Shown: positions 1-64,000 of the stretch, piece by piece
How the letters are laid out: each line of letters begins with the position of its first letter
How positions within the stretch are numbered: position 1 is the stretch's first letter
Assembly (NCBI GenBank): GCA_003707115.1
Contig: PPNB01000005.1
Span: 62,001 to 126,000, forward strand
Direction: 5' to 3'
Length of the DNA stretch: 64,000 nucleotides
Origin: Tortispora ganteri
Lineage: Eukaryota
The notes under the pieces: model-generated
What the model was told of the DNA's origin: nothing
What the model saw: the letters and a program-made list of their open reading frames with translations, nothing else
Database searches by the model: none
Position numbers and translations under genes: made by a program

Positions 1-994
1 CACGCATGTGATAAGTATTTGGATGGTCGTGGTCACGGCCACCTTCGAGACCTCTCTCATGGGCGGTAACAGCATATTGATTTGTAGAGATTGGATTTCC
101 TTTCAGTGGTGTGAATTCAGTTGATATTACTTTGACGAAGTAGGAGTAGGCGGTGAAAGGGTCGTCGGCATGAGCGATTGCACCATCAAGAGGATTTAGG
201 ACCATCTGAGAACCGACTATATCAGGGTTAACTTCAGGGCCAAAATGCAAGGCATGGATAGTGTGAGATACGGTATACTCACCTTTATGTTTTGCGTACT
301 GGGAAAGGTCATGAGCATGCTGGCCGGAGTAGACGCTTGTTTCGCCTGGAACGAAATGAAAGTTCCCTTTTACTTTTTTGACAAGGATATTTCCAGCCAT
401 GTTACAGCCACCGGTATTAGCAAAACGGTTTTTTTCTGGATACTTTTCACGAACACATTGTTCGAACTCTGAACCGTCCTCGAACTGCCACTTCCGCTTA
501 TTGTATCTATCTATAACTTCTTGACAAGTATTGCAACAGTCATTTTCACCAGACTCAGTGCCATAGCAGGGGCCGCAGTAGTTTTCTGGAAGCGGTTCGA
601 CGTCTTTTTCGAGCATTGCAATTCTTGCGGCCTCTTCGGCGACCGTTTCGACCGAGGTAGGGTTACCTTGAGCGTCGAGTCGTGTTTTTAAGAGATTATC
701 GGTGAGTCCAGTGCGCACGTCGCCAGTGACGTCGATAATGTCAAGGGATATCATACCGCAAGGAATAGTAGGAAATGATATATTAATATATATTGACATA
801 TCTTCACCTCTGAGGGTGTCGACGACTAGTTGCGGCTTATACTCTGTTGAGGTGTACTCCTTCCATTCCGAGAACGTGAGCACAATCATGATTAATATGG
901 AAACCAAGGTAATCATTCCACCGGATGTAGTTCGCACCCTCGCATCTTCGGCAGTTTTAACAAAAAGATCATAAGCTCTGAGAGGACTTGTCAT
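1..994 (-). CDS. ERV46: ER-derived vesicle protein Erv46/ERGIC3 (3' part runs off the window)
   Basis: Not in the ORF track. Manual translation from ATG at 994: MTSPLRAYDLFVKTAEDARVRTTSGGMITLVS, a TM segment, INISFPTIPCGMISLDIIDVTG, then the Cys-rich YCGPCYG...CCNTCQEV...W...EQC segment typical of Erv46. Confidence 0.9.
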   Translation of the reverse strand, partial: MTSPLRAYDLFVKTAEDARVRTTSGGMITLVSILIMIVLTFSEWKEYTSTEYKPQLVVDTLRGEDMSIYINISFPTIPCGMISLDIIDVTGDVRTGLTDNLLKTRLDAQGNPTSVETVAEEAARIAMLEKDVEPLPENYCGPCYGTESGENDCCNTCQEVIDRYNKRKWQFEDGSEFEQCVREKYPEKNRFANTGGCNMAGNILVKKVKGNFHFVPGETSVYSGQHAHDLSQYAKHKGEYTVSHTIHALHFGPEVNPDIVGSQMVLNPLDGAIAHADDPFTAYSYFVKVISTEFTPLKGNPISTNQYAVTAHERGLEGGRDHDHPNTYHMR

Positions 995-1102
995 GGTTGC
1001 TCGAGGTAGATGGTAAATGTAGCGCGGTGCTTGGGATAAAGGGGTATTTGGTCTACGTGATTAATGATCATATTCCATTCATTTATTCATTTAAAATCAT
1101 TA

Positions 1103-3103
1103 TCATATCATCTTTAATCGTAATTTCCAATCATTATACAAATCAGGCGAAATATCTGCAGAATAAGCAATCGATAATGCCCACATAATATCCTGACTAG
1201 ATAAATCGCCAATTCGTGTCTGTCGTGTAAAAATAGCATCCACAAATGGTTCTCCAAATTCCTTTTGATTCAAACTGTAAAACGAACTTACCGCTGCAAC
1301 TATGTCCCTAAAAGTACTAGCGCTCACTTTCACGTCTTCAATCATTGCACAAATAGCTTCCAGTATCAGCTCGTAACGCACCAACTTTTTGTGTTTCCGT
1401 GCATGCTTCTTATTGTAATGAATGCACTGTTCTAGAGCTTTAAGTGACAAGTCTCTTTCTATCATTTCATGCATCAACCTTTGAATACAATTATCTGCGC
1501 CAAAATTGTGTACCATATTCCACGCCATACCAAAATCGGCCTTATCAATAAACCTATCACAGTATTGTCGGCTCATCCATACTGGTGGGTTCTTCGAATG
1601 CTCAAACAAAACATGCAAACTCTTCAGTCCTATGCCATAGTAAGAGTTATGCTCAAAAAGAGCCCCAATACCGTTGCTCGTATACACGCTGCGTTTCCCG
1701 ATCTTAGTGGAACACAGACAGTATATAACGTAACATAAGAACCCAAACTCTTCGGCAACCTGTAATTCAGCATCGCTATTCAAAACAGTAGAGTATAACT
1801 GGTCATAGTAGCCTTGTAAAACCTGGTAAGAAATGTGTGTTTCACCTATACGCGCCAGTTCCACGACGGCGACGCTTCGTTCCTGCCGCGGAAGGCTATG
1901 GCGGAGCGCAGAAACTAGGTGTTGAATAGTACTACGACTCTCATTCATGAGCAGGCTATTCTGTTTAGCATGAATAACACACTTAACAACGTTCTTATAC
2001 TCTTCAACAGTAACAGGAGAAGCCAATTTTAGCGCAGAGTGTAGAAACAATGGCCGCGAGGTATCGTCTAGGCTGCGCAATGCAGAGTCCATAAAATGAT
2101 AAGAGCCTTCCGTAGAGAGCAAAGGTGCACAGGTTTCTGCAAGCACAGCAAATAGGTTAAGACCCCGAAAAGCAGTCTGAAATTTCTGACAAATTATAAA
2201 TGCCTGAACGCGATCTGTTGAGGAATAGTATTCCAAAATGCTGGCGACTGTCGTAGGGCTTATTCGTATAAAAGAGCTAAAGGCTAGCAGCAGCTCTGTA
2301 AACCGTGGTATGCGATCCTGCACAAAGTACAAATCAAGCATAGAAGATACCACAGCCTTCGACAAATAGACGCGGCTTTTGAGCAGACGGAAAGCAAAAT
2401 TTCCAATGGCCTCATTGGTATACTCGTGCTGATACCGTTTAAGTAGATCGAGTAATGCGACATAGGATCGAGAGTCGAGCGGCGATGGGGTATAGGAGTT
2501 AAGAACAGAGGAAAAAGTAGAATAGTCTTTATGAGCCCAGTATTTATTAAGAAGAATAGTGAGTAGATCAGCAGTATATTTCGAGGGATCTAAGTATAGT
2601 ATATCTTCGAGTTGGTGGAGGGAAGTTGCATTTTGTGCGTCGAGTTTGAGCTTGTAGTAGGCAACTAAGTCGCTCGGACTGGATGTTATACTAAGCTCAC
2701 CGACGAGTTGTACGGCGAGTGAACGCCAGTTATTTTGAATGCAGGTAGAGACGAGTTGCTCGACAGTCTCTAGGGTGGGATGAATGTTTGCGGGTATGAT
2801 ACTGAGTATATCTTGCAGAGGTAAGCTGTTCACAGAAACAGAAAGAGCCATAGGTATATTTCCGGACTTAACTAATCTAGTAACGAATGTTTGGAGAGTG
2901 GAGTAGGGCAGAGTCATGGTCGGCATTCTATTATAGATATCGCAGAGCGATTCTAGTCCCATAGTATCGACAGACTTTATGAAAGCGTCTCTTGTGTCAT
3001 AGTCTAAGAAAAACTGAGAAAAGTAGCCCCATGTTGAATTATTCCGAAAATCAAGAGGCCGTAGTAGCCGCATTTGCTGCCATAGCCGTATTCTCGGCCG
3101 CAT
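1103..3103 (-). CDS. Putative mitochondrial alpha-helical repeat (PPR-like) protein, function unknown
   Basis: Long ORF. First ATG at 3103 gives an Arg-rich presequence-like start (MRPRIRLWQQMRLLRPL) followed by a Leu-rich helical pattern. No diagnostic family motif seen. Confidence 0.55.
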   Translation of the reverse strand: MRPRIRLWQQMRLLRPLDFRNNSTWGYFSQFFLDYDTRDAFIKSVDTMGLESLCDIYNRMPTMTLPYSTLQTFVTRLVKSGNIPMALSVSVNSLPLQDILSIIPANIHPTLETVEQLVSTCIQNNWRSLAVQLVGELSITSSPSDLVAYYKLKLDAQNATSLHQLEDILYLDPSKYTADLLTILLNKYWAHKDYSTFSSVLNSYTPSPLDSRSYVALLDLLKRYQHEYTNEAIGNFAFRLLKSRVYLSKAVVSSMLDLYFVQDRIPRFTELLLAFSSFIRISPTTVASILEYYSSTDRVQAFIICQKFQTAFRGLNLFAVLAETCAPLLSTEGSYHFMDSALRSLDDTSRPLFLHSALKLASPVTVEEYKNVVKCVIHAKQNSLLMNESRSTIQHLVSALRHSLPRQERSVAVVELARIGETHISYQVLQGYYDQLYSTVLNSDAELQVAEEFGFLCYVIYCLCSTKIGKRSVYTSNGIGALFEHNSYYGIGLKSLHVLFEHSKNPPVWMSRQYCDRFIDKADFGMAWNMVHNFGADNCIQRLMHEMIERDLSLKALEQCIHYNKKHARKHKKLVRYELILEAICAMIEDVKVSASTFRDIVAAVSSFYSLNQKEFGEPFVDAIFTRQTRIGDLSSQDIMWALSIAYSADISPDLYNDWKLRLKMI

Positions 3104-3162
3104 CGGAAATACTACAAGAAACGAAAGTTGATGAACTTTGTAGGTGGGACTGAACCTTGACA

Positions 3163-5871
3163 ATGACAACAGAAAGCAAGAAAAAGCGGCTAGATGATGC
3201 CGACAAAACACCAACAGGATCACCAGCAGCGGACCTTTTGACTCCTGAAGAAGAAACAAATGGTGATGATGGCTATTTCATTCCATTTGACAAGATCGAT
3301 AAACCGTTCCAGGAAGAAAGAGAACTTGTACCTAGCGATCGCCCTGAACTAGGTGATTTGCAGTACATAAAAGCTGAAGACAAAAAACACTTCTCAATAT
3401 TATTTGATAATAATAAAACAAATAGTCAATTATCTAACAGTGAAGCAAGAGAGTTACGTATGGCCAAACTCGTTATCAAAGTGAAGAATGGCTCTCCATC
3501 TGCGCGCAAGACCGCAATGAGACAACTGACAGATAATGCGAGGATGTTCGGACCAGACTCGCTCTTCTCATTGTTATTACCTCTTATCATGGAACCCTCT
3601 GTCTCTGAGCAGGAGCGCCATCTACTGGTCAAACTCATAGGCCGCATACTATACAAGCTAGACGACCTAGTCAGACCGTACACGCACAAAATCCTTGCTG
3701 TTTTGCAGCCACTGCTGCTCGATAACGACAATATAACTAGAACAGAAGTTCGAGAGATTATATCTACACTTTCCAAGGCTGCTGGACTGCCTCATATGAT
3801 ATCTACACTCAGACCCGACATAGACAATGATGATCCACAAGTCAGAGATGCTACAGCGAAAACTCTCGCAATAGTAGCCACATCTCTTGGCCTCGACAAC
3901 GTTTTGCCATTTATAGAAGCTGTTTGCCATTCAAAGAGAAAGTGGGAAGCAAGGTTTACAGGTCTCAAAACAGTGCGCGAAATAACTGTTCTTGTTGGCG
4001 TCGGCGTTCTTCCTTACCTCTCTACGTTGGTAGAGTGTGCTGCTTTCAGCATGCAAGATGAACGCACGCGCCTCAAAGTACTCGCAGTTGACGTTTTATC
4101 GAATCTTGCAGAAACCGCGTCGCCATACGGTATAGAATCTTTTGAGCCCGTACTTAGGCCGCTCTGGCTAGGAATACGCAAACACAGCGGTAGGCCACTT
4201 ACGTCGTTCATCAGATGCGTTGGTAATATAGTTACTTTAATGGACCCAGAGGACGCTGATCACTATGCTAAAAGGGTCATGAACATAGTGGTCCGTGAAT
4301 TTAGCTCACCAGACGAGCAAATGAAACTAGTAGTACTCAAAGTACTCAGACAATGTGTTGCTGCGCAAGGTATTGAAAACCAATATATATTATCTGAAAT
4401 TATGCCTCCTTTTTTCAAAGAATTCTGGACAAGAAGAATGGCTTTAGATGCTAGAAACCGCAATGCTGTCATCGAAACCACAGAAACACTCGCTCTGCGT
4501 GTAGGTGCATCCGCCGTTATAGAGCAATTAGTGGCCGCTTTGAAGAATGAGTCCGAGCCATTTAGGAGAATGGCAGTTCAAGCTATGGACAAAATTATAA
4601 CTAATCAAGGTGGTGCAGAAATACCTGTGCGCATAGATAGCCTCTTGATAGATGGCCTGTTGTACGCATTCCAGCAGCAGACGATAGAAGATCATGTTAT
4701 ACTAAATGGCTTCGGTATAGTTGCGACCACTTTGGGTCTTCGAATGTCTCCATTTATTGACGAAATCTCATCAATAATTTTATGGAGACTGGATAATGCA
4801 TCTCTTACTGTTCGAATACAAGCTGCTGACTTGATATCTAAACTAGCAGCAGTTATTCATGAATGTGAGCGCTTTGATATTCTCAGCAAAATGGGTACCG
4901 TCCTATATGAACAGCTAGGCGAAGAATATCCAGAGATACTTGGCTCTGTTATCAATTCTCTGAATTCGATACTGTTGGCCGTTGGTATAGAAGAAATGAC
5001 CCCACCAGTGTCTGACCTTGTGCCACGAATCACTCCGATCTTGCGAAATAGACATGAAAAGGTGCAAGAGAACTCAATAAAGCTGATTGGAAACGTTGCA
5101 AATGACGGGCCAGAAAGTATATCTGCCAGAGAATGGATGCGGATCTGCTTTGAGCTACTGGAAATGCTAAAGGCACCTCAAAAGGCTATTAGAAGAGCAG
5201 CCAATGACACATTTGGCTATATAGCTCAAGCTATAGGCCCGCAAGATGTGCTTGTTGCACTGATGAACAATCTAAGAGTGCAAGAACGTCAATTGCGTAT
5301 ATGTTCTGCTGTTGCTATTGGTATTGTCGCAGAAACATGTGCGCCGTTCACAGTTCTTCCTGCACTAATGAATGAATACCGCGTTCCTGAAATACACGTT
5401 CAAAATGGTGTTTTAAAAGCTCTTTCATTTATGTTCGAGTATATTGGTGATCTCTCCAAGGATTACGTCTACGCAATTGCACCACTTCTAGAAGATGCAT
5501 TGCTCAATCGCGACAAAGTCCACCGACAAACAGCTGCTACAGCTACGAAGCATTTAGCACTTGGATGTATTGGTCTTGGATGCGAAGATGTGATGCTTCA
5601 TTTACTGAATTTACTTATGCCTAATGTTTTCGAATCATCCCCTCATGTCATTGAGCGTATTTTAGAAGGAATTGATGGAGTTCGTGCGTGCCTTGGACCA
5701 GGTATTATCTTGAATTACACACTTGCAGGTTTGTTTCATCCTGCTCGAAAGGTTAGAACGCCTTACTGGAGTATCTACAATTCAATGTACGTGCAAAGCG
5801 CTGATGCAATGGTTCCATATTATCCTGAGATTGAAGAAATTTCCAGGCCAGAACTACTTGAATTCATTTGA
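3163..5871 (+). CDS. HSH155: U2 snRNP SF3b subunit 1 (Hsh155/SF3B1)
   Basis: HEAT-repeat motifs KVKNGSPSARKTAMRQLTD, ERHLLVKLIGRILYKLDDLVRPY, PYGIESF, ILRNRHEKVQEN, REWMRICFELL, GLFHPARKVR. First ATG is at 3163. Confidence 0.97.
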   Translation: MTTESKKKRLDDADKTPTGSPAADLLTPEEETNGDDGYFIPFDKIDKPFQEERELVPSDRPELGDLQYIKAEDKKHFSILFDNNKTNSQLSNSEARELRMAKLVIKVKNGSPSARKTAMRQLTDNARMFGPDSLFSLLLPLIMEPSVSEQERHLLVKLIGRILYKLDDLVRPYTHKILAVLQPLLLDNDNITRTEVREIISTLSKAAGLPHMISTLRPDIDNDDPQVRDATAKTLAIVATSLGLDNVLPFIEAVCHSKRKWEARFTGLKTVREITVLVGVGVLPYLSTLVECAAFSMQDERTRLKVLAVDVLSNLAETASPYGIESFEPVLRPLWLGIRKHSGRPLTSFIRCVGNIVTLMDPEDADHYAKRVMNIVVREFSSPDEQMKLVVLKVLRQCVAAQGIENQYILSEIMPPFFKEFWTRRMALDARNRNAVIETTETLALRVGASAVIEQLVAALKNESEPFRRMAVQAMDKIITNQGGAEIPVRIDSLLIDGLLYAFQQQTIEDHVILNGFGIVATTLGLRMSPFIDEISSIILWRLDNASLTVRIQAADLISKLAAVIHECERFDILSKMGTVLYEQLGEEYPEILGSVINSLNSILLAVGIEEMTPPVSDLVPRITPILRNRHEKVQENSIKLIGNVANDGPESISAREWMRICFELLEMLKAPQKAIRRAANDTFGYIAQAIGPQDVLVALMNNLRVQERQLRICSAVAIGIVAETCAPFTVLPALMNEYRVPEIHVQNGVLKALSFMFEYIGDLSKDYVYAIAPLLEDALLNRDKVHRQTAATATKHLALGCIGLGCEDVMLHLLNLLMPNVFESSPHVIERILEGIDGVRACLGPGIILNYTLAGLFHPARKVRTPYWSIYNSMYVQSADAMVPYYPEIEEISRPELLEFI

Positions 5872-5972
5872 TCAGTACAGACTCTGAAACTACTCAACCT
5901 ACCTCTTGTAAAAGAATTATAAAGAAAGCGATTAATGACCATTTATATCATTCCGAAAAGAATATGCTGAAA

Positions 5973-7637
5973 TTAGTAGTATTTTTCGTTATTTTCATAA
6001 GGACAATCTAAGGCATTATGTCCTTCGCGTTCACATAGACCGCACCATAGAGGACGTCCAGACGCAGCGTCTTGCAAAGAAAAAGTGTCGATGCTATTGA
6101 CCTCCAATTTGTTTATCGAGGATATTTCCGAATCTGCAATGTCAGCAGGAGCCTTCAAAGTTAGGTTATCAGACTTTTGAGTGTTTTGAAATCGTGAATT
6201 TTTAGAAATGTCATTCAGCACAGTTTCTGAGTCACCGATTGACAGGTCCTGCTTAGACAACACATCTCTTTCCACCATTCTTTCAAGCGAAATAATGTTC
6301 TCCTTCAATTCCAAGATAGTACTATCTTTCGTTTTTATTTCATAGTTGAGATCAGATATCTGCTTATTCAAATTTGCACATATCCTGTCAGCTTGCTCAA
6401 CCTTAGCAGACAAAGAATTTACGCTGCTCTCTAGTACCGACTTTTCATGCTTTGCCGTATCTAGCTCAGCTCTTAAAGCGGTTAAATTTCGGTTTAGTGA
6501 TCGGATTTCTTCTTGGGCAGTAGAGTTTGTATTTTGAGATTCTTGAAGCGATTGTTCAGTTTGCAGAAGTTGGGTTTGAAGTTGATGTAATGTGTCATTG
6601 AAAGCATCTGCGTCTGCCGTATCAGGGCTATTAGACGAATTAACTGTGAGATCTTGAATTTGGACTTCGAGCTGAGCTATACGAGAAAGATAACCCATGT
6701 CTGCAGTTTCAGCATTATTTTTCAGTTCGTCTATAGTTTCTAAAAAGCCAGCGCGGTGTGTTTCAAATTCCTCTCGTTGGTATTGAATAAGTGCGTCTTT
6801 CTCTTCCAAAAGCTTGTTGAGTTCGAGAACTGTTTCCTCTAAGGATGATTTTTCTGGACTTTCTGAAGACTCTAAAGAAGCAAGCTGAGCACTGATATCG
6901 CGGATTTGAGCCTGGAGATCAGCATTGAGATCAGTCTGTTGCTGGCATCTGCTGAGAGATGAGTCTAGCGCTTTTCTAGCGTCATCGAGTGCAGAGACCT
7001 GAGACTTCAAATCACGCGTAAGTTCTGCAATCGTGCTCTCTTGGTCCGATATAGTTGCATGTAGCGATACCTCTATGGCCTTGTGGTCTTCAAGTGACTT
7101 TTTGAGCATGTCAAGTTCTTTAAGCAGCTGTACATGATCAGAAGATGGCGGCCGCGACTGTTTCTGAGGCGATGAGTGCAGAGCAGAGGACCTACGCACC
7201 GCATTAGTGGACGAAGTTGATCTAGGTGCGGCCGGCGAGCCTGCGGAAGATTTTGCCGAAGTGATTGATCTGACGGCAGTTGCAGAAGATGCAGAGGAAG
7301 ATAGTTTACGGGGGGTGCGCGATACAGGAGCGTTCACAGGCCGCAACGGCCGCGATCTCAATGGGGAAGGCGAAGGGGATTGATTGACGACATGCTTAGC
7401 AGGGTTTAGCAATTTTAGTTTAGGTATGGCGACAAACATACCGGAGTTTACAGGACAGTCAAAGTAGATCTTGGATTTGACGTTCCCGGAGTTCCTGCCC
7501 TTGCCTTTGTACATGTTGTCAAGACATATCCCGGCATATATGCCAGAATGAGGAGGCACCTCACCTATGTATTTGATAATGCCGTGCATACCGTCAGGAA
7601 CGGCTACCGTATCACCGAGCTTGAAATTCTCCGACAT
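5973..7637 (-). CDS. BIK1: CLIP-170/Bik1/Tip1-like microtubule plus-end protein
   Basis: N-terminal CAP-Gly (GIIKYIG...GRNSG...YFDC...GMFV), Ser/Pro/Arg linker, long coiled coil, C-terminal CCHC knuckle (WCGLCEREGHNALDCP) and EKYY tail. ATG at 7637. Confidence 0.88.
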   Translation of the reverse strand: MSENFKLGDTVAVPDGMHGIIKYIGEVPPHSGIYAGICLDNMYKGKGRNSGNVKSKIYFDCPVNSGMFVAIPKLKLLNPAKHVVNQSPSPSPLRSRPLRPVNAPVSRTPRKLSSSASSATAVRSITSAKSSAGSPAAPRSTSSTNAVRRSSALHSSPQKQSRPPSSDHVQLLKELDMLKKSLEDHKAIEVSLHATISDQESTIAELTRDLKSQVSALDDARKALDSSLSRCQQQTDLNADLQAQIRDISAQLASLESSESPEKSSLEETVLELNKLLEEKDALIQYQREEFETHRAGFLETIDELKNNAETADMGYLSRIAQLEVQIQDLTVNSSNSPDTADADAFNDTLHQLQTQLLQTEQSLQESQNTNSTAQEEIRSLNRNLTALRAELDTAKHEKSVLESSVNSLSAKVEQADRICANLNKQISDLNYEIKTKDSTILELKENIISLERMVERDVLSKQDLSIGDSETVLNDISKNSRFQNTQKSDNLTLKAPADIADSEISSINKLEVNSIDTFSLQDAASGRPLWCGLCEREGHNALDCPYENNEKYY

Positions 7638-7686
7638 CCTCACAGCTAAACGGCAAAGTCTAAAATTAAGCGCTCCGTGGAGATTG

Positions 7687-7693
7687 TGAGTCA
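7687..7693. promoter_or_regulatory. Gcn4/AP-1-type site TGAGTCA in the BIK1-CPA2 divergent promoter
   Basis: Perfect TGASTCA about 440 bp upstream of CPA2, a classical general-amino-acid-control target. A T11 tract lies at about 7808-7818. Confidence 0.55.
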
Positions 7694-8128
7694 GACGGAG
7701 CGCGCGCGTATGTTTATGACAGGTCAATTTTTGAAATTACCCGGCCTAATCAAGATTGAACTTTAAAAATGAGCAAAAAACCTTAAAAAAGCCCACACTA
7801 AGAAGACTTTTTTTTTTTCCATTATCTTTTCCTCCTTTAATCAGTGCTAATTCACTGCAAGGAATCTCGCTGCTTCTTTTTCTCTGAAGCTACTGCTACG
7901 AGGTGCGGAATTGCTATATAGTTATACAAACCTACTGATAACTGACCATTGCTGCCGCTGTTACTACCGTACACGTATATCGATCTCGATAAGGAGTTCT
8001 AACCAGACCCTCCTATATTTGTCTTATATCGAATCTATTTTTGGCACTGTATTCCAATTAGTCTTGCAGTTTTATTCTTAGCTAGCAACTAGATCGCTTT
8101 TGGTAACATCCTCGATATACATCTCACG

Positions 8129-11100
8129 ATGTTCACATCCAAGCTGCTACATGTTTCCACATGCTTGCGCTTATCGAAATCATACTATCGCTCCTTCTCC
8201 GTGTCCAGACCATTCAATGCTATAGAAAAACCCCCAGCGCACAACAAGGAAGCATACATTGGCTCTAAGTATCTTCAACAAGCCCGTGCACATCAGGAAG
8301 CTAACCTTGTAGACGTCTCAAATGTCCTTATCATTGGCTCTGGAGGTCTCAGCATAGGTCAGGCTGGTGAGTTCGATTATTCCGGCTCACAGGCTATAAA
8401 GGCGCTGAAAGAGGCCAACAAAAAGTCCATTCTTATAAATCCTAACATTGCTACAAACCAAACTTCTCATGCACTTGCTGACGAAGTCTATTATCTCCCC
8501 GTTACTGCAGAGTACATCTCGTACGTCATAGAACGTGAACGTCCAGATGGCATCCTGCTCACATTCGGTGGTCAGACTGGTCTTAATGTTGGTATACAGC
8601 TCGATAAAATGGGTATCCTAGATAGATACAACGTGAAGGTCCTTGGAACTCCTATCAGCACCCTGGAAACTTCTGAAGATCGCGATTTGTTCGCTAAAGC
8701 TTTGAAGGAAATAAACATCCCAATTGCTGAATCCGTTGCTGTTGAAACTGTCGAAGATGCTCTTGCTGCTGCGAATGAAGTAGGTTACCCTATTATTGTT
8801 CGTTCTGCTTTCGCGCTCGGCGGTCTTGGCTCGGGCTTTGCCTCGAATCCTGAAGAACTTCGCAATCTAGCCTCGCAATCCCTCAGTCTTTCTCCGCAAA
8901 TCTTAGTAGAGAAGTCATTGAAGGGATGGAAGGAAGTCGAGTATGAAGTTGTTCGTGATCGTGTCGACAACTGTATCACTGTTTGCAACATGGAGAATTT
9001 TGATCCTCTTGGAATTCATACCGGTGACTCTATTGTAGTCGCTCCTTCTCAAACTCTGTCTGATGAAGAATATCACATGCTAAGAACAGCTGCAATTAAA
9101 ATTATTCGACATCTCGGTGTTGTTGGTGAATGCAATGTTCAATACGCTCTTCAACCAGACGGGCTGGACTATCGTGTCATTGAGGTTAACGCGCGTCTCT
9201 CTCGGTCATCTGCATTAGCTTCTAAAGCTACTGGTTATCCTCTTGCTTACACGGCTGCTAAGATTGCTTTGGGCCATACCCTTCCAGAACTACCTAACGC
9301 TGTTACTAAGACTACAACTGCCAATTTTGAACCTTCCTTGGATTACATTGTCACCAAGATTCCCCGCTGGGATTTGGCAAAGTTCCAACACGTCAAGAGG
9401 GATATTGGTTCGTCTATGAAATCGGTAGGTGAGGTTATGGCTATTGGAAGAACATTTGAAGAATCTTTTCAAAAAGCTATTCGCCAAGTTGACCCGTCTT
9501 ACATTGGCTTTCAAGGATTAAAGTTCGATGACTTGGATAATGCGCTTTCTGAGCCTACTGATAGGAGATGGCTTGCAGTGGGTCAAGCTCTTTTTCACGA
9601 GGGATACTCTGTCGACAGGGTGCATGATCTTTCTAAGATTGACAAGTGGTTTTTGTACAAACTAATGAACATCGTTTCTATGCAAAAGGAACTTGAGGGA
9701 CTTGGATCTTTAGAAAAAATCAACCAGGAGATCATGCAGCGTGCTAAACGCCTAGGCTTTTCTGACAAGCAAATTGCTCTAGCTGTGAAATCTACTGAAT
9801 TGGAAGTACGTGGCAAGCGCAAATCATACGGAATTATACCTTTTGTCAAGAAGATCGATACTCTTGCTGCTGAATTTCCCGCCGACACTAACTATCTTTA
9901 CACGACTTACAATGGTTCTTCTAATGATGTTACTTTTGACGACCATGGAGCCATGGTGTTAGGGTCAGGCGTTTATAGAATTGGATCGTCAGTTGAGTTT
10001 GATTGGTGTGCTGTTGCAGCTGCTAGAGCGTTGAGAGACAGCGGTAAGCCTACTGTTATGGTCAATTACAACCCTGAAACTGTATCAACTGATTTCGATG
10101 AGGTCGATCGCTTATACTTTGAAGAACTCAGCTTCGAGCGTGTAATGGATATTTATGAGCTTGAAAGTTGTCAGGGAGTGGTGATTTCTGTCGGAGGCCA
10201 GCTTCCACAGAACATTGCACTTGGACTAAAGAATGCGGGAGCCAATGTCCTTGGAACCGATCCTGTTGATATTGACAAAGCTGAAGACCGTCACAAGTTT
10301 TCATCTATTTTGGACTCTATTGGCGTTGACCAGCCTGCATGGCGAGAACTGAAAACTATAAAAGCTGCTAAAGAGTTTGCCAACGATGTAGGTTATCCTG
10401 TTTTGGTGCGCCCGTCATACGTTCTTTCTGGAGCAGCTATGAGTGTCATTCACAGCGAAGGAGAGCTTGAATCTAAGCTTACTAATGCTGCTTCAGTTTC
10501 TCCTGATCATCCAGTGGTTATCACTAAATTCATAGAGGGAGCAGAAGAGATTGATGTTGATGCTGTTGGATACAATGGAAAGGTACTCGTTCACGCTATT
10601 TCCGAACATGTTGAGAATGCTGGTGTTCATTCGGGCGATGCTACATTGGTTCTGCCGCCCCAGAATTTATCAGATGATATTCTCGATAGACTTAAGGAAA
10701 TTGCCGATAAAGTTGCTGAAGCTTGGAAGATCACTGGTCCTTTCAATATGCAGATTATCCGTGCTGATAATCCCGATGGAACTACTTCTCTGAAGGTCAT
10801 TGAGTGTAACTTAAGAGCCTCAAGATCTTTCCCGTTCGTATCGAAAGTCCTTGGTGTCAACTTTATCGATGTTGCTACTCGTGCACTAATTGGAACCAAT
10901 GTTCCTGAACCAGTTAACTTGATGTCAGCCGAAGAGCGTGCTAAAAGACCCTATGTTGCGACAAAATTGCCGCAATTCTCTTTTACTCGTCTTGCCGGTG
11001 CTGATCCATTTTTAGGCGTGGAAATGTCTTCTACTGGAGAAATTGCTTGTTTTGGTAGAGACCTCACCGAAGCATACTGGACATCTTCACAGGCATTGAT

Positions 11101-11569
11101 GAACTTCAAGCTGCCTATACCTCCCTCTGGTGTACTATTTGGCGGTAATATAGATAATCATACGCTTGGAAATATCGCCAAACTTACAAGTGGACTAGGA
11201 TTCAAGACTTACGCTGCCACTAGCGACGTTGCCGAGTACCTTAAGAAGTACGTGAATGGTCAGGACGTTGAAGTTATCGAGTTTCCTAAGACAGACAAGC
11301 GAGCATTAAGAGAGATATTCCAGAAATATGAAATTTCTGCTGTTTTTAATCTCGCCAAGAAGCGTGCAGAGAGTCTGTTAGACGAAGACTACGTTATGCG
11401 TCGTAACGCTATTGATTTTGGTATTCCTTTGTTTAACGAGCCTCGCACAGCCACCTTATTTGCCGAATGTCTCAATGAAAAGCTTCCAGAGAAGATGAGG
11501 AACTCTGGAAAGGAAGTACCTGCAGAAGTACGCCGATGGTCTGAGTGGATCGGTGGAAAGCCCGTGTAG
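8129..11569 (+). CDS. CPA2: Arginine-specific carbamoyl-phosphate synthase large subunit with mitochondrial-type presequence
   Basis: IGSGGLSIGQAGEFDYSGSQA, IEVNARLSRSSALASKATGYPLA, LGSGVYRIGSSVEFDW, two ATP-grasp halves and an MGS-like C-terminus. No fused GATase or ATCase. Confidence 0.97.
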   Translation: MFTSKLLHVSTCLRLSKSYYRSFSVSRPFNAIEKPPAHNKEAYIGSKYLQQARAHQEANLVDVSNVLIIGSGGLSIGQAGEFDYSGSQAIKALKEANKKSILINPNIATNQTSHALADEVYYLPVTAEYISYVIERERPDGILLTFGGQTGLNVGIQLDKMGILDRYNVKVLGTPISTLETSEDRDLFAKALKEINIPIAESVAVETVEDALAAANEVGYPIIVRSAFALGGLGSGFASNPEELRNLASQSLSLSPQILVEKSLKGWKEVEYEVVRDRVDNCITVCNMENFDPLGIHTGDSIVVAPSQTLSDEEYHMLRTAAIKIIRHLGVVGECNVQYALQPDGLDYRVIEVNARLSRSSALASKATGYPLAYTAAKIALGHTLPELPNAVTKTTTANFEPSLDYIVTKIPRWDLAKFQHVKRDIGSSMKSVGEVMAIGRTFEESFQKAIRQVDPSYIGFQGLKFDDLDNALSEPTDRRWLAVGQALFHEGYSVDRVHDLSKIDKWFLYKLMNIVSMQKELEGLGSLEKINQEIMQRAKRLGFSDKQIALAVKSTELEVRGKRKSYGIIPFVKKIDTLAAEFPADTNYLYTTYNGSSNDVTFDDHGAMVLGSGVYRIGSSVEFDWCAVAAARALRDSGKPTVMVNYNPETVSTDFDEVDRLYFEELSFERVMDIYELESCQGVVISVGGQLPQNIALGLKNAGANVLGTDPVDIDKAEDRHKFSSILDSIGVDQPAWRELKTIKAAKEFANDVGYPVLVRPSYVLSGAAMSVIHSEGELESKLTNAASVSPDHPVVITKFIEGAEEIDVDAVGYNGKVLVHAISEHVENAGVHSGDATLVLPPQNLSDDILDRLKEIADKVAEAWKITGPFNMQIIRADNPDGTTSLKVIECNLRASRSFPFVSKVLGVNFIDVATRALIGTNVPEPVNLMSAEERAKRPYVATKLPQFSFTRLAGADPFLGVEMSSTGEIACFGRDLTEAYWTSSQALMNFKLPIPPSGVLFGGNIDNHTLGNIAKLTSGLGFKTYAATSDVAEYLKKYVNGQDVEVIEFPKTDKRALREIFQKYEISAVFNLAKKRAESLLDEDYVMRRNAIDFGIPLFNEPRTATLFAECLNEKLPEKMRNSGKEVPAEVRRWSEWIGGKPV

Positions 11570-11725
11570 ATATGTGAAAGCGAAAATTAAGAAAGGAGAA
11601 GAAAAAGATGCGAAAAAAGGAAAGAATTATTTATTTCTGTTATATAGTATGCGATACTAATTCATGATTATATATATAGCCTGTTGATCTAAAAGAAACG
11701 AACGATCGTGCAATAGCGGTTATTC

Positions 11726-12127
11726 TCATTGGACGTTCTCTATCAGACGTCTAAGAGGCTGGCACCAAGAAGAGGCGACCGAATCGTGCAGCATTAGATC
11801 TACTACTTTTTTTACGCTGGCCTGTCTATCGGAATCTAGAGTATCGAGCGCAGAGGACACGTGTTCGAGTTGGTGCTGAGACATGGTGCCAATAGCGCTC
11901 TTTATGCGCTGCGCGTGATGGGTATGTTGATTTTGAGGCAGTTTTGAGGGTAGGTTCAAGAGCCGATCCAGAGAAGAGTTCACTTTGGCCAAGAGATCGG
12001 AAGATACGCTGTTTACAGCAGCATTTGAGGTGGTTGGCGTAGCAGATGGAGTGTCTAGATTTCTTGCATGTGATACGCCAGGAATGAACCCATGAGGAAG
12101 ATCGTTCCAACCATGTTCTTGCGACAT
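11726..12127 (-). CDS. Small SRA1/Sec31 C-terminal-domain-like protein
   Basis: 133 aa. N-terminal GWNDLP motif and C-terminal helical domain ending SWCQPLRRLI, which matches the SRA1/Sec31-C pattern (W..xxRLI). Confidence 0.7.
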   Translation of the reverse strand: MSQEHGWNDLPHGFIPGVSHARNLDTPSATPTTSNAAVNSVSSDLLAKVNSSLDRLLNLPSKLPQNQHTHHAQRIKSAIGTMSQHQLEHVSSALDTLDSDRQASVKKVVDLMLHDSVASSWCQPLRRLIENVQ

Positions 12128-12219
12128 TGTGATAAAAAGGGGGTTTTAATTGTTCCGCAGGCGGGTCGCCGGCGTGAATAATCGCTGGAAGGTACACCGA
12201 AGGAAGTGGTGAACAAAGA

Positions 12220-12230
12220 GGGGGGGGGGG
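12220..12230. repeat. G11 homopolymer upstream of the SRA1-like gene
   Basis: Direct observation. Confidence 0.9.
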
Positions 12231-12472
12231 TTTATAGTTGCAAAAAGGTCCAATGGGAGGAATCATCCACAAGGCTTAGAGGACTAATGGAACAAAAATC
12301 GTTGAAGTACATATATAATAAAATGATAATACAATAGGTAAGACGATCAAAGTGAAAATACGCATATGCCAATAAATATCTGGAAGAAGGTCAAGTTGTT
12401 TCACAAAGAAAGTACAGCTTTAAAGGTGACTGTCATCACAATGCTGTTTGAATTGGTGTAATAGCAAGCATT

Positions 12473-13564
12473 TTAAACCGCAGTATTAGCGGGTAAAGAA
12501 TCAGTTTGCACAGGACTTTCAGACGGAACAACAGGCTCTTCAGACTCACTAGACACAGCTGGTACAGTAGTGGAAGGTATAGACGGCACATCTGTTTTTT
12601 CGGAGTTAGTACCATTAGACTGGTCATCAAATTGAGCAGACCAGGTTTCGAGCAAATTGCGGGCACGTTTCTTAAATTCAAATGAATCGTCCATAGGAAT
12701 CGATTCAAGTTTAAGAATGCCTTTCAGTACTCTGTTGACTTTAGTCTGTTTTATGATAGGTAGTTCCAGACCTTGAAAGTGTTCAAGTTTGCTTAGAAAT
12801 TCAGAGATTACCGGCATTTCTGCGGCATCAGGAGTTTTGTCTTTTGTTAAAAATGCTTTCTGCAGTTTATGTCGCAAAAAAAGAACATGTGTATACCGTT
12901 CTTCGTACGGACGCAATGTGGGGGCCTTCTTTTGTTTCTTCACAGGGGTGGATTCTCGGGTACTTGACGATGATTTTTTTATAGCACGCTTCCCAGGGGG
13001 ACGCCCAACTTTTCTTTTCGGTTCTGGCTGCTTAGTTTCATCATCAGAGTCCTTTGCGTTCACGTCAGCATCAGCCTCGGCGTGATAATTATCATCGTCT
13101 TCTTCGTCTTCGTTTTCGTCTTCTTCTGCAGGTGCTGCTACTTCGACGGAACCAAAGGATAGGAGGTCCGGTGGGTTCATTGCCTGCTCATAAGCAGCAA
13201 TAAGTCCTTTATCTTTTCTTCTCGTGGAAAGAAACTTTTTACACTGCTCTGGCGTCAGAAGTTGAAGTTCTAACTCGGTCCCCCACATGTACGAGAGCTC
13301 GACGAAGAAACGGACGGGCCACACGTCGGAGAACTCTGGTCTCTTTTTCAAGGGCTTTTGGCCCATCACATCGGGCGGCACTTGATCTTCTGCCACTACC
13401 ATTGCAGGCCACGCAGGATAACCTTTTACCTTTCCGAGGACGACATCACCGGGTTTGAATTTGCTTTCTGTGATGTTTTCGAGCTTAGCGGTCGCTGCGG
13501 GAGAAGCTACGGGCGATTGCTCGGGCGAGATCGCGGGCGGTGACAGTGCGGGCGAGTCGGTCAT
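12473..13564 (-). CDS. PWWP-domain chromatin protein (Pdp3-like)
   Basis: PGDVVLGKVKGYPAWPAMV...WPVRFF...YMW, acidic linker, AT-hook-like KRKVGRPP, C-terminal helical domain LRHKLQKAFL...TKVNRVLKGI. ATG at 13564. Confidence 0.85.
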   Translation of the reverse strand: MTDSPALSPPAISPEQSPVASPAATAKLENITESKFKPGDVVLGKVKGYPAWPAMVVAEDQVPPDVMGQKPLKKRPEFSDVWPVRFFVELSYMWGTELELQLLTPEQCKKFLSTRRKDKGLIAAYEQAMNPPDLLSFGSVEVAAPAEEDENEDEEDDDNYHAEADADVNAKDSDDETKQPEPKRKVGRPPGKRAIKKSSSSTRESTPVKKQKKAPTLRPYEERYTHVLFLRHKLQKAFLTKDKTPDAAEMPVISEFLSKLEHFQGLELPIIKQTKVNRVLKGILKLESIPMDDSFEFKKRARNLLETWSAQFDDQSNGTNSEKTDVPSIPSTTVPAVSSESEEPVVPSESPVQTDSLPANTAV

Positions 13565-13770
13565 AGTTGTATCTAACAGACAACAACAAATAAGGCAAGG
13601 AAAGAAAAAGTGCAAAAACGTACGCAAAAATATAGAAACGAAAGGAGCAAAGAAAAGGGGGCGGACCAGGACGATGTAAACGCTAAAGGAAAGTGTAAAA
13701 GTAGTGTAGCGTGCGGCTCAACTTGTATACTACTCACCAAACCACCGTTAGTATCATTATATCGACTCAA

Positions 13771-16700
13771 ATGGCGGAGAAGGATTTTTCTGACTATCGC
13801 TATGAGGCGATGTCTAATAAGGTGATCAAGGTCGATAAGCGGCTTATGGATGATCCTGCAGCACGCGGCGACCAGACGTCTACTGAGCCTGAAACGCTTC
13901 TTGGCCGTATAGGTCTCGCTGATATGGGCGCTCGAGTCACTAGAGACAAACCGCCCACTGACAAGCAATCACTGATCGTCCCTAAAATTGGGGCTCATTA
14001 TATAGATAAGTCTCTAGATGCATTACTGAAAGAATACGCACAATACAGACCACTCTCTGCGAAATCGCGAGACCTTTTCGCCTCTCTTATGGTCTGGGTG
14101 AGAAACTTTCTCGGTGACGTCTCTGAACCAACTCTCGTTTCGGCAGCAGACGCAATACTGGCTATTGCAAAGAATATAAACTATAACGATTCTAAAAGGA
14201 GATCAGAAATTTGTGCTGTACTCGGTTCAGACCCATCCGACGATGAATTCAGTGCCCTGTACGCACTCACTGATCTCATACGCGATTACGACCCTTCGGT
14301 GCCCGTGCAACACAGTGTCGACACGGAAACTGACCTTGGCATTGCTTTGGTATTTGAAGAAGAAAATCAGAATGATGACGAAACTGTAGTTGGAGAAAGG
14401 TCCGATGCAGAATCCACAGAAGTTCTTGCTGCAATAGAACCCGATATAGTTCGCGAACAAGATCAAAAGTTTTCAAAACCAGAAAATTTACTTCCCGAAC
14501 AAGAAGAAAATATAATACTTGATTCTAATACTGATCAGCTATACATACCCCCTCAGTCGATAGATGCATTTTGGATCCACAAGCAGTTACGCCTACATTT
14601 TACCGATGCACAACTTGTACAAGATAAAGCCGAAGCCATTCTTGACCTTTTATCAAGAAAAATGTCTCCTAACAGATTGCAAGTTGAGCTTTTAAAAATA
14701 TTTGACCGCAAAGATTCTGCTGCCATAGTTGTCAAACAAATTCTCACTAATAGGTGGACTATCTTATATCGTATCAAGCTAGCACGAGCAGCAAATGAAG
14801 ATGAAGTTAAAGCCATAAAACAGGAAGTTATTGACGCTGGTCACGGAAATATATTGTTAGATGTGTCTGACTCAAAAGAAGATATCCAAATGACTGATAT
14901 ATCTACCCAAGGTCCTGATGCTAATCCGACGAAACTAAAACCACAGTATATTGACCTGAGCAGTCTTGTATTTGAACAAGGAGGTCACCTTATAACAAAT
15001 AGGAACGTCAAACTACCAAAAGGCTCTTTCAGAGTTCAAAAGAAGAAGTACGAAGAAGTTCATGTCCCCGCTCCTCAGCCACGCGAAGTGTCAGATTCTC
15101 TTGTACCGATATCTGATTTACCTCAATGGTCTCAAGCTTCATTCTCTTCTGCATCAATTACACATCTCAATTATATCCAATCACAGGTTCTCCCTGTTGC
15201 TCTTGGGACTGACGAAAATCTACTCATGTGCGCTCCTACAGGTGCAGGCAAGACCAACGTCGCCCTTTTAGCCATGCTCCGGACTATCCAGCATTACAGA
15301 AGTAGTACGACCGGCGAGATTAATCGCGATGCTTTCAAGATTGTATATATTGCACCACTTAAAGCTCTTGTACAAGAGCAAGTGCGTACGTTTTCCGCTC
15401 GCCTTGCTCCATTCGGGCTGATATGCGCAGAGCTGACCGGAGATCAGCAGCTTACACGCGACCAGATTGCGGAAACTAATGTCATATTTACTACCCCAGA
15501 AAAATGGGATATTGTTACAAGGAAGGCTAATGAAACTAGCTATGTCAAGCTTGTGCGTCTTCTCATTATTGATGAGATTCATCTTCTGCACGATGAACGT
15601 GGACCTGTTTTAGAAAGCATTGTTGCTCGTGCGCTAATGACATCCGATTTAACAGGAAATGAAACGCGAATGGTCGGCTTATCTGCAACTCTTCCCAACT
15701 ATTCTGACGTGTCTACTTTTCTGCGCGTTGATCCTGCCGTGGGTTTGTTCTACTTTGACGCTTCTTATCGTCCATGCCCTTTGTCGCAACAGGTGATAGG
15801 TATCACAGAAAAAAAACCGGTCAAAGTGTACCAGGCGATGAACGATGCTACATTTGTCAAAGTCACAGAGAACGCCGGCAAGCACCAGATGATCATATTT
15901 ACACACTCGAGGAAAGACACAGTGAAAACAGCGAAATTTATCCGCGACAAAGCGATTGAAGAAGAGATAATTTCAAATATTTTGAGATCAGATAACAGTT
16001 CTCAGAGGATACTGAAAGAGAAGTCTGAACAGATCACTAATGCAGCACTAAAAGAACTTATCAGATACGGATTCGGAACCCATCATGCTGGAATGAATGT
16101 TCAAGATAGGGCTATAGTTGAAGAACTTTTTGCTGCAGGGTATGTGCAAGTATTGGTTAGTACGGCGACACTAGCCTGGGGTGTGAACCTACCGGCACAT
16201 ACTGTAATTATCAAAGGAACACAAATATATTCACCTGGAAGAGGTCAATGGGTTGAATTAAGCCCACAAGATGTAATTCAGATGATGGGACGAGCTGGAA
16301 GACCCGGGTTTGATACTTCTGGGGAAGGCATAATCATCACTACGCACAACGAACTACAATATTATCTTTCGCTATTGAATCAGCAACTTCCAATTGAGAG
16401 TCAGTTTATATCTAAACTAGTGGACGCACTGAATGCGGAAGTCAGCCTTGGATACGTAAGAAACCTTGCGGACGCGGTTGAGTGGCTTGGTTACACTTAC
16501 TTGTTTGTTAGGATGGTCCGATCTAGGAAGGTGTACCATGTAGGTCCATCCTATGATGACGATACGCTTCTGGAACGTTACAGGCTAGACCTAGTTCACT
16601 CAGCAGCTACTATCTTGCACAAAGATGGTCTACTGCGATATAACTCGCAGACTGGAAATATGCAACCAACTGAACTGGGAAGGATAGCTGCAAATTATTA

Positions 16701-19700
16701 TGTGACTTCTGATACAATGAAAGAGTTTAATACGGAATTATCACCGGTACAGTCGCATATCGAATTGATTAAAGTATTCTCGAAGGCCGAAGAGTTCAAG
16801 TTTATTCCTGTGAGGCCCGAAGAGCAGGTGGAAATACGAAAGCTTATGGACAGAGTCCCGTTTCCAGTAAGTGGTGACTCTTCCGACCTCTCTACAAAGA
16901 TTAGTATTTTGTTGCAAGCCTATATTTCTCGTCTGTCGATCGAGGGATTTGCATTGTTATCTGACATGATATACGTTACACAATCTGCTGCGCGACTCTT
17001 CCGAGCTATGTTCGAAGTGTGCGTCCGTAAGGCTTGGGGATCTCTCTCACGCAGCTGTTTAGATATTTGCAAAATGGTCGAGAAACGGCTTTGGCATGTT
17101 TATTCACCAATACGACAGTACCCAGGCGTGCCAATGGATGTAATTAGGCGAATGGAAGCATTGCCAGTTCCATGGCACCGGTATTTTGAACTTGAGAGCG
17201 CTGTTGAAGTCGGAGAGGCACTCAACCTTGATAAGTACGCCACAAAAGTCTTTGAATTGCTGAAATGCTTTCCTAGAGTTGAGATACAAGTGCAAGTGCA
17301 ACCAATTACACCTACATCTCTTAAGTTTGAAGTATTGATTACGCCGAACTTTACTTGGAACGAAGGATTTCATGGCAAAGTCGAAGCATTTCACTTATTT
17401 GTGGAAGATTCGTCAGCTGAAGAGCTCTTATACTCTGATATGTTGTTTGTATATGAGGAATTTGTGGGGAAAGAACATATAATGGAATTCATTGTTCCTA
17501 TTGCTACGCCTGTTCCCCCCAACTATTTTGTCTCATTGGTTTCTGACAGATGGATAGGTAGTCAGACTCGCATACCCGTGTCATTTAAGAACTTAACATT
17601 ACCGCGGAAATTTATCGCGCCAACGCCGCCTATTGGAACGAATCTAGTAAGCATTGAAGAACTTGAAGATGACTCAGCGATTGCGTTCTGCAAAGCACGG
17701 AATATAAAGCAGCTAAACAGTATTCAAAGCGAAGTATTCAATACAGTATACAGAACAAATAGGAGCTGTTTTATTGGCATGCCTTCAGGCAGCGATGACG
17801 GATTGGTCGCGGAGTTGGCTATTATGAAGCACCTGAAAGATGCGCGGGGATCAAAGATTGTCTACATGAATCCAGTGGCGGATGTTTTAAAGCGATTGCT
17901 ACTTGTATGGAAAGTTAGATTTCCTGTTATTGATGCTAATGTCAAAATAAGCAAGCTATCTGGCGATCTGACTATTGATCAAGATATAATTGCCAACTCA
18001 TCACTTATATTGACTACTCCTCAGCAATGGGCAGCCGTTTCATGCAGATGGCAGCGAAACAAGGACATCCACAATATCAAGCTGTTTATTGCTGATCGAT
18101 TACAAAGCTTGAATGAACAAGGAGGCAGCTTGTATGAATGTATGGTATCTCGGATGCAACTTGTTGCTCAATCAGTGGCCAATGGCATGCGCATAATTGG
18201 CCTGGGATACTCTATTGCAACAGGAGGAAGCATAAAGAGCTGGATGGAACTAGAGGATGATGAATTCTACAATTTTGCCCCATCAGATAGAGTGCAACCT
18301 CTAGCAATAAACTTGAGATCGTTTACAGCTCAGCATCATGATTCATTAATGCTGAACATGGCATTACCAGTGTACCTAACATTGGCTGCTAAAGGTGATG
18401 CGAAGGTTGACACACAGAGCATTCTATTTGTGGACAGTCGCTTACAAGCATTTGACACTGCTCACGATTTACAAAGATACGACAGTGGAAATGACAAAAC
18501 GGGGTCTATATTTAGCCCTCTATTAGCGGATGCCGATATTCAACTCGCAGAGAAAATTGATTCTATTGCTGTAAAAAATCTAGCACTCAAAGGTATTGGA
18601 ATAGTGTATGGATCCATGTCTGCTTCAGACCGTGGAGTTGTCGAAAAGCTCTATAACACGGGCATGCTACAGGTTTTGCTGTGTTCTAGAGATGCCAGAA
18701 ATGTACTGAAAGTGAAAGCAGGATTTGTCATAATAATGGGTATTGATTATTATGAAGGTTCTGAACATAGATACAAGTCTTATTCGGTTTCGGAGTTAAT
18801 GGATTACCTTGCGGCTGCATATCGGCTTGATGGTACAACTGCTAAAGCACTGGTGATGTGTCGCAATGTACAGCTTCCATTTCTGAAAAAGTTTTTATCA
18901 GAAGCTATACCCGTCGAAAGCTCATTAAACCTGGTTTTGAGTGATTATATAATGCCAGAGATTTGCAATCGTATAGTGAAATCAAAACAGGATGCTATTG
19001 ATTGGATTACGCATACTTTCTTCTACCGCAGACTGTTAGAAAACCCTAGCTATTACGGACTACTGGATGTTACTCAAGATGGTCTTTCGACTTACCTCTC
19101 AGAACTTGTCGAAGGTGCACTTGATGAACTCAAAGAAATGAATATAGTTGACATCGACGAATCCGAAGACGTTGTTACACCTCTTGAAGGCGCTTTGATT
19201 TCTGGACATTATGGAATATCTCCCTACACTATCAATACGTTTCAGAATAACCTTGGAGGTAAATTGAAGCTTCGAAAATTGATTGAAACAATTTGTCTTG
19301 CTGTCGAATTCGACGCTTTATCACTTCGGCAAAACGAGGATACCATTTTAAAGAGGCTAGTTACTATTACACCTATGAAGAGCTCCAATATAGAGTGGGG
19401 TACGGTTAATTTCAAAGCATTTATATTGATTCAAGCGCACATTTCTCGAATTGGACTGCCACAAGACTTAGCGAACGATCAAAGACTGTGTATCAGTGAA
19501 AGTTTGAAGCTACTCTATGCTGCGATTGACGTATTGTCAAGCGCTGGATACCTAGCAGCTCTTAGAGCTATTGATCTGATACAGATGATTGTCCAAGCTG
19601 TTTGGTCTACAGAAAGTCCTCTTGAGCAAATCCCTCATTTTACGAGTGATATTATTGCAAGATGTCATGATAAATCCGTTAACACTGTTTACGATATCAT

Positions 19701-20160
19701 GTACTTGGAAGACGAAGAAAGGGATGAGATATTACAGATCGATGATGAAAAGAAAATGAGTGATATTGCAATGTTTGTGAACAAATATCCAAACATTGAT
19801 ATATCTGCGAAGATAGATGGATCTAATTCTATCGTTTCTGAAACACCTTGCTCTTTAGAAGTAATTATTGAGCGAGATACCGATGAAGAGGAAGAGGAGG
19901 TGCTGCAGTCATACGAAGTTTATGCTCCATTTTTTACGCAGCAAAAGATAGAAAACTGGTGGATAGTTGCTGGAAATGATGTTACTGGACAACTATATGG
20001 AATTAAGAGGGTAAGAATCACTAAGTCCAGGGAGACTATTGCAATGCAGATTATTTTCCCGACAGAAGGACAACAAACACTGAATATTTACTGTATGTGT
20101 GACTCATACATTGGTGCTGATAAGCAGACAAAGTTAATGGTTGAAGTACTGAGTAACTAG
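13771..20160 (+). CDS. BRR2: U5 snRNP Ski2-like RNA helicase Brr2
   Basis: YRYEAMSNKVI N-terminus, APTGAGKT, DEIHLLHD, GLSATLPN, QMMGRAGRP, a second degenerate helicase cassette and two Sec63 units. ATG at 13771. Confidence 0.97.
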   Translation: MAEKDFSDYRYEAMSNKVIKVDKRLMDDPAARGDQTSTEPETLLGRIGLADMGARVTRDKPPTDKQSLIVPKIGAHYIDKSLDALLKEYAQYRPLSAKSRDLFASLMVWVRNFLGDVSEPTLVSAADAILAIAKNINYNDSKRRSEICAVLGSDPSDDEFSALYALTDLIRDYDPSVPVQHSVDTETDLGIALVFEEENQNDDETVVGERSDAESTEVLAAIEPDIVREQDQKFSKPENLLPEQEENIILDSNTDQLYIPPQSIDAFWIHKQLRLHFTDAQLVQDKAEAILDLLSRKMSPNRLQVELLKIFDRKDSAAIVVKQILTNRWTILYRIKLARAANEDEVKAIKQEVIDAGHGNILLDVSDSKEDIQMTDISTQGPDANPTKLKPQYIDLSSLVFEQGGHLITNRNVKLPKGSFRVQKKKYEEVHVPAPQPREVSDSLVPISDLPQWSQASFSSASITHLNYIQSQVLPVALGTDENLLMCAPTGAGKTNVALLAMLRTIQHYRSSTTGEINRDAFKIVYIAPLKALVQEQVRTFSARLAPFGLICAELTGDQQLTRDQIAETNVIFTTPEKWDIVTRKANETSYVKLVRLLIIDEIHLLHDERGPVLESIVARALMTSDLTGNETRMVGLSATLPNYSDVSTFLRVDPAVGLFYFDASYRPCPLSQQVIGITEKKPVKVYQAMNDATFVKVTENAGKHQMIIFTHSRKDTVKTAKFIRDKAIEEEIISNILRSDNSSQRILKEKSEQITNAALKELIRYGFGTHHAGMNVQDRAIVEELFAAGYVQVLVSTATLAWGVNLPAHTVIIKGTQIYSPGRGQWVELSPQDVIQMMGRAGRPGFDTSGEGIIITTHNELQYYLSLLNQQLPIESQFISKLVDALNAEVSLGYVRNLADAVEWLGYTYLFVRMVRSRKVYHVGPSYDDDTLLERYRLDLVHSAATILHKDGLLRYNSQTGNMQPTELGRIAANYYVTSDTMKEFNTELSPVQSHIELIKVFSKAEEFKFIPVRPEEQVEIRKLMDRVPFPVSGDSSDLSTKISILLQAYISRLSIEGFALLSDMIYVTQSAARLFRAMFEVCVRKAWGSLSRSCLDICKMVEKRLWHVYSPIRQYPGVPMDVIRRMEALPVPWHRYFELESAVEVGEALNLDKYATKVFELLKCFPRVEIQVQVQPITPTSLKFEVLITPNFTWNEGFHGKVEAFHLFVEDSSAEELLYSDMLFVYEEFVGKEHIMEFIVPIATPVPPNYFVSLVSDRWIGSQTRIPVSFKNLTLPRKFIAPTPPIGTNLVSIEELEDDSAIAFCKARNIKQLNSIQSEVFNTVYRTNRSCFIGMPSGSDDGLVAELAIMKHLKDARGSKIVYMNPVADVLKRLLLVWKVRFPVIDANVKISKLSGDLTIDQDIIANSSLILTTPQQWAAVSCRWQRNKDIHNIKLFIADRLQSLNEQGGSLYECMVSRMQLVAQSVANGMRIIGLGYSIATGGSIKSWMELEDDEFYNFAPSDRVQPLAINLRSFTAQHHDSLMLNMALPVYLTLAAKGDAKVDTQSILFVDSRLQAFDTAHDLQRYDSGNDKTGSIFSPLLADADIQLAEKIDSIAVKNLALKGIGIVYGSMSASDRGVVEKLYNTGMLQVLLCSRDARNVLKVKAGFVIIMGIDYYEGSEHRYKSYSVSELMDYLAAAYRLDGTTAKALVMCRNVQLPFLKKFLSEAIPVESSLNLVLSDYIMPEICNRIVKSKQDAIDWITHTFFYRRLLENPSYYGLLDVTQDGLSTYLSELVEGALDELKEMNIVDIDESEDVVTPLEGALISGHYGISPYTINTFQNNLGGKLKLRKLIETICLAVEFDALSLRQNEDTILKRLVTITPMKSSNIEWGTVNFKAFILIQAHISRIGLPQDLANDQRLCISESLKLLYAAIDVLSSAGYLAALRAIDLIQMIVQAVWSTESPLEQIPHFTSDIIARCHDKSVNTVYDIMYLEDEERDEILQIDDEKKMSDIAMFVNKYPNIDISAKIDGSNSIVSETPCSLEVIIERDTDEEEEEVLQSYEVYAPFFTQQKIENWWIVAGNDVTGQLYGIKRVRITKSRETIAMQIIFPTEGQQTLNIYCMCDSYIGADKQTKLMVEVLSN

Positions 20161-20345
20161 CAAAGTGAATATTCAATTAATATCAGGGAATAAATGAACG
20201 AAGAGCAGACTTTAAGAGAGTTTTAACTACATTAGTTATAACTGTCAGGCTGTCGAAGCTATTGGACAATATTTATTTTTTTAATCTTAAATATTTAAAC
20301 GTAATATCTGTAATGATCCACGAGAGTTTCAAATGAGTATCAAAA

Positions 20346-20838
20346 TCAACTAATAAAGCTCAATATTGACTTCACAGTAATCGTAAAGTCTAGAGTTAAT
20401 CCTGATATAGATACGCCGAAGGAACTATGAGTGATCACGGCAAAAAAATCTGATTAAGGGCAGGAACAACAGTCTGAAATTGAAACACACATTTCACAGG
20501 TACAAAGTAGTTTGGACTGATTGATATCGGTACTTCGATCTGATCTTGATCTTCTTCATAAATGTAGGTATACTCATCGCGTACAACAGATTCAATAATA
20601 TCTTCAATAGAACACTTCATAGCAGTGCATAAGACTGCCATAAAGGAGTTAAGTAGCGCTGAACTGACAATCTCTTTAACAATGGTTTTCCGAAACAGAT
20701 CTTCATCAATAGGATGCAGCGGTAAATCAGCATGAATTGTAAGATGGTATAAGACCGTTCGAATACAATTCCAGTGATCTTCGGAAGCTCATCAGGGCTT
20801 GTTTTGGGCACCTTCATAGCAGTGATAGTTGAAAGCAT
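20346..20838 (-). pseudogene. Internally deleted, frameshifted tandem paralog of the adjacent adhesin-like gene
   Basis: Three pieces in different frames match the neighbour: STITA...VFERSYT vs STVTA...VFERSYT (18 identical nt taagaccgttcgaataca); KEIVSS...AVLCTAMKC...ISPNYFVPVKCVFQ vs KEIEES...AILGSAMSC...VSPAYYVPVRIVLQ; and SGLTLDFTITVKSI vs DEITLTFSLIIRQI. Confidence 0.8.
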
Positions 20839-20991
20839 TAATATTTCAGCAGTCGTTAAGCAGCAGAAATAATTAGGAGAATTTTCTGTGTAGAAGAAAA
20901 CAACCTTTGCGTTCTCGATCAGCTATAGCCATAAACAGAGCTATAACGTGTAACATGGTCATCGAAACAATTATATGAGAAAATCTAGGCC

Positions 20992-22902
20992 TCAAATCTG
21001 CCTGATAATCAAAGAAAATGTCAGTGTGATTTCATCTAAGTATATCGCATTTTCCCCAAAGTAATCTTGAACGCTCGGAATATCTATTAGACTTTGAAGC
21101 ACAATCCTCACTGGCACATAATAGGCCGGGCTGACTGAAGCTTGCATTGCCACAAAAAATAGGGATGGGCTATTATATGAAGTCGACATCACATACTCTC
21201 TGTCTGATAAATGTGTAATAAGACTTACATCATTGCAGCTCATAGCACTGCCCAGGATAGCAAAGAGTAAATCTATTCGAATTGATTCCTCAATTTCTTT
21301 AAGATAACCATCGAATAATGCAAATAGAGGGGAGGAAGATGGAAAGTCATTAGTAGTATTTTCGGATGCAACGTCTACGGTAATGTTGCAAGAAAATCTT
21401 ATAGAAGATCCTTCTGTTTCTGCTTGATAATAAGTGAGAAATTCTTCTCCAAATCCATATCGAATGGTTTTGTCAAAGTCGGACGAGATGATCCTTATTT
21501 TATTCTGAAATAATCCTTCAATAGAATTTCTAGCGCCCATCTGATACAGTGGATTGTACCTATAAGTACCATTAGGAAGTTCGTCTCGATCATACACATA
21601 TTGGTTAGATAAGTCGCCTTGATATGAACCACCGTATACACCACTGGCTACAGATTCAGTGCATACACCGCTATTTAAGCTTATCAAACTAGAAGAAGTT
21701 TTTGAGCTAGAGGTAACTTCTGAGCTAGAGGTAACTTCTGAGCTAGAGGTAACTTCTGAGCTGGAGGTAACTTCTGAGCTAGAGGTAACTTCTGAGCTAG
21801 AGGTAACTTCTGAGCTAGAGGTAACTTCTGAGCTTGAAGGAATCTCTGAACTGGTCGATATAAAAAGTGAAGAAATAAATGATGGCAGTGGCTCAGAACT
21901 GGAGGCTATTAATGCGTCTGAAAACACACTAAAAACTTCTGAAGTATCTTTGCTAATGGCAAGGGTACTTACCAGATTTGAGTATGAGATTGCTTGTCCA
22001 AGAACATTGAGCTGCAGGGGTTCATTGTGGTTTTGAACGCTTATCAATACAGTACCCAGAAAATCTCGTTTAGCTTTGGATGTAGACGTTAGTGGAGCAT
22101 CAATTACAAGCCTAACTGGGTACCATGCATCTTGAAGATTTAAATCAAAGACAACAGAAAACTGATTAGCTGAAGACAAAGTTTTCGCATGATTAAATCC
22201 ATAAGCTCCGATCTGTTCGATATTTTCGCATTCCATGGCGTTTGATCCTACGAACAAGTGAACTTTCAGTTCGTCACCATTGAAAGATTCTGCAGAGACG
22301 CTGATAGCGTTGACATTGGCCATTTGAATGTATGACAGAACTTCCGTAACACCCTCTTGAACATTTAGAGATAAAGAGATATCCGTGATTGACAATTCTG
22401 CATAAGAAGAAACTCCGCTGCGGTATGCGCCAGATGAAATCTCCTCATGGGACCAAGTGCCTGTATAGTATGCCGCGTTTGCGGTGCCGGATACGTATGG
22501 AGGGATACCAGAACAACCAACAGCATCTAATGAAAGATCAGCAGTTAATACTGATGATGAAAATTTTTCTGAATTTGTTGTGCGAGTGACAACCACAGGG
22601 ACTTCTACCGTGACGCCGAGAGATACTAATAAGGATATGTCGATCTGCTCATAAAATCCCCATATATATGTATGCGAAGAGCTAACTAGAGGAGGTTGTA
22701 AAACATAGGTTACCACTGCTGGAGTGCAAGCATAACAGTATGTTCCAGACACATCCGATATCTTTGAAGAGCCATATTCATCACATACAGTTACATATCC
22801 CGTCCCAGTGGTGTAAGACCGTTCGAATACAGTTGTAGTGGTTGTGGGTGGCTCGCACAGGAACGTATCTGTAGCAGTAACAGTGGAGATAAATGTGTAC
22901 AT
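20992..22902 (-). CDS. Flocculin/adhesin-like protein with two divergent PA14/GLEYA-like domains and a Ser/Thr repeat (5' end uncertain)
   Basis: Thr-rich start, two related units (LFVGSNAMEC...WYPVRLVI and AILGSAMSC...YYVPVRIVL) resembling the Flo/PA14 pattern, KR dibasic site (KAKRD) and (EVTSSS)7 linker. Confidence 0.55.
   Translation of the reverse strand: MYTFISTVTATDTFLCEPPTTTTTVFERSYTTGTGYVTVCDEYGSSKISDVSGTYCYACTPAVVTYVLQPPLVSSSHTYIWGFYEQIDISLLVSLGVTVEVPVVVTRTTNSEKFSSSVLTADLSLDAVGCSGIPPYVSGTANAAYYTGTWSHEEISSGAYRSGVSSYAELSITDISLSLNVQEGVTEVLSYIQMANVNAISVSAESFNGDELKVHLFVGSNAMECENIEQIGAYGFNHAKTLSSANQFSVVFDLNLQDAWYPVRLVIDAPLTSTSKAKRDFLGTVLISVQNHNEPLQLNVLGQAISYSNLVSTLAISKDTSEVFSVFSDALIASSSEPLPSFISSLFISTSSEIPSSSEVTSSSEVTSSSEVTSSSEVTSSSEVTSSSEVTSSSEVTSSSKTSSSLISLNSGVCTESVASGVYGGSYQGDLSNQYVYDRDELPNGTYRYNPLYQMGARNSIEGLFQNKIRIISSDFDKTIRYGFGEEFLTYYQAETEGSSIRFSCNITVDVASENTTNDFPSSSPLFALFDGYLKEIEESIRIDLLFAILGSAMSCNDVSLITHLSDREYVMSTSYNSPSLFFVAMQASVSPAYYVPVRIVLQSLIDIPSVQDYFGENAIYLDEITLTFSLIIRQI
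21703..21834. repeat. Coding minisatellite, 7 x 18 bp (tgagctagaggtaacttc) plus a partial unit
   Basis: Seven near-identical units with one A>G in unit 4. Encodes EVTSSS on the minus strand. Confidence 0.97.
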
Positions 22903-23654
22903 AACTTGTAAGATTTAATAGTTAATGAATATCAACAACTTAAAAGAGGGGTTATATCATATCCCTTATATACCTGTAAAACAGCTAAAATAATAAGCAG
23001 AGTAATAACACTAAAAACCTTGGCAGGTTACTTGCTTATCGAGTAAACTAACAACACCCATAAGATACTGAATTCAGTTATAATATTGTGCATGTAGTAG
23101 AATAGAATACGAATCATTCTGTTCTCTTAGCTTGTCAAAAAGTTTATCTATTATGTTTATCTATTATCCATGCAAAATGAAAGCGTAGATCTTTTCAGAA
23201 CGACATGCCAATTAAGTTGCTTATGATTGAACTTTGATTGGTTGATAAGAAGTGTTTTAGCGTAAAAATAATCTAATTGCTAAAACAATTTCACAGCTTT
23301 TGACGTTGAAAGCTAATTACCTACAAAGAGCGAATCAGAATTGAATGATCTACTAACTTTTAGTATTATAGGATCATGAACAGATTAAACAGAATACCTA
23401 GCTTAAAAGTTAATGTGTACTTTAAAATCATAACTTGCAACGATTTTAACATAGTTCGTCAGCCAATAGTAGCTTCGTATAGGGTCTACAGATTAGTCCA
23501 GAGTTATATAAAATTAAACAGATATATTATGTATTAAATCGATCATTTTAAAAAAAAAATAATTCAAGTATTATGGTCTGTTATGATCACGGGCTCATGT
23601 CTAACCTTTGTTCACTGATTATTCCCACACGTTTGACACAACCATACACACTTA

Positions 23655-26402
23655 ATGAGCGTAAACAAGCCATTTAAGCCCCTGATTGTTGAATCAGACG
23701 CCTCTACAGGATATAAATTACTAAAACGACCTAGAATAAATACCGCTAGACCATTATCGACTTCTAGTGATACATCAAACACCTTGACCACTATTGACGA
23801 TGATTCAAACATGAGTGTAGTCAAGTTTAAAGTGCTATATCGTAAACAAACCGTCAAAAAACATAGAACATGGGAAGAAGATGGATTTTTGGTGATTCAC
23901 GGGAAATCTATGTTACTTAAAAACTCTTCAGATGCAATAATTAGTCGTGGTAAAAAAGAATTAGTGCTACAGATTGGCGATGAAATTAAAGTGGGTCAAT
24001 TCGACGTATTGATAGATTCCCTTCTTCATATTGGATCTCCTGCATCCAAACCACCTCAACCGAAAATCGCGTCTCCTAAAATTGCAAAAACTCCTTTAAA
24101 GCCTCGAAATATTCTAGTTCCATTCAAAGCTACTAACAGCACCCCAGTATCAAAGAGACGCGTCCAAGAACCTGAATCACCCGATATTTTCCCCAAAGTT
24201 TTCGACCAATTCAAAATACATACCGTTACAGACTACATTGATCCTGATGCAGAAAACGCTATACTCATGAACAACCCTCCTGATGTACTGCAAAAGAATA
24301 GTCTGTGCCGCACTGTTGTGATTGACAGTCTGTTATCCCAGCATTTGAGAGACTATCAAATTGAGGGTATCAGATTCATGTATGATGGAGTTATGGGATT
24401 TAGACCAGATGGCGGCCAGGGAGTTCTAGTTGCTTACGAAATGGGTCTCGGAAAAACGTTAATGGCTGTCACTCTTGTATGGACTCTGCTTCGTCAAAGT
24501 CCATACCTTAATGAGTCTAGTGTCATTAGTAAATGTCTCATAGTTTGTCCTAAGACTCTAACCGAAAACTGGCGCGATGAATTTAGAAAATGGCTGGGCC
24601 GTGATAAAGTTGCTGTATTAGTAGCTGATTCATCTGCCGCAGTTCGCCGTTTTTTCGCCAATAACGTGTACAGTGTGATGATAATTGGATACGATCGTTT
24701 CAGACTTGACGATGAAATTATTCTTAATGCGGATTTTGACTTGATTATTTGCGATGAAGGTCATCGTCTAAAAAATGCTAGCACCAAAAGCTCTCAAGCA
24801 CTTAACTTGGTTAAAACGCCTCGCCGTATCATCTTAACTGGCACTCCTATCCAGAACGATTTGGCCGAATTCTATTGCATGGTGGATTTTATCAACCCAG
24901 GGTTTCTTGGTACATATCAAGCATTCAAAAAGCGTTATGAAACTCCTATATTTCGATCCCGACAGACTAATGCCAGCTCATTCCAGATTATGGAAGGTAA
25001 AGAGGCCTTACAGAATTTGACCAACGAAACAAGTGCTTATATAATACGGAAGAGATCCTCAGTGCTACTAAAACATCTTCCTCCTAAATCTGAGTATGTC
25101 GTTTTCTGCGCCCCGTCTAATGAGCAGAAGTTGCTATTCCGACGACTCATTCAGGACTTAGTAGGATCTAATAGTTATGATTCGCTACTTGAATCGGGCG
25201 ATTTTTTGAAGTGGATCTTGTACTTCAGGAAATTGTCCACAGCACCTTGCTTGCTTACAAGAGGTTCAGGTGTTACAGAAAACTTTGTCAATGACCCTTC
25301 GTTGCGCCATGCACTTGCTTCGGCTAGTGGTGGTAAGTTAGTATTCCTTAAGCATTTTCTAACCAAACTGCACCAAAAGAGTGAAGAGAAAGTGGTGTTG
25401 GTATCCAATTTTACCAAAACTTTGGATATTTTAGAAGGGTTAATCACTAGCATTGGCGCAACATTTTCACGTTTAGATGGTTCAACCAGTGCTAAGGACA
25501 GAATCAAACTGATCAACGATTTTAACAAAACCAATTCTAAAACGAGCTTTGCATTTCTTCTATCAGCTAAAAGTGGAGGCGCTGGAATTAACCTTATAGG
25601 CGCATCGAGATTGTTTTTAGTTGATTCAGACTGGAACCCTGCGGGTGACTTGCAGGCAATGGCGCGAATTCATCGCGATGGACAAAAACGGCCTGTATAT
25701 ATATACAGGTTACTTTGTACAGGTACAATAGATGAAAAAATATATCAGAGACAGTTGAGTAAACTTGGGTTGTCTGATAGCTTGGTGGATGAAAAGGAGA
25801 GTTCTCTTGTGGGCATGTTTAGCAGCGAAGATCTTAAGGATTTATTTACGTTTGACGATTGTACTAAATCATTGACACATGAGTCTCTTGGTTGCCCATG
25901 TGAGAATGGTGTGCTTACTTGGACGAAGGACCTAGAGAACGAGCTTGTGGCACGAGGAAGGAATGGATACCTGGATGACTTTAGTTCACAGCCTAATATC
26001 ATAAAAGCGTCACAAGTGAGTACCTCTCGAACCTCATACCAGGAGTTAGCCAAACTGAAAACTCTGGCTTCATATAAGCACATAGATTGGCCGTTGAGTA
26101 CGTTTGACTCAGATGATATACTGCTTGAAGCTATGAAAGAAAATACAGGTGACGTGACTTACATTTTCGAGGCCTTGCCTGATTGGGTTCGCGATGAGTC
26201 TAGCATTGTGTTGCCCGAGTCTGATGCAGAATTGGAGCAACTCAGTGAGTCAGATAACGATAGTTGTTTGAGTATACTAAACGAATCTGTCATGCACTCA
26301 ATTCAACTAGAAGAGTTACAAGACAAGGAGACTGTTCGGACGTTAGACATAATAGGGGAGTCACTGGAAGTAGTTCGAGATTCGGACTTATCTAGTCCGT
26401 GA
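23655..26402 (+). CDS. RDH54: Rad54B/Rdh54-type SNF2 DNA translocase
   Basis: N-terminal KKHRTWEEDG motif, EMGLGKT, CDEGHRLKN, LTGTPIQNDLAEF, LLSAKSGGAGINLIGASRL, QAMARIHRDGQ. Confidence 0.9.
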   Translation: MSVNKPFKPLIVESDASTGYKLLKRPRINTARPLSTSSDTSNTLTTIDDDSNMSVVKFKVLYRKQTVKKHRTWEEDGFLVIHGKSMLLKNSSDAIISRGKKELVLQIGDEIKVGQFDVLIDSLLHIGSPASKPPQPKIASPKIAKTPLKPRNILVPFKATNSTPVSKRRVQEPESPDIFPKVFDQFKIHTVTDYIDPDAENAILMNNPPDVLQKNSLCRTVVIDSLLSQHLRDYQIEGIRFMYDGVMGFRPDGGQGVLVAYEMGLGKTLMAVTLVWTLLRQSPYLNESSVISKCLIVCPKTLTENWRDEFRKWLGRDKVAVLVADSSAAVRRFFANNVYSVMIIGYDRFRLDDEIILNADFDLIICDEGHRLKNASTKSSQALNLVKTPRRIILTGTPIQNDLAEFYCMVDFINPGFLGTYQAFKKRYETPIFRSRQTNASSFQIMEGKEALQNLTNETSAYIIRKRSSVLLKHLPPKSEYVVFCAPSNEQKLLFRRLIQDLVGSNSYDSLLESGDFLKWILYFRKLSTAPCLLTRGSGVTENFVNDPSLRHALASASGGKLVFLKHFLTKLHQKSEEKVVLVSNFTKTLDILEGLITSIGATFSRLDGSTSAKDRIKLINDFNKTNSKTSFAFLLSAKSGGAGINLIGASRLFLVDSDWNPAGDLQAMARIHRDGQKRPVYIYRLLCTGTIDEKIYQRQLSKLGLSDSLVDEKESSLVGMFSSEDLKDLFTFDDCTKSLTHESLGCPCENGVLTWTKDLENELVARGRNGYLDDFSSQPNIIKASQVSTSRTSYQELAKLKTLASYKHIDWPLSTFDSDDILLEAMKENTGDVTYIFEALPDWVRDESSIVLPESDAELEQLSESDNDSCLSILNESVMHSIQLEELQDKETVRTLDIIGESLEVVRDSDLSSP

Positions 26403-26483
26403 CAGCTAGGGAACAAAGGATGCTAATTGGTGCTTAGAATAATAATGGAACAAACGCTTTATACGTAAATATGTAAAACAAGT

Positions 26484-26554
26484 GAGGAAGGAGAAGAGAA
26501 AAGGAAGGGAGTAGGAAGAGGAAAAAAAGAGGAGGAAAGAAAAATAGAGGAGAG
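26484..26554. repeat. 71-nt polypurine/polypyrimidine tract between convergent RDH54 and SUI2
   Basis: Only two T residues in the tract on the plus strand. Confidence 0.85.
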
Positions 26555-26563
26555 TTGCGTTCG

Positions 26564-27502
26564 TTACGCGTCATCATCATCGTCATCGTTCACTTCAGCA
26601 TCAGAGTCGTCATCGCCTGAAACTTCTTGGTTTTCAAGTTCCTTTTGCTCCATAAGAGCGGCGAGTTCGGCATCATCAGTAGCAGTGACTGCTCTGGGAG
26701 CCATTTTAACGACCATATTGCCGCCCGCTTTAGATATTGAATCTTCTATAGCATCTAGCGCCTTTTGGAGAGTTTCAAGACCCTGTTGTTTGTCTAGACA
26801 TTGAGATGTAAGAACATAGAGGGGTGGGGACACGAGCCTTACCTTTACCGGGTTCTTTTCAGAGTTGAGATCTTCTGCAGCTTTCAAAGCGGTTTTAACG
26901 GCATCTATTCCTTCATACGAGAAGCAGGTAACTTCTATATCTGAGCGCACTTTAGTTGGCTGAGGAGTGAGCCTTCTGGATATGTATTCAAGGAGGTCGT
27001 CGAGAACTTCTTGAGATGGAGGATTGAGGCCTTCGAACACTTGTGAAGGGTTAGTGATAGCGAGCTTGAAGGCGTCATAGGCATGACCATATTTTCGGTA
27101 TAGAGGCCAACCTATTGTTTCATAAAGAGTTTCGAGAGGTACCCTGTGTTTTTCTGCGACATGGCGCAAGATTGAGTGGACATTTTTTGATTTATTGTAC
27201 TTTTCTTCGCATCTAGCAACGTCTTCTGGTGACACACGACGTTTTGAGAGATCAATATAGCCCTTTTCGGCGTCTACACGCATAACAAGAACCACTTCAT
27301 TTCTTCCTACGCGAATAATTTTCTGGATACTTCTAATGCGGCGACGAGACAGCTCAGAAAGTAATATCATGCCATCGATATTGTCATATTCCAGCAATTT
27401 CACGTAGGCACCCATCTCTGCGATTTCTCGTACGTTCACCATAATGAGGTCGTCGACCTCCGGGAACTTGTTTTCGTAAAACCGACAATTCGTTAAACTC
27501 AT
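26564..27502 (-). CDS. SUI2: Translation initiation factor eIF2 alpha
   Basis: CRFYENKFPEVDD, MGAYVKLLEY, LSELSRRRIRSI (Ser51 loop), KGYIDLSKRRV. Confidence 0.99.
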   Translation of the reverse strand: MSLTNCRFYENKFPEVDDLIMVNVREIAEMGAYVKLLEYDNIDGMILLSELSRRRIRSIQKIIRVGRNEVVLVMRVDAEKGYIDLSKRRVSPEDVARCEEKYNKSKNVHSILRHVAEKHRVPLETLYETIGWPLYRKYGHAYDAFKLAITNPSQVFEGLNPPSQEVLDDLLEYISRRLTPQPTKVRSDIEVTCFSYEGIDAVKTALKAAEDLNSEKNPVKVRLVSPPLYVLTSQCLDKQQGLETLQKALDAIEDSISKAGGNMVVKMAPRAVTATDDAELAALMEQKELENQEVSGDDDSDAEVNDDDDDDA

Positions 27503-27761
27503 GATTTTCTGTGTAATTCAGGGGCAAATTGTAGTACAAAACCCGTGAAAGTACGCTGATGTAGGAAGGAAAAAAGGACAAAAGACAAAACTTAGTAAAA
27601 TCCCTGGGTGCAAAAAAAAAATTATAGTATTACCTATTTTCCTAAATAAGTTAAAACCCTAATCCAACTTTTCGCGTCATAATGGTGTAGTAGCAAGCGG
27701 CGCTGCAAAGTAGACAGATCGCTGTTCTTTCATCTGAATTAATTGACATTGCATATTTTAG

Positions 27762-30700
27762 ATGCCGCGTCCGAAATGGATGGACTCATACTTGACGGAT
27801 GTGCATTTAATGGACTACTGTGGAGTCACTGCCGAAGTGCTACCTAGTCCCCGAGTTCGTTACATACTCTCTGGCAACTTCTTACCTCGATCCATGTATT
27901 CCATGGCACAGATTTTAATAGTCAAAGAATCTTCTATTGAACTGTATGGTATTCAAACAGACAGCAAGTGTCCATCTGGTCCACTTACATTGTTGCATGT
28001 TGAATCGCACACAATGCATTGCGAACAAGCACAAGTCTGTCCCTTTCGGGGTCTCATAGATCCTGGCGTGCCTTTCCAGCCAGAAGCATCGCCTAATAAT
28101 ACCGCGAATCTATCTGACCTAAAAAATGAGGTTCAGAGGTCTTTTCCACATATAATAAATCAACAAAGATCTCACCCATTTCGAATCGAACCCTCTGGAA
28201 AAGCAGATTCCTTTTATCTCGCGCCCCCATGTTTGCAACCCTCTATCGAAATCGACAATGACAGTGATATTATCCAGGACACCGAATCGAATGTTTACGA
28301 GACTCTTAGAAAAGGGCTCTCAAATGCAGTGCCAGATCCTGAAATATCTGCAAATGAATCAGACCTCCTACTACTTATCGCTGACTCGTTACTCATTCTA
28401 TTACAGTTTGTCATATTGCAGGACAACACGATACGCGCAATAGTCAGATACATGGATAGTTTGACTATTAAAAACATAAATAATCCAGATAAAATTTGTG
28501 TATCAGCTCCTTGCAGAAACTTGGTTGCAGACCCCGCCGGTCGAGCCTTTGCATTCTCAACAGTCGACGGCTTTGTTCACATATACTCAGGACCTTTCCT
28601 CACCAAGGCACCACACGTCTTCTGGCTCACAAACCAATATCATATACCAAAATTACACTACAGTTTTGACCTTGATGGCTCAATTATAGCAATGTGTTAT
28701 GCATGGCCTGAACTCGATTCTGAACTATCGCCAGCTGCAACCGACACTCATCAGCAACTACTCTCTAGTGATTGCACTCTTGTTATTCTTCTTAGTGACA
28801 ATATCTCTGAACAAAAATGCAAATTATCAACCATTTCTTTGTCAGTGACAAGTTCTGAAACTCGCTTGCTCTCGAAACCATCTCCTCCGCTTCTTCTTCC
28901 GCACATGGAGACAAGGCCAGTAAACATCCATAGCATTCCTAACTCTAACTCAGTTGCAGTTATATGTACTAATGGTATAGTTGTTGTTCCGTTAGCATCA
29001 GTTGGAAATCTAAGTACAGATTCAATCAATCAGGTAATCACCTACCCTGATGATATATCGACAGTGAGTGCTTCTTACATATCGTCAAGCGGGCTTTATT
29101 TGCTCTCTGACAATGGAAAATTAATACTGGTTGCTTTAGAGCCATTGCTAGATAAAATACCTTACTTGGAACTGTTAAGTATTCTGGATTTATCGCAACT
29201 GGAAGGCAACAAACTAAACAGATTTTCAGGAAATTCCCTGGCTATATGCGATTTTCCTTGCATGGCAGGCCAACCAGCTTTCAATTCAGCACAGACGCTA
29301 GCTGTTTGTACGAAATTTAATATTCCAACGCAGCAAAATATACTGCTAATAGGAATAGGTTCGCTCTTTGAAGATTCCTATATCATAAGGACAGATAGAG
29401 AAGTGTCCAGATTCTGCATAGACCTACAACTCGTTAACTGGTCTTCAGTAACTGCTTCTTATTTTCCAGGTATTGAATTTGTCAATGACAAGCTCGAGAA
29501 GACTGTATATCCAAAGTTAAATATTGACGATTATGATGCGCAAACTCGCCATTGGTTTGATGAAGGGAAAGCTATTGTTGGCTATGGTATCAACGGATCT
29601 AGCTATATCTGCAGCATATCACAAGAGCTAGGCACGAAAGTTCTGTTTTCTGGCGATACAGAAATGAATGGAGTAACTCAGATAAAATATTTAGCAAGCA
29701 CCAATGCAATAGCGCTTAACACTACTTTGGAGTTGGATTTTATGTTGTTCATATTGGTATCGGAAATTAGGATAGTTATGTTTGTCACAAAACCTGATGA
29801 TCTTATGGAGCCAACCACTAGCTTCTATGATATAACCGAACTATTCTCTTTCCCAGAAAACGCAATGCCCTTGGATACCTATGCTCTATCGGAAAATGGA
29901 TATGTGCAATTAGATATTGCGTTTCCTAACAGAATTCAAACTTATAAGTTTAATTTTGCCTTCTCGCAAACCGAATTTGTACCTCAATGCTCTATGATAT
30001 TGAATAGAGATGCAGATTTGAGTAATATCATTGACTTGCATTTCAGTAACGGTTTGCTACTGTGCCTCATATCTCAATCGGAAAAGTGTGTTGTTATCAA
30101 AATGACCAAAATGACAATGGAACCACATGACTATGATAATATTACACTCAAGCTTCCCGATACGCATTCTACTTATTACCTGGAGAAGTGTACAGTATTT
30201 TGCGCTGAAGAGTCTTTCATTTTTGGGGTTTTGACCTTCACGCAATCAAACTCCGTTTTCTTCTGTCTCAGAAAATGTACAAAAGATACATGGACTCGTC
30301 TAGGGTTCGACGAAAATCTTAAAGACGAACTAACTATGAGAATTAATTCGTTTTTACCAGGCAATATAAATGTGAAAGGTGGAGCGCTGATAGAATGGTC
30401 TCTTGGACCAAATGAAAGCACTGATATATTTGTTCTGGAGACCGGCACACAAAGCATTGTTGTTATTAAGACCAATTTACTTTATTTTCTGCGGCAAGGT
30501 GAGTTTCCAGCGCAGGACATGTTTGTTGCTGATTTTGCGATCTCTTCATTCGGATCTTCTCCGACTCGAGTTAAACTGCTTGCCATAAGACCCTATGACG
30601 CTATTATTTGCATAAGCGGTATGCATCAATGGTTATTGACAATTCCAAATGTCAACAAATTATCAGAGATTTCTGATTTTGTGAATATTTTGAGATATGC

Positions 30701-32366
30701 AGCTCAAGTTGCCAAAGTGGTTTCGATAGAGCCGAAGTTTACTAGCAACAAGAGACAAACATTTACTCCAGAGATATTTGCTAGGATGGGGAACTGTACT
30801 GATTTGCGAATTGCTTACCGCGCTAATTCTATGATTAGTTTTGGAATTCTTAATCATATAGAAAGCGCGCAAACCATGCGAACATGTCTGCCTTGCAATG
30901 CGCAGAAACTTTTTTTTCTAAAGAATCTGAATACAATATTAGTTTTATTGCAAGACAAATCTCTGAAATTCTTGGATGCAAATTCATTAACAGAAATACG
31001 TTGTAAGGTGTCTATGACTACATGTGCAGGTATAGAAATGCAATTGAATTCAAAGAGTTTTTCTGGCTGGCACGTTCCGGAGCCTTGTCACCTCTTTTCC
31101 GAGATGCTTACGTCTCAAGTATACTCTGAAGAGTTTTGTGACAACACTTCGGTTTCTCCACTAATTGAATTTGCTACTTTCTTTCCTTTTGATGATATGG
31201 TAAGGGAAGTTGAGGCAGCAGACTACAGCCCTGTGGACTGCCTTTTTGGATCAGAAAAAGGCGTTATAGCCTTATGTTGCAACATTAAGGACAACGAGTT
31301 GTTGAAGTGCGAGAATGATAATAGGGTGTTTAAAAAAGTCGTATTTTTCACTATCTCGTCTGATGAAAGTCAATGTTTAATACTAAAACCACAATTGATA
31401 ATTTCGAAGATTTATTTCACTGACCAGAAAGAGTTGCATGCTTCTGAAATATATATCAGTGAGTGCTTTTTCGACTTACCTAATCGCTCTGTGTGCTTGA
31501 ATATGTCAGATGGAAGGCTAGTGCATATTAATATTTTGGACGACGGACAGAAATATACCTACCGTCAGATTAAAACTGATAAATTATACAATGATACACA
31601 ACGAATGGAAGGTGTATACTCTTGGCCGGTTTATTACGAAACGTACAGTGAGACGGCAGACAAGCTCATGTCTGCTTTTGAATTACTCGTATCTGATGAA
31701 GCTGAGGGAGAAGATATAACGAAAAGTAATAAAACAGATATTCAACTATATGACGATGCGTATATAGAATACGCGCTATGCAGGACTATTGCACTGAGGA
31801 GCTGGAGAAACCAATTGAGTCCACAGTTTACTCCTCGTTCACAGAAGATTGATAGAGGTTGCCTCCTTTCTGCTAGGAAAGGGCATATAATCGAACTAGT
31901 TGCTCGATGCTATACACAAATTGTCGATGATTCAGAATCTGATGTCATTAAAGCTAATGATATTTCTGGGAGCATCGCACGATTAAGCGGTGAGATGCGC
32001 GATGTCGCTGAAACATTAGGTTCTGATACTGGTTTGTGGCATAAAGGATTGAATACTGGCGAGAGGGTACCTTTATTTATGATAACATGTATAAATGGGT
32101 CAATGTACAGGCTGGCATTGCTGCGCCCGACTGATATAGATAACCTTAAAGGTATTCTATTATGGGTTAATGCTAAGCATCATGACAAATACAAAGGTAC
32201 AGCCATTATTCACAATGGTTTATTGAAGTCTGTTGTTTGCGACGAAGATGACTCTGCATGTGGATTGCTTAAGCTTGGATATCATGGATCCGATCGCGGT
32301 TTTAGTCTGAATTCAGTATTTGCCGAATACGATGTAACCCGCACAGGGAACATGATGAGACTGTAA
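27762..32366 (+). CDS. Large DDB1/Mms1/Rse1-family beta-propeller protein, divergent (Mms1-like)
   Basis: 1534 aa. N-terminal VLPSP...GNF...ILIVKESSIELY, VADPAGRAFA motif, NW motif and GYG at the propeller junction, all characteristic of the MMS1_N family. Confidence 0.6.
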   Translation: MPRPKWMDSYLTDVHLMDYCGVTAEVLPSPRVRYILSGNFLPRSMYSMAQILIVKESSIELYGIQTDSKCPSGPLTLLHVESHTMHCEQAQVCPFRGLIDPGVPFQPEASPNNTANLSDLKNEVQRSFPHIINQQRSHPFRIEPSGKADSFYLAPPCLQPSIEIDNDSDIIQDTESNVYETLRKGLSNAVPDPEISANESDLLLLIADSLLILLQFVILQDNTIRAIVRYMDSLTIKNINNPDKICVSAPCRNLVADPAGRAFAFSTVDGFVHIYSGPFLTKAPHVFWLTNQYHIPKLHYSFDLDGSIIAMCYAWPELDSELSPAATDTHQQLLSSDCTLVILLSDNISEQKCKLSTISLSVTSSETRLLSKPSPPLLLPHMETRPVNIHSIPNSNSVAVICTNGIVVVPLASVGNLSTDSINQVITYPDDISTVSASYISSSGLYLLSDNGKLILVALEPLLDKIPYLELLSILDLSQLEGNKLNRFSGNSLAICDFPCMAGQPAFNSAQTLAVCTKFNIPTQQNILLIGIGSLFEDSYIIRTDREVSRFCIDLQLVNWSSVTASYFPGIEFVNDKLEKTVYPKLNIDDYDAQTRHWFDEGKAIVGYGINGSSYICSISQELGTKVLFSGDTEMNGVTQIKYLASTNAIALNTTLELDFMLFILVSEIRIVMFVTKPDDLMEPTTSFYDITELFSFPENAMPLDTYALSENGYVQLDIAFPNRIQTYKFNFAFSQTEFVPQCSMILNRDADLSNIIDLHFSNGLLLCLISQSEKCVVIKMTKMTMEPHDYDNITLKLPDTHSTYYLEKCTVFCAEESFIFGVLTFTQSNSVFFCLRKCTKDTWTRLGFDENLKDELTMRINSFLPGNINVKGGALIEWSLGPNESTDIFVLETGTQSIVVIKTNLLYFLRQGEFPAQDMFVADFAISSFGSSPTRVKLLAIRPYDAIICISGMHQWLLTIPNVNKLSEISDFVNILRYAAQVAKVVSIEPKFTSNKRQTFTPEIFARMGNCTDLRIAYRANSMISFGILNHIESAQTMRTCLPCNAQKLFFLKNLNTILVLLQDKSLKFLDANSLTEIRCKVSMTTCAGIEMQLNSKSFSGWHVPEPCHLFSEMLTSQVYSEEFCDNTSVSPLIEFATFFPFDDMVREVEAADYSPVDCLFGSEKGVIALCCNIKDNELLKCENDNRVFKKVVFFTISSDESQCLILKPQLIISKIYFTDQKELHASEIYISECFFDLPNRSVCLNMSDGRLVHINILDDGQKYTYRQIKTDKLYNDTQRMEGVYSWPVYYETYSETADKLMSAFELLVSDEAEGEDITKSNKTDIQLYDDAYIEYALCRTIALRSWRNQLSPQFTPRSQKIDRGCLLSARKGHIIELVARCYTQIVDDSESDVIKANDISGSIARLSGEMRDVAETLGSDTGLWHKGLNTGERVPLFMITCINGSMYRLALLRPTDIDNLKGILLWVNAKHHDKYKGTAIIHNGLLKSVVCDEDDSACGLLKLGYHGSDRGFSLNSVFAEYDVTRTGNMMRL

Positions 32367-32377
32367 TGGGTGCTAAT

Positions 32378-33199
32378 CTAGTTAGGACAAGATGACTCAG
32401 CTGAAGATAAAGGTGCTGAAGACTCAGTTGGAGTGCTGTCGTCATCACCTCCAAGTTCCTGAACGAGTCTGTCCACAATATTAGCCCATTCGGCCATTCC
32501 GCCCATACCAATATCTCCACAGACCAGAACTTTTTCTATAGGGTTTATTATTTCAATCCAAGGCATCTGATTCCGGATTACGTCGAGATGCCTTTTAGTT
32601 ACTGGGTTACTATACATGTATGTGTTCATTGCGGGCGCCACAAGGATCTTGAATTGAGGATTCCAGGCTCGAATTACCGAGGTTAAAAGGTTATCGCAGA
32701 GACCGTTTGCGACCTTCGCCAACGTATTAGCAGATAAAGGAGCAATTAGCAAAATATCAGCCCATTTGCGTAGCTCAATATGAAGAACTGGTGAGTTTCT
32801 ATTTCTGAATAATCGCCATTCGTCGTTATCTCTCCATATATTGATTTTCTTATCATCAGATAAATGGAAGTCTTCACCCGATGGAGACGAATGAATAGCT
32901 GGATGGTGCGCAGGACCGGATGCACCTGGTGTAGCATACTGTCCTCCAACAGACTGAAGCAATTTGCCAGGATTAACAAAGTGCTCAGAATTCTTTGTAA
33001 ATACAACTTGAATATCTACTCGGTCACCATATATCTCAAAGAGCTTGTTGATGATGAAAGGTATCTTTATAGACGCCACAGACCCTGTAGCTCCAATGAG
33101 AACGTGTAGTTTACCATCGTGCATATTAAATGGTAACTGATGCAATTCTTCTACATTCAGATCAGGTGGAATGTCAAATCTAGGATGAGGAGATGTCAT
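32378..33199 (-). CDS. CAB3: Phosphopantothenoylcysteine decarboxylase (HFCD flavoprotein, Cab3/Hal3 family)
   Basis: GATGSVA, VLHIELRKWAD, APLSANTLAK, PAMN, LVCGDIGMGGM. Confidence 0.88.
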   Translation of the reverse strand: MTSPHPRFDIPPDLNVEELHQLPFNMHDGKLHVLIGATGSVASIKIPFIINKLFEIYGDRVDIQVVFTKNSEHFVNPGKLLQSVGGQYATPGASGPAHHPAIHSSPSGEDFHLSDDKKINIWRDNDEWRLFRNRNSPVLHIELRKWADILLIAPLSANTLAKVANGLCDNLLTSVIRAWNPQFKILVAPAMNTYMYSNPVTKRHLDVIRNQMPWIEIINPIEKVLVCGDIGMGGMAEWANIVDRLVQELGGDDDSTPTESSAPLSSAESSCPN

Positions 33200-34335
33200 G
33201 GCTTATTATCGGAATTTAGTTGTGAAGGTGTCAGCCGATGAGAAAGCGTTGTTTTGATAGTAAAGTCTAATTGGGACTTTCCTTTATAAGATAATGAAGC
33301 TACAATTGAGATCCAAAGCTCTATCGTCAACTACACAGAAATCCGTTTATTTTAAGGATAGCCTTATAGACCAATGATATAATATTCTCTTTACGGAAGT
33401 TCAGTTTGAAATTTTAATTTGGCCTTCTTGGGCCTGTAAATGCGCATCCAGGAGCGACATGATCCAACCGCTGCACGATCGACCATGATTGGCGAGATTC
33501 ATTATAAAGCCAACCAAAAAAGACCTTCGATGTGAAATTTTACAAAAACATTACAGGAGCTACAAATAGATAAATTATATTGCTTTGAAAGCTAAACAGG
33601 GTTAATATATCTTTGCGCTTGATCCTGTAAAAGCCCTGTCATCTTACACTCCGGCGATCTGCTATGTGAAGACATGAATTCCATTGAAGATATCTAATTC
33701 TGCGGCAAGATTGAAAAGTATTACTGCAGAATAAAATAGCTAGATATATGACCTACGGCAATTATGCTACTGTAGTTCATGACAACCTGCAGGTGAATAG
33801 CACTTTCCATAAAGTTAACACAGATACGACGTTAAATGCAATGAATCTGAAAGATTTTGATCTCACTCATCCCCTTATTTAAATCTGACTGAGAGATATC
33901 AAATACAGGGAAAAGATTGTTGCTTTTTAGTTAACCTGGGTGTCAATGATGAGCTCTACAAAGTTAATGTAGAAACAACAGTAGGTGCAAGGGATTTCAA
34001 ACGCCCCGATCTTACACTTTTCTAGTTCACCTCGAGACAAGAGAAAGACAGCAAATTAGCTGATGCATTTAAAAAACAACGAATGCATACTAGTGAATAT
34101 CTTTGATCTTGTAATATCGTTTATCGATCTGCATCGTAGATTACTCAATCCCCTCATCCGGCTTAGGACGCTACTATAACCATTTACAGCCCATAGAAAG
34201 ATTGCAAAAAACCTAGACTTAAAATTATACAAATTTACGTTAATATCGTTTATTTTATTACTCAATTTTGAACTTATATGGAGAAATAGAGCCAGAAAAT
34301 ATCTATATACGTGTTTAAAATACGCTTAACTGTGA

Positions 34336-34566
34336 TTGACCAATAGAAAGTACTCGCTTACCTAATAAAAATATCGTTGAAAACTGACCAACCATTTAAC
34401 AAGTTCAAATATAAGGTTTCGCTTAATATTGGCCAATCAAAGAGACTAAAGTTTAGGTTAGGGTTACAATATTTAATAATAGGGTCAAGGGCTAAAGTAA
34501 TATTGACCAATAAAAAACTGTTATTTCAGGATTTGAAGAACATCACGTGATATTATTAGCCAATAA
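34336..34566 (+). promoter_or_regulatory. Cluster of same-strand CCAAT boxes with TTAGGG-like sites and an E-box
   Basis: CCAAT at 34340, 34433, 34507 and 34560, plus CCAAC at 34388. TTAGGTTAGGGTTA at 34453-34466. ATCACGTGAT at 34542-34551. Confidence 0.55.
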
Positions 34567-34663
34567 GAGATTGTATCTTGACTCCCAAACCAGACCATAT
34601 TCTCCCCGCGCTACCACTTGCATCACACTTTCTTAGACGAAATCACCAAATCAACGTTCACAT

Positions 34664-35665
34664 ATGGACGAAAAGCTGCTTTCGAGGAGTGAATCGTTGG
34701 ATATTTGGACGAACGGGAAACAAATTGAGGGATCTTACATTGATATCTCTAAAGAATTGAGTGAATCTCGCGACATACCACATCTAGACGAGTCCCAGGT
34801 GAAACTAGACACAGATAGATCTTACAGGTACCCTGGGTTTGACGATTCAGATTGCGATGCTTTATACAACATAATAATCTCAGAACTGCGCAACAGACCT
34901 GTATTGAGATACTACCAGGGATATCATGATATTGTGCAAGTACTTTACCTGCGGTGCGGGTACAATTGCTTAAAGCTGCTTGACTACATAACGGTTTCCT
35001 ATCTCAGGGACTTCATGATGTCTTCGTTCGACCCTGCGACTGTTCATTTGACTGTTTTTATGAACTTAATGCGATGCGCTGATCAAGCTGTCTTTAGAGC
35101 ACTGCAAACAGTTCCTATAGCTGCATTTGCATTATCTCCGATTATTACTTGGTTCTCCCACGATATACAAGACCTCGATTTGCTGTGCTTACTCTTCGAC
35201 GATATTCTACAGCATCAATCGAGCCTTTATGTCATTTACCTTTACACCTCATTTATATTGAGCGACAATCTAGTGCGAGGCAGGATACTCGCTGAGTACT
35301 ACAATGTGGAGTTACATGAACAAGAAAGATCAGACAATGTCCTTATGATTATGACAAACCTATTCAAAAAACCGCACAATTTAAACAAGCAGACGAAGAA
35401 TGCAATGAGGTACGCTGAAAACCTATTCAAGACTGTTCCTCCAAACCGACTGCGAGTGCTTTCGCAAGTCGATCCTACGTCTACCTTGCGAGGATCGTCA
35501 TCTGACCCTGAATCACTGCTATTAACGCAAGTGTCCAGGGTCAACGAGAAGGTATATTTCATCCCTGAAAACCTCACAGATCCCAGATCATTTTGGTCTG
35601 GAGCATTCATGATGGCTGCCATCGCCGTAGGTTGTGCGATGTACATGACTTATGCTAAACGGTGA
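34664..35665 (+). CDS. GYP8: TBC-domain Rab GAP, tail-anchored (Gyp8/TBC1D20)
   Basis: DESQVKLDTDRS (R finger), YYQGYHDI (Q finger), YLRDFM, ITWFSHD, C-terminal TM. Confidence 0.88.
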   Translation: MDEKLLSRSESLDIWTNGKQIEGSYIDISKELSESRDIPHLDESQVKLDTDRSYRYPGFDDSDCDALYNIIISELRNRPVLRYYQGYHDIVQVLYLRCGYNCLKLLDYITVSYLRDFMMSSFDPATVHLTVFMNLMRCADQAVFRALQTVPIAAFALSPIITWFSHDIQDLDLLCLLFDDILQHQSSLYVIYLYTSFILSDNLVRGRILAEYYNVELHEQERSDNVLMIMTNLFKKPHNLNKQTKNAMRYAENLFKTVPPNRLRVLSQVDPTSTLRGSSSDPESLLLTQVSRVNEKVYFIPENLTDPRSFWSGAFMMAAIAVGCAMYMTYAKR

Positions 35666-35806
35666 AGCAGTTGCCCGGGTATGAATACTAACAATTAAGA
35701 AAATGCGTAATGAGTTAATGTGTGAATGATAGAATACAGACATGAGTTTTGAAACCCGCATAGCAATATTGTAACCATTATGAGCATTCACTTGCCCCAA
35801 AATTTG

Positions 35807-37162
35807 TTATATGCTGGATAAATCCATTATTGGCCTATACTCGTAGGCTTCGTCATCGACAGTGACAGGATAATTGTAGTCACCAAATTTCATAGTTCTT
35901 GCATTAGCAAACAATTCCTCGTCCCATGGATCGAGAGTTAGCTCAGATTCTGCAGGAGCTAAATCATCTTGTAGAGCGGGAACTGAACCAAACGTCCGCG
36001 GATCGCTGCTCTTCAGGAGGGGCGTATTACTTGCAGATTCGGGGAGCCAATATTTATATTTGCCACCCTGTGAGTAGCGCATACCTTCACGAATTCTAGC
36101 TAGTCGAGCGCGACTTTCAGGGTGGTCGATAATGAATTCGCTGTCGTCGAGGGCACGGTACTCGTACTCACTACTGGCGAAAGTGTGCTTAAAATCGTAA
36201 ATCAAGTCCTTGATACCAATAGTGTCTTTCAAAGCATAAGGGAGCAGAACACGAGCACCTCCTGGATGTGTTTCCGTGTAATCTGTGTAGTTGAAGGCGT
36301 ACCAGTGGCTGACAGCGAAACCGAGGAGCTCATGGCACATGAGGACGTTCATTATAAAAGAGGACATGGCCTTAGCTGAGAGTCCATCAGTATCTTTTAT
36401 GATGCCAGCCCATCCGAGGAATGTGAGGAAAAATTGCTGCCAGTATGAGGCGAATATGATGAGTTTGATACAAAGGAACTTGGGCATTGGGCGAAACGGG
36501 GCCAGCTCGTCACGCAAACAAAGCCAATAGAGAGTAAGGCAGTATAGGGATATGGTGACGCTTAAATTGTAGCAAACACCGATCCACATATACGGAGAGA
36601 AAATAGATACTTTACCTTCCTGGTAGATTCCAAGAAATTGGGTGGTGAGAGTGGCTATCACCATAATAGGTTTGAATGCGACGTATTGAAGTATACCACG
36701 CTTGATTGCCACAAAAGTGTAGGGGTCTGAGATATCTATGCTTGATGTACAGAGAGACATGGGGAAATGCATACGAAGAGGCGGGAGACCGCGTTTCAAG
36801 AGCATTAGGTTTCGCTCACCGCCCAGGAAATTTGTAAGGAGACAGAAGAAAGTGAAGAGCACAAAGGCTTCGTAGACTTCACGGAATATATCAACTGTGC
36901 TAACCAATTTTGGTGCTAGAAGACCAGTAAAACATGATATCGCATATACAGGTACCATTAATAGAATCCTGACGACATATCGTTGAAGCATGGGGTTCCT
37001 ATAATTTTTGAAATGTAGATAAATGCTAACAGTGGAGACAATGATCGACAGGCCGACGAAGCAGGCAGACGACCGCACTAACGCACTAAAAAGAAGTGTT
37101 AGAAAATCTACCTTTGTATTACTATTTGATATTACGTACCGATCAATCGCCCCGAAGGCCAT
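35807..37162 (-). CDS. HFL1: TMEM184/OST-alpha family vacuolar membrane protein (Hfl1-like)
   Basis: QRYVVRILLMVPVYA, REVYEAFVLFTFF, KRGILQY, PKFLCIKLIIFASYWQ, C-terminal DEELF...GDYNYPV. Confidence 0.88.
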   Translation of the reverse strand: MAFGAIDRYVISNSNTKVDFLTLLFSALVRSSACFVGLSIIVSTVSIYLHFKNYRNPMLQRYVVRILLMVPVYAISCFTGLLAPKLVSTVDIFREVYEAFVLFTFFCLLTNFLGGERNLMLLKRGLPPLRMHFPMSLCTSSIDISDPYTFVAIKRGILQYVAFKPIMVIATLTTQFLGIYQEGKVSIFSPYMWIGVCYNLSVTISLYCLTLYWLCLRDELAPFRPMPKFLCIKLIIFASYWQQFFLTFLGWAGIIKDTDGLSAKAMSSFIMNVLMCHELLGFAVSHWYAFNYTDYTETHPGGARVLLPYALKDTIGIKDLIYDFKHTFASSEYEYRALDDSEFIIDHPESRARLARIREGMRYSQGGKYKYWLPESASNTPLLKSSDPRTFGSVPALQDDLAPAESELTLDPWDEELFANARTMKFGDYNYPVTVDDEAYEYRPIMDLSSI

Positions 37163-37333
37163 TGTGGAATATTTAGTTATGAAGAATCGTTGGTTGGGAT
37201 TGGTGGAGTAAGCAGGTCGGTCCGCCTCATAACATAAAAGGTTTCCAATATTTAATCATTTTCACTATCATAAAATGTATTTGTCATCTTAGTATTCTAT
37301 AATCCCATTTAAAATAATAAATCCACCAAAGCA

Positions 37334-38596
37334 TCAAGCAGAAAGACTGTAGGATATACCCATCAGCCCTACACCAATAATCACGCATGTGACACATAAC
37401 GATTGGCGGCCACCTAATCCGACAGAAGTTGCAAACATTTGCAGGCCTATCAGCGCCATAAACCCTGCGGTGACTCCGAATATCAATGCGTAAGCGAGAC
37501 CACCTTGATCCTTTTGCGAACTATCTGGATTAATGAGTAGCCGTGCCAATAGTGCCCCAAAGGGTAACGATAGGCCGCCCAAAACGAAAGTCGCTAGAAT
37601 CGCGAGCTTACGGCTCCCCGAGGCGACATATATTGGTATAGCGATCGCGAATCCTTCGGATATATTATGAATAGCTAGCGCTAGGAATACCGAGAATCCA
37701 AGCTGCTTGTTCACAACTGATGTAGCATAGGTGATAAATCCTTCAGGTATCTTGTGCAGCGATATCGCAAATGCTGTTTGTATAGCTATTGACGCCATTG
37801 TCGATCGTACGGTGTTGATGTGATGGTGGTGGTCTTCCTCGTGACCAGGACCTTCATGATGCACGCATTCGTGACCCGAGTATCCTAAGACAACTGTTTC
37901 ATGGTGTCCATGCTCAAAGCTGGGCACTTCGACATCAAACACCTCATGACCAATAGAGTCGGCGTGAATGTGCTGAGACTTTTTGCAGGAGCCCAATGCT
38001 GAGAATCCATAGCAATGGCCGATCTCCGAGCAGTTTGCTACCGGAGTCCGGTTCAAATCGGAGTAGTGCTTATTGCTATCAACAGTCAATGGAGTACGTT
38101 CATTAAGTACACTGGCCGTAGGCGACTGATTGACCGGCGTCGCTGGGTTGGATCCGTCAGAGCCCGCAGTACTGCCGTCGTCGATTATAGCCTGTTCCAA
38201 GTCGTCAGGAGAATGTCCGTGTGCGCAATGTACAACGCTTTTAGATGCAACACGATGTAATACTGTGTTTAAAATAGAGCACATAGCCACACCAAAAAGG
38301 AATACGCCTATCTGTGTAAGTCCCATCGCAACATGGTGATCATCGAACAGCTTATCTTTCCGCAGTTCTTCAAGCGTCTCAGGCATAAGCGAATAAAATG
38401 AAGTATATATTAATACACCAGAAGACAAGCAGAGAGTGCATATGAGAAAATTCCTGTCCTTGCGTAGATCAAGTTTCTGGAATCCAGGAAGAGGAATAAG
38501 ATTGATGCAGATGATAAAGCTGCCCATGACACAGGCCAATCCCGTGCAGATAGCCAGTATCATGCCTTGAGAACTTCCCGTGCGGAATATATCCAT
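37334..38596 (-). CDS. ZRT3: ZIP-family metal transporter (Zrt3-like)
   Basis: AISLHKIPEG and LAIHNISEG motifs, His-rich loop, SVVHCAH, multiple TM segments. Confidence 0.85.
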   Translation of the reverse strand: MDIFRTGSSQGMILAICTGLACVMGSFIICINLIPLPGFQKLDLRKDRNFLICTLCLSSGVLIYTSFYSLMPETLEELRKDKLFDDHHVAMGLTQIGVFLFGVAMCSILNTVLHRVASKSVVHCAHGHSPDDLEQAIIDDGSTAGSDGSNPATPVNQSPTASVLNERTPLTVDSNKHYSDLNRTPVANCSEIGHCYGFSALGSCKKSQHIHADSIGHEVFDVEVPSFEHGHHETVVLGYSGHECVHHEGPGHEEDHHHHINTVRSTMASIAIQTAFAISLHKIPEGFITYATSVVNKQLGFSVFLALAIHNISEGFAIAIPIYVASGSRKLAILATFVLGGLSLPFGALLARLLINPDSSQKDQGGLAYALIFGVTAGFMALIGLQMFATSVGLGGRQSLCVTCVIIGVGLMGISYSLSA

Positions 38597-38758
38597 TGTA
38601 TATGAATTTATAGCACTTTCTTGTTACTTATTTCAATGAAATAATGTAGCAAGACGTCAATTATTCAATGCAAGCAAGTGCGCAAGATGAAATCTACCTT
38701 GGTGGTCCTCCCATTTATCGATAATTAGCTAGTGGCTATATCAGGACATTCCTTTTCT

Positions 38759-38769
38759 CTGATTGGCTG
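38759..38769 (-). promoter_or_regulatory. CCAAT box (CAGCCAATCAG) upstream of ZRT3
   Basis: Extended Hap2/3/5 (NF-Y) consensus. The identical 11-mer occurs upstream of BOR1. Confidence 0.5.
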
Positions 38770-38964
38770 AAATAGTTGCATCACAGCTGTATACATTTTC
38801 CCCTTTAAGGATATATAGCCCGCTGATCGTTTATTAATTAGCTAAAAATACTACCTCAAAAATTAAAAGTATTAGTGAAAATGCACTTTCAATCGTAAAT
38901 CATTATAAAGTGGCCACTAACGACCAATCAACTTATTAACCAACCAAATAACCCGTAACATGTT

Positions 38965-41900
38965 TTAATTGTTTTTCAGCACGCGGTAGTACGATTTCTC
39001 GACTTCATTGGACATCTTCTGCAATGCCAGAATCACTCCTTGATGTGTAATAGCAGGCAACAGCTTGCGATTGACTCCAATCCATTCAATAGGCGGTGTA
39101 GCTTCGCCCATATCCCTGAGAGAAGGACTAGCTAAAATAGGCGGCTCTAATGCAACATACACATAAGATCCAAAGCGGATACTGCCGTCCTTAGATACAA
39201 AAGCGCCTTCGTTATTCGACCCCTTAGACTGTTCCAGTGCTTCTTTACTAAATTTAGCATCATCGCTAGCATCTGTAACGCCTTCAACTCTGATTCCTGA
39301 CTCGTCCACAATCAATATAGATGACCCTGGTATCGTCTCTGGCAATGAGCGCAGCATATTCGACCACATAGCTCTGATGAAATTAATCGATCCTAAATTC
39401 CAACCCATGTCAACGCGTCCACCAAATTCACTTGTAAATATGTACTCAATTACCTTGCTGCTCAATCCTTGAACTGTCTTCATCTTAACTTCTATAGATG
39501 GGCATTTCATAATCACTCCGCCTTTAACGTCCATGTTTTCTTGCACATACTCATCAAACGACATGTCACTAATAGGCTTCTGCGTCGGGTGCCTTTTCAG
39601 TTTACCAAGAGATATAGAAACGTCACCATTGCGCATACGCAAGAAATTCTCAATATTTTCTGTAATATCAGACGAAGAAAATTGAAATATAGGGTCAATG
39701 AGTTCTATGCGGAGAACTGTGTCATCCATTAAAGAAACAGGATACACATGCAACAAAATATTACCCACCGAAACATCAAGATTGGTCTTCAATTTCTCCA
39801 AATAACTGTTCGAGCTTTGCATTGACGAAATGCTACCACTTTTGCTTCGTGGAGTACCCGGCTCATTATTGAGAATTTGAAGTGACATCCTGGATATGCT
39901 GGATTCAACTGGCTCATCATTTAATGATTCTTGAGATATCTGCATGCCTCGTGATTCCCAATCGCGAGAAGGTTTCGAAAATGATATTCTGTGATTATCT
40001 GATAGACGCTTAAACGCTGTAACTAAATTAACCAACGCGGAAGGCGCAAGAACAGTCATAAAGACAAGCAACTTATCCATCCTTGCGAACACTTCAAGCC
40101 TCTCTGGAGAATTAGTTTCATGAGCGAGGTCAGCATGTCTGTTGTAAAAACCAAAGCAAAAGTTTTCCGCAAATACCATCAATACACCATAATAATCGAA
40201 TGCCATTCTCAGTTTTAGAGAATCAAAGTTAACGCTAGCGCGGACAAGTGGAGTCCAGAAATGACGTTCTTTGATATCCCAAACTATTCCGGTACTAACA
40301 ACAGGTCGACAAAGTTCAAATGATCCATCGTACCGTCCTTTAAATGTGCAGTTCACAGAATCAAAGCCGGCATGCATAGTTTGCTCAACATCAGGGTTGT
40401 TCACTGTGTAGATAAAGAAACGGTCTGATCGTGCATTGCATATTCCTATAGCTTGTCCAAAGTCAGCATGTACTTGGATATCGCATATACCAAGGTAAAC
40501 GGACCATACACTTCCTCCAAAGTAAGAATAACCGCTTCGATCAACCATCGTAGTAGCTCCTTTTCCACTCGTCTTTGAGGCACTCGGTAATGAAGAGAAA
40601 GGCGAATTGATAGCAGCTGAAGATATAGATGCAACTCGATGCGAAGAATCCGGCGCATTGATTTTGAATTCCCATATTCTTCTGAACAGCTGAAGGTCAT
40701 TGAGTTGTTTGATATTCAAATATACAGAAACCTTTGACATAAGGCCAGCAAGCGCAAGATTTGCTTCGCGTGCGCGCATATGCCTACTGTTATCACTTGA
40801 GATGCAAATGTTTCCAATAGATACTTTACAGCTGCTTTCACGGGAATATATGTGCTGTAAAGACGCAGTTATATCTTTGGATTTACAGGTGAATGCAAGG
40901 AAAGGAGGCTGATCGGCATTCTGTATAGAGTTCATAATGCATGAAAAGTCAAAAGAGAGGGAGGCTGCTACTTGAGCTTTAGGCTCACAACTCAATGATA
41001 CAACCTGTCTTCCAATGGTCACACCAAAATTAAGGTGCCAATCGCTGAAAAAATCGGGCTTCGATTTCTTCGTCGCTTCAACATTGACTCTTGACGTGCT
41101 TGGCTTTCTCAAGGAAGCCGTACCACTTACTCTAAATGCTTCACGTCCTGCAAGCAATATCTTCTCCAAGGCTGATATCACTTTTGGGTATAGAGTGTTG
41201 GAAGATGAATCGATATGAGCCTCACCGGACAGTATAGGACGGCTTCTAATTCCTTGAAGATAACCTAATGTAATTTTTAGTCCAGGGACTTTGATAGATG
41301 CTACTGGGGTAGCAGTTTCCGGAGACAGTTGTAGCTGGGCTGCATATTGCATAGGGGAAGTAGTACCATCACAGATATCCACATTCGACCCACTGAACTC
41401 CATTTTCAGCAAGATATGAAGTATTCTGTTACTGACAGAAATTTTCGTATTCACAAATGAAGGTTGGAAATCACGTGCATATGTCGTTTTGGCGCTAGTG
41501 CTAATATTTAATGCATCCAATGTAGAAGCGATTGAATCCATTATTGAAGAATACGACAGTATTGATAGAGGACAGAGTACAAAATCGATCCTGTCTCCAA
41601 GAATAGTAGCGGCAACTTTCATTTTATCTGCTGTCCGATCATTGTGAGAAGCAAGAGAGATACTCATTCTAGGCATAAGCGCATATGAATGAGCATGAAG
41701 ATCAGGTTGAAAGAAATTATCCCAATCTCCATCCCCTACTTTAAGAAATGCATTGATCATTCTGAAATGCACTATTTGCTTTCTTCTTAAAGTCAGAGCA
41801 GTTTCTTCGAACCCAACACGAGCACATTTGAATACACTGTTCAGCGGAAAACTTTCAGATAACCAGGCAATGCAGAAATATTTTAGCTTAGTAGACAGAG

Positions 41901-44900
41901 TCATCAGCTTGAAGCCAAACAACTGGAATATGAACCCATCGGCAAAGGCAGAGGCATCCGCGGGTATATCTGCTTTTACACTGCCTTTGCTATGATGAAT
42001 ACCATCTTCAATATCTAGTGTCTCCTCTTCAATGTTCATCAAGTTAGACACAACGTCTATAGTTGTTTCGGGGGACAAACACAAATGGAAGCAGTCGCTT
42101 GCAATCTCGACATCAAAGTTATGAGGTGAGGAGTCTTCCCCAGGAACTTGGTTATGACCTGTAATCTGTAAGTCAGCATCCAAGATGTCTCGTTGCGGTA
42201 CACGTCCATCAAATCTTCTGAGGAATGCTTGTACCTTGGAGATTTTTAAGTTAAACATCACAGAACGGTACAATGATGTTTCACTTGCTTTCTCCGCACT
42301 GTAAAAAGACAAGTTGAGTGACTTAAGTTCGAGCCCAAGAATATTGATGTTCGTGGGAAATCGAATCAGTAAGCTGCGTATCTCGAACTTCATGTCAAAC
42401 AGCCCAGATGTGTCAGGCTTGGAATCACCTTGTGAAGCCAATTCTTTTGAGTCATTCTTCTCAAAAAGACTAATAGCAGTTGTCTTTGCTGCTTGAAAAG
42501 ACTCCAAGGCAGAGGCCAGCGTATCTGAAACTTGCTTATCAGCCTTTAGTTTCCAGAACACTGGTAATAGCATGAAATCAAAAGAGATAGGATCAGAATA
42601 GCCATCAACTAAGAGCTTTCTCTGTTTTCCGATTAGGTAACGTCCAGATACTGATATTTCCGGAAAGAAAACTGATACTAGTCTTTCTTCTTTGCCATTG
42701 AGAGTGCTAGCAAGAGCATGGTTAGTTCTGTCCAGCTTTATTGATATAGCGATATCAGAAGGGACGTCAGTAATGACGGAAAATGATAAATCTGAACCTT
42801 CTAGATTGTAAGACAATGCAGTTACTATCTCGAAATCAAGTTTGACCCTCTTCAATACAAGCGTAAAGTGGGCTTTAGAATTCTGTTTTTCATATTGACC
42901 AGGTGAAGATATTAAACTAACATCTGATTGTGGAAGACGTGACATCACTTTTTGTGAAAATTTCCAACCTAGGCTTATTTCATCATTAACAATCAGCGCC
43001 ACTACTTCTGCTAACCGAGCAATAGTCTGGTAAAATTTGAAAAATGCATTTCCCACATTTAGCATAACAGCCGGATTGTGATCCTTTAATTCAAAAGCAC
43101 AGGCAGCTGTGAATACAATATTCTGTAGATCGATGTCGAACAGTTTATCATACCCTAAAGTATCTGAGCCCATCACTTCAAGTTCAAAAGAATTAAAGAC
43201 ATGCACAAGGGAGAAGCCAGGAGACACTGCACTATGATTCTGTAGGGTATCATCTATTTTAATGTTGCTCAGGCCTCGACCAAAAGTTGTTTGCATTCTA
43301 ATAGTGCGGAAACACAGCAGAGTAGTCATGGTATTCAGGATGACCACGAAATTCCAAGACCTTGGCAGTGTGGTGTTATCAGGAACTCCAGCCAGTCCAG
43401 CCCTTTGTCGTTTTTTGTTTTCCAACAGAGCCGTGTCAATGAAATCTAACAAAAAACTATCCTCTTCTGAGAAAAGATTCTCTAAATCCAGACGTACAGC
43501 AATGTTAGAACAATAGGTCAACACATTCTTAAACACGTGGCCGGTTGAAGGATCAATTTTTTCTGATAGAGAAATCGTCAAAGACTCGAATGACAATGTA
43601 TTCTCATTAGCGGAAGCTACCAGTTTGAATTCAAGCATGTCGAGTCCTATCTGCGTAATATTATAAGAATTTTGTTCAAGATGATTTGCTTTTCCTGTGT
43701 CAAAAATCTCATCAAATAAAAACGTGCTTTGCATTTTTGGATCAACAGTAAGCCATAGTTCACGTGTAACTTCAAGTGAGTCCGGATCTATCTGCGGAAG
43801 ATAGTCATTTTTGGACAGGGATAAAGCACTGATTTTATCAAGAGAATGACACAAATCTGCTTTTGCTGAATCACTCAGTGCACCAAAAATGTGTCTAAGT
43901 TGTGTTAAAACCTGCCAGCTCTCAAGGAATCGTATGTGTTGTTTAGAAGTACGAAGGAATAGAACAGGCTTATTGAGAAAAGAAGGAATTCTTGGATGTA
44001 TACCGTGTTTTTGTGCAGCAACCAATTCAGTGATAAATGTTTGCCACAAAAGTCTGTTCACCTGTCGTCGTCTTTTCAGGGCCGCATTAAAATCCAATAT
44101 AGTTTTTTCCCATTCAATAGCAATCGGAAGTAAATCAATTAGCTCGTTTCCGATGACTATTGATCTAACACTCGCCACATTAAGCCTGTTAACCGCATTG
44201 GGTTTCTTATCCCAGAATGTCATATATACGCCCTCAACCACTATTTGGCACAAGCTCACATTATTGGCAATTTCATGATAATCAGATGTAACATCAGAAT
44301 GTTCAAGGCGCCTGTGAATGGCCAAAGATGTCCTATTCGCCGAAAGTACAGTAGAAGCTTTAGGTGTTAAGGCAACTGGAGATTCTGGCTCTTTAATAGA
44401 AGTAGATCCATGTGCAATGTCTAGTCCGTGCACGTCTAAAGCAATAACGCTCTTTGTATTCATCAGACTTACATTAGCACTTCCACAGACAACACGGAGA
44501 GAGGAAGAGAGAGGCCAAATACCAGAGGTAGAGTCATTATAACTGCCTAGCATTTTCATGTAGAGTTGGTCCAGCATTTCATCTGGACTTACTTTGCAAA
44601 TGTCACAACTAAGAACCGCAGTCAAAAATGCAGTTTCCAGAGAAATATCAAGATCATCACAAAAATGAATAACAAAATCGTCCAGCTTTGTTCCTTTCTG
44701 TACTTCTCTAGCATAGTATCTCCGAGACTGACTAGCAGCCAGAGCAGATTTTTGTCGTTGATACCGGCGTTCATTTTTGCTTCTATGCTTATTGGAGTGC
44801 GAAGACAAAAATGCTCCCTGATAACCATCCTCATCATTCAAAGGAGGAACCTCATCAGAATACGTAGTATTAGGTTGGTTATCGTATCGACTAGCTGGTG

Positions 44901-47900
44901 CATTCAGCAAAGGCTGGATTAAACAGGGAATTGAATGATAATCAGGGTATACAAATGTCAAAGCTTCACCATTAGAAAAGTCTTGTAAGTTTTTGGGGAT
45001 CAAAAAATTAATGCGAGATAAAGCTTCATCATTTTCAGCAAGAAAATGCTGCTGTAAGTGACGAGTCATGGTGGAGTCTTTATGTCTCTCAAAATTTGTA
45101 GCTGAAACGCTGAAAGAAGAAGAAAGGCATGGCTCATTTGTAACCGTGTTAAATCCAAATATATCGATAGAATCCGCGTTGATTTCTAACCTTATATCAT
45201 ACTGAGGATTAGATAAGTCAAAACGCATCAGTGTGATAGGAGAGGTCGCGATTTCAATGGTGTAGTCATCTAAGGTAAATGAAATTTCAATGGATGCAAT
45301 AGAGAGATTGAGAATGTTTAGGTCATGCAATTCGACGGGGTTGCTGAAAATGGAGTTTTCTGTATCGTTTTGGCGGAATGATAAGCTGTCTTTAACTTGA
45401 CCAAGTTGACTCAAAAATTGAGGTGTAGTTTTACCTGATATAGTTCCAAGTTCTATGCTCCAGTCGCAGACATATGCAGGCTCTAGTGGAGGAAGTCCAA
45501 ACATTCTATGTGAATGAACCGTTATACCGTCGATAAACATATCTTCTGTATGTTTCTCCTTGGCGTAATTCTTGCAGAATGAATCCACATTCAGAATATT
45601 AGCAAAGAATTTCAGCGAGGCCGGAGCTATATCACACATCATATCCATATAAAAGTTATAGAAGCGTAGGTCGAGATGAAAATAAGGAAAAGAGGCAATA
45701 ACAGCATCATCGAGAGAGTAAAGTCTAGTAGGAAGTATAGCACGAGCATTGTCGAAACTCAGGGTCAATAAAACATCCGTACCCGGTTTAGTGGCTGAAG
45801 TAGGCTTAACATCAGTATTTGGGCGTGTTTTTTCCATAAATTCATTGAGAGTTTGAAAGTGAGTGTACTCACCAAAGTAATTGTCTTTGAGTTGTGCAAA
45901 AAGTCGTAGTAAAGTGCCTCCACAAACGCAAGAAACCTGAGAAGAATCCACGTCAATGCATAAAGTATCAGTTTCTTGTGGTAAAGATATAGTAGTGTAA
46001 GTGTATTTTCCATTGATTGAAAATTCCTGCATCCGGCCGATGTATGAATTATCTTGAAAGCTGGACAGAGATGACCAGTCAGGTGTATGTGAGATAACTT
46101 CAACGTCAGGACTGGAAAGTTCAAATGAGAAAGAGTTATGCAACGTACGTATCCTTTTCAGAGGTAAGGTTCCATTGAATTTCAGTTCATTTCCTTTAAA
46201 AACCGCAAAATGATTGTCTGGTAAGGATGCCGGCACATCAACAACATTATATTCGTTGACTGAAAAGAATAGCTCGTACTTAGAGCAGTTGAGTTTAAAG
46301 GAATATTCAAATGGCGTAAATGTAGCATACTGAACAATTTTCTCACTGCTAAAGTCTGTTACAAGATCAGTGAACAAATTGACATGCTCGCGCAACAGAA
46401 AGAGCTGGACGCTATCTAAGGAAAAGTCAAAAATCCAATTGTGCAAACCATTCCACTTCAAAGGTGATGAAATATCACCGTTGATATAAAATTTGTCGGT
46501 CTTTAGCAGTAGTCCGTGGTTAACACTCGATCTGATTTCGACATCAAGTAAAGATAAGTCAAAGTTAGCGGCAGTACCTTTGGAGGTGAAAACATTAGAC
46601 TGTTTATATTTCAATGACGAGGCAGTTTCAAATTTAGCCTCTATCCATCCGTAGGGCCTTTTAAGTCTATGTTCGTGTTTTTCTTTCAGCTCACTTGCCA
46701 CTTTGAGATCTTTACTTGCTTCTCGTAAAGGAATTCTAAGAAAATTTGTGCCTTCGAATGTAACGTCCACACTTAACTGGGTATAGACACGAGTATCTCC
46801 AGCCGTTAGAATCCTATGAGGTTTCGGATCTGAGTAAGAGGATGGGAAGAAAAAAGATTGGAACACCTCTCTTTGTCTGTCCGCCCAAGGGCCGTAATGC
46901 AAAGTGCTATTGTAGAAAGTAATAGAGACATCAAAAGCAGGAGGAGTACCACTATTTCCGACATCAGGGCCGTACCCCGGAGGAGTAGCTTTTATGAATT
47001 TTGGAACCTGTCCTGGCACGTCATGTCTAGTCGCAATTTTAACAAAGGGTGAATCAATAATCGTTGAACTTTGAGCATACTCCTTATTTTGGTTGAGCAA
47101 GAAATCATTGTCCAGTTCTTCCTCGTCATAGAGGTAACGTGACAAGCCCTTCCATGCATCTGATAGGGCCACTTCATTAGGTTGTGAGCGCCTTCCTGTA
47201 AGCACAGACCATAATCGTACCCAAATCGTTCTAGATTTAGCGAACAGCTGAGCTTGAGATTGGAGTACATGCAGACGGGTTTGGATATGATCCATATTTG
47301 GTTTAAGACTAAAAAGAAACGCGTTCAGCTCAATACTTCTAAATAAGCTGTACGCATCTAGTCTGTTTGCAGGGTTTCCAATATCGAGCAATCCTTCGGA
47401 AGTAGATGACTGTGCAATAGCCAATGTTGGTGTTGTTGCGTTTCCGACAATTACAGCAAACTTTTTGAATTTTATTTCAACAGGCAGAAGTTTCATGAAG
47501 AATGAACGCTGCACAGTTTTGTCTGAAAAGGTTTCGTACATAGCAGCGAGGTTTGTTGATGTGTATTTGCGAGATACTGTTCTGTTTTTTGGTTTGCGTG
47601 ATGCTGAAGTAAGGGGATGGGTATTAGAGCCAGTTTCGATGCGTATTTCGGGTGTAGAAAATGCTTTTTTCTCGGAGAGACTTTGTTGGTCTTCCTCGAG
47701 AGAAGATAAAATATCAGAATCAGAAGTAAGAGATTCCGAATCAGAGGAGAGATTAGTGTCATTAGAGGCGACTTTTTGTTGTTCAAGAATTTGGGCGATT
47801 TCTGCGAAAGCGGCGGATCTATTGAATATGAATATTTCAAGGCCTAAGAAATGAATAACAAATCTTGCAGACTGAGAATTCACAGCTGTAGCGGAATCAT

Positions 47901-48270
47901 TATCATTACGCGAGTCTTCAAGTTCTTGATGTGATTTACGCGGGTTCTTGATCCAGTACCGCCATGTGAGATGACCTTGCGCAACGCTTACGGCCTGATC
48001 TTTCGATATGAACTGGACATTCTTAAAAAATACACGTCCAGCAAGAAAGGAAATATGTACGGACTGTACAGAGAAATATGCATCATAATACTGCCACATA
48101 AAGAGTCGTAGTGCCGCTGAAACCAATGCACCTAAGATCCTGTTCCAGTAGAACAAGAAGAGGATGGCAACAAGACCTTGCGCTACGAGTTCTACCAAAT
48201 ACAGCCAGGAAAATCCTGCACCATTATTTGTTACTAGCGCTTTAGATATAAATGATGATCCAAAGCTCAT
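38965..48270 (-). CDS. CSF1: Bridge-like lipid transfer protein Csf1 (BLTP1)
   Basis: 3101 aa. N-terminal TM then FYWNRILG, ISFLAGRVFFKN, LTWRYW, HYGPWADRQR, C-terminal PSLRDMGEATPPIEWIG. Confidence 0.93.
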   Translation of the reverse strand: MSFGSSFISKALVTNNGAGFSWLYLVELVAQGLVAILFLFYWNRILGALVSAALRLFMWQYYDAYFSVQSVHISFLAGRVFFKNVQFISKDQAVSVAQGHLTWRYWIKNPRKSHQELEDSRNDNDSATAVNSQSARFVIHFLGLEIFIFNRSAAFAEIAQILEQQKVASNDTNLSSDSESLTSDSDILSSLEEDQQSLSEKKAFSTPEIRIETGSNTHPLTSASRKPKNRTVSRKYTSTNLAAMYETFSDKTVQRSFFMKLLPVEIKFKKFAVIVGNATTPTLAIAQSSTSEGLLDIGNPANRLDAYSLFRSIELNAFLFSLKPNMDHIQTRLHVLQSQAQLFAKSRTIWVRLWSVLTGRRSQPNEVALSDAWKGLSRYLYDEEELDNDFLLNQNKEYAQSSTIIDSPFVKIATRHDVPGQVPKFIKATPPGYGPDVGNSGTPPAFDVSITFYNSTLHYGPWADRQREVFQSFFFPSSYSDPKPHRILTAGDTRVYTQLSVDVTFEGTNFLRIPLREASKDLKVASELKEKHEHRLKRPYGWIEAKFETASSLKYKQSNVFTSKGTAANFDLSLLDVEIRSSVNHGLLLKTDKFYINGDISSPLKWNGLHNWIFDFSLDSVQLFLLREHVNLFTDLVTDFSSEKIVQYATFTPFEYSFKLNCSKYELFFSVNEYNVVDVPASLPDNHFAVFKGNELKFNGTLPLKRIRTLHNSFSFELSSPDVEVISHTPDWSSLSSFQDNSYIGRMQEFSINGKYTYTTISLPQETDTLCIDVDSSQVSCVCGGTLLRLFAQLKDNYFGEYTHFQTLNEFMEKTRPNTDVKPTSATKPGTDVLLTLSFDNARAILPTRLYSLDDAVIASFPYFHLDLRFYNFYMDMMCDIAPASLKFFANILNVDSFCKNYAKEKHTEDMFIDGITVHSHRMFGLPPLEPAYVCDWSIELGTISGKTTPQFLSQLGQVKDSLSFRQNDTENSIFSNPVELHDLNILNLSIASIEISFTLDDYTIEIATSPITLMRFDLSNPQYDIRLEINADSIDIFGFNTVTNEPCLSSSFSVSATNFERHKDSTMTRHLQQHFLAENDEALSRINFLIPKNLQDFSNGEALTFVYPDYHSIPCLIQPLLNAPASRYDNQPNTTYSDEVPPLNDEDGYQGAFLSSHSNKHRSKNERRYQRQKSALAASQSRRYYAREVQKGTKLDDFVIHFCDDLDISLETAFLTAVLSCDICKVSPDEMLDQLYMKMLGSYNDSTSGIWPLSSSLRVVCGSANVSLMNTKSVIALDVHGLDIAHGSTSIKEPESPVALTPKASTVLSANRTSLAIHRRLEHSDVTSDYHEIANNVSLCQIVVEGVYMTFWDKKPNAVNRLNVASVRSIVIGNELIDLLPIAIEWEKTILDFNAALKRRRQVNRLLWQTFITELVAAQKHGIHPRIPSFLNKPVLFLRTSKQHIRFLESWQVLTQLRHIFGALSDSAKADLCHSLDKISALSLSKNDYLPQIDPDSLEVTRELWLTVDPKMQSTFLFDEIFDTGKANHLEQNSYNITQIGLDMLEFKLVASANENTLSFESLTISLSEKIDPSTGHVFKNVLTYCSNIAVRLDLENLFSEEDSFLLDFIDTALLENKKRQRAGLAGVPDNTTLPRSWNFVVILNTMTTLLCFRTIRMQTTFGRGLSNIKIDDTLQNHSAVSPGFSLVHVFNSFELEVMGSDTLGYDKLFDIDLQNIVFTAACAFELKDHNPAVMLNVGNAFFKFYQTIARLAEVVALIVNDEISLGWKFSQKVMSRLPQSDVSLISSPGQYEKQNSKAHFTLVLKRVKLDFEIVTALSYNLEGSDLSFSVITDVPSDIAISIKLDRTNHALASTLNGKEERLVSVFFPEISVSGRYLIGKQRKLLVDGYSDPISFDFMLLPVFWKLKADKQVSDTLASALESFQAAKTTAISLFEKNDSKELASQGDSKPDTSGLFDMKFEIRSLLIRFPTNINILGLELKSLNLSFYSAEKASETSLYRSVMFNLKISKVQAFLRRFDGRVPQRDILDADLQITGHNQVPGEDSSPHNFDVEIASDCFHLCLSPETTIDVVSNLMNIEEETLDIEDGIHHSKGSVKADIPADASAFADGFIFQLFGFKLMTLSTKLKYFCIAWLSESFPLNSVFKCARVGFEETALTLRRKQIVHFRMINAFLKVGDGDWDNFFQPDLHAHSYALMPRMSISLASHNDRTADKMKVAATILGDRIDFVLCPLSILSYSSIMDSIASTLDALNISTSAKTTYARDFQPSFVNTKISVSNRILHILLKMEFSGSNVDICDGTTSPMQYAAQLQLSPETATPVASIKVPGLKITLGYLQGIRSRPILSGEAHIDSSSNTLYPKVISALEKILLAGREAFRVSGTASLRKPSTSRVNVEATKKSKPDFFSDWHLNFGVTIGRQVVSLSCEPKAQVAASLSFDFSCIMNSIQNADQPPFLAFTCKSKDITASLQHIYSRESSCKVSIGNICISSDNSRHMRAREANLALAGLMSKVSVYLNIKQLNDLQLFRRIWEFKINAPDSSHRVASISSAAINSPFSSLPSASKTSGKGATTMVDRSGYSYFGGSVWSVYLGICDIQVHADFGQAIGICNARSDRFFIYTVNNPDVEQTMHAGFDSVNCTFKGRYDGSFELCRPVVSTGIVWDIKERHFWTPLVRASVNFDSLKLRMAFDYYGVLMVFAENFCFGFYNRHADLAHETNSPERLEVFARMDKLLVFMTVLAPSALVNLVTAFKRLSDNHRISFSKPSRDWESRGMQISQESLNDEPVESSISRMSLQILNNEPGTPRSKSGSISSMQSSNSYLEKLKTNLDVSVGNILLHVYPVSLMDDTVLRIELIDPIFQFSSSDITENIENFLRMRNGDVSISLGKLKRHPTQKPISDMSFDEYVQENMDVKGGVIMKCPSIEVKMKTVQGLSSKVIEYIFTSEFGGRVDMGWNLGSINFIRAMWSNMLRSLPETIPGSSILIVDESGIRVEGVTDASDDAKFSKEALEQSKGSNNEGAFVSKDGSIRFGSYVYVALEPPILASPSLRDMGEATPPIEWIGVNRKLLPAITHQGVILALQKMSNEVEKSYYRVLKNN

Positions 48271-48299
48271 TGCAGAGGTTGTAAGTAAAGCGTGAAATG

Positions 48300-48305
48300 C
48301 ACGTG
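48300..48305. promoter_or_regulatory. E-box CACGTG in the 112-bp CSF1-SOH1 divergent promoter
   Basis: Motif match only. Confidence 0.35.
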
Positions 48306-48382
48306 TTTAGGAGGAAGCACAGGGGCGTGTCTTATAGTTGGAATCCCGGCGGTGATCTTAGTTTTGACTTCTGACAACACCA

Positions 48383-48742
48383 ATGACGGAAGAAATATCG
48401 CCATCACGTTTTGAGGTTGAATTAGAATTCGTTCAATCGTTAGCACATCCTTTTTATGTAAATTTTCTTGCCCAGAATCAGTATTTCGAAAAACCTGAAT
48501 TCTTACGGTACTTGCAGTACTTGGAATACTGGCGACAACGACCCTACCGAGACTATCTTGTATACCCGAACTGTCTACATATGTTGACGCTATTACACCA
48601 GAAATCTTTCAGAGATCAAATTGCGCGTGGAGATATCGCTAAAATGGTCATGGACGATATGTATGCTCAATGGCTGGAAAAAGGCCGTACAGCCGAGGTA
48701 AACAGTGACAATGATACAGATGTGAAAAAAGAGAGTATCTAA
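48383..48742 (+). CDS. SOH1: Mediator subunit Med31
   Basis: RFEVELEFVQSLAHPFY, YLQYLEYW, YPNCLHML. Confidence 0.96.
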   Translation: MTEEISPSRFEVELEFVQSLAHPFYVNFLAQNQYFEKPEFLRYLQYLEYWRQRPYRDYLVYPNCLHMLTLLHQKSFRDQIARGDIAKMVMDDMYAQWLEKGRTAEVNSDNDTDVKKESI

Positions 48743-48784
48743 ATGTGAAGGTCAAAAGCGTATGACATTTTCCTCAGCTGTGTC

Positions 48785-50593
48785 CTAGTCGCGCGGCTCT
48801 AAGTCTCGAACATCTAAAATCAACGCAGACGCCATAGTAAATTCATCTGCTGTAGGTTCATCTAGAATCTCAATGTTCTCCTTTGAGAATATACGTGGCA
48901 GGACAAAAGCAGCAAGTGCCGCAAATCCTACCAGCAAGATAGGAAATCCGACTGCAGCAATAGTGTTGGTCATGGCGAACGTAGCTCCAAATGAAAGCAG
49001 CTCCCATGCCACAAATGCCGCCAGAACTTTTCGTGGTAAATGTGTCAGTTCGTCTCCGAGCTCTACCATGTGCGGGTCGCTCAGCAAAACGTATACTTTA
49101 TGCACTACTCCATTCACCGTGAACGTTCGCAGACCCATAACCCAAAAAAGTCCCGCAATAACCGGCTGCGGAACTAGTCCTATAACTGTCAGCAATGGTC
49201 CAGCCATGCATCCTAGTGTGAGCAGTCCCTGACCGAGATTGGATACTCGCTGCTCAACAACGCCTGCTATATATGCTTCATGTGGTGTCAGATTATCCAC
49301 TTCTGGTTCTAATGCATGGGTGAGTTGTGTGCCTGTAGATGCAACGCTTCTAAATCCTGTGGCTTGACTGCCATGTGTGTTTGTTCTTCTGACGCGGAGG
49401 CCGGTTAAGGATTCCGATGTACCTGTTGGCAGCTGGTTCTTTTCGAGTTCCGTGGTGCTGGTGGGCAGACACTTTGGAGTCGCTGCACCTGAGCCCTTAG
49501 GCCGCAATTTAATGATAGCTAAGCGTTCTGTGTGCAGTGGTGCCTGAGGAATAAGGCCGTTCGGTGCTGGAAGTCCAAGGATTCCACAAATTCCAGTCAC
49601 GACACCTAATAAGAAGAAATCCCAGTGAAATCCTCCTGGTTTTTTGAGCCTGAACACAGAGTCCTGTGCCATCAGCGATGAAACATTGTGATCGAAGTAG
49701 AAAAGGATAGTGAGAAGTATGGCAAACGGAATGGCAAGGAATACATAACCAACTTTGATCTCCCAGAACTTTACGAACCAAACAATGCGATGGTACTCCG
49801 TACCCCAAACGTCCTCATTCTCTGGGTAGAGTGTTGGATAGAAAGCTCTTGTTTTCGGTAGTGTAGGTATCGAGAATTGTCTAAATAATCCTATATGAGC
49901 GAACCCCGTGAAGAATATCACGACCATTGGCGTGGAGTAGTCAGCTAGAAACTGTCTGACAGGGTTGTTGAACAGTGGAGATTTTTCGCCAATAAGGAAA
50001 CCCAAATAACCGAACCCACCAGTCATGAGAGCAAGAACGACTCCCGAAAAGCCAAGAACATGCTGATTTTGCTGAAACGAAAAGACATGCGATATAACTT
50101 CTGCACCTTTCTGAATATATAAGATAGCATTATAGATGCCGAAGACATCGCAGGAAAACCTTGTAATGTATTTGAGAGCGTACACGCAGTTAAAAATAGC
50201 TATAAAAATATGCATTAGCATGGACCAAAGGTATACCCATGCGGTGAAAGGATAGTATGGAATACCCATTGGTTCGACAATGCGATAGATAGTGTAGTTG
50301 AAGACGCTAATCGGTCCAGTTACTCCTATAATTGTGAGTGGCTGACCACTGAAAAGACTAAAAATTACAGCAGATAGTGCAGTACTAAGAAGAATCTCGT
50401 TTACACCAAAAGAATGTTGTGTCCTTTCATAGAGATCAAATGAAAAAGCTAATGCAGGTAAAAGGTTGGTGAAGAAGATGTATATAGTAGCAGGTATGAC
50501 CCTGTAGTTCCATGCATCTGTCCAATCAGAGCGATAATAAGGCAATCGCAGCCGTATATCGTTCTTTATTCCTTTAAATATAGTCCAATCCAT
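48785..50593 (-). CDS. BOR1: Boron transporter (SLC4 family)
   Basis: RLPYYRSDWTD, GQPLTIIGVTGP, FYFDHNVSSLMAQ, NGLIPQAPLHT, VVEQRVSNL. Confidence 0.95.
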   Translation of the reverse strand: MDWTIFKGIKNDIRLRLPYYRSDWTDAWNYRVIPATIYIFFTNLLPALAFSFDLYERTQHSFGVNEILLSTALSAVIFSLFSGQPLTIIGVTGPISVFNYTIYRIVEPMGIPYYPFTAWVYLWSMLMHIFIAIFNCVYALKYITRFSCDVFGIYNAILYIQKGAEVISHVFSFQQNQHVLGFSGVVLALMTGGFGYLGFLIGEKSPLFNNPVRQFLADYSTPMVVIFFTGFAHIGLFRQFSIPTLPKTRAFYPTLYPENEDVWGTEYHRIVWFVKFWEIKVGYVFLAIPFAILLTILFYFDHNVSSLMAQDSVFRLKKPGGFHWDFFLLGVVTGICGILGLPAPNGLIPQAPLHTERLAIIKLRPKGSGAATPKCLPTSTTELEKNQLPTGTSESLTGLRVRRTNTHGSQATGFRSVASTGTQLTHALEPEVDNLTPHEAYIAGVVEQRVSNLGQGLLTLGCMAGPLLTVIGLVPQPVIAGLFWVMGLRTFTVNGVVHKVYVLLSDPHMVELGDELTHLPRKVLAAFVAWELLSFGATFAMTNTIAAVGFPILLVGFAALAAFVLPRIFSKENIEILDEPTADEFTMASALILDVRDLEPRD

Positions 50594-50728
50594 TTTTTCA
50601 AAGGTTCTATATAGTCGCTTTAAAAATGTAGATCGGAAGAAGATAAAAAAGATGGCACAAGAAGCGCCAATGTAAATTAAAGGCGCGGCTATTTTGTTCC
50701 TCCCACCTCATGATTGAAATTGTGCTCA

Positions 50729-50739
50729 CTGATTGGCTG
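50729..50739 (-). promoter_or_regulatory. CCAAT box (CAGCCAATCAG) upstream of BOR1
   Basis: Extended Hap2/3/5 consensus about 140 bp upstream of the ATG. Confidence 0.5.
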
Positions 50740-50839
50740 GATTCTCAATTAACAATTACAAACCAATAAATAATATAGTATAAATGAATATAAATACATG
50801 TAAAATATATATATAGTCAATCGTAGTCCCTGACATTTA

Positions 50840-52723
50840 TTAGACATGCAAAAGCCCAAAATTAGTATCTAAACTTAACACCGATGCTGCAGTAGTACTT
50901 ACATCAATATCTGGCTTAATCTGCTCAGTTTTGGAGTCCTGCTCCAATGCCTGATCCACATAATAAATCAATATCTGAACAAGAGACAAATGTCGCAGCA
51001 TTTGAGCATAGTGATTATCATAATCACCTTCATAGATTAAACCATTTTTGCCCTTTTCAGCGACATCAGTTAGTCCTACCTGTTCTTCTGTTTCTAGACG
51101 AGATGCCTTTTGCATCATCGAAACAGATGAAGATTGACTGTTCTTCATACGTGAGCCCATAAAAGGTGGGCCTGACTCTGGTGGACGCGAGGGTAACTGT
51201 GGATACGAGGGAACTTCGTCCCGAGCGCCTGAACCACCACTCATAGCACCATTACCATTGTACTGATACGCGCCAGGGTATGGAGCAGCGTTGGAAGGAG
51301 GAGCGGAAGGAGGATAACCTGTTGCAGGAGTAACAGTGACACCGGAGTTGCCGTTAGAATTTGGGCCAGCAACACTAGGCGGAGGTACTGTTTGTGCCAT
51401 ACCGTTCGCAGCCACAGGGTCAGCATAGTGATTCCAAGGATGAGCACCAGGAGGAATTACCATGGTTGGAGAGTAGCCAGTGGCGGGCTGAGTATACCTC
51501 GTGTATGCAGATGAATATGGGGCAGTAGGGTAAACAGGCTGAGGCAGGGATAATGCAATATTACGACCAAGAGTATGCAGAAAAGAGCTTGTGCCGCTGA
51601 GTTCTTCGCGTGACCGCTTCTGAGACGGGTTCATAGGTTCCATAGGTTGTACAGGTACTGCTGGAGGTGAATAACCCGGCGATTGTAGCGATGATGACGA
51701 TTTCGCCGGGGATCCTGGAGAATCAGGGTAGTCTCTAATACCATCTTTAGAGTATTTAGAATAACTATCATTCTTGGATGATGTAGTAGTGTTCCGAATA
51801 GGAGGCAGTGCGTTGTCGGATAAGGTAGAAGACGCATTTGAGACAGAAGAAGAGACAGATGAAACAGAACTTTTATGGTCAGAACGAACTTCAGAATCAG
51901 AATAACCTCTAGAACTTCCACCGTAAACCGAGTTTTCGAGGTAGGATAGGCGAGAAGCCATTTCAGGGCCATACTGGGGCACCGATTTGTGCCGTTTGGC
52001 AGACTCCACAAAGTTAACGGCAACATCAGAAGGTCGTTTATTCATATCAGGGTGAGGCTGACTCCAATGTGGAGGAGGATAGCCACCAGGGTACATATGT
52101 GATGGAGGATTATCGTCTTCCACGGGCTGCATTACGCCTGAGACAGAGGGGATGTAAGAAGGCATGGCACCAGAATACCATGGAGCACCATGAACAGCTG
52201 CAGTAGATGCCAAAGGAGGCCCCGGTATAAAATGGCCGTAGGTATAAGAAGTATACATCCTTGCGTGAGATGAGCCAGCGGCATTTGCGTCCGGTGGTGG
52301 GACATGTCCCGGGTAATCATAAGGCGGGTTTAGTTGGGATGCATAGACACCATTCTCGGTATGAACTCGGCTGTGCTTTTTTAGGTCATGTAATCTCTTA
52401 AATGATTTCTGACAATACCGGCATTCATGTGGTTTGAGTGGAACATGTACGCGAAGGTGCGAGGTAATGTGATCACGCTTGACGGTGGAAACCCCGCAGT
52501 TGGCCCAGCCACAAACCAAGCACAGATTATTGGTGGCTTTTCTGCCAACATGATCGTTGCATAGATGATCATAAAGCATGTTAGCATCTTCGAACGTCTT
52601 TTCGCAGGTTCCCCACATGCATTTGAGATTGCCATGTGCGTCCACGTTGGCTTCTTTTTTGCTGTTGGTGGAGGTCTCCGATCGTGGAGATGTAGCATCA
52701 CCGGCAGAGGAACTGACGGACAT
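50840..52723 (-). CDS. RIM101: pH-response C2H2 transcription factor PacC/Rim101
   Basis: Three fingers with [32 protein letters not shown] and DLKKH. A YPQL (YPxL) motif lies in the C-terminal half. Confidence 0.9.
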
Positions 52724-53814
52724 TGGTTTCGTTCAGTGGCGAGGAGAAAAAAAATAACAACCAGAAATAGAGGTAGCAGTATACTCTGAATATACTTTGC
52801 GTGAAGGTGGCCGGCAGTCTGCAAGGACGACAAATGCGTTACGGAGGTCGGAAGTTCACAGGCCGGATGGCTTAGAGATAATAGGCCGAAGACGGGTCAG
52901 ACCGTTGAAAGGAAAGGTGCTAAAACTGTTGCTTAACAAACTTTAGCAACAAAAGATACCGTAGTAATTTAAGCAAAAAGCCAGTAGTAAACAAAAAGCG
53001 CGTAATAGTCTTTATTAATAAAGAGCTAGGCGCCAATAGAACACTATGTAGGGAATAATCGTAAGGTAAAAAAAGGGTCAGTATGGTGTCGTACTTGGCA
53101 AAGGCATACTTGTCTCATGTCAAATGTGTGATTATAACCCTGAACCTCTATAAGCCGCTCCTATCGGCACTGCAACTGCAAGTTGATTGGTTATTTTAAA
53201 ACTCTATTGCAAACAGGAACTTTAACATAAGTGCATTCTCTGTTTGGTCGGACAGACAATGAGAGCCTTTTACCTCCATTGCGTTCTCTAGGCAATATGA
53301 GTCGGAAACAATTCTGCGGTTGCAATGGCGATATACGCAAGAGGCGTCATGTGTTAAGAGTGTGATATACACGAGGGTACTAGGGTACTTTTGGTAATTA
53401 AAAGGGAGAGAGTGGGCGGAACCTTAAGCCGAATGAAGCTTAGAAGCCAACCTGGAGATTCAAATATTGATTAACAGAATGCTTTTAAAGCCATATTGAT
53501 GAATATGACTCGAAGTATAATACATTAGTATTGTCACAATAAATTTCCAGGGAGTTTTATTGGATATAAGTATGTCAGACGGGCCGTCAATAGACAACTC
53601 GCTATTTTCGATGCCCAACGACCTCCAGCGCTTAATCAAATCGTAACTTTTGTAGGTCATAATAGTGGCGCTGACTTTGAATAGAGTGTTCGGTTATAAT
53701 AAATAGGCTCTGATATATTCTTATATATATCAAGGGATCGATGTAACAGTTTTCGACAGCGCAAAAAGGTGTGCGGTGACGCCAGGTACCATGTTGAATT
53801 ATGCGAAAGTGAAA

Positions 53815-55563
53815 TCAACATAACGAAGTGTAGGCAGTTTCGTAATCGAACACATTTAGCATAGTTCCTTGATGCTTGTTGTACGGAGTTCCCTTAAGAA
53901 TTGGCTTGAGATCGGCGGGCAGAACAGACGGTGCCACAAGGACCGACACTGACCAGTTGAAGCATCTAGCTTGGGTATTTTTCAGCGCTTTAGAATACTC
54001 CGCAGCAAACTGGAGCATTTTCAGTGCCTCAGACGCCTTATCTGCACATTTTGGGCCTATAAGCACATACATGTCCACAAAAGCATCAAGGAAATAAACG
54101 CGGTCTTCCCTTAATTGTTCAGCAGAGCAGTGCGAATGCTCTAATATGGCATTATCGTGAAACACGAATAGCCGAGGAGTAGAATTATTAGTGCATTTAG
54201 ATCTGAACATCCATGCATTTGCATTGCCATACTTAAATAATGGTGTGTTTATATTCAACGTATGCATAAAATCTTCAGTCTCAGCGCCTTCCATGACACT
54301 CACCACTTCGTGTGCCCCGATCATTCTTGCAGCTTCAAGGGCGGACTTAGATTCATCTGGTGAACATCCCCGGCCTATCCAGCAATAGAATGCGCCCTGT
54401 GCATCCGACACGAGATGCGCAAAGCCTGAGCAAAGCATGCTGGAGTCTTTTTCTATTTGTTCAACCAGGTATCGTCCCCGAACAGGGCGGACAGTAAACA
54501 TGGCGTTTCTGAAGCCCGAGTTGATAGGCTGTAGTGCACTCACGACGATCTTGTGTCCAAGAATTGTTATGAATTCTTCAGGTTCCTGTCCTTGGAGAAC
54601 AACAATATCTTTAGAGTCTACTAAGGCTTTCCATCGAGATCCATACACGTTTTTGCCGACCCAGACGTAGCTATTGAGCGGACTTTCAAATCTATAAACA
54701 GCAGACGAGTCCAGAATTGCATCGAACGACGTTGGAGCAAACTTGTGAGTCACGAGCTTCAACACAGCCTTGTAAGAATACGGGTGACTGATAGTAGTAG
54801 CAAACAGCTGCTTAATTGGTTTAGAGTCGATCGATTGGATGAATTTTGGTTTAGACACAAAGTAGCCCATTGGTTTGTTGTTGACGCATTGCACAGATTG
54901 CAGTGGTTCTTGTATTGAGAGGACTAGGGTTAGTCCATCAGGACAAGTGTTAGTTATTTTTAGTGATTGTGGTTTTGGTGGAGGTGCAGGTTTTGACGTG
55001 GTCTGATTAGGAGCTGATGCTTGAGGTTTAGTGATTGGTTTAGGTGGAGGAGTCTTTTTAACAGGTAGACGGGTTTGATGTTTGTCCTCCAATAGCGATG
55101 ATGGAGCTCTTGGACTAGTTGTTGTATCAATTAAAGATTTAGGCGCCACAGATGCTGTAAGAGACGTAGGAAGTTTCCTTTGTGGGCCACGAGTACGTCG
55201 CTTTGTAGTGTGATCTAGTTTTGGTTGTTCTTGCAGTACCGGTTTCGGTTTGTTGGTATGCAATTTTGGCGGTCCATTAGAGAGGGCATTGACCAAAGCT
55301 GAGTTTATGTAATTATATATTGGCTTATCGGGCAAAGAGTTTGTACGTTGGATTGGCTTTGTGGTGGTAGATATTGGTAAAGTTGATCTTGTAGGGAGTC
55401 CAGGTGACGATTTTGGAGTAGCAAATGCTGGTTTTGGAGGTAAAGGAGGAGGATTTGAAGCCAAAGAATTTGGTTTCTTTGGTACTTTTGGTTTCTGAAA
55501 TTCAGAAAAGTGAGATTTACTCTTTATTTGATTCAATTTTGATAAAAATTCTGGTTCTGCCAT
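53815..55563 (-). CDS. Pro-rich actin regulator with capping-protein-interaction motif and C-terminal gelsolin/villin-like repeats
   Basis: PPPLPPKP/PPPKP motifs, LDHTTKRRTRGPQRKLP, YVWVGK...QGQEPEEF, SMLCSGF...YCWIGRGC...EGAETEDF, VYFLDAFVDMYVLIGP. Confidence 0.75.
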   Translation of the reverse strand: MAEPEFLSKLNQIKSKSHFSEFQKPKVPKKPNSLASNPPPLPPKPAFATPKSSPGLPTRSTLPISTTTKPIQRTNSLPDKPIYNYINSALVNALSNGPPKLHTNKPKPVLQEQPKLDHTTKRRTRGPQRKLPTSLTASVAPKSLIDTTTSPRAPSSLLEDKHQTRLPVKKTPPPKPITKPQASAPNQTTSKPAPPPKPQSLKITNTCPDGLTLVLSIQEPLQSVQCVNNKPMGYFVSKPKFIQSIDSKPIKQLFATTISHPYSYKAVLKLVTHKFAPTSFDAILDSSAVYRFESPLNSYVWVGKNVYGSRWKALVDSKDIVVLQGQEPEEFITILGHKIVVSALQPINSGFRNAMFTVRPVRGRYLVEQIEKDSSMLCSGFAHLVSDAQGAFYCWIGRGCSPDESKSALEAARMIGAHEVVSVMEGAETEDFMHTLNINTPLFKYGNANAWMFRSKCTNNSTPRLFVFHDNAILEHSHCSAEQLREDRVYFLDAFVDMYVLIGPKCADKASEALKMLQFAAEYSKALKNTQARCFNWSVSVLVAPSVLPADLKPILKGTPYNKHQGTMLNVFDYETAYTSLC

Positions 55564-55668
55564 ATTGATACAAAATAGGATAAGTTAGAATTAAAAGCGG
55601 AAGAGAGAGAGAGAAAGAGATTGGGTGGAGAGAAACTACTCCGAGAATTCTTCCCTCGTGATTTAACG

Positions 55669-57975
55669 ATGAACTATGGTAAATCAGATCCTAAAGGGCT
55701 TGATAAAATATGGTCAATTATTAAATCCGGTGGATTTAAACAAGCGCAACAAATTTTGGAAAAAAAACTAAAGAAAAGCGGTAATGACATTGAATTGAAG
55801 GTCATGAATGTGCTCCTCGATCTTCGCAAAGGTTCATGCTACGGACTCTTTGAATCTAAAAGGTGGCAAGATATTAAAGTAGAATCTGCTAATAATGCTT
55901 TAATATCATCTTCTTGGATAGTAGTGGCATCTATAATGGTTGAATATGGGTTGCACAATGAACTTGACGAATATGTATGCGAAATTGCAAAAAATGAGCC
56001 ACGGAATGGCAATATTGCCTTGACTTGGTTACGTATCGCTTTGCTAGAAAATTTACCTAGTTTACCTAGAGCAGCACTTAATTTTATTAAATTCTCTTCT
56101 AAACGACCTGCGATATCGTTACTGGCAATGTGTAACAGTATGTCAGTCTCTTCGAAAGACTTCAAGCTCGGTTCACAGTTAGCATTGCGTCATTTAGAAC
56201 GTCATGAGCCATTTGAAGACACTCAAGAGCTGTTTGCTAAATTACTTCTGTTATGTAAGTGTGAGAAATACGAAGAAGTTTTGAAAACGAAAGAGAAATA
56301 TCCACAATTGACACTGCCCGCAATAGATCTGCTGTATATAGAAGCTATGCAGAAACTGTATACACCAGAGCAATTGTTTGAATATTATTATAAAAATCTT
56401 CAAGAATCTATTCCTTGCAATTTAGACAACTTTTATGTCTGGACTGATGCACTAAACTTATGCGCAAAGGACTCGTCTTTAGTTCCTCGTTTCAAATCAC
56501 TCATGGAGACCAATAATAGAAACGCTGCACTGATACGTGTTCATTATGCCAATCAATTTAACGAGGATATATCTGTACCAATTCAAAATTATTTCAAGAT
56601 GTACGGCGGCCGCGCAAAAGCCGTGTTTACTGATTTGAAATCCTTTATCACTCCGCAACTAGTCGAGATACTACAAGAGACGAAATTTGACACTAAAATG
56701 GCACAAATGATCGCTGATTGTACAATAGCTCGATTCAAAAAGTACTTGGATATTATTGACTCTACAGAAACCCTTCTTTTGTCTTACGACAAGTACACTA
56801 GTCTTCTGTCGAACAAACTTGTTACAGATTACCACGCTGCAGATATTTTCCTTATCCAAGCGGCTCAGACACTTGTTCAAGTGAACTCACCCGAATCTGT
56901 ACTTGCAAGTATAGGCTTGTTAAAGTATTGCAATGAGAATGACCCGCATGAATTCAACGTGATACTGGCATTAATCCGGCTGCACACCCATTTCGGTAGC
57001 CCTAATTGTGCACTCGCTTTAGCCGACTCCTTGTCTATCAGGAACGTGCAGTCTGACTGTCTCAGTCACCTGTACTTGTCAAGGTGCAGCACTGTGATCC
57101 CGAATTTCGCTGCTGCCGAAGTCCCGCTTAGCCGAAGACTTAATACCGCCATGTCCATTTATGAACATATTCCACTGTCACATACTGTGGCCGGCTGGAC
57201 CGATTTAGAATTCAGCGGACTTGACGATTTTATATCGAGAAATGCAAGTTCGCAGCTCGAAGGAGCTCGCGATTTGGTCTATACTTTAGAACGGTCTATT
57301 ACGAAAAATATTCTTTCAATAGAACGTCGGCGAGTTAATAGTCTTACACAAGTCGTGCCTACTTTTGAGGATACTTATGAGTTTGCAGACAAACGAGACA
57401 ATAAATGCACACCGGAATTTACTGTTTCATGGCCTGGTGAGAGTATCGGCGCTGCCTGGGTCCAGCATCAGAAACTGCTGGACGCTCTCTGGGGTGCCAT
57501 CCGGTTGCCCGGTGCCTGCAAGGATATCACCAATAAACTTGCAAAATCATCTACGGATGAGTGTACGCCGTGGGAGATTTGGGAGGCTGAGGTTTCAGTT
57601 GAGTTTGCGAGACAGAGCTCTAAAACTAGCGCTCCGAATATTCTTGAGGCGTTCCCGCAAGTACCGGACGATCTTTTGGTTGAATGGCGATCTACACACG
57701 CTGTTCTTGTCGCTTTAAATCTGCTAGACAGACTTAAAACATTTGTGAAAATGAAAGATGAGTCTTGTGTGGCTTTATTACAAAATTTGCGAAAGACCGT
57801 GGATAGAATGGCGAATCAGCTTAACGATGATCTCACTCAAAAAGCATTATCTCTACTAGGATTCCCTTGCTTGAAGGAACATACTAGCACGATTAAATAT
57901 TTTATTGAAAGTGCATTGAATGATCGAAAAAAATGCATAGACTCATTAAGGTCTAGAATTGATTCTTTAGTATAG
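55669..57975 (+). CDS. MDM20: NatB N-acetyltransferase auxiliary subunit (Naa25/Mdm20)
   Basis: FKQAQQILEKKLKK start, YFKMYGGRAKAVFTDLKSF, LIRLHTHFG...LSIRNVQSDCLSHL. ATG at 55669. Confidence 0.82.
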   Translation: MNYGKSDPKGLDKIWSIIKSGGFKQAQQILEKKLKKSGNDIELKVMNVLLDLRKGSCYGLFESKRWQDIKVESANNALISSSWIVVASIMVEYGLHNELDEYVCEIAKNEPRNGNIALTWLRIALLENLPSLPRAALNFIKFSSKRPAISLLAMCNSMSVSSKDFKLGSQLALRHLERHEPFEDTQELFAKLLLLCKCEKYEEVLKTKEKYPQLTLPAIDLLYIEAMQKLYTPEQLFEYYYKNLQESIPCNLDNFYVWTDALNLCAKDSSLVPRFKSLMETNNRNAALIRVHYANQFNEDISVPIQNYFKMYGGRAKAVFTDLKSFITPQLVEILQETKFDTKMAQMIADCTIARFKKYLDIIDSTETLLLSYDKYTSLLSNKLVTDYHAADIFLIQAAQTLVQVNSPESVLASIGLLKYCNENDPHEFNVILALIRLHTHFGSPNCALALADSLSIRNVQSDCLSHLYLSRCSTVIPNFAAAEVPLSRRLNTAMSIYEHIPLSHTVAGWTDLEFSGLDDFISRNASSQLEGARDLVYTLERSITKNILSIERRRVNSLTQVVPTFEDTYEFADKRDNKCTPEFTVSWPGESIGAAWVQHQKLLDALWGAIRLPGACKDITNKLAKSSTDECTPWEIWEAEVSVEFARQSSKTSAPNILEAFPQVPDDLLVEWRSTHAVLVALNLLDRLKTFVKMKDESCVALLQNLRKTVDRMANQLNDDLTQKALSLLGFPCLKEHTSTIKYFIESALNDRKKCIDSLRSRIDSLV

Positions 57976-58167
57976 AATTATATACTTGTTCATATAGGGG
58001 CCCTCCTAATCATGTGCCCCGATTACCAATGTGATGTGATGGTACCTTTTTCTTTATTACACTAAACTCTATTGATCATTCGACAGCGCCCCCCGTAGGA
58101 AAACGATTATAATTGTTAGCATTTAACGATTTTTAGGGGTATTGTTGCAAATAAAATATATTAAATT

Positions 58168-59481
58168 ATGGATACTGATGCAATTGCAAGTTTTTGCTCG
58201 ATTACAGGTGCTAGTACAGATGCTGCACAGCAGTATTTGGAAGTAAGCGATGGCATGCTAGAACACGCTATTGGTCTCTATTTGGAGAATGGTGGCGCTA
58301 CTTTAGGCCAACCGGAAAATATGACCGGACAAGCGCAAGATTTAAATGATTTAGAGGAAGATAATGTTCGTGAGGCTATTCGTCCCGTAACAGAGACCTT
58401 AGTAGAGCCGTCATACCAAGATTTCTTTTCGTCGAGACCGAACCATTTCCACCGATCCAGAGCGCCCGTCTCCGTATTCAACCAACTTTCTGAGAATGAC
58501 GCAGATATATACACATCTAATGGTGACGAGACGAAAGAAGGACGCTTGGCACGTTTATTTAGGCCACCATTTGACATTCTCAGCCCTATATCCTTTGATG
58601 AGGCGCGCACTGTGGGACGCAATGAGCGCAGATGGGTACTCGTCAACATTCAAGATATACGCGATTTTGCATGCCAGATGCTCAATAGAGATTTTTGGTC
58701 GAACAAAGACGTTAAAAACGTGGTTAAGGATAACTTTGTGTTTTTGCAGTATCCGGCGGACAGCTCAGATGGTGAAGCGTTTTTACAGTATTATCCGACG
58801 ACGAAATTCCCACATCTCTCGATCATAGATCCGCGGACAGGCGAGCAAATGGTTGATTTTTCTAATAGCTCTTTTGACCCCGAAGAATGGGTTGTTCATG
58901 TGCAAAGTTTTCTCGACAATTACTCCCTTGATCCTAGTCACAAGAACCCAATTTCAGGTACACAGAAGCGACATAAGTCTGATATAGCTCACATGTCCGA
59001 GGAAGAGCAACTGCGGTTGGCAGTAGAGCAATCGATCAGTAGTGCATCAAAGGGCAAAGAACCTATTTTAATTGATGTGGACAGCGATAATGATAAGTAT
59101 GACAATCAAGAGGGCCCTTCGGATACCGGAAATCTAATTGATACGATAGAGGCTTCAACTCACGAGCAAGAGGAACAACAACAGGATACACCTGAGCATA
59201 TTCTGAGAGGCATATCGCCGTTGGATGTGCCAGAACCAAAACTTGGGCCCGGAGTTACTCGAGTACAATTTAGAATGGGCGATGGAAAGCGAATTATACG
59301 TGCATTCAATCTGAGCGATCCAGTTTCCAACTTGTTTGGGTTCATTAAGAAAGAAGTGCCCCGTGCGAACGAAGAACCGTTTGCGCTTGTGTCTGAACGC
59401 AAGAACCTGCTGGATATCAAAGATCTAACGATCGAAGAAGCAGGATTGAAGAGCGCTTCAATTATGATTGAGTTTATTTGA
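58168..59481 (+). CDS. UBX5: Cdc48 adaptor UBA-UAS-UIM-UBX
   Basis: FCSITGA (UBA-like), RLARLFRPPFD, FACQMLNRDFW, IIDPRTGE, MSEEEQLRLAVEQS (UIM), TRVQFRMGDGKR (UBX). Confidence 0.9.
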   Translation: MDTDAIASFCSITGASTDAAQQYLEVSDGMLEHAIGLYLENGGATLGQPENMTGQAQDLNDLEEDNVREAIRPVTETLVEPSYQDFFSSRPNHFHRSRAPVSVFNQLSENDADIYTSNGDETKEGRLARLFRPPFDILSPISFDEARTVGRNERRWVLVNIQDIRDFACQMLNRDFWSNKDVKNVVKDNFVFLQYPADSSDGEAFLQYYPTTKFPHLSIIDPRTGEQMVDFSNSSFDPEEWVVHVQSFLDNYSLDPSHKNPISGTQKRHKSDIAHMSEEEQLRLAVEQSISSASKGKEPILIDVDSDNDKYDNQEGPSDTGNLIDTIEASTHEQEEQQQDTPEHILRGISPLDVPEPKLGPGVTRVQFRMGDGKRIIRAFNLSDPVSNLFGFIKKEVPRANEEPFALVSERKNLLDIKDLTIEEAGLKSASIMIEFI

Positions 59482-59622
59482 AGTTGTGGATTATCTGATG
59501 CGCTTACTACTGACTCTCCCAAACCGCATAGACAAGTCATCTGTGAATATGCCTTTGAGCTCAACTTTCCCACCTCTGCATAATCACTGTAAGCACTGGT
59601 AAAGCACCAAGATATCTGGTCC

Positions 59623-61329
59623 ATGGTTAATTCACAGGCTGAACTGGATGTTCCATACGTATTAAAAGGTAAAATTGGCCGTGGAGCCTTCGGAAGCGTG
59701 TACCGTGCAGTAATACAGAATGATAACGCAACTGTCGCACAACCAAGATCTGTAGTCGCCGTGAAAATCATTGATTTTGATGATACGGGTGATGACGTAA
59801 ATGTAATAACGAGAGAAATTACAATGCTGTCACAGCTAAATTCTCCTTACATTACGAGATACCTCTCTAGCCACATATATGATAGCGAGCTCTGGATAGC
59901 AATGGAGTACTGTTCTGGAGGATCGTGCGCTGCGCTGCTTAAGCATGGCGTATTTAAAGAACCTGAAATATCTTTTGTTATGAACCAGGTTTTGAATGGT
60001 CTCTCTTACCTACATTCCGAGAAAATTATACATAGAGACATAAAGGGGGCGAACATTTTAGTCTCTGGCGACGGTCAAGTCAAGTTAGCGGACTTTGGGG
60101 TTTCTGGAAAGATTACATGCACGATTTCTAAGCTCAATTCATTCGTAGGATCGCCTTACTGGATGGCACCTGAAGTCATAAATAATTGCAGCTACAATAC
60201 TGCCGTCGACATATGGTCTTTAGGCATAACTGCTATTGAGCTCGCTAAAGGTGCACCACCGTTGTCCGACTTGGATCCGATGAACGCGTTACTGAAAATA
60301 ATCTCTAATGTTCCACCTACGCTTACGCCACGAGCAGATTTTTCTAAGAAATTTCATGGATTCATCTCTTTGTGTTTGTCCAAGAACCCAGAAGACCGTC
60401 CTTCGGCCAGCACGCTGCTAAAGCATCGTTTTGCCATATCATCGGGTCACCTAGACTCACTCTCGGCATTGCTCAGTCCAAACAGGGCGCAAAATGGTGC
60501 AAAAGAGCTCAATGGTGCGGGATCAATATCTGAACTATTTCATCCACTAGAAATGCCCTCGCCACGCACTCCCAGTTCACCGCAAGCAGCGATGAGACTG
60601 TTGCGGACTCCGAAATCTGAAATGGATGTGGACGCAGCATCATGGGACTATTCGACGGTGAAGCTTCCTTTACGCAAAACTGACTGCACACCATATATAA
60701 ATACCAATACCCAGACTGGTTCTAGAACCAAGAATACCAATACCAATATCGATCAGGAAGTCGAACAAGCTACACTAAGGCTGCGGCACAACCCTGTTGC
60801 TCAACACCGACAGGCCCCTGTAGCGCCGTCGTCTAAAGCAGTCTGGCAGAAACACTCCTCTGTATCAGATATACAGAACTCAGTAGTGTTGGCAATAGAG
60901 AGGTTGTCGACGGGCTCAACAGAACCTCGCGTGGTCGACGGTCGGAAGTTAGGAGAAGCCGCTGGAGACGCTGCCGAAGCCGCACCAGACAGACTCAAAT
61001 TAATTGAGAACGGCAAAATGACAGTAAAATGTCCGCGCAAGGACAAATGGCAGCAGAATATCTTGACTGCTGATGAGACAGAGAACATTCCTCCAGATAT
61101 AGGAGTTCCAGAACCGGCGAGTTGTTATCCCACACAAACATTAAGTGACAATGTAATTGAGCACGTTATTTTTCAGTGGATTAATGTTATCAAAAATCGC
61201 AGCGAAGGACTGCAACACCAAGCTGCCAGGCTTCTGGATGTGTTTTCCTCAGCGGACAGCGATCTACCCGGGGCATCAGTGGTTCTTGTGAGGCTTTTAA
61301 CTGAAGTAGTCATTAATGAGTTATTGTAA
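59623..61329 (+). CDS. Ste20/GCK-family Ser/Thr kinase
   Basis: N-terminal kinase domain: GRGAFG, VAVK, WIAMEYC, HRDIKGAN, DFG, GSPYWMAPE, DIWSLGITAIELAKG. Confidence 0.9.
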   Translation: MVNSQAELDVPYVLKGKIGRGAFGSVYRAVIQNDNATVAQPRSVVAVKIIDFDDTGDDVNVITREITMLSQLNSPYITRYLSSHIYDSELWIAMEYCSGGSCAALLKHGVFKEPEISFVMNQVLNGLSYLHSEKIIHRDIKGANILVSGDGQVKLADFGVSGKITCTISKLNSFVGSPYWMAPEVINNCSYNTAVDIWSLGITAIELAKGAPPLSDLDPMNALLKIISNVPPTLTPRADFSKKFHGFISLCLSKNPEDRPSASTLLKHRFAISSGHLDSLSALLSPNRAQNGAKELNGAGSISELFHPLEMPSPRTPSSPQAAMRLLRTPKSEMDVDAASWDYSTVKLPLRKTDCTPYINTNTQTGSRTKNTNTNIDQEVEQATLRLRHNPVAQHRQAPVAPSSKAVWQKHSSVSDIQNSVVLAIERLSTGSTEPRVVDGRKLGEAAGDAAEAAPDRLKLIENGKMTVKCPRKDKWQQNILTADETENIPPDIGVPEPASCYPTQTLSDNVIEHVIFQWINVIKNRSEGLQHQAARLLDVFSSADSDLPGASVVLVRLLTEVVINELL

Positions 61330-61373
61330 GTCAACCAAACAGACAATTATTGTCAATAAATCAATATAATTGG

Positions 61374-62117
61374 TTAATCTTTAAGCATAAGTATTTGATT
61401 CAAAGATTTTTCGTCGGCTAATGCTTTCCTTTTTGATTCTATGTACTTTCTCCGGTGAGCGAATCTGGATATCGGCAGAGTAGGCGAACTGGTTTTCGTT
61501 ACTTCACTTTGATTATGAGTAAGACTATCGTTATGATTCTCTTCTGATCGTTTAAACTTCTTAGAAGACTTATTTTTATCCAACCGCAATTTCTTTCGCT
61601 CCTTTTTGTCTTGATCTGATTCTTTTGATTTCTTGCGTTTCTTCTTTTTATCCTTATTCTTCTTTCGATCTTTGTGTAAAATCTCCTCTTTATTTACAGT
61701 TAATTCAGTTTCAACCTCCTCAATGCTTCCTGATAAACATTCGCCTTTGATAAATTCAATACCGAATCGTGATCGCAACTTTTCTTCGCGTTTAATAGCT
61801 AGCCCCGTCTCTGTAAGTTCTTCTTTCCCATTCAGCTTACCTAATATCCGTTGAAACGCATCTAAACCATAATATTCATCATCTCCTGTTGCAGACATTT
61901 TCTTTGCGCCTATCCCAAGATTATCGTCCTTTACCGATATTTTAATGTGCGATGTTAGCGCATCTACTCCACTTGATCTGATACCCAACCCTTTCCCTGG
62001 CGTCCACCCCAGCGCCGACATGTGTTTATGACCAAATCTATTAACATCGTTAGACCACAAAGTATTTCTCGGATCTTTGCCAATTTTCTGCTTGTTCTGT
62101 TTGCCTGCAAGGCCCAT
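61374..62117 (-). CDS. PXR1: G-patch protein Pxr1/Gno1 (PinX1)
   Basis: MGLAG...DPRNTLWSND, FGHKHMSALGWTPGKGLG, KDDNLGIGA, Lys-rich tail. Confidence 0.93.
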   Translation of the reverse strand: MGLAGKQNKQKIGKDPRNTLWSNDVNRFGHKHMSALGWTPGKGLGIRSSGVDALTSHIKISVKDDNLGIGAKKMSATGDDEYYGLDAFQRILGKLNGKEELTETGLAIKREEKLRSRFGIEFIKGECLSGSIEEVETELTVNKEEILHKDRKKNKDKKKKRKKSKESDQDKKERKKLRLDKNKSSKKFKRSEENHNDSLTHNQSEVTKTSSPTLPISRFAHRRKYIESKRKALADEKSLNQILMLKD

Positions 62118-62259
62118 AGTCAAAGTTGCGTTATGGTGGGGAAGGAAAGAAGAAAAAAATATCAGGAATCAAGTATCCTTTTATTCTCCCAATGAAGCAA
62201 AAGTACTACACAATGTAGGAAAATGTCATACAATCATATAAAATCGCACAATTTTAAGC

Positions 62260-63999
62260 CTAAATTTCAACAATTTTGGCTTTCTTTTTCTTCTTCACTT
62301 TTGTTCGTGTAGTAGAAACATTAATATCGTCATCCACTGAGTTCTTTAGCTTCTTTTTGCTCTCAGACTTCTTCTTCGGCTTCTTCGATCGCGCCTCTTC
62401 CAGTGCTAATGACTCCTTCACTTGCTTAATCGCTTCTTGCTCAGCGTCGTACTCTCCTTCCTTTAACTGCGGTTCAGCAAACAAATCAACGTCTTCTAGT
62501 TGCTTGCGGTTAAGGTTGAATATACCCGCTTTGCTGCTACCTCTTGAGTGAGATACAGCTCTCGATTCGCTCGTTTCTTGTTCTTCCGTATCACCGCCTT
62601 CTAAGTTCTCATCCGCAAGAATAGCTACTCGTGGCTTCCGCGCAGCTTTTTTCGCTTTATATTTCGATTTATCATTTAAACTCATTGCGCCAATCTCAGA
62701 GGCTAAGCTCGACGAAAGATTGTCTGCAACAGCTGGCCCAGTAGACGGAATAGACTCATGGCTTCGGCCGCTAGGTGACCCTGAATCCATAATGTAGAAA
62801 GGATCATCTCGCTGCCTGTTCATCCGTTCTTGCAGTTTCTGTGCAGTATCAGTTTCAGATATATCTTCAGATGACGGCTCATTACCTGACATTAGTTCGG
62901 ACTGAATTTCGTCTTCGCCATCTCCGTCACTGCTGAGATCCCATTCAATGTTTTGCAGAATCGCAATTGCTTCGGAATCAATTGGAGCATCTAAGTCCAA
63001 GTCATGCGGAGGGCGGATTTTTCTTTGAGCAGAAGGAGCCATTGCATTAAGTTCCCATTCATTGAACAGCGAAGGCAGAGCCCGTACAATTAGTTTCGGC
63101 GGCTGGATCAGTCCATCAACTTCGGTTTCCGAACTCTGAACCAATGAATCGAGAATAATCTGGAAAAGCTCTAAAAATTCCACAGATCGCTCTTGTACTT
63201 CTATAACCATAGATTGTGAATGAATTTCGAGCCAGGAAATTAGTTCTTGTGCGAGTGATTTTGCAGACTTATAATGTTCCAAAGACCATTGCACATATTC
63301 CTCATTTGCAATGTACTGCGCATAACTCTCGTTAGAAGGACACACTTCATGTGCGTATACCTTGGGTAGTGCTTGCATCGCAGTAGCTAATAGAGAACTG
63401 GAGTCTACTGCTCGCAAGCTCTTAGTATACCTGATAACAGAACGAATAGCACCTGGTCGATCCTGAAGATAGTGTGCATGTTCTCCGATGATCCAGATAG
63501 CGTATTTAATGAGAGAAAAGTGAGGTTGCGCCTCTATAGAGCTTTGATTAGTAAAGGCAAGATCAATCAATGTTTTAGCGGCAGCCACAGACTCAGGGCG
63601 CACGTCGCGTACCCGAACTGTGATATTGCGCAATTCGAAGCCAATTCTATCTGCACAGTCTGGTAAATCTCCAGATAAACAGGAAAGATCTAGCAAAACA
63701 GACGTGTACCAGTCGAAGTTAGTAACATGTTCATAGTAGTTCGTTGAGCACATGTCTAAAATGGTATTTATCACAGCGACTCGGTAAGATACGGGAAGAA
63801 GAACAGTCATACCATAATCATTCCCAGATACATCTGATTGGATTAAGTTGCTAGCAGCATTCGCAGCTGGTGACCCTTCTGGTGGGTAATTTTTTGGGGC
63901 GGCTAATTGCAGCAGGAGTTTCGAAACCAAGTCGAATAGTGAATCTTCAGTAACAATTCCAGGCAGCAACGAAAGAGCACTACGGCGAATTGCAAAATC
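62260..63999 (-). CDS. APL5: AP-3 adaptor complex delta subunit (5' part runs off the window)
   Basis: DFAIRRSALSLL, NYYEHVTNFDWY, WIIGEHA, EVQERSVEF, ELNAMAPSAQRKI..P.DLDLD, RQRDDPFYI. Confidence 0.9.
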   Translation of the reverse strand, partial: DFAIRRSALSLLPGIVTEDSLFDLVSKLLLQLAAPKNYPPEGSPAANAASNLIQSDVSGNDYGMTVLLPVSYRVAVINTILDMCSTNYYEHVTNFDWYTSVLLDLSCLSGDLPDCADRIGFELRNITVRVRDVRPESVAAAKTLIDLAFTNQSSIEAQPHFSLIKYAIWIIGEHAHYLQDRPGAIRSVIRYTKSLRAVDSSSLLATAMQALPKVYAHEVCPSNESYAQYIANEEYVQWSLEHYKSAKSLAQELISWLEIHSQSMVIEVQERSVEFLELFQIILDSLVQSSETEVDGLIQPPKLIVRALPSLFNEWELNAMAPSAQRKIRPPHDLDLDAPIDSEAIAILQNIEWDLSSDGDGEDEIQSELMSGNEPSSEDISETDTAQKLQERMNRQRDDPFYIMDSGSPSGRSHESIPSTGPAVADNLSSSLASEIGAMSLNDKSKYKAKKAARKPRVAILADENLEGGDTEEQETSESRAVSHSRGSSKAGIFNLNRKQLEDVDLFAEPQLKEGEYDAEQEAIKQVKESLALEEARSKKPKKKSESKKKLKNSVDDDINVSTTRTKVKKKKKAKIVEI

Positions 64000-64000
64000 C

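Follow-up and report, generated by a model that had tools for sequence, protein, structure and literature searches.

A Tortispora SF3B1/Hsh155 with native substitutions at cancer-hotspot positions and an N-terminus without ULMs

Introduction

SF3B1, known as Hsh155 in S. cerevisiae, is the HEAT-repeat scaffold of the U2 snRNP and clamps the U2-branch-site helix. Members of the family associate with U2 snRNA and the other SF3b subunits, and pre-spliceosomes cannot form without them. ULMs in its N-terminal region bind UHM proteins (Cus2/Tat-SF1, U2AF65) and are typical of the SF3B1 family without defining it. The ligand of the hotspot pocket is debated, the candidates being the N-terminal region of Prp5/DDX46, SUGP1 and intron RNA. 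In yeast, the N-terminal region of Prp5 contacts the H4-H7 area (PMC5238730, PMC8357632) and cross-links to HEAT repeats 1-7 of Hsh155 (PMC8357632). The C-terminus of SUGP1 occupies a pocket lined by K700, H662 and K741, close to E622 (PMC10760632). The hsh155 hotspot alleles alter Prp5 binding and, among branch sites, the usage of only those that deviate from the consensus (PMC5238730, PMC5416834), and consensus introns are unaffected by them in S. cerevisiae (PMC5416834). Their effects differ in sign, as N295D lowers the use of weak branch sites in S. cerevisiae and changes at E291 raise it. The ULM is defined as basic-R-W-D/E; the one in Hsh155 (R100/W101) is bound by Cus2, and when this motif is lost the ATP function of Prp5 becomes dispensable (PMC6633205). 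Some variation at the hotspot positions is native. E622D occurs in many yeasts, and N626D was found only in T. caseinolytica and Thecamonas trahens among the SF3b1 homologues surveyed by Yazhini et al. 2022 (PMC8785561). A Tortispora yeast has been reported as intron-rich (PMC5499181).

Results

The window analysed here, the whole stretch of 64,000 nucleotides, carries a Tortispora SF3B1/Hsh155 gene as an intact, uninterrupted reading frame from the ATG at 3163, which was translated over 3157-5871 (Table 1). In phmmer comparisons with the PDB, residues 60-893 of the product matched human SF3B1 457-1288 in one stretch (1092.6 bits), and residues 23-894 matched S. cerevisiae Hsh155 87-958 (965.7 bits). 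The full-length C-terminal HEAT-repeat superhelix thus matches the solved SF3B1/Hsh155 proteins, to which the Tortispora protein is 50-60% identical, and HEAT-type Pfam matches were obtained too. The Tortispora pair was placed within Saccharomycotina in the tree (SH-aLRT 99; 8-row set, 21 fungal SF3B1s). The end-to-end matches, the intact frame and the tree placement confirm the identity given in the earlier note on this DNA.

Table 1. Features of the Tortispora SF3B1/Hsh155 gene, with positions counted in the window
Feature	Position	Strand	Basis
SF3B1/Hsh155 CDS, 902 aa	3163..5871	+	ORF lists; phmmer against PDB; 94% identity to T. caseinolytica CANCADRAFT_140918
N-terminal region, about 98 aa ahead of the HEAT domain, without Trp and without ULM	3163..3456	+	Trp/motif scan; no PF08920 match
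HEAT H4-H7 area, residues 201-320 = human 596-715	3757..4116	+	conserved-site excess; identity to Pyronema
RPDIDNDDPQVRD, residues 219-231 = human 614-626; E622P, Y623Q, N626D; R625 kept	3811..3849	+	translation, human alignment
WEARFTGLKTVREI, residues 263-276 = human 658-671; H662F, Q669R, Q670E; K666 kept	3943..3984	+	translation, human alignment
Codon CGC, R305 = human K700R	4069..4071	+	human alignment; K in 203/221 others
GGT AGG CCA = G-R-P; G740 kept, K741R, G742P	4189..4197	+	human alignment
Q507 codon = human E902Q	4675..4677	+	coordinates computed from residue number; E in 212/221 others

The closest relative found was CANCADRAFT_140918 of T. caseinolytica NRRL Y-17796, which is identical at 851 of 905 aligned positions. 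It comes from another species or strain of the genus and has an equally short N-terminus, close to which it carries an insertion of 3 residues; 51 substitutions make up the other differences. T. caseinolytica has the same residue at each changed position of the hotspot region, and contigs from two DNA runs of two studies agree with the present stretch but for one letter; the substitutions are therefore not due to chance or sequencing error. A contig from a relative has 34 listed differences in the CDS, and 25 of them fall at third codon positions (the list covers 40 of 225 differing places, all in 3131-3456). The hotspot region is 96% identical between both Tortispora species, which indicates that it is constrained today. 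Our results demonstrated that the substitutions are genuine and fixed in the genus, and that no other yeast in the sample has them.

In this stretch phmmer aligned the protein to human SF3B1 without gaps, and the human number is query residue i + 395. The earlier note had claimed E622P, Y623Q, N626D, H662F, Q669R, Q670E, K700R and G742P with R625, K666, G740 and D781 kept, and the alignment agrees with it at every one of these positions. E592 is retained as well, and K741R and E902Q are two further changes beyond its list. H662F corresponds to F267, whose TTT codon at 3955-3957 was read correctly in that note, and the proline codon of G742P is CCA (4195-4197). The motifs that the note gave for human SF3B1 and S. 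cerevisiae Hsh155, D-EYVRN and ARHTGIKIVQQ, were found in the human alignment; for S. cerevisiae Hsh155 they hold for the single residues published in PMC5238730. The description of the changed residues as recurrent hotspots stands for E622, N626 and H662, which belong to the literature-derived hotspot set. For Y623, which has 0 occurrences in the review PMC11874996, no such description was found in the literature examined. Six of the eight hotspots E622, R625, N626, H662, K666, K700, K741 and G742 are changed, and 7/11 once E592, D781 and E902 join them; set against the 41% of sites that differ from the consensus overall, the latter proportion is not significant (p 0.11). Where the residue is otherwise invariant, the replacements are radical (E to P, H to F, N to D, Q to E); K700R and K741R count as conservative.

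These residues were compared with 221 other aligned SF3B1s, and the substitutions are not widespread among them. The consensus residue was held by 220 sequences at E622, 210 at Y623, 221 at N626, 218 at H662, 218 at Q669, 221 at Q670, 203 at K700 and 206 at G742. The positions K666, K700, K741 and G742 are variable already among fungi. A protein search with the H4-H7 region (E<=0.001) found, beyond T. caseinolytica, no match above 59% identity among the best 120 of 1302 proteins. The Tortispora protein, at 59% identity to the consensus, retains two of the eight hotspot residues, and all 24 of the other representatives with at least 50% identity retain at least three. Many very divergent SF3B1s (e.g. 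P0125, P0140, P0146) vary at these positions also. N626D had been published before for T. caseinolytica (PMC8785561). No mention of E622P, H662F or Q669R/Q670E, of their clustering, of the long branch or of a loss of ULMs was found in that paper or its Table S5, and a full-text search of it for 'H662' gave 0 occurrences.

The changes are unevenly distributed along the protein. Of 354 sites that are at least 97% conserved in the 221 other SF3B1s, 54 are changed in Tortispora. Human 596-715 holds 17 changed sites out of 64 vs 37 out of 290 elsewhere (OR 2.47, Fisher p 0.011), a modest excess in a region that was chosen post hoc, from the finding itself. The same test gave no regional excess in Pachysolen (6/66 in the region, 36/360 overall) or in six other fungi. 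Pachysolen is equally diverged from Pyronema overall (62% identity vs 60% for Tortispora), yet in H4-H7 its identity to Pyronema is 74% vs 50% for Tortispora, and it retains E622, N626, H662, Q669 and Q670. It is therefore supported that the changes are more concentrated in H4-H7 than overall protein divergence predicts. Human 876-1299 has 166 conserved sites, of which only 13 are changed. K1071, R1074 and R1075, which we take to be the basic residues of the C-terminal half that face the branch helix and branch adenosine, are retained (kapqKaiRRaand vs kahkKaiRRatvn).

With 0.88 changes per site, the Tortispora stem branch of SF3B1 is longer than any other among the 21 fungal SF3B1s. The rate comparison took in two spliceosomal proteins, SF3B1 and Brr2, and the stem of Brr2, which is encoded in the same window, is as long (0.91). 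Part of the change is thus a lineage-wide or spliceosome-wide acceleration, and the burst is not specific to SF3B1. Most changes common to the Tortispora pair are conservative (R/K, V/I, L/M).

The N-terminus of the Tortispora protein has no tryptophan before residue 263, the first one in T. caseinolytica being at 264, and a scan of it for basic-R-W-D/E found 0 motifs. An N-terminus without tryptophan means that Tortispora SF3B1 has no ULM there, and in seven other fungi the N-terminal region is 217-468 aa long and carries two or three R-W-[DE] motifs. This loss was absent from the earlier note and bears on the same Prp5/Cus2 step. No match at E<=0.001 was obtained to PF08920, the SF3b1 N-terminal domain that covers the p14/SF3b6-binding region. 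Precomputed lists lack this domain also for T. caseinolytica and three Wickerhamomyces proteins and give it for most of the other matches listed, so that its absence is not peculiar to Tortispora.

The window was also searched for partners and splicing signals. No U2 snRNA was found by Rfam at gathering thresholds (0 matches), and TACTAAC occurs 9 times vs 6.7 expected, a count reached in 25 of 100 shuffles. A pattern scan of the window that combined a 5' splice site with a branch site and an AG returned 747 candidates (96 with CTAAC), mostly within ORFs and none convincing. The gaps at 33150-34700 and 11560-12480 contained no obvious split gene by eye in the stop-to-stop ORF lists. A G-patch ORF at 61374-62117 was considered as a SUGP1-like partner and rejected, being PXR1 (E 4e-35) with SUGP1 matched only at E 0.8. 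The SF3b subunit table in supplement file 2 of PMC8785561 shows only SF3b1, SF3b3 and SF3b14b for T. caseinolytica; as it has gaps for S. cerevisiae strains too, the missing subunits are not evidence of loss.

Discussion

From the pattern of conservation, we think it probable that the N-terminal half of SF3B1 was heavily changed on the Tortispora stem and that the docking surface for early U2 factors was rewired with it. The stem lineage would have lost the ULM-bearing region and re-shaped the H4-H7 'hotspot pocket' (E622P, Y623Q, N626D, H662F, Q669R, Q670E, K700R, K741R, G742P); the C-terminal half, where branch helix and branch adenosine are held, would have remained canonical, and the new state would have been kept since by purifying selection. 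The early-acting U2 factors whose docking was probably rewired are Prp5, with its N-terminal region on HEAT 1-7, and Cus2/Tat-SF1, which uses the ULM; a pocket-bound G-patch cofactor may be another. The partners would either have co-evolved or one of them would have been lost. The checkpoint that links Prp5 release to branch-site quality would then use contacts unlike those in S. cerevisiae or human. The placement of the changed residues on the Prp5 and SUGP1 contact surface, as the earlier note had it, is in line with the published contacts (PMC5238730, PMC8357632, PMC10760632).

Generic fast evolution on the stem, genome-wide or spliceosome-wide, would explain the hotspot changes as drift with local compensation and no particular effect on branch sites or partners. 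This account is possible, though we hold it to be the less probable one. The equally long Brr2 stem fits it, as do the 37 changed conserved sites outside the hot region, the mostly conservative changes common to the pair and the variability of very divergent SF3B1s at the hotspot positions. The sparing of consensus introns by S. cerevisiae hotspot alleles (PMC5416834) also agrees with drift. Against it stand the high H4-H7 identity of the equally diverged Pachysolen with its invariant residues kept, the radical nature of the changes at invariant positions and the near identity of the region in both Tortispora species; moreover, all ULMs were lost at the same time, which points to the same functional step.

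Loss of a partner, either Cus2/Tat-SF1 or a SUGP1-like G-patch protein, followed by decay of the ULM region and the pocket under relaxed constraint, appears very unlikely. All ULMs are indeed absent, and among 56 representative SF3B1s the lack of a ULM-like motif goes with fewer conserved hotspots (Spearman 0.39, p 0.003), a correlation confounded by overall divergence, shared ancestry and possibly incomplete N-termini. However, ongoing decay is a poor fit to a pocket that is 96% conserved between species. That the gene is a divergent extra copy with a canonical SF3B1 elsewhere, an assembly artefact or a pseudogene is hardly credible, since a single T. caseinolytica protein is among the best 120 matches listed, the tree position is that expected of an orthologue, Brr2 is equally divergent, and the ORF is intact, conserved and confirmed by contigs of two DNA runs.

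A rewired docking surface could be part of a larger change, in which Tortispora rebuilt the first ATP-dependent splicing checkpoint: with no ULM its SF3B1 would be unable to hold Cus2/Tat-SF1, and the pocket would bind a co-evolved Prp5 differently or bind no ligand. This reading is doubtful. The direction of any change in branch-site fidelity is not predictable; the hsh155 literature, as far as it was covered, held no tested allele with Phe at H331.

The hotspot surface is kept almost without exception across the fungi examined, fast-evolving yeasts included. A healthy lineage in which 7/11 hotspots are replaced and every ULM is dropped indicates that this surface can be rebuilt. The residues mutated in human blood cancers mostly differ natively here, which may be a natural experiment in branch-site checking. 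If the checkpoint was rebuilt, branch-site proofreading would follow different rules in an intron-rich yeast (PMC5499181), and the genus would serve as a natural, viable 'multi-hotspot-mutant' spliceosome for probing the purpose of the pocket. If the changes are neutral, they would be informative on how much of the pocket constitutive splicing needs. The matched Prp5, Cus2 and U2 of Tortispora are the place to seek compensating changes and may offer a direct route to the conserved ligand of the pocket.

As compared to its orthologue Hsh155 of S. cerevisiae (PDB 5GM6 chain G), the Tortispora protein natively has the D of the allele hsh155-N295D at N626. Judged by single published residues and not by a full alignment, it changes three of the five residues E291, N295, H331, K335 and D450 that Hsh155 retains (Tang et al. 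2016, PMC5238730), and it has none of the ULMs of which Hsh155 has one, R100/W101 (PMC6633205). The HEAT domain of human SF3B1 (PDB 5IFE chain C) can be aligned end to end with that of Tortispora, and the differences between the two include the nine pocket substitutions given above and E902Q. Human SF3B1 has an N-terminal region of about 450 aa with five ULMs (PMC6633205), whereas that of Tortispora has about 100 aa and none.

Results

The ORF encodes an intact, conserved orthologue of SF3B1, the protein called Hsh155 in S. cerevisiae. In a comparison with all PDB chains, human SF3B1 aligned as a single stretch (1092.6 bits; query 60-893 to human 457-1288), Hsh155 also aligned (965.7 bits; query 23-894 to 87-958), and Pfam returned only generic HEAT-type families. 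The ORF-list start is a TTG (3157), two codons 5' of the ATG, which gives 904 aa. The closest database relative is CANCADRAFT_140918 of T. caseinolytica NRRL Y-17796, identical at 851 of 905 positions, and the next among the best 120 of 2215 matches are 57-61% identical, from Lipomyces, Dipodascopsis, Sugiyamaella and many Pezizomycotina. The window thus belongs to a Tortispora species near T. caseinolytica but distinct from it. Its sequence is supported, with one letter different, by contigs from two DNA runs, each of a separate study. The C-terminal half is canonical, and query 681-894 is 75% identical to the Pyronema protein.

Features of the window discussed in the text
Feature	Position	Strand	Description
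Neighbour of SF3B1	1103-3103	-	divergently oriented 666-aa ORF, no Pfam family
Gap	3103-3163		ATG to ATG, 60 bp
SF3B1/Hsh155	3163-5871	+	902 aa from ATG, no interruption
Brr2/SNRNP200	13771-20160	+	intact, 2129 aa; Sec63, DEAD, PWI and plug domains
Gap	32366-32378		12 bp
Gap	33199-34664		1.4 kb, no ORF >89 aa
Csf1/BLTP1-type bridge-like lipid-transfer protein	38965-48270	-	3101 aa, one uninterrupted ORF
Gap	52723-53815		1.1 kb
G-patch protein	61374-62117	-	247 aa
ORF	62260-63810		frame open upstream as far as the window end
Possible intron	63690-63812	-	123 nt, in frame; TACTAAC at 63718-63724

The hotspot residues, human SF3B1 positions mutated in blood cancers (human numbering throughout), lie in a stretch that aligns to human SF3B1 without gaps (query residue i is human i+395). 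The earlier note had described this surface as natively rewritten, and all its substitutions and unchanged residues were right. All listed residues are identical in T. caseinolytica, and the hotspot pocket has been replaced in a genus-specific manner.

Hotspot-stretch residues in Tortispora SF3B1 and frequency of the consensus residue in other SF3B1 proteins
Human residue	Tortispora	Consensus in others	Remark
E622	P	220/221	in earlier note
Y623	Q	210/221	in earlier note
R625	R, kept	221/221	in earlier note
N626	D	221/221	in earlier note
H662	F	218/221	in earlier note; codon TTT, 3955-3957
K666	K, kept	165/221	in earlier note; R in the other 56
Q669	R	218/221	in earlier note
Q670	E	221/221	in earlier note
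K700	R	203/221	in earlier note
G740	G, kept		in earlier note
K741	R		additional
G742	P	206/221	in earlier note
D781	D, kept		in earlier note
E902	Q		additional

The comparison set of 221 proteins was taken from the listed matches of whole-protein and region searches. In the alignment with this set, E622, N626, H662, Q669 and Q670 are retained in the named yeasts, including the fast-evolving Pachysolen and three Wickerhamomyces species, and K700 or G742 is variable in some. When residues 205-395 were searched, T. caseinolytica was 96% identical and nothing else among the best 120 of 1302 matches exceeded 59%. In a 50%-identity representative library (63 sequences with at least 600 aligned residues), Tortispora SF3B1 is 59% identical to the consensus and keeps 2 of 8 hotspot residues; all of the other representatives at least 50% identical to the consensus (24/24) keep 3 to 8 of 8, and two or fewer are kept outside Tortispora only at consensus identities of 47.8% or below. 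Native variation at hotspot positions is common in very divergent SF3B1s, and the hotspot loss in Tortispora is out of step with its own overall divergence. Disease-type or Tortispora-type residues are native in other SF3B1 lineages of the library: Phe at 662 in two representatives (P0140, P0198), Asp at 626 in three (P0146, P0175, P0198), and H662D with N626S in P0125, at 69% identity to the consensus.

A second feature, overlooked in the earlier note, is the loss of all ULMs, the N-terminal motifs (basic-R-W-D/E) that bind UHM proteins such as Cus2/Tat-SF1 and U2AF65. The part preceding the HEAT repeats has about 100 residues and no tryptophan, the first W being residue 263 in the window protein and 264 in T. 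caseinolytica. The N-terminal regions of Lipomyces, Sugiyamaella, Blastobotrys, Wickerhamomyces, Pachysolen, Taphrina and Pyronema span 217-468 residues with 2-3 ULMs each, of the RKRRWD or KKSRWD type. The extreme N-terminus of Tortispora SF3B1 aligns with the N-terminal Met of 178/221 others, and an upstream exon is implausible because the neighbouring gene is so close; the deletion is therefore real and not a gene-model error. Among 56 representatives, fewer hotspot residues are conserved where ULM-like motifs are absent (Spearman 0.39, p 0.003), a correlation confounded by overall divergence.

The 221 other proteins have 354 sites conserved to at least 97%, and the window protein is altered at 54 of them; T. 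caseinolytica is also off consensus at 51 of these, with the same residue at 50. The changes are concentrated in H4-H7 (human 596-715), with 17/64 conserved sites altered versus 37/290 elsewhere (odds ratio 2.47, Fisher p 0.011), and 7 of 11 hotspot residues drawn from papers (E592, E622, R625, N626, H662, K666, K700, K741, G742, D781, E902) are altered (binomial tail 0.0004 at the conserved-site rate of 15.3%, 0.11 at the all-site rate of 41%), all these p-values being inflated because the region was selected by the finding itself. The same regional test gave no excess in Pachysolen (6/66 in the region, 36/360 overall) or in two Wickerhamomyces, Coemansia, Sugiyamaella, Trichomonascus and Lipomyces. 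Identity to Pyronema SF3B1 is 50% in the region and 60% overall for Tortispora, and 74% and 62% for Pachysolen; for none of the eight other fungi in the comparison is the region less conserved than the whole protein.

A maximum-likelihood tree (LG+G4, quick search) built from 21 named fungal SF3B1s has its longest branch, 0.88 changes per site, in the stem leading to the two Tortispora proteins, whose tip branches measure 0.047 and 0.026. A related organism's contig across SF3B1 differs by 230 letters and carries, close to the 5' end, 9 inserted bases that correspond to a 3-residue insertion in T. caseinolytica. Among the 40 of 225 places listed, all at the 5' end, 25 of 34 CDS differences fall at third codon positions, and this bias together with the 94% protein identity indicates that the present sequence is under purifying selection; dN/dS is inferred to be near 0.1, a rough estimate and not a computed value. 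Brr2 shares 92% identity with its T. caseinolytica counterpart; among other full-length relatives identity does not exceed 46%, and a 54% local match covers just 19% of the query.

The genome is extremely compact, with other intergenic gaps down to 12 bp; two gaps are unusually long for this window (1.4 and 1.1 kb). The Rfam scan gave no U2 or other match in the window, and intron motif scans of it yielded nothing usable. On the minus strand, close to the last position of the window, a GTATGA containing the annotated ATG of an ORF is followed by TACTAAC and, 29 nt on, by AG, which may be an in-frame intron or a coincidence. For T. caseinolytica, PMC5499181 describes a 9.2-Mb genome, a gene count of 4657 and 'high numbers of introns'. 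The G-patch protein was rejected as SUGP1 (E 0.8, versus 4e-35 for PXR1, PinX1-related, PDB 8RDY chain B).

Discussion

The main rival to a functional reading is plain fast evolution (drift) without functional consequence, which we regard as rather unlikely. The Brr2 stem of 0.91 changes per site (16-taxon tree) means that a long stem is common to both proteins and not peculiar to SF3B1, although Brr2 is the only control and itself spliceosomal, so that lineage-wide and spliceosome-wide acceleration are not separable from it. What is specific to SF3B1 is the H4-H7 concentration, together with the loss of ULMs.

The simplest reading of the sequence, and probably the right one, is that the module of ULM, HEAT 1-7 and pocket was rewired once in the genus ancestor, its partners having co-evolved or been lost, and would have been stable afterwards. 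The ULM (through Cus2), HEAT 1-7 (through the Prp5 N-terminal region) and the pocket may meet in one common step, U2's ATP-dependent commitment to the branch site. The earlier note had suggested re-tuned branch-site fidelity and a co-evolved Prp5; the sequence alone predicts neither a difference in fidelity nor its direction.

Native N626D has already been published, T. caseinolytica being one of two species, and native E622D occurs in many yeasts (Yazhini et al. 2022, PMC8785561, text and Table S5); the relevant passages and Table S5 make no mention of the other Tortispora substitutions. S. cerevisiae Hsh155 has one ULM (R100/W101), through which it binds the Cus2 UHM; mutating this motif abolishes binding and makes the Prp5 ATP-binding function dispensable (PMC6633205). 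Passages of PMC5238730 and PMC5416834 report that Hsh155 alleles of E291, R294, N295, H331, K335 and D450 affect only non-consensus branch-site reporters: N295D, H331D and K335N reduce their splicing, H331D and K335N also reduce Prp5 binding in vitro, and E291G, H331R and D450G have the opposite effect. Prp5 cross-links through its N-terminal region to HEAT 1-7 of Hsh155 within the pre-A complex; Prp5 release has been proposed to occur via HEAT-domain closure on a proper branch helix (PMC8357632). In human SUGP1, two C-terminal tyrosines are modelled in the K700/H662/K741 pocket, near E622, and this binding is weakened by hotspot mutations (PMC10760632; review PMC11874996).
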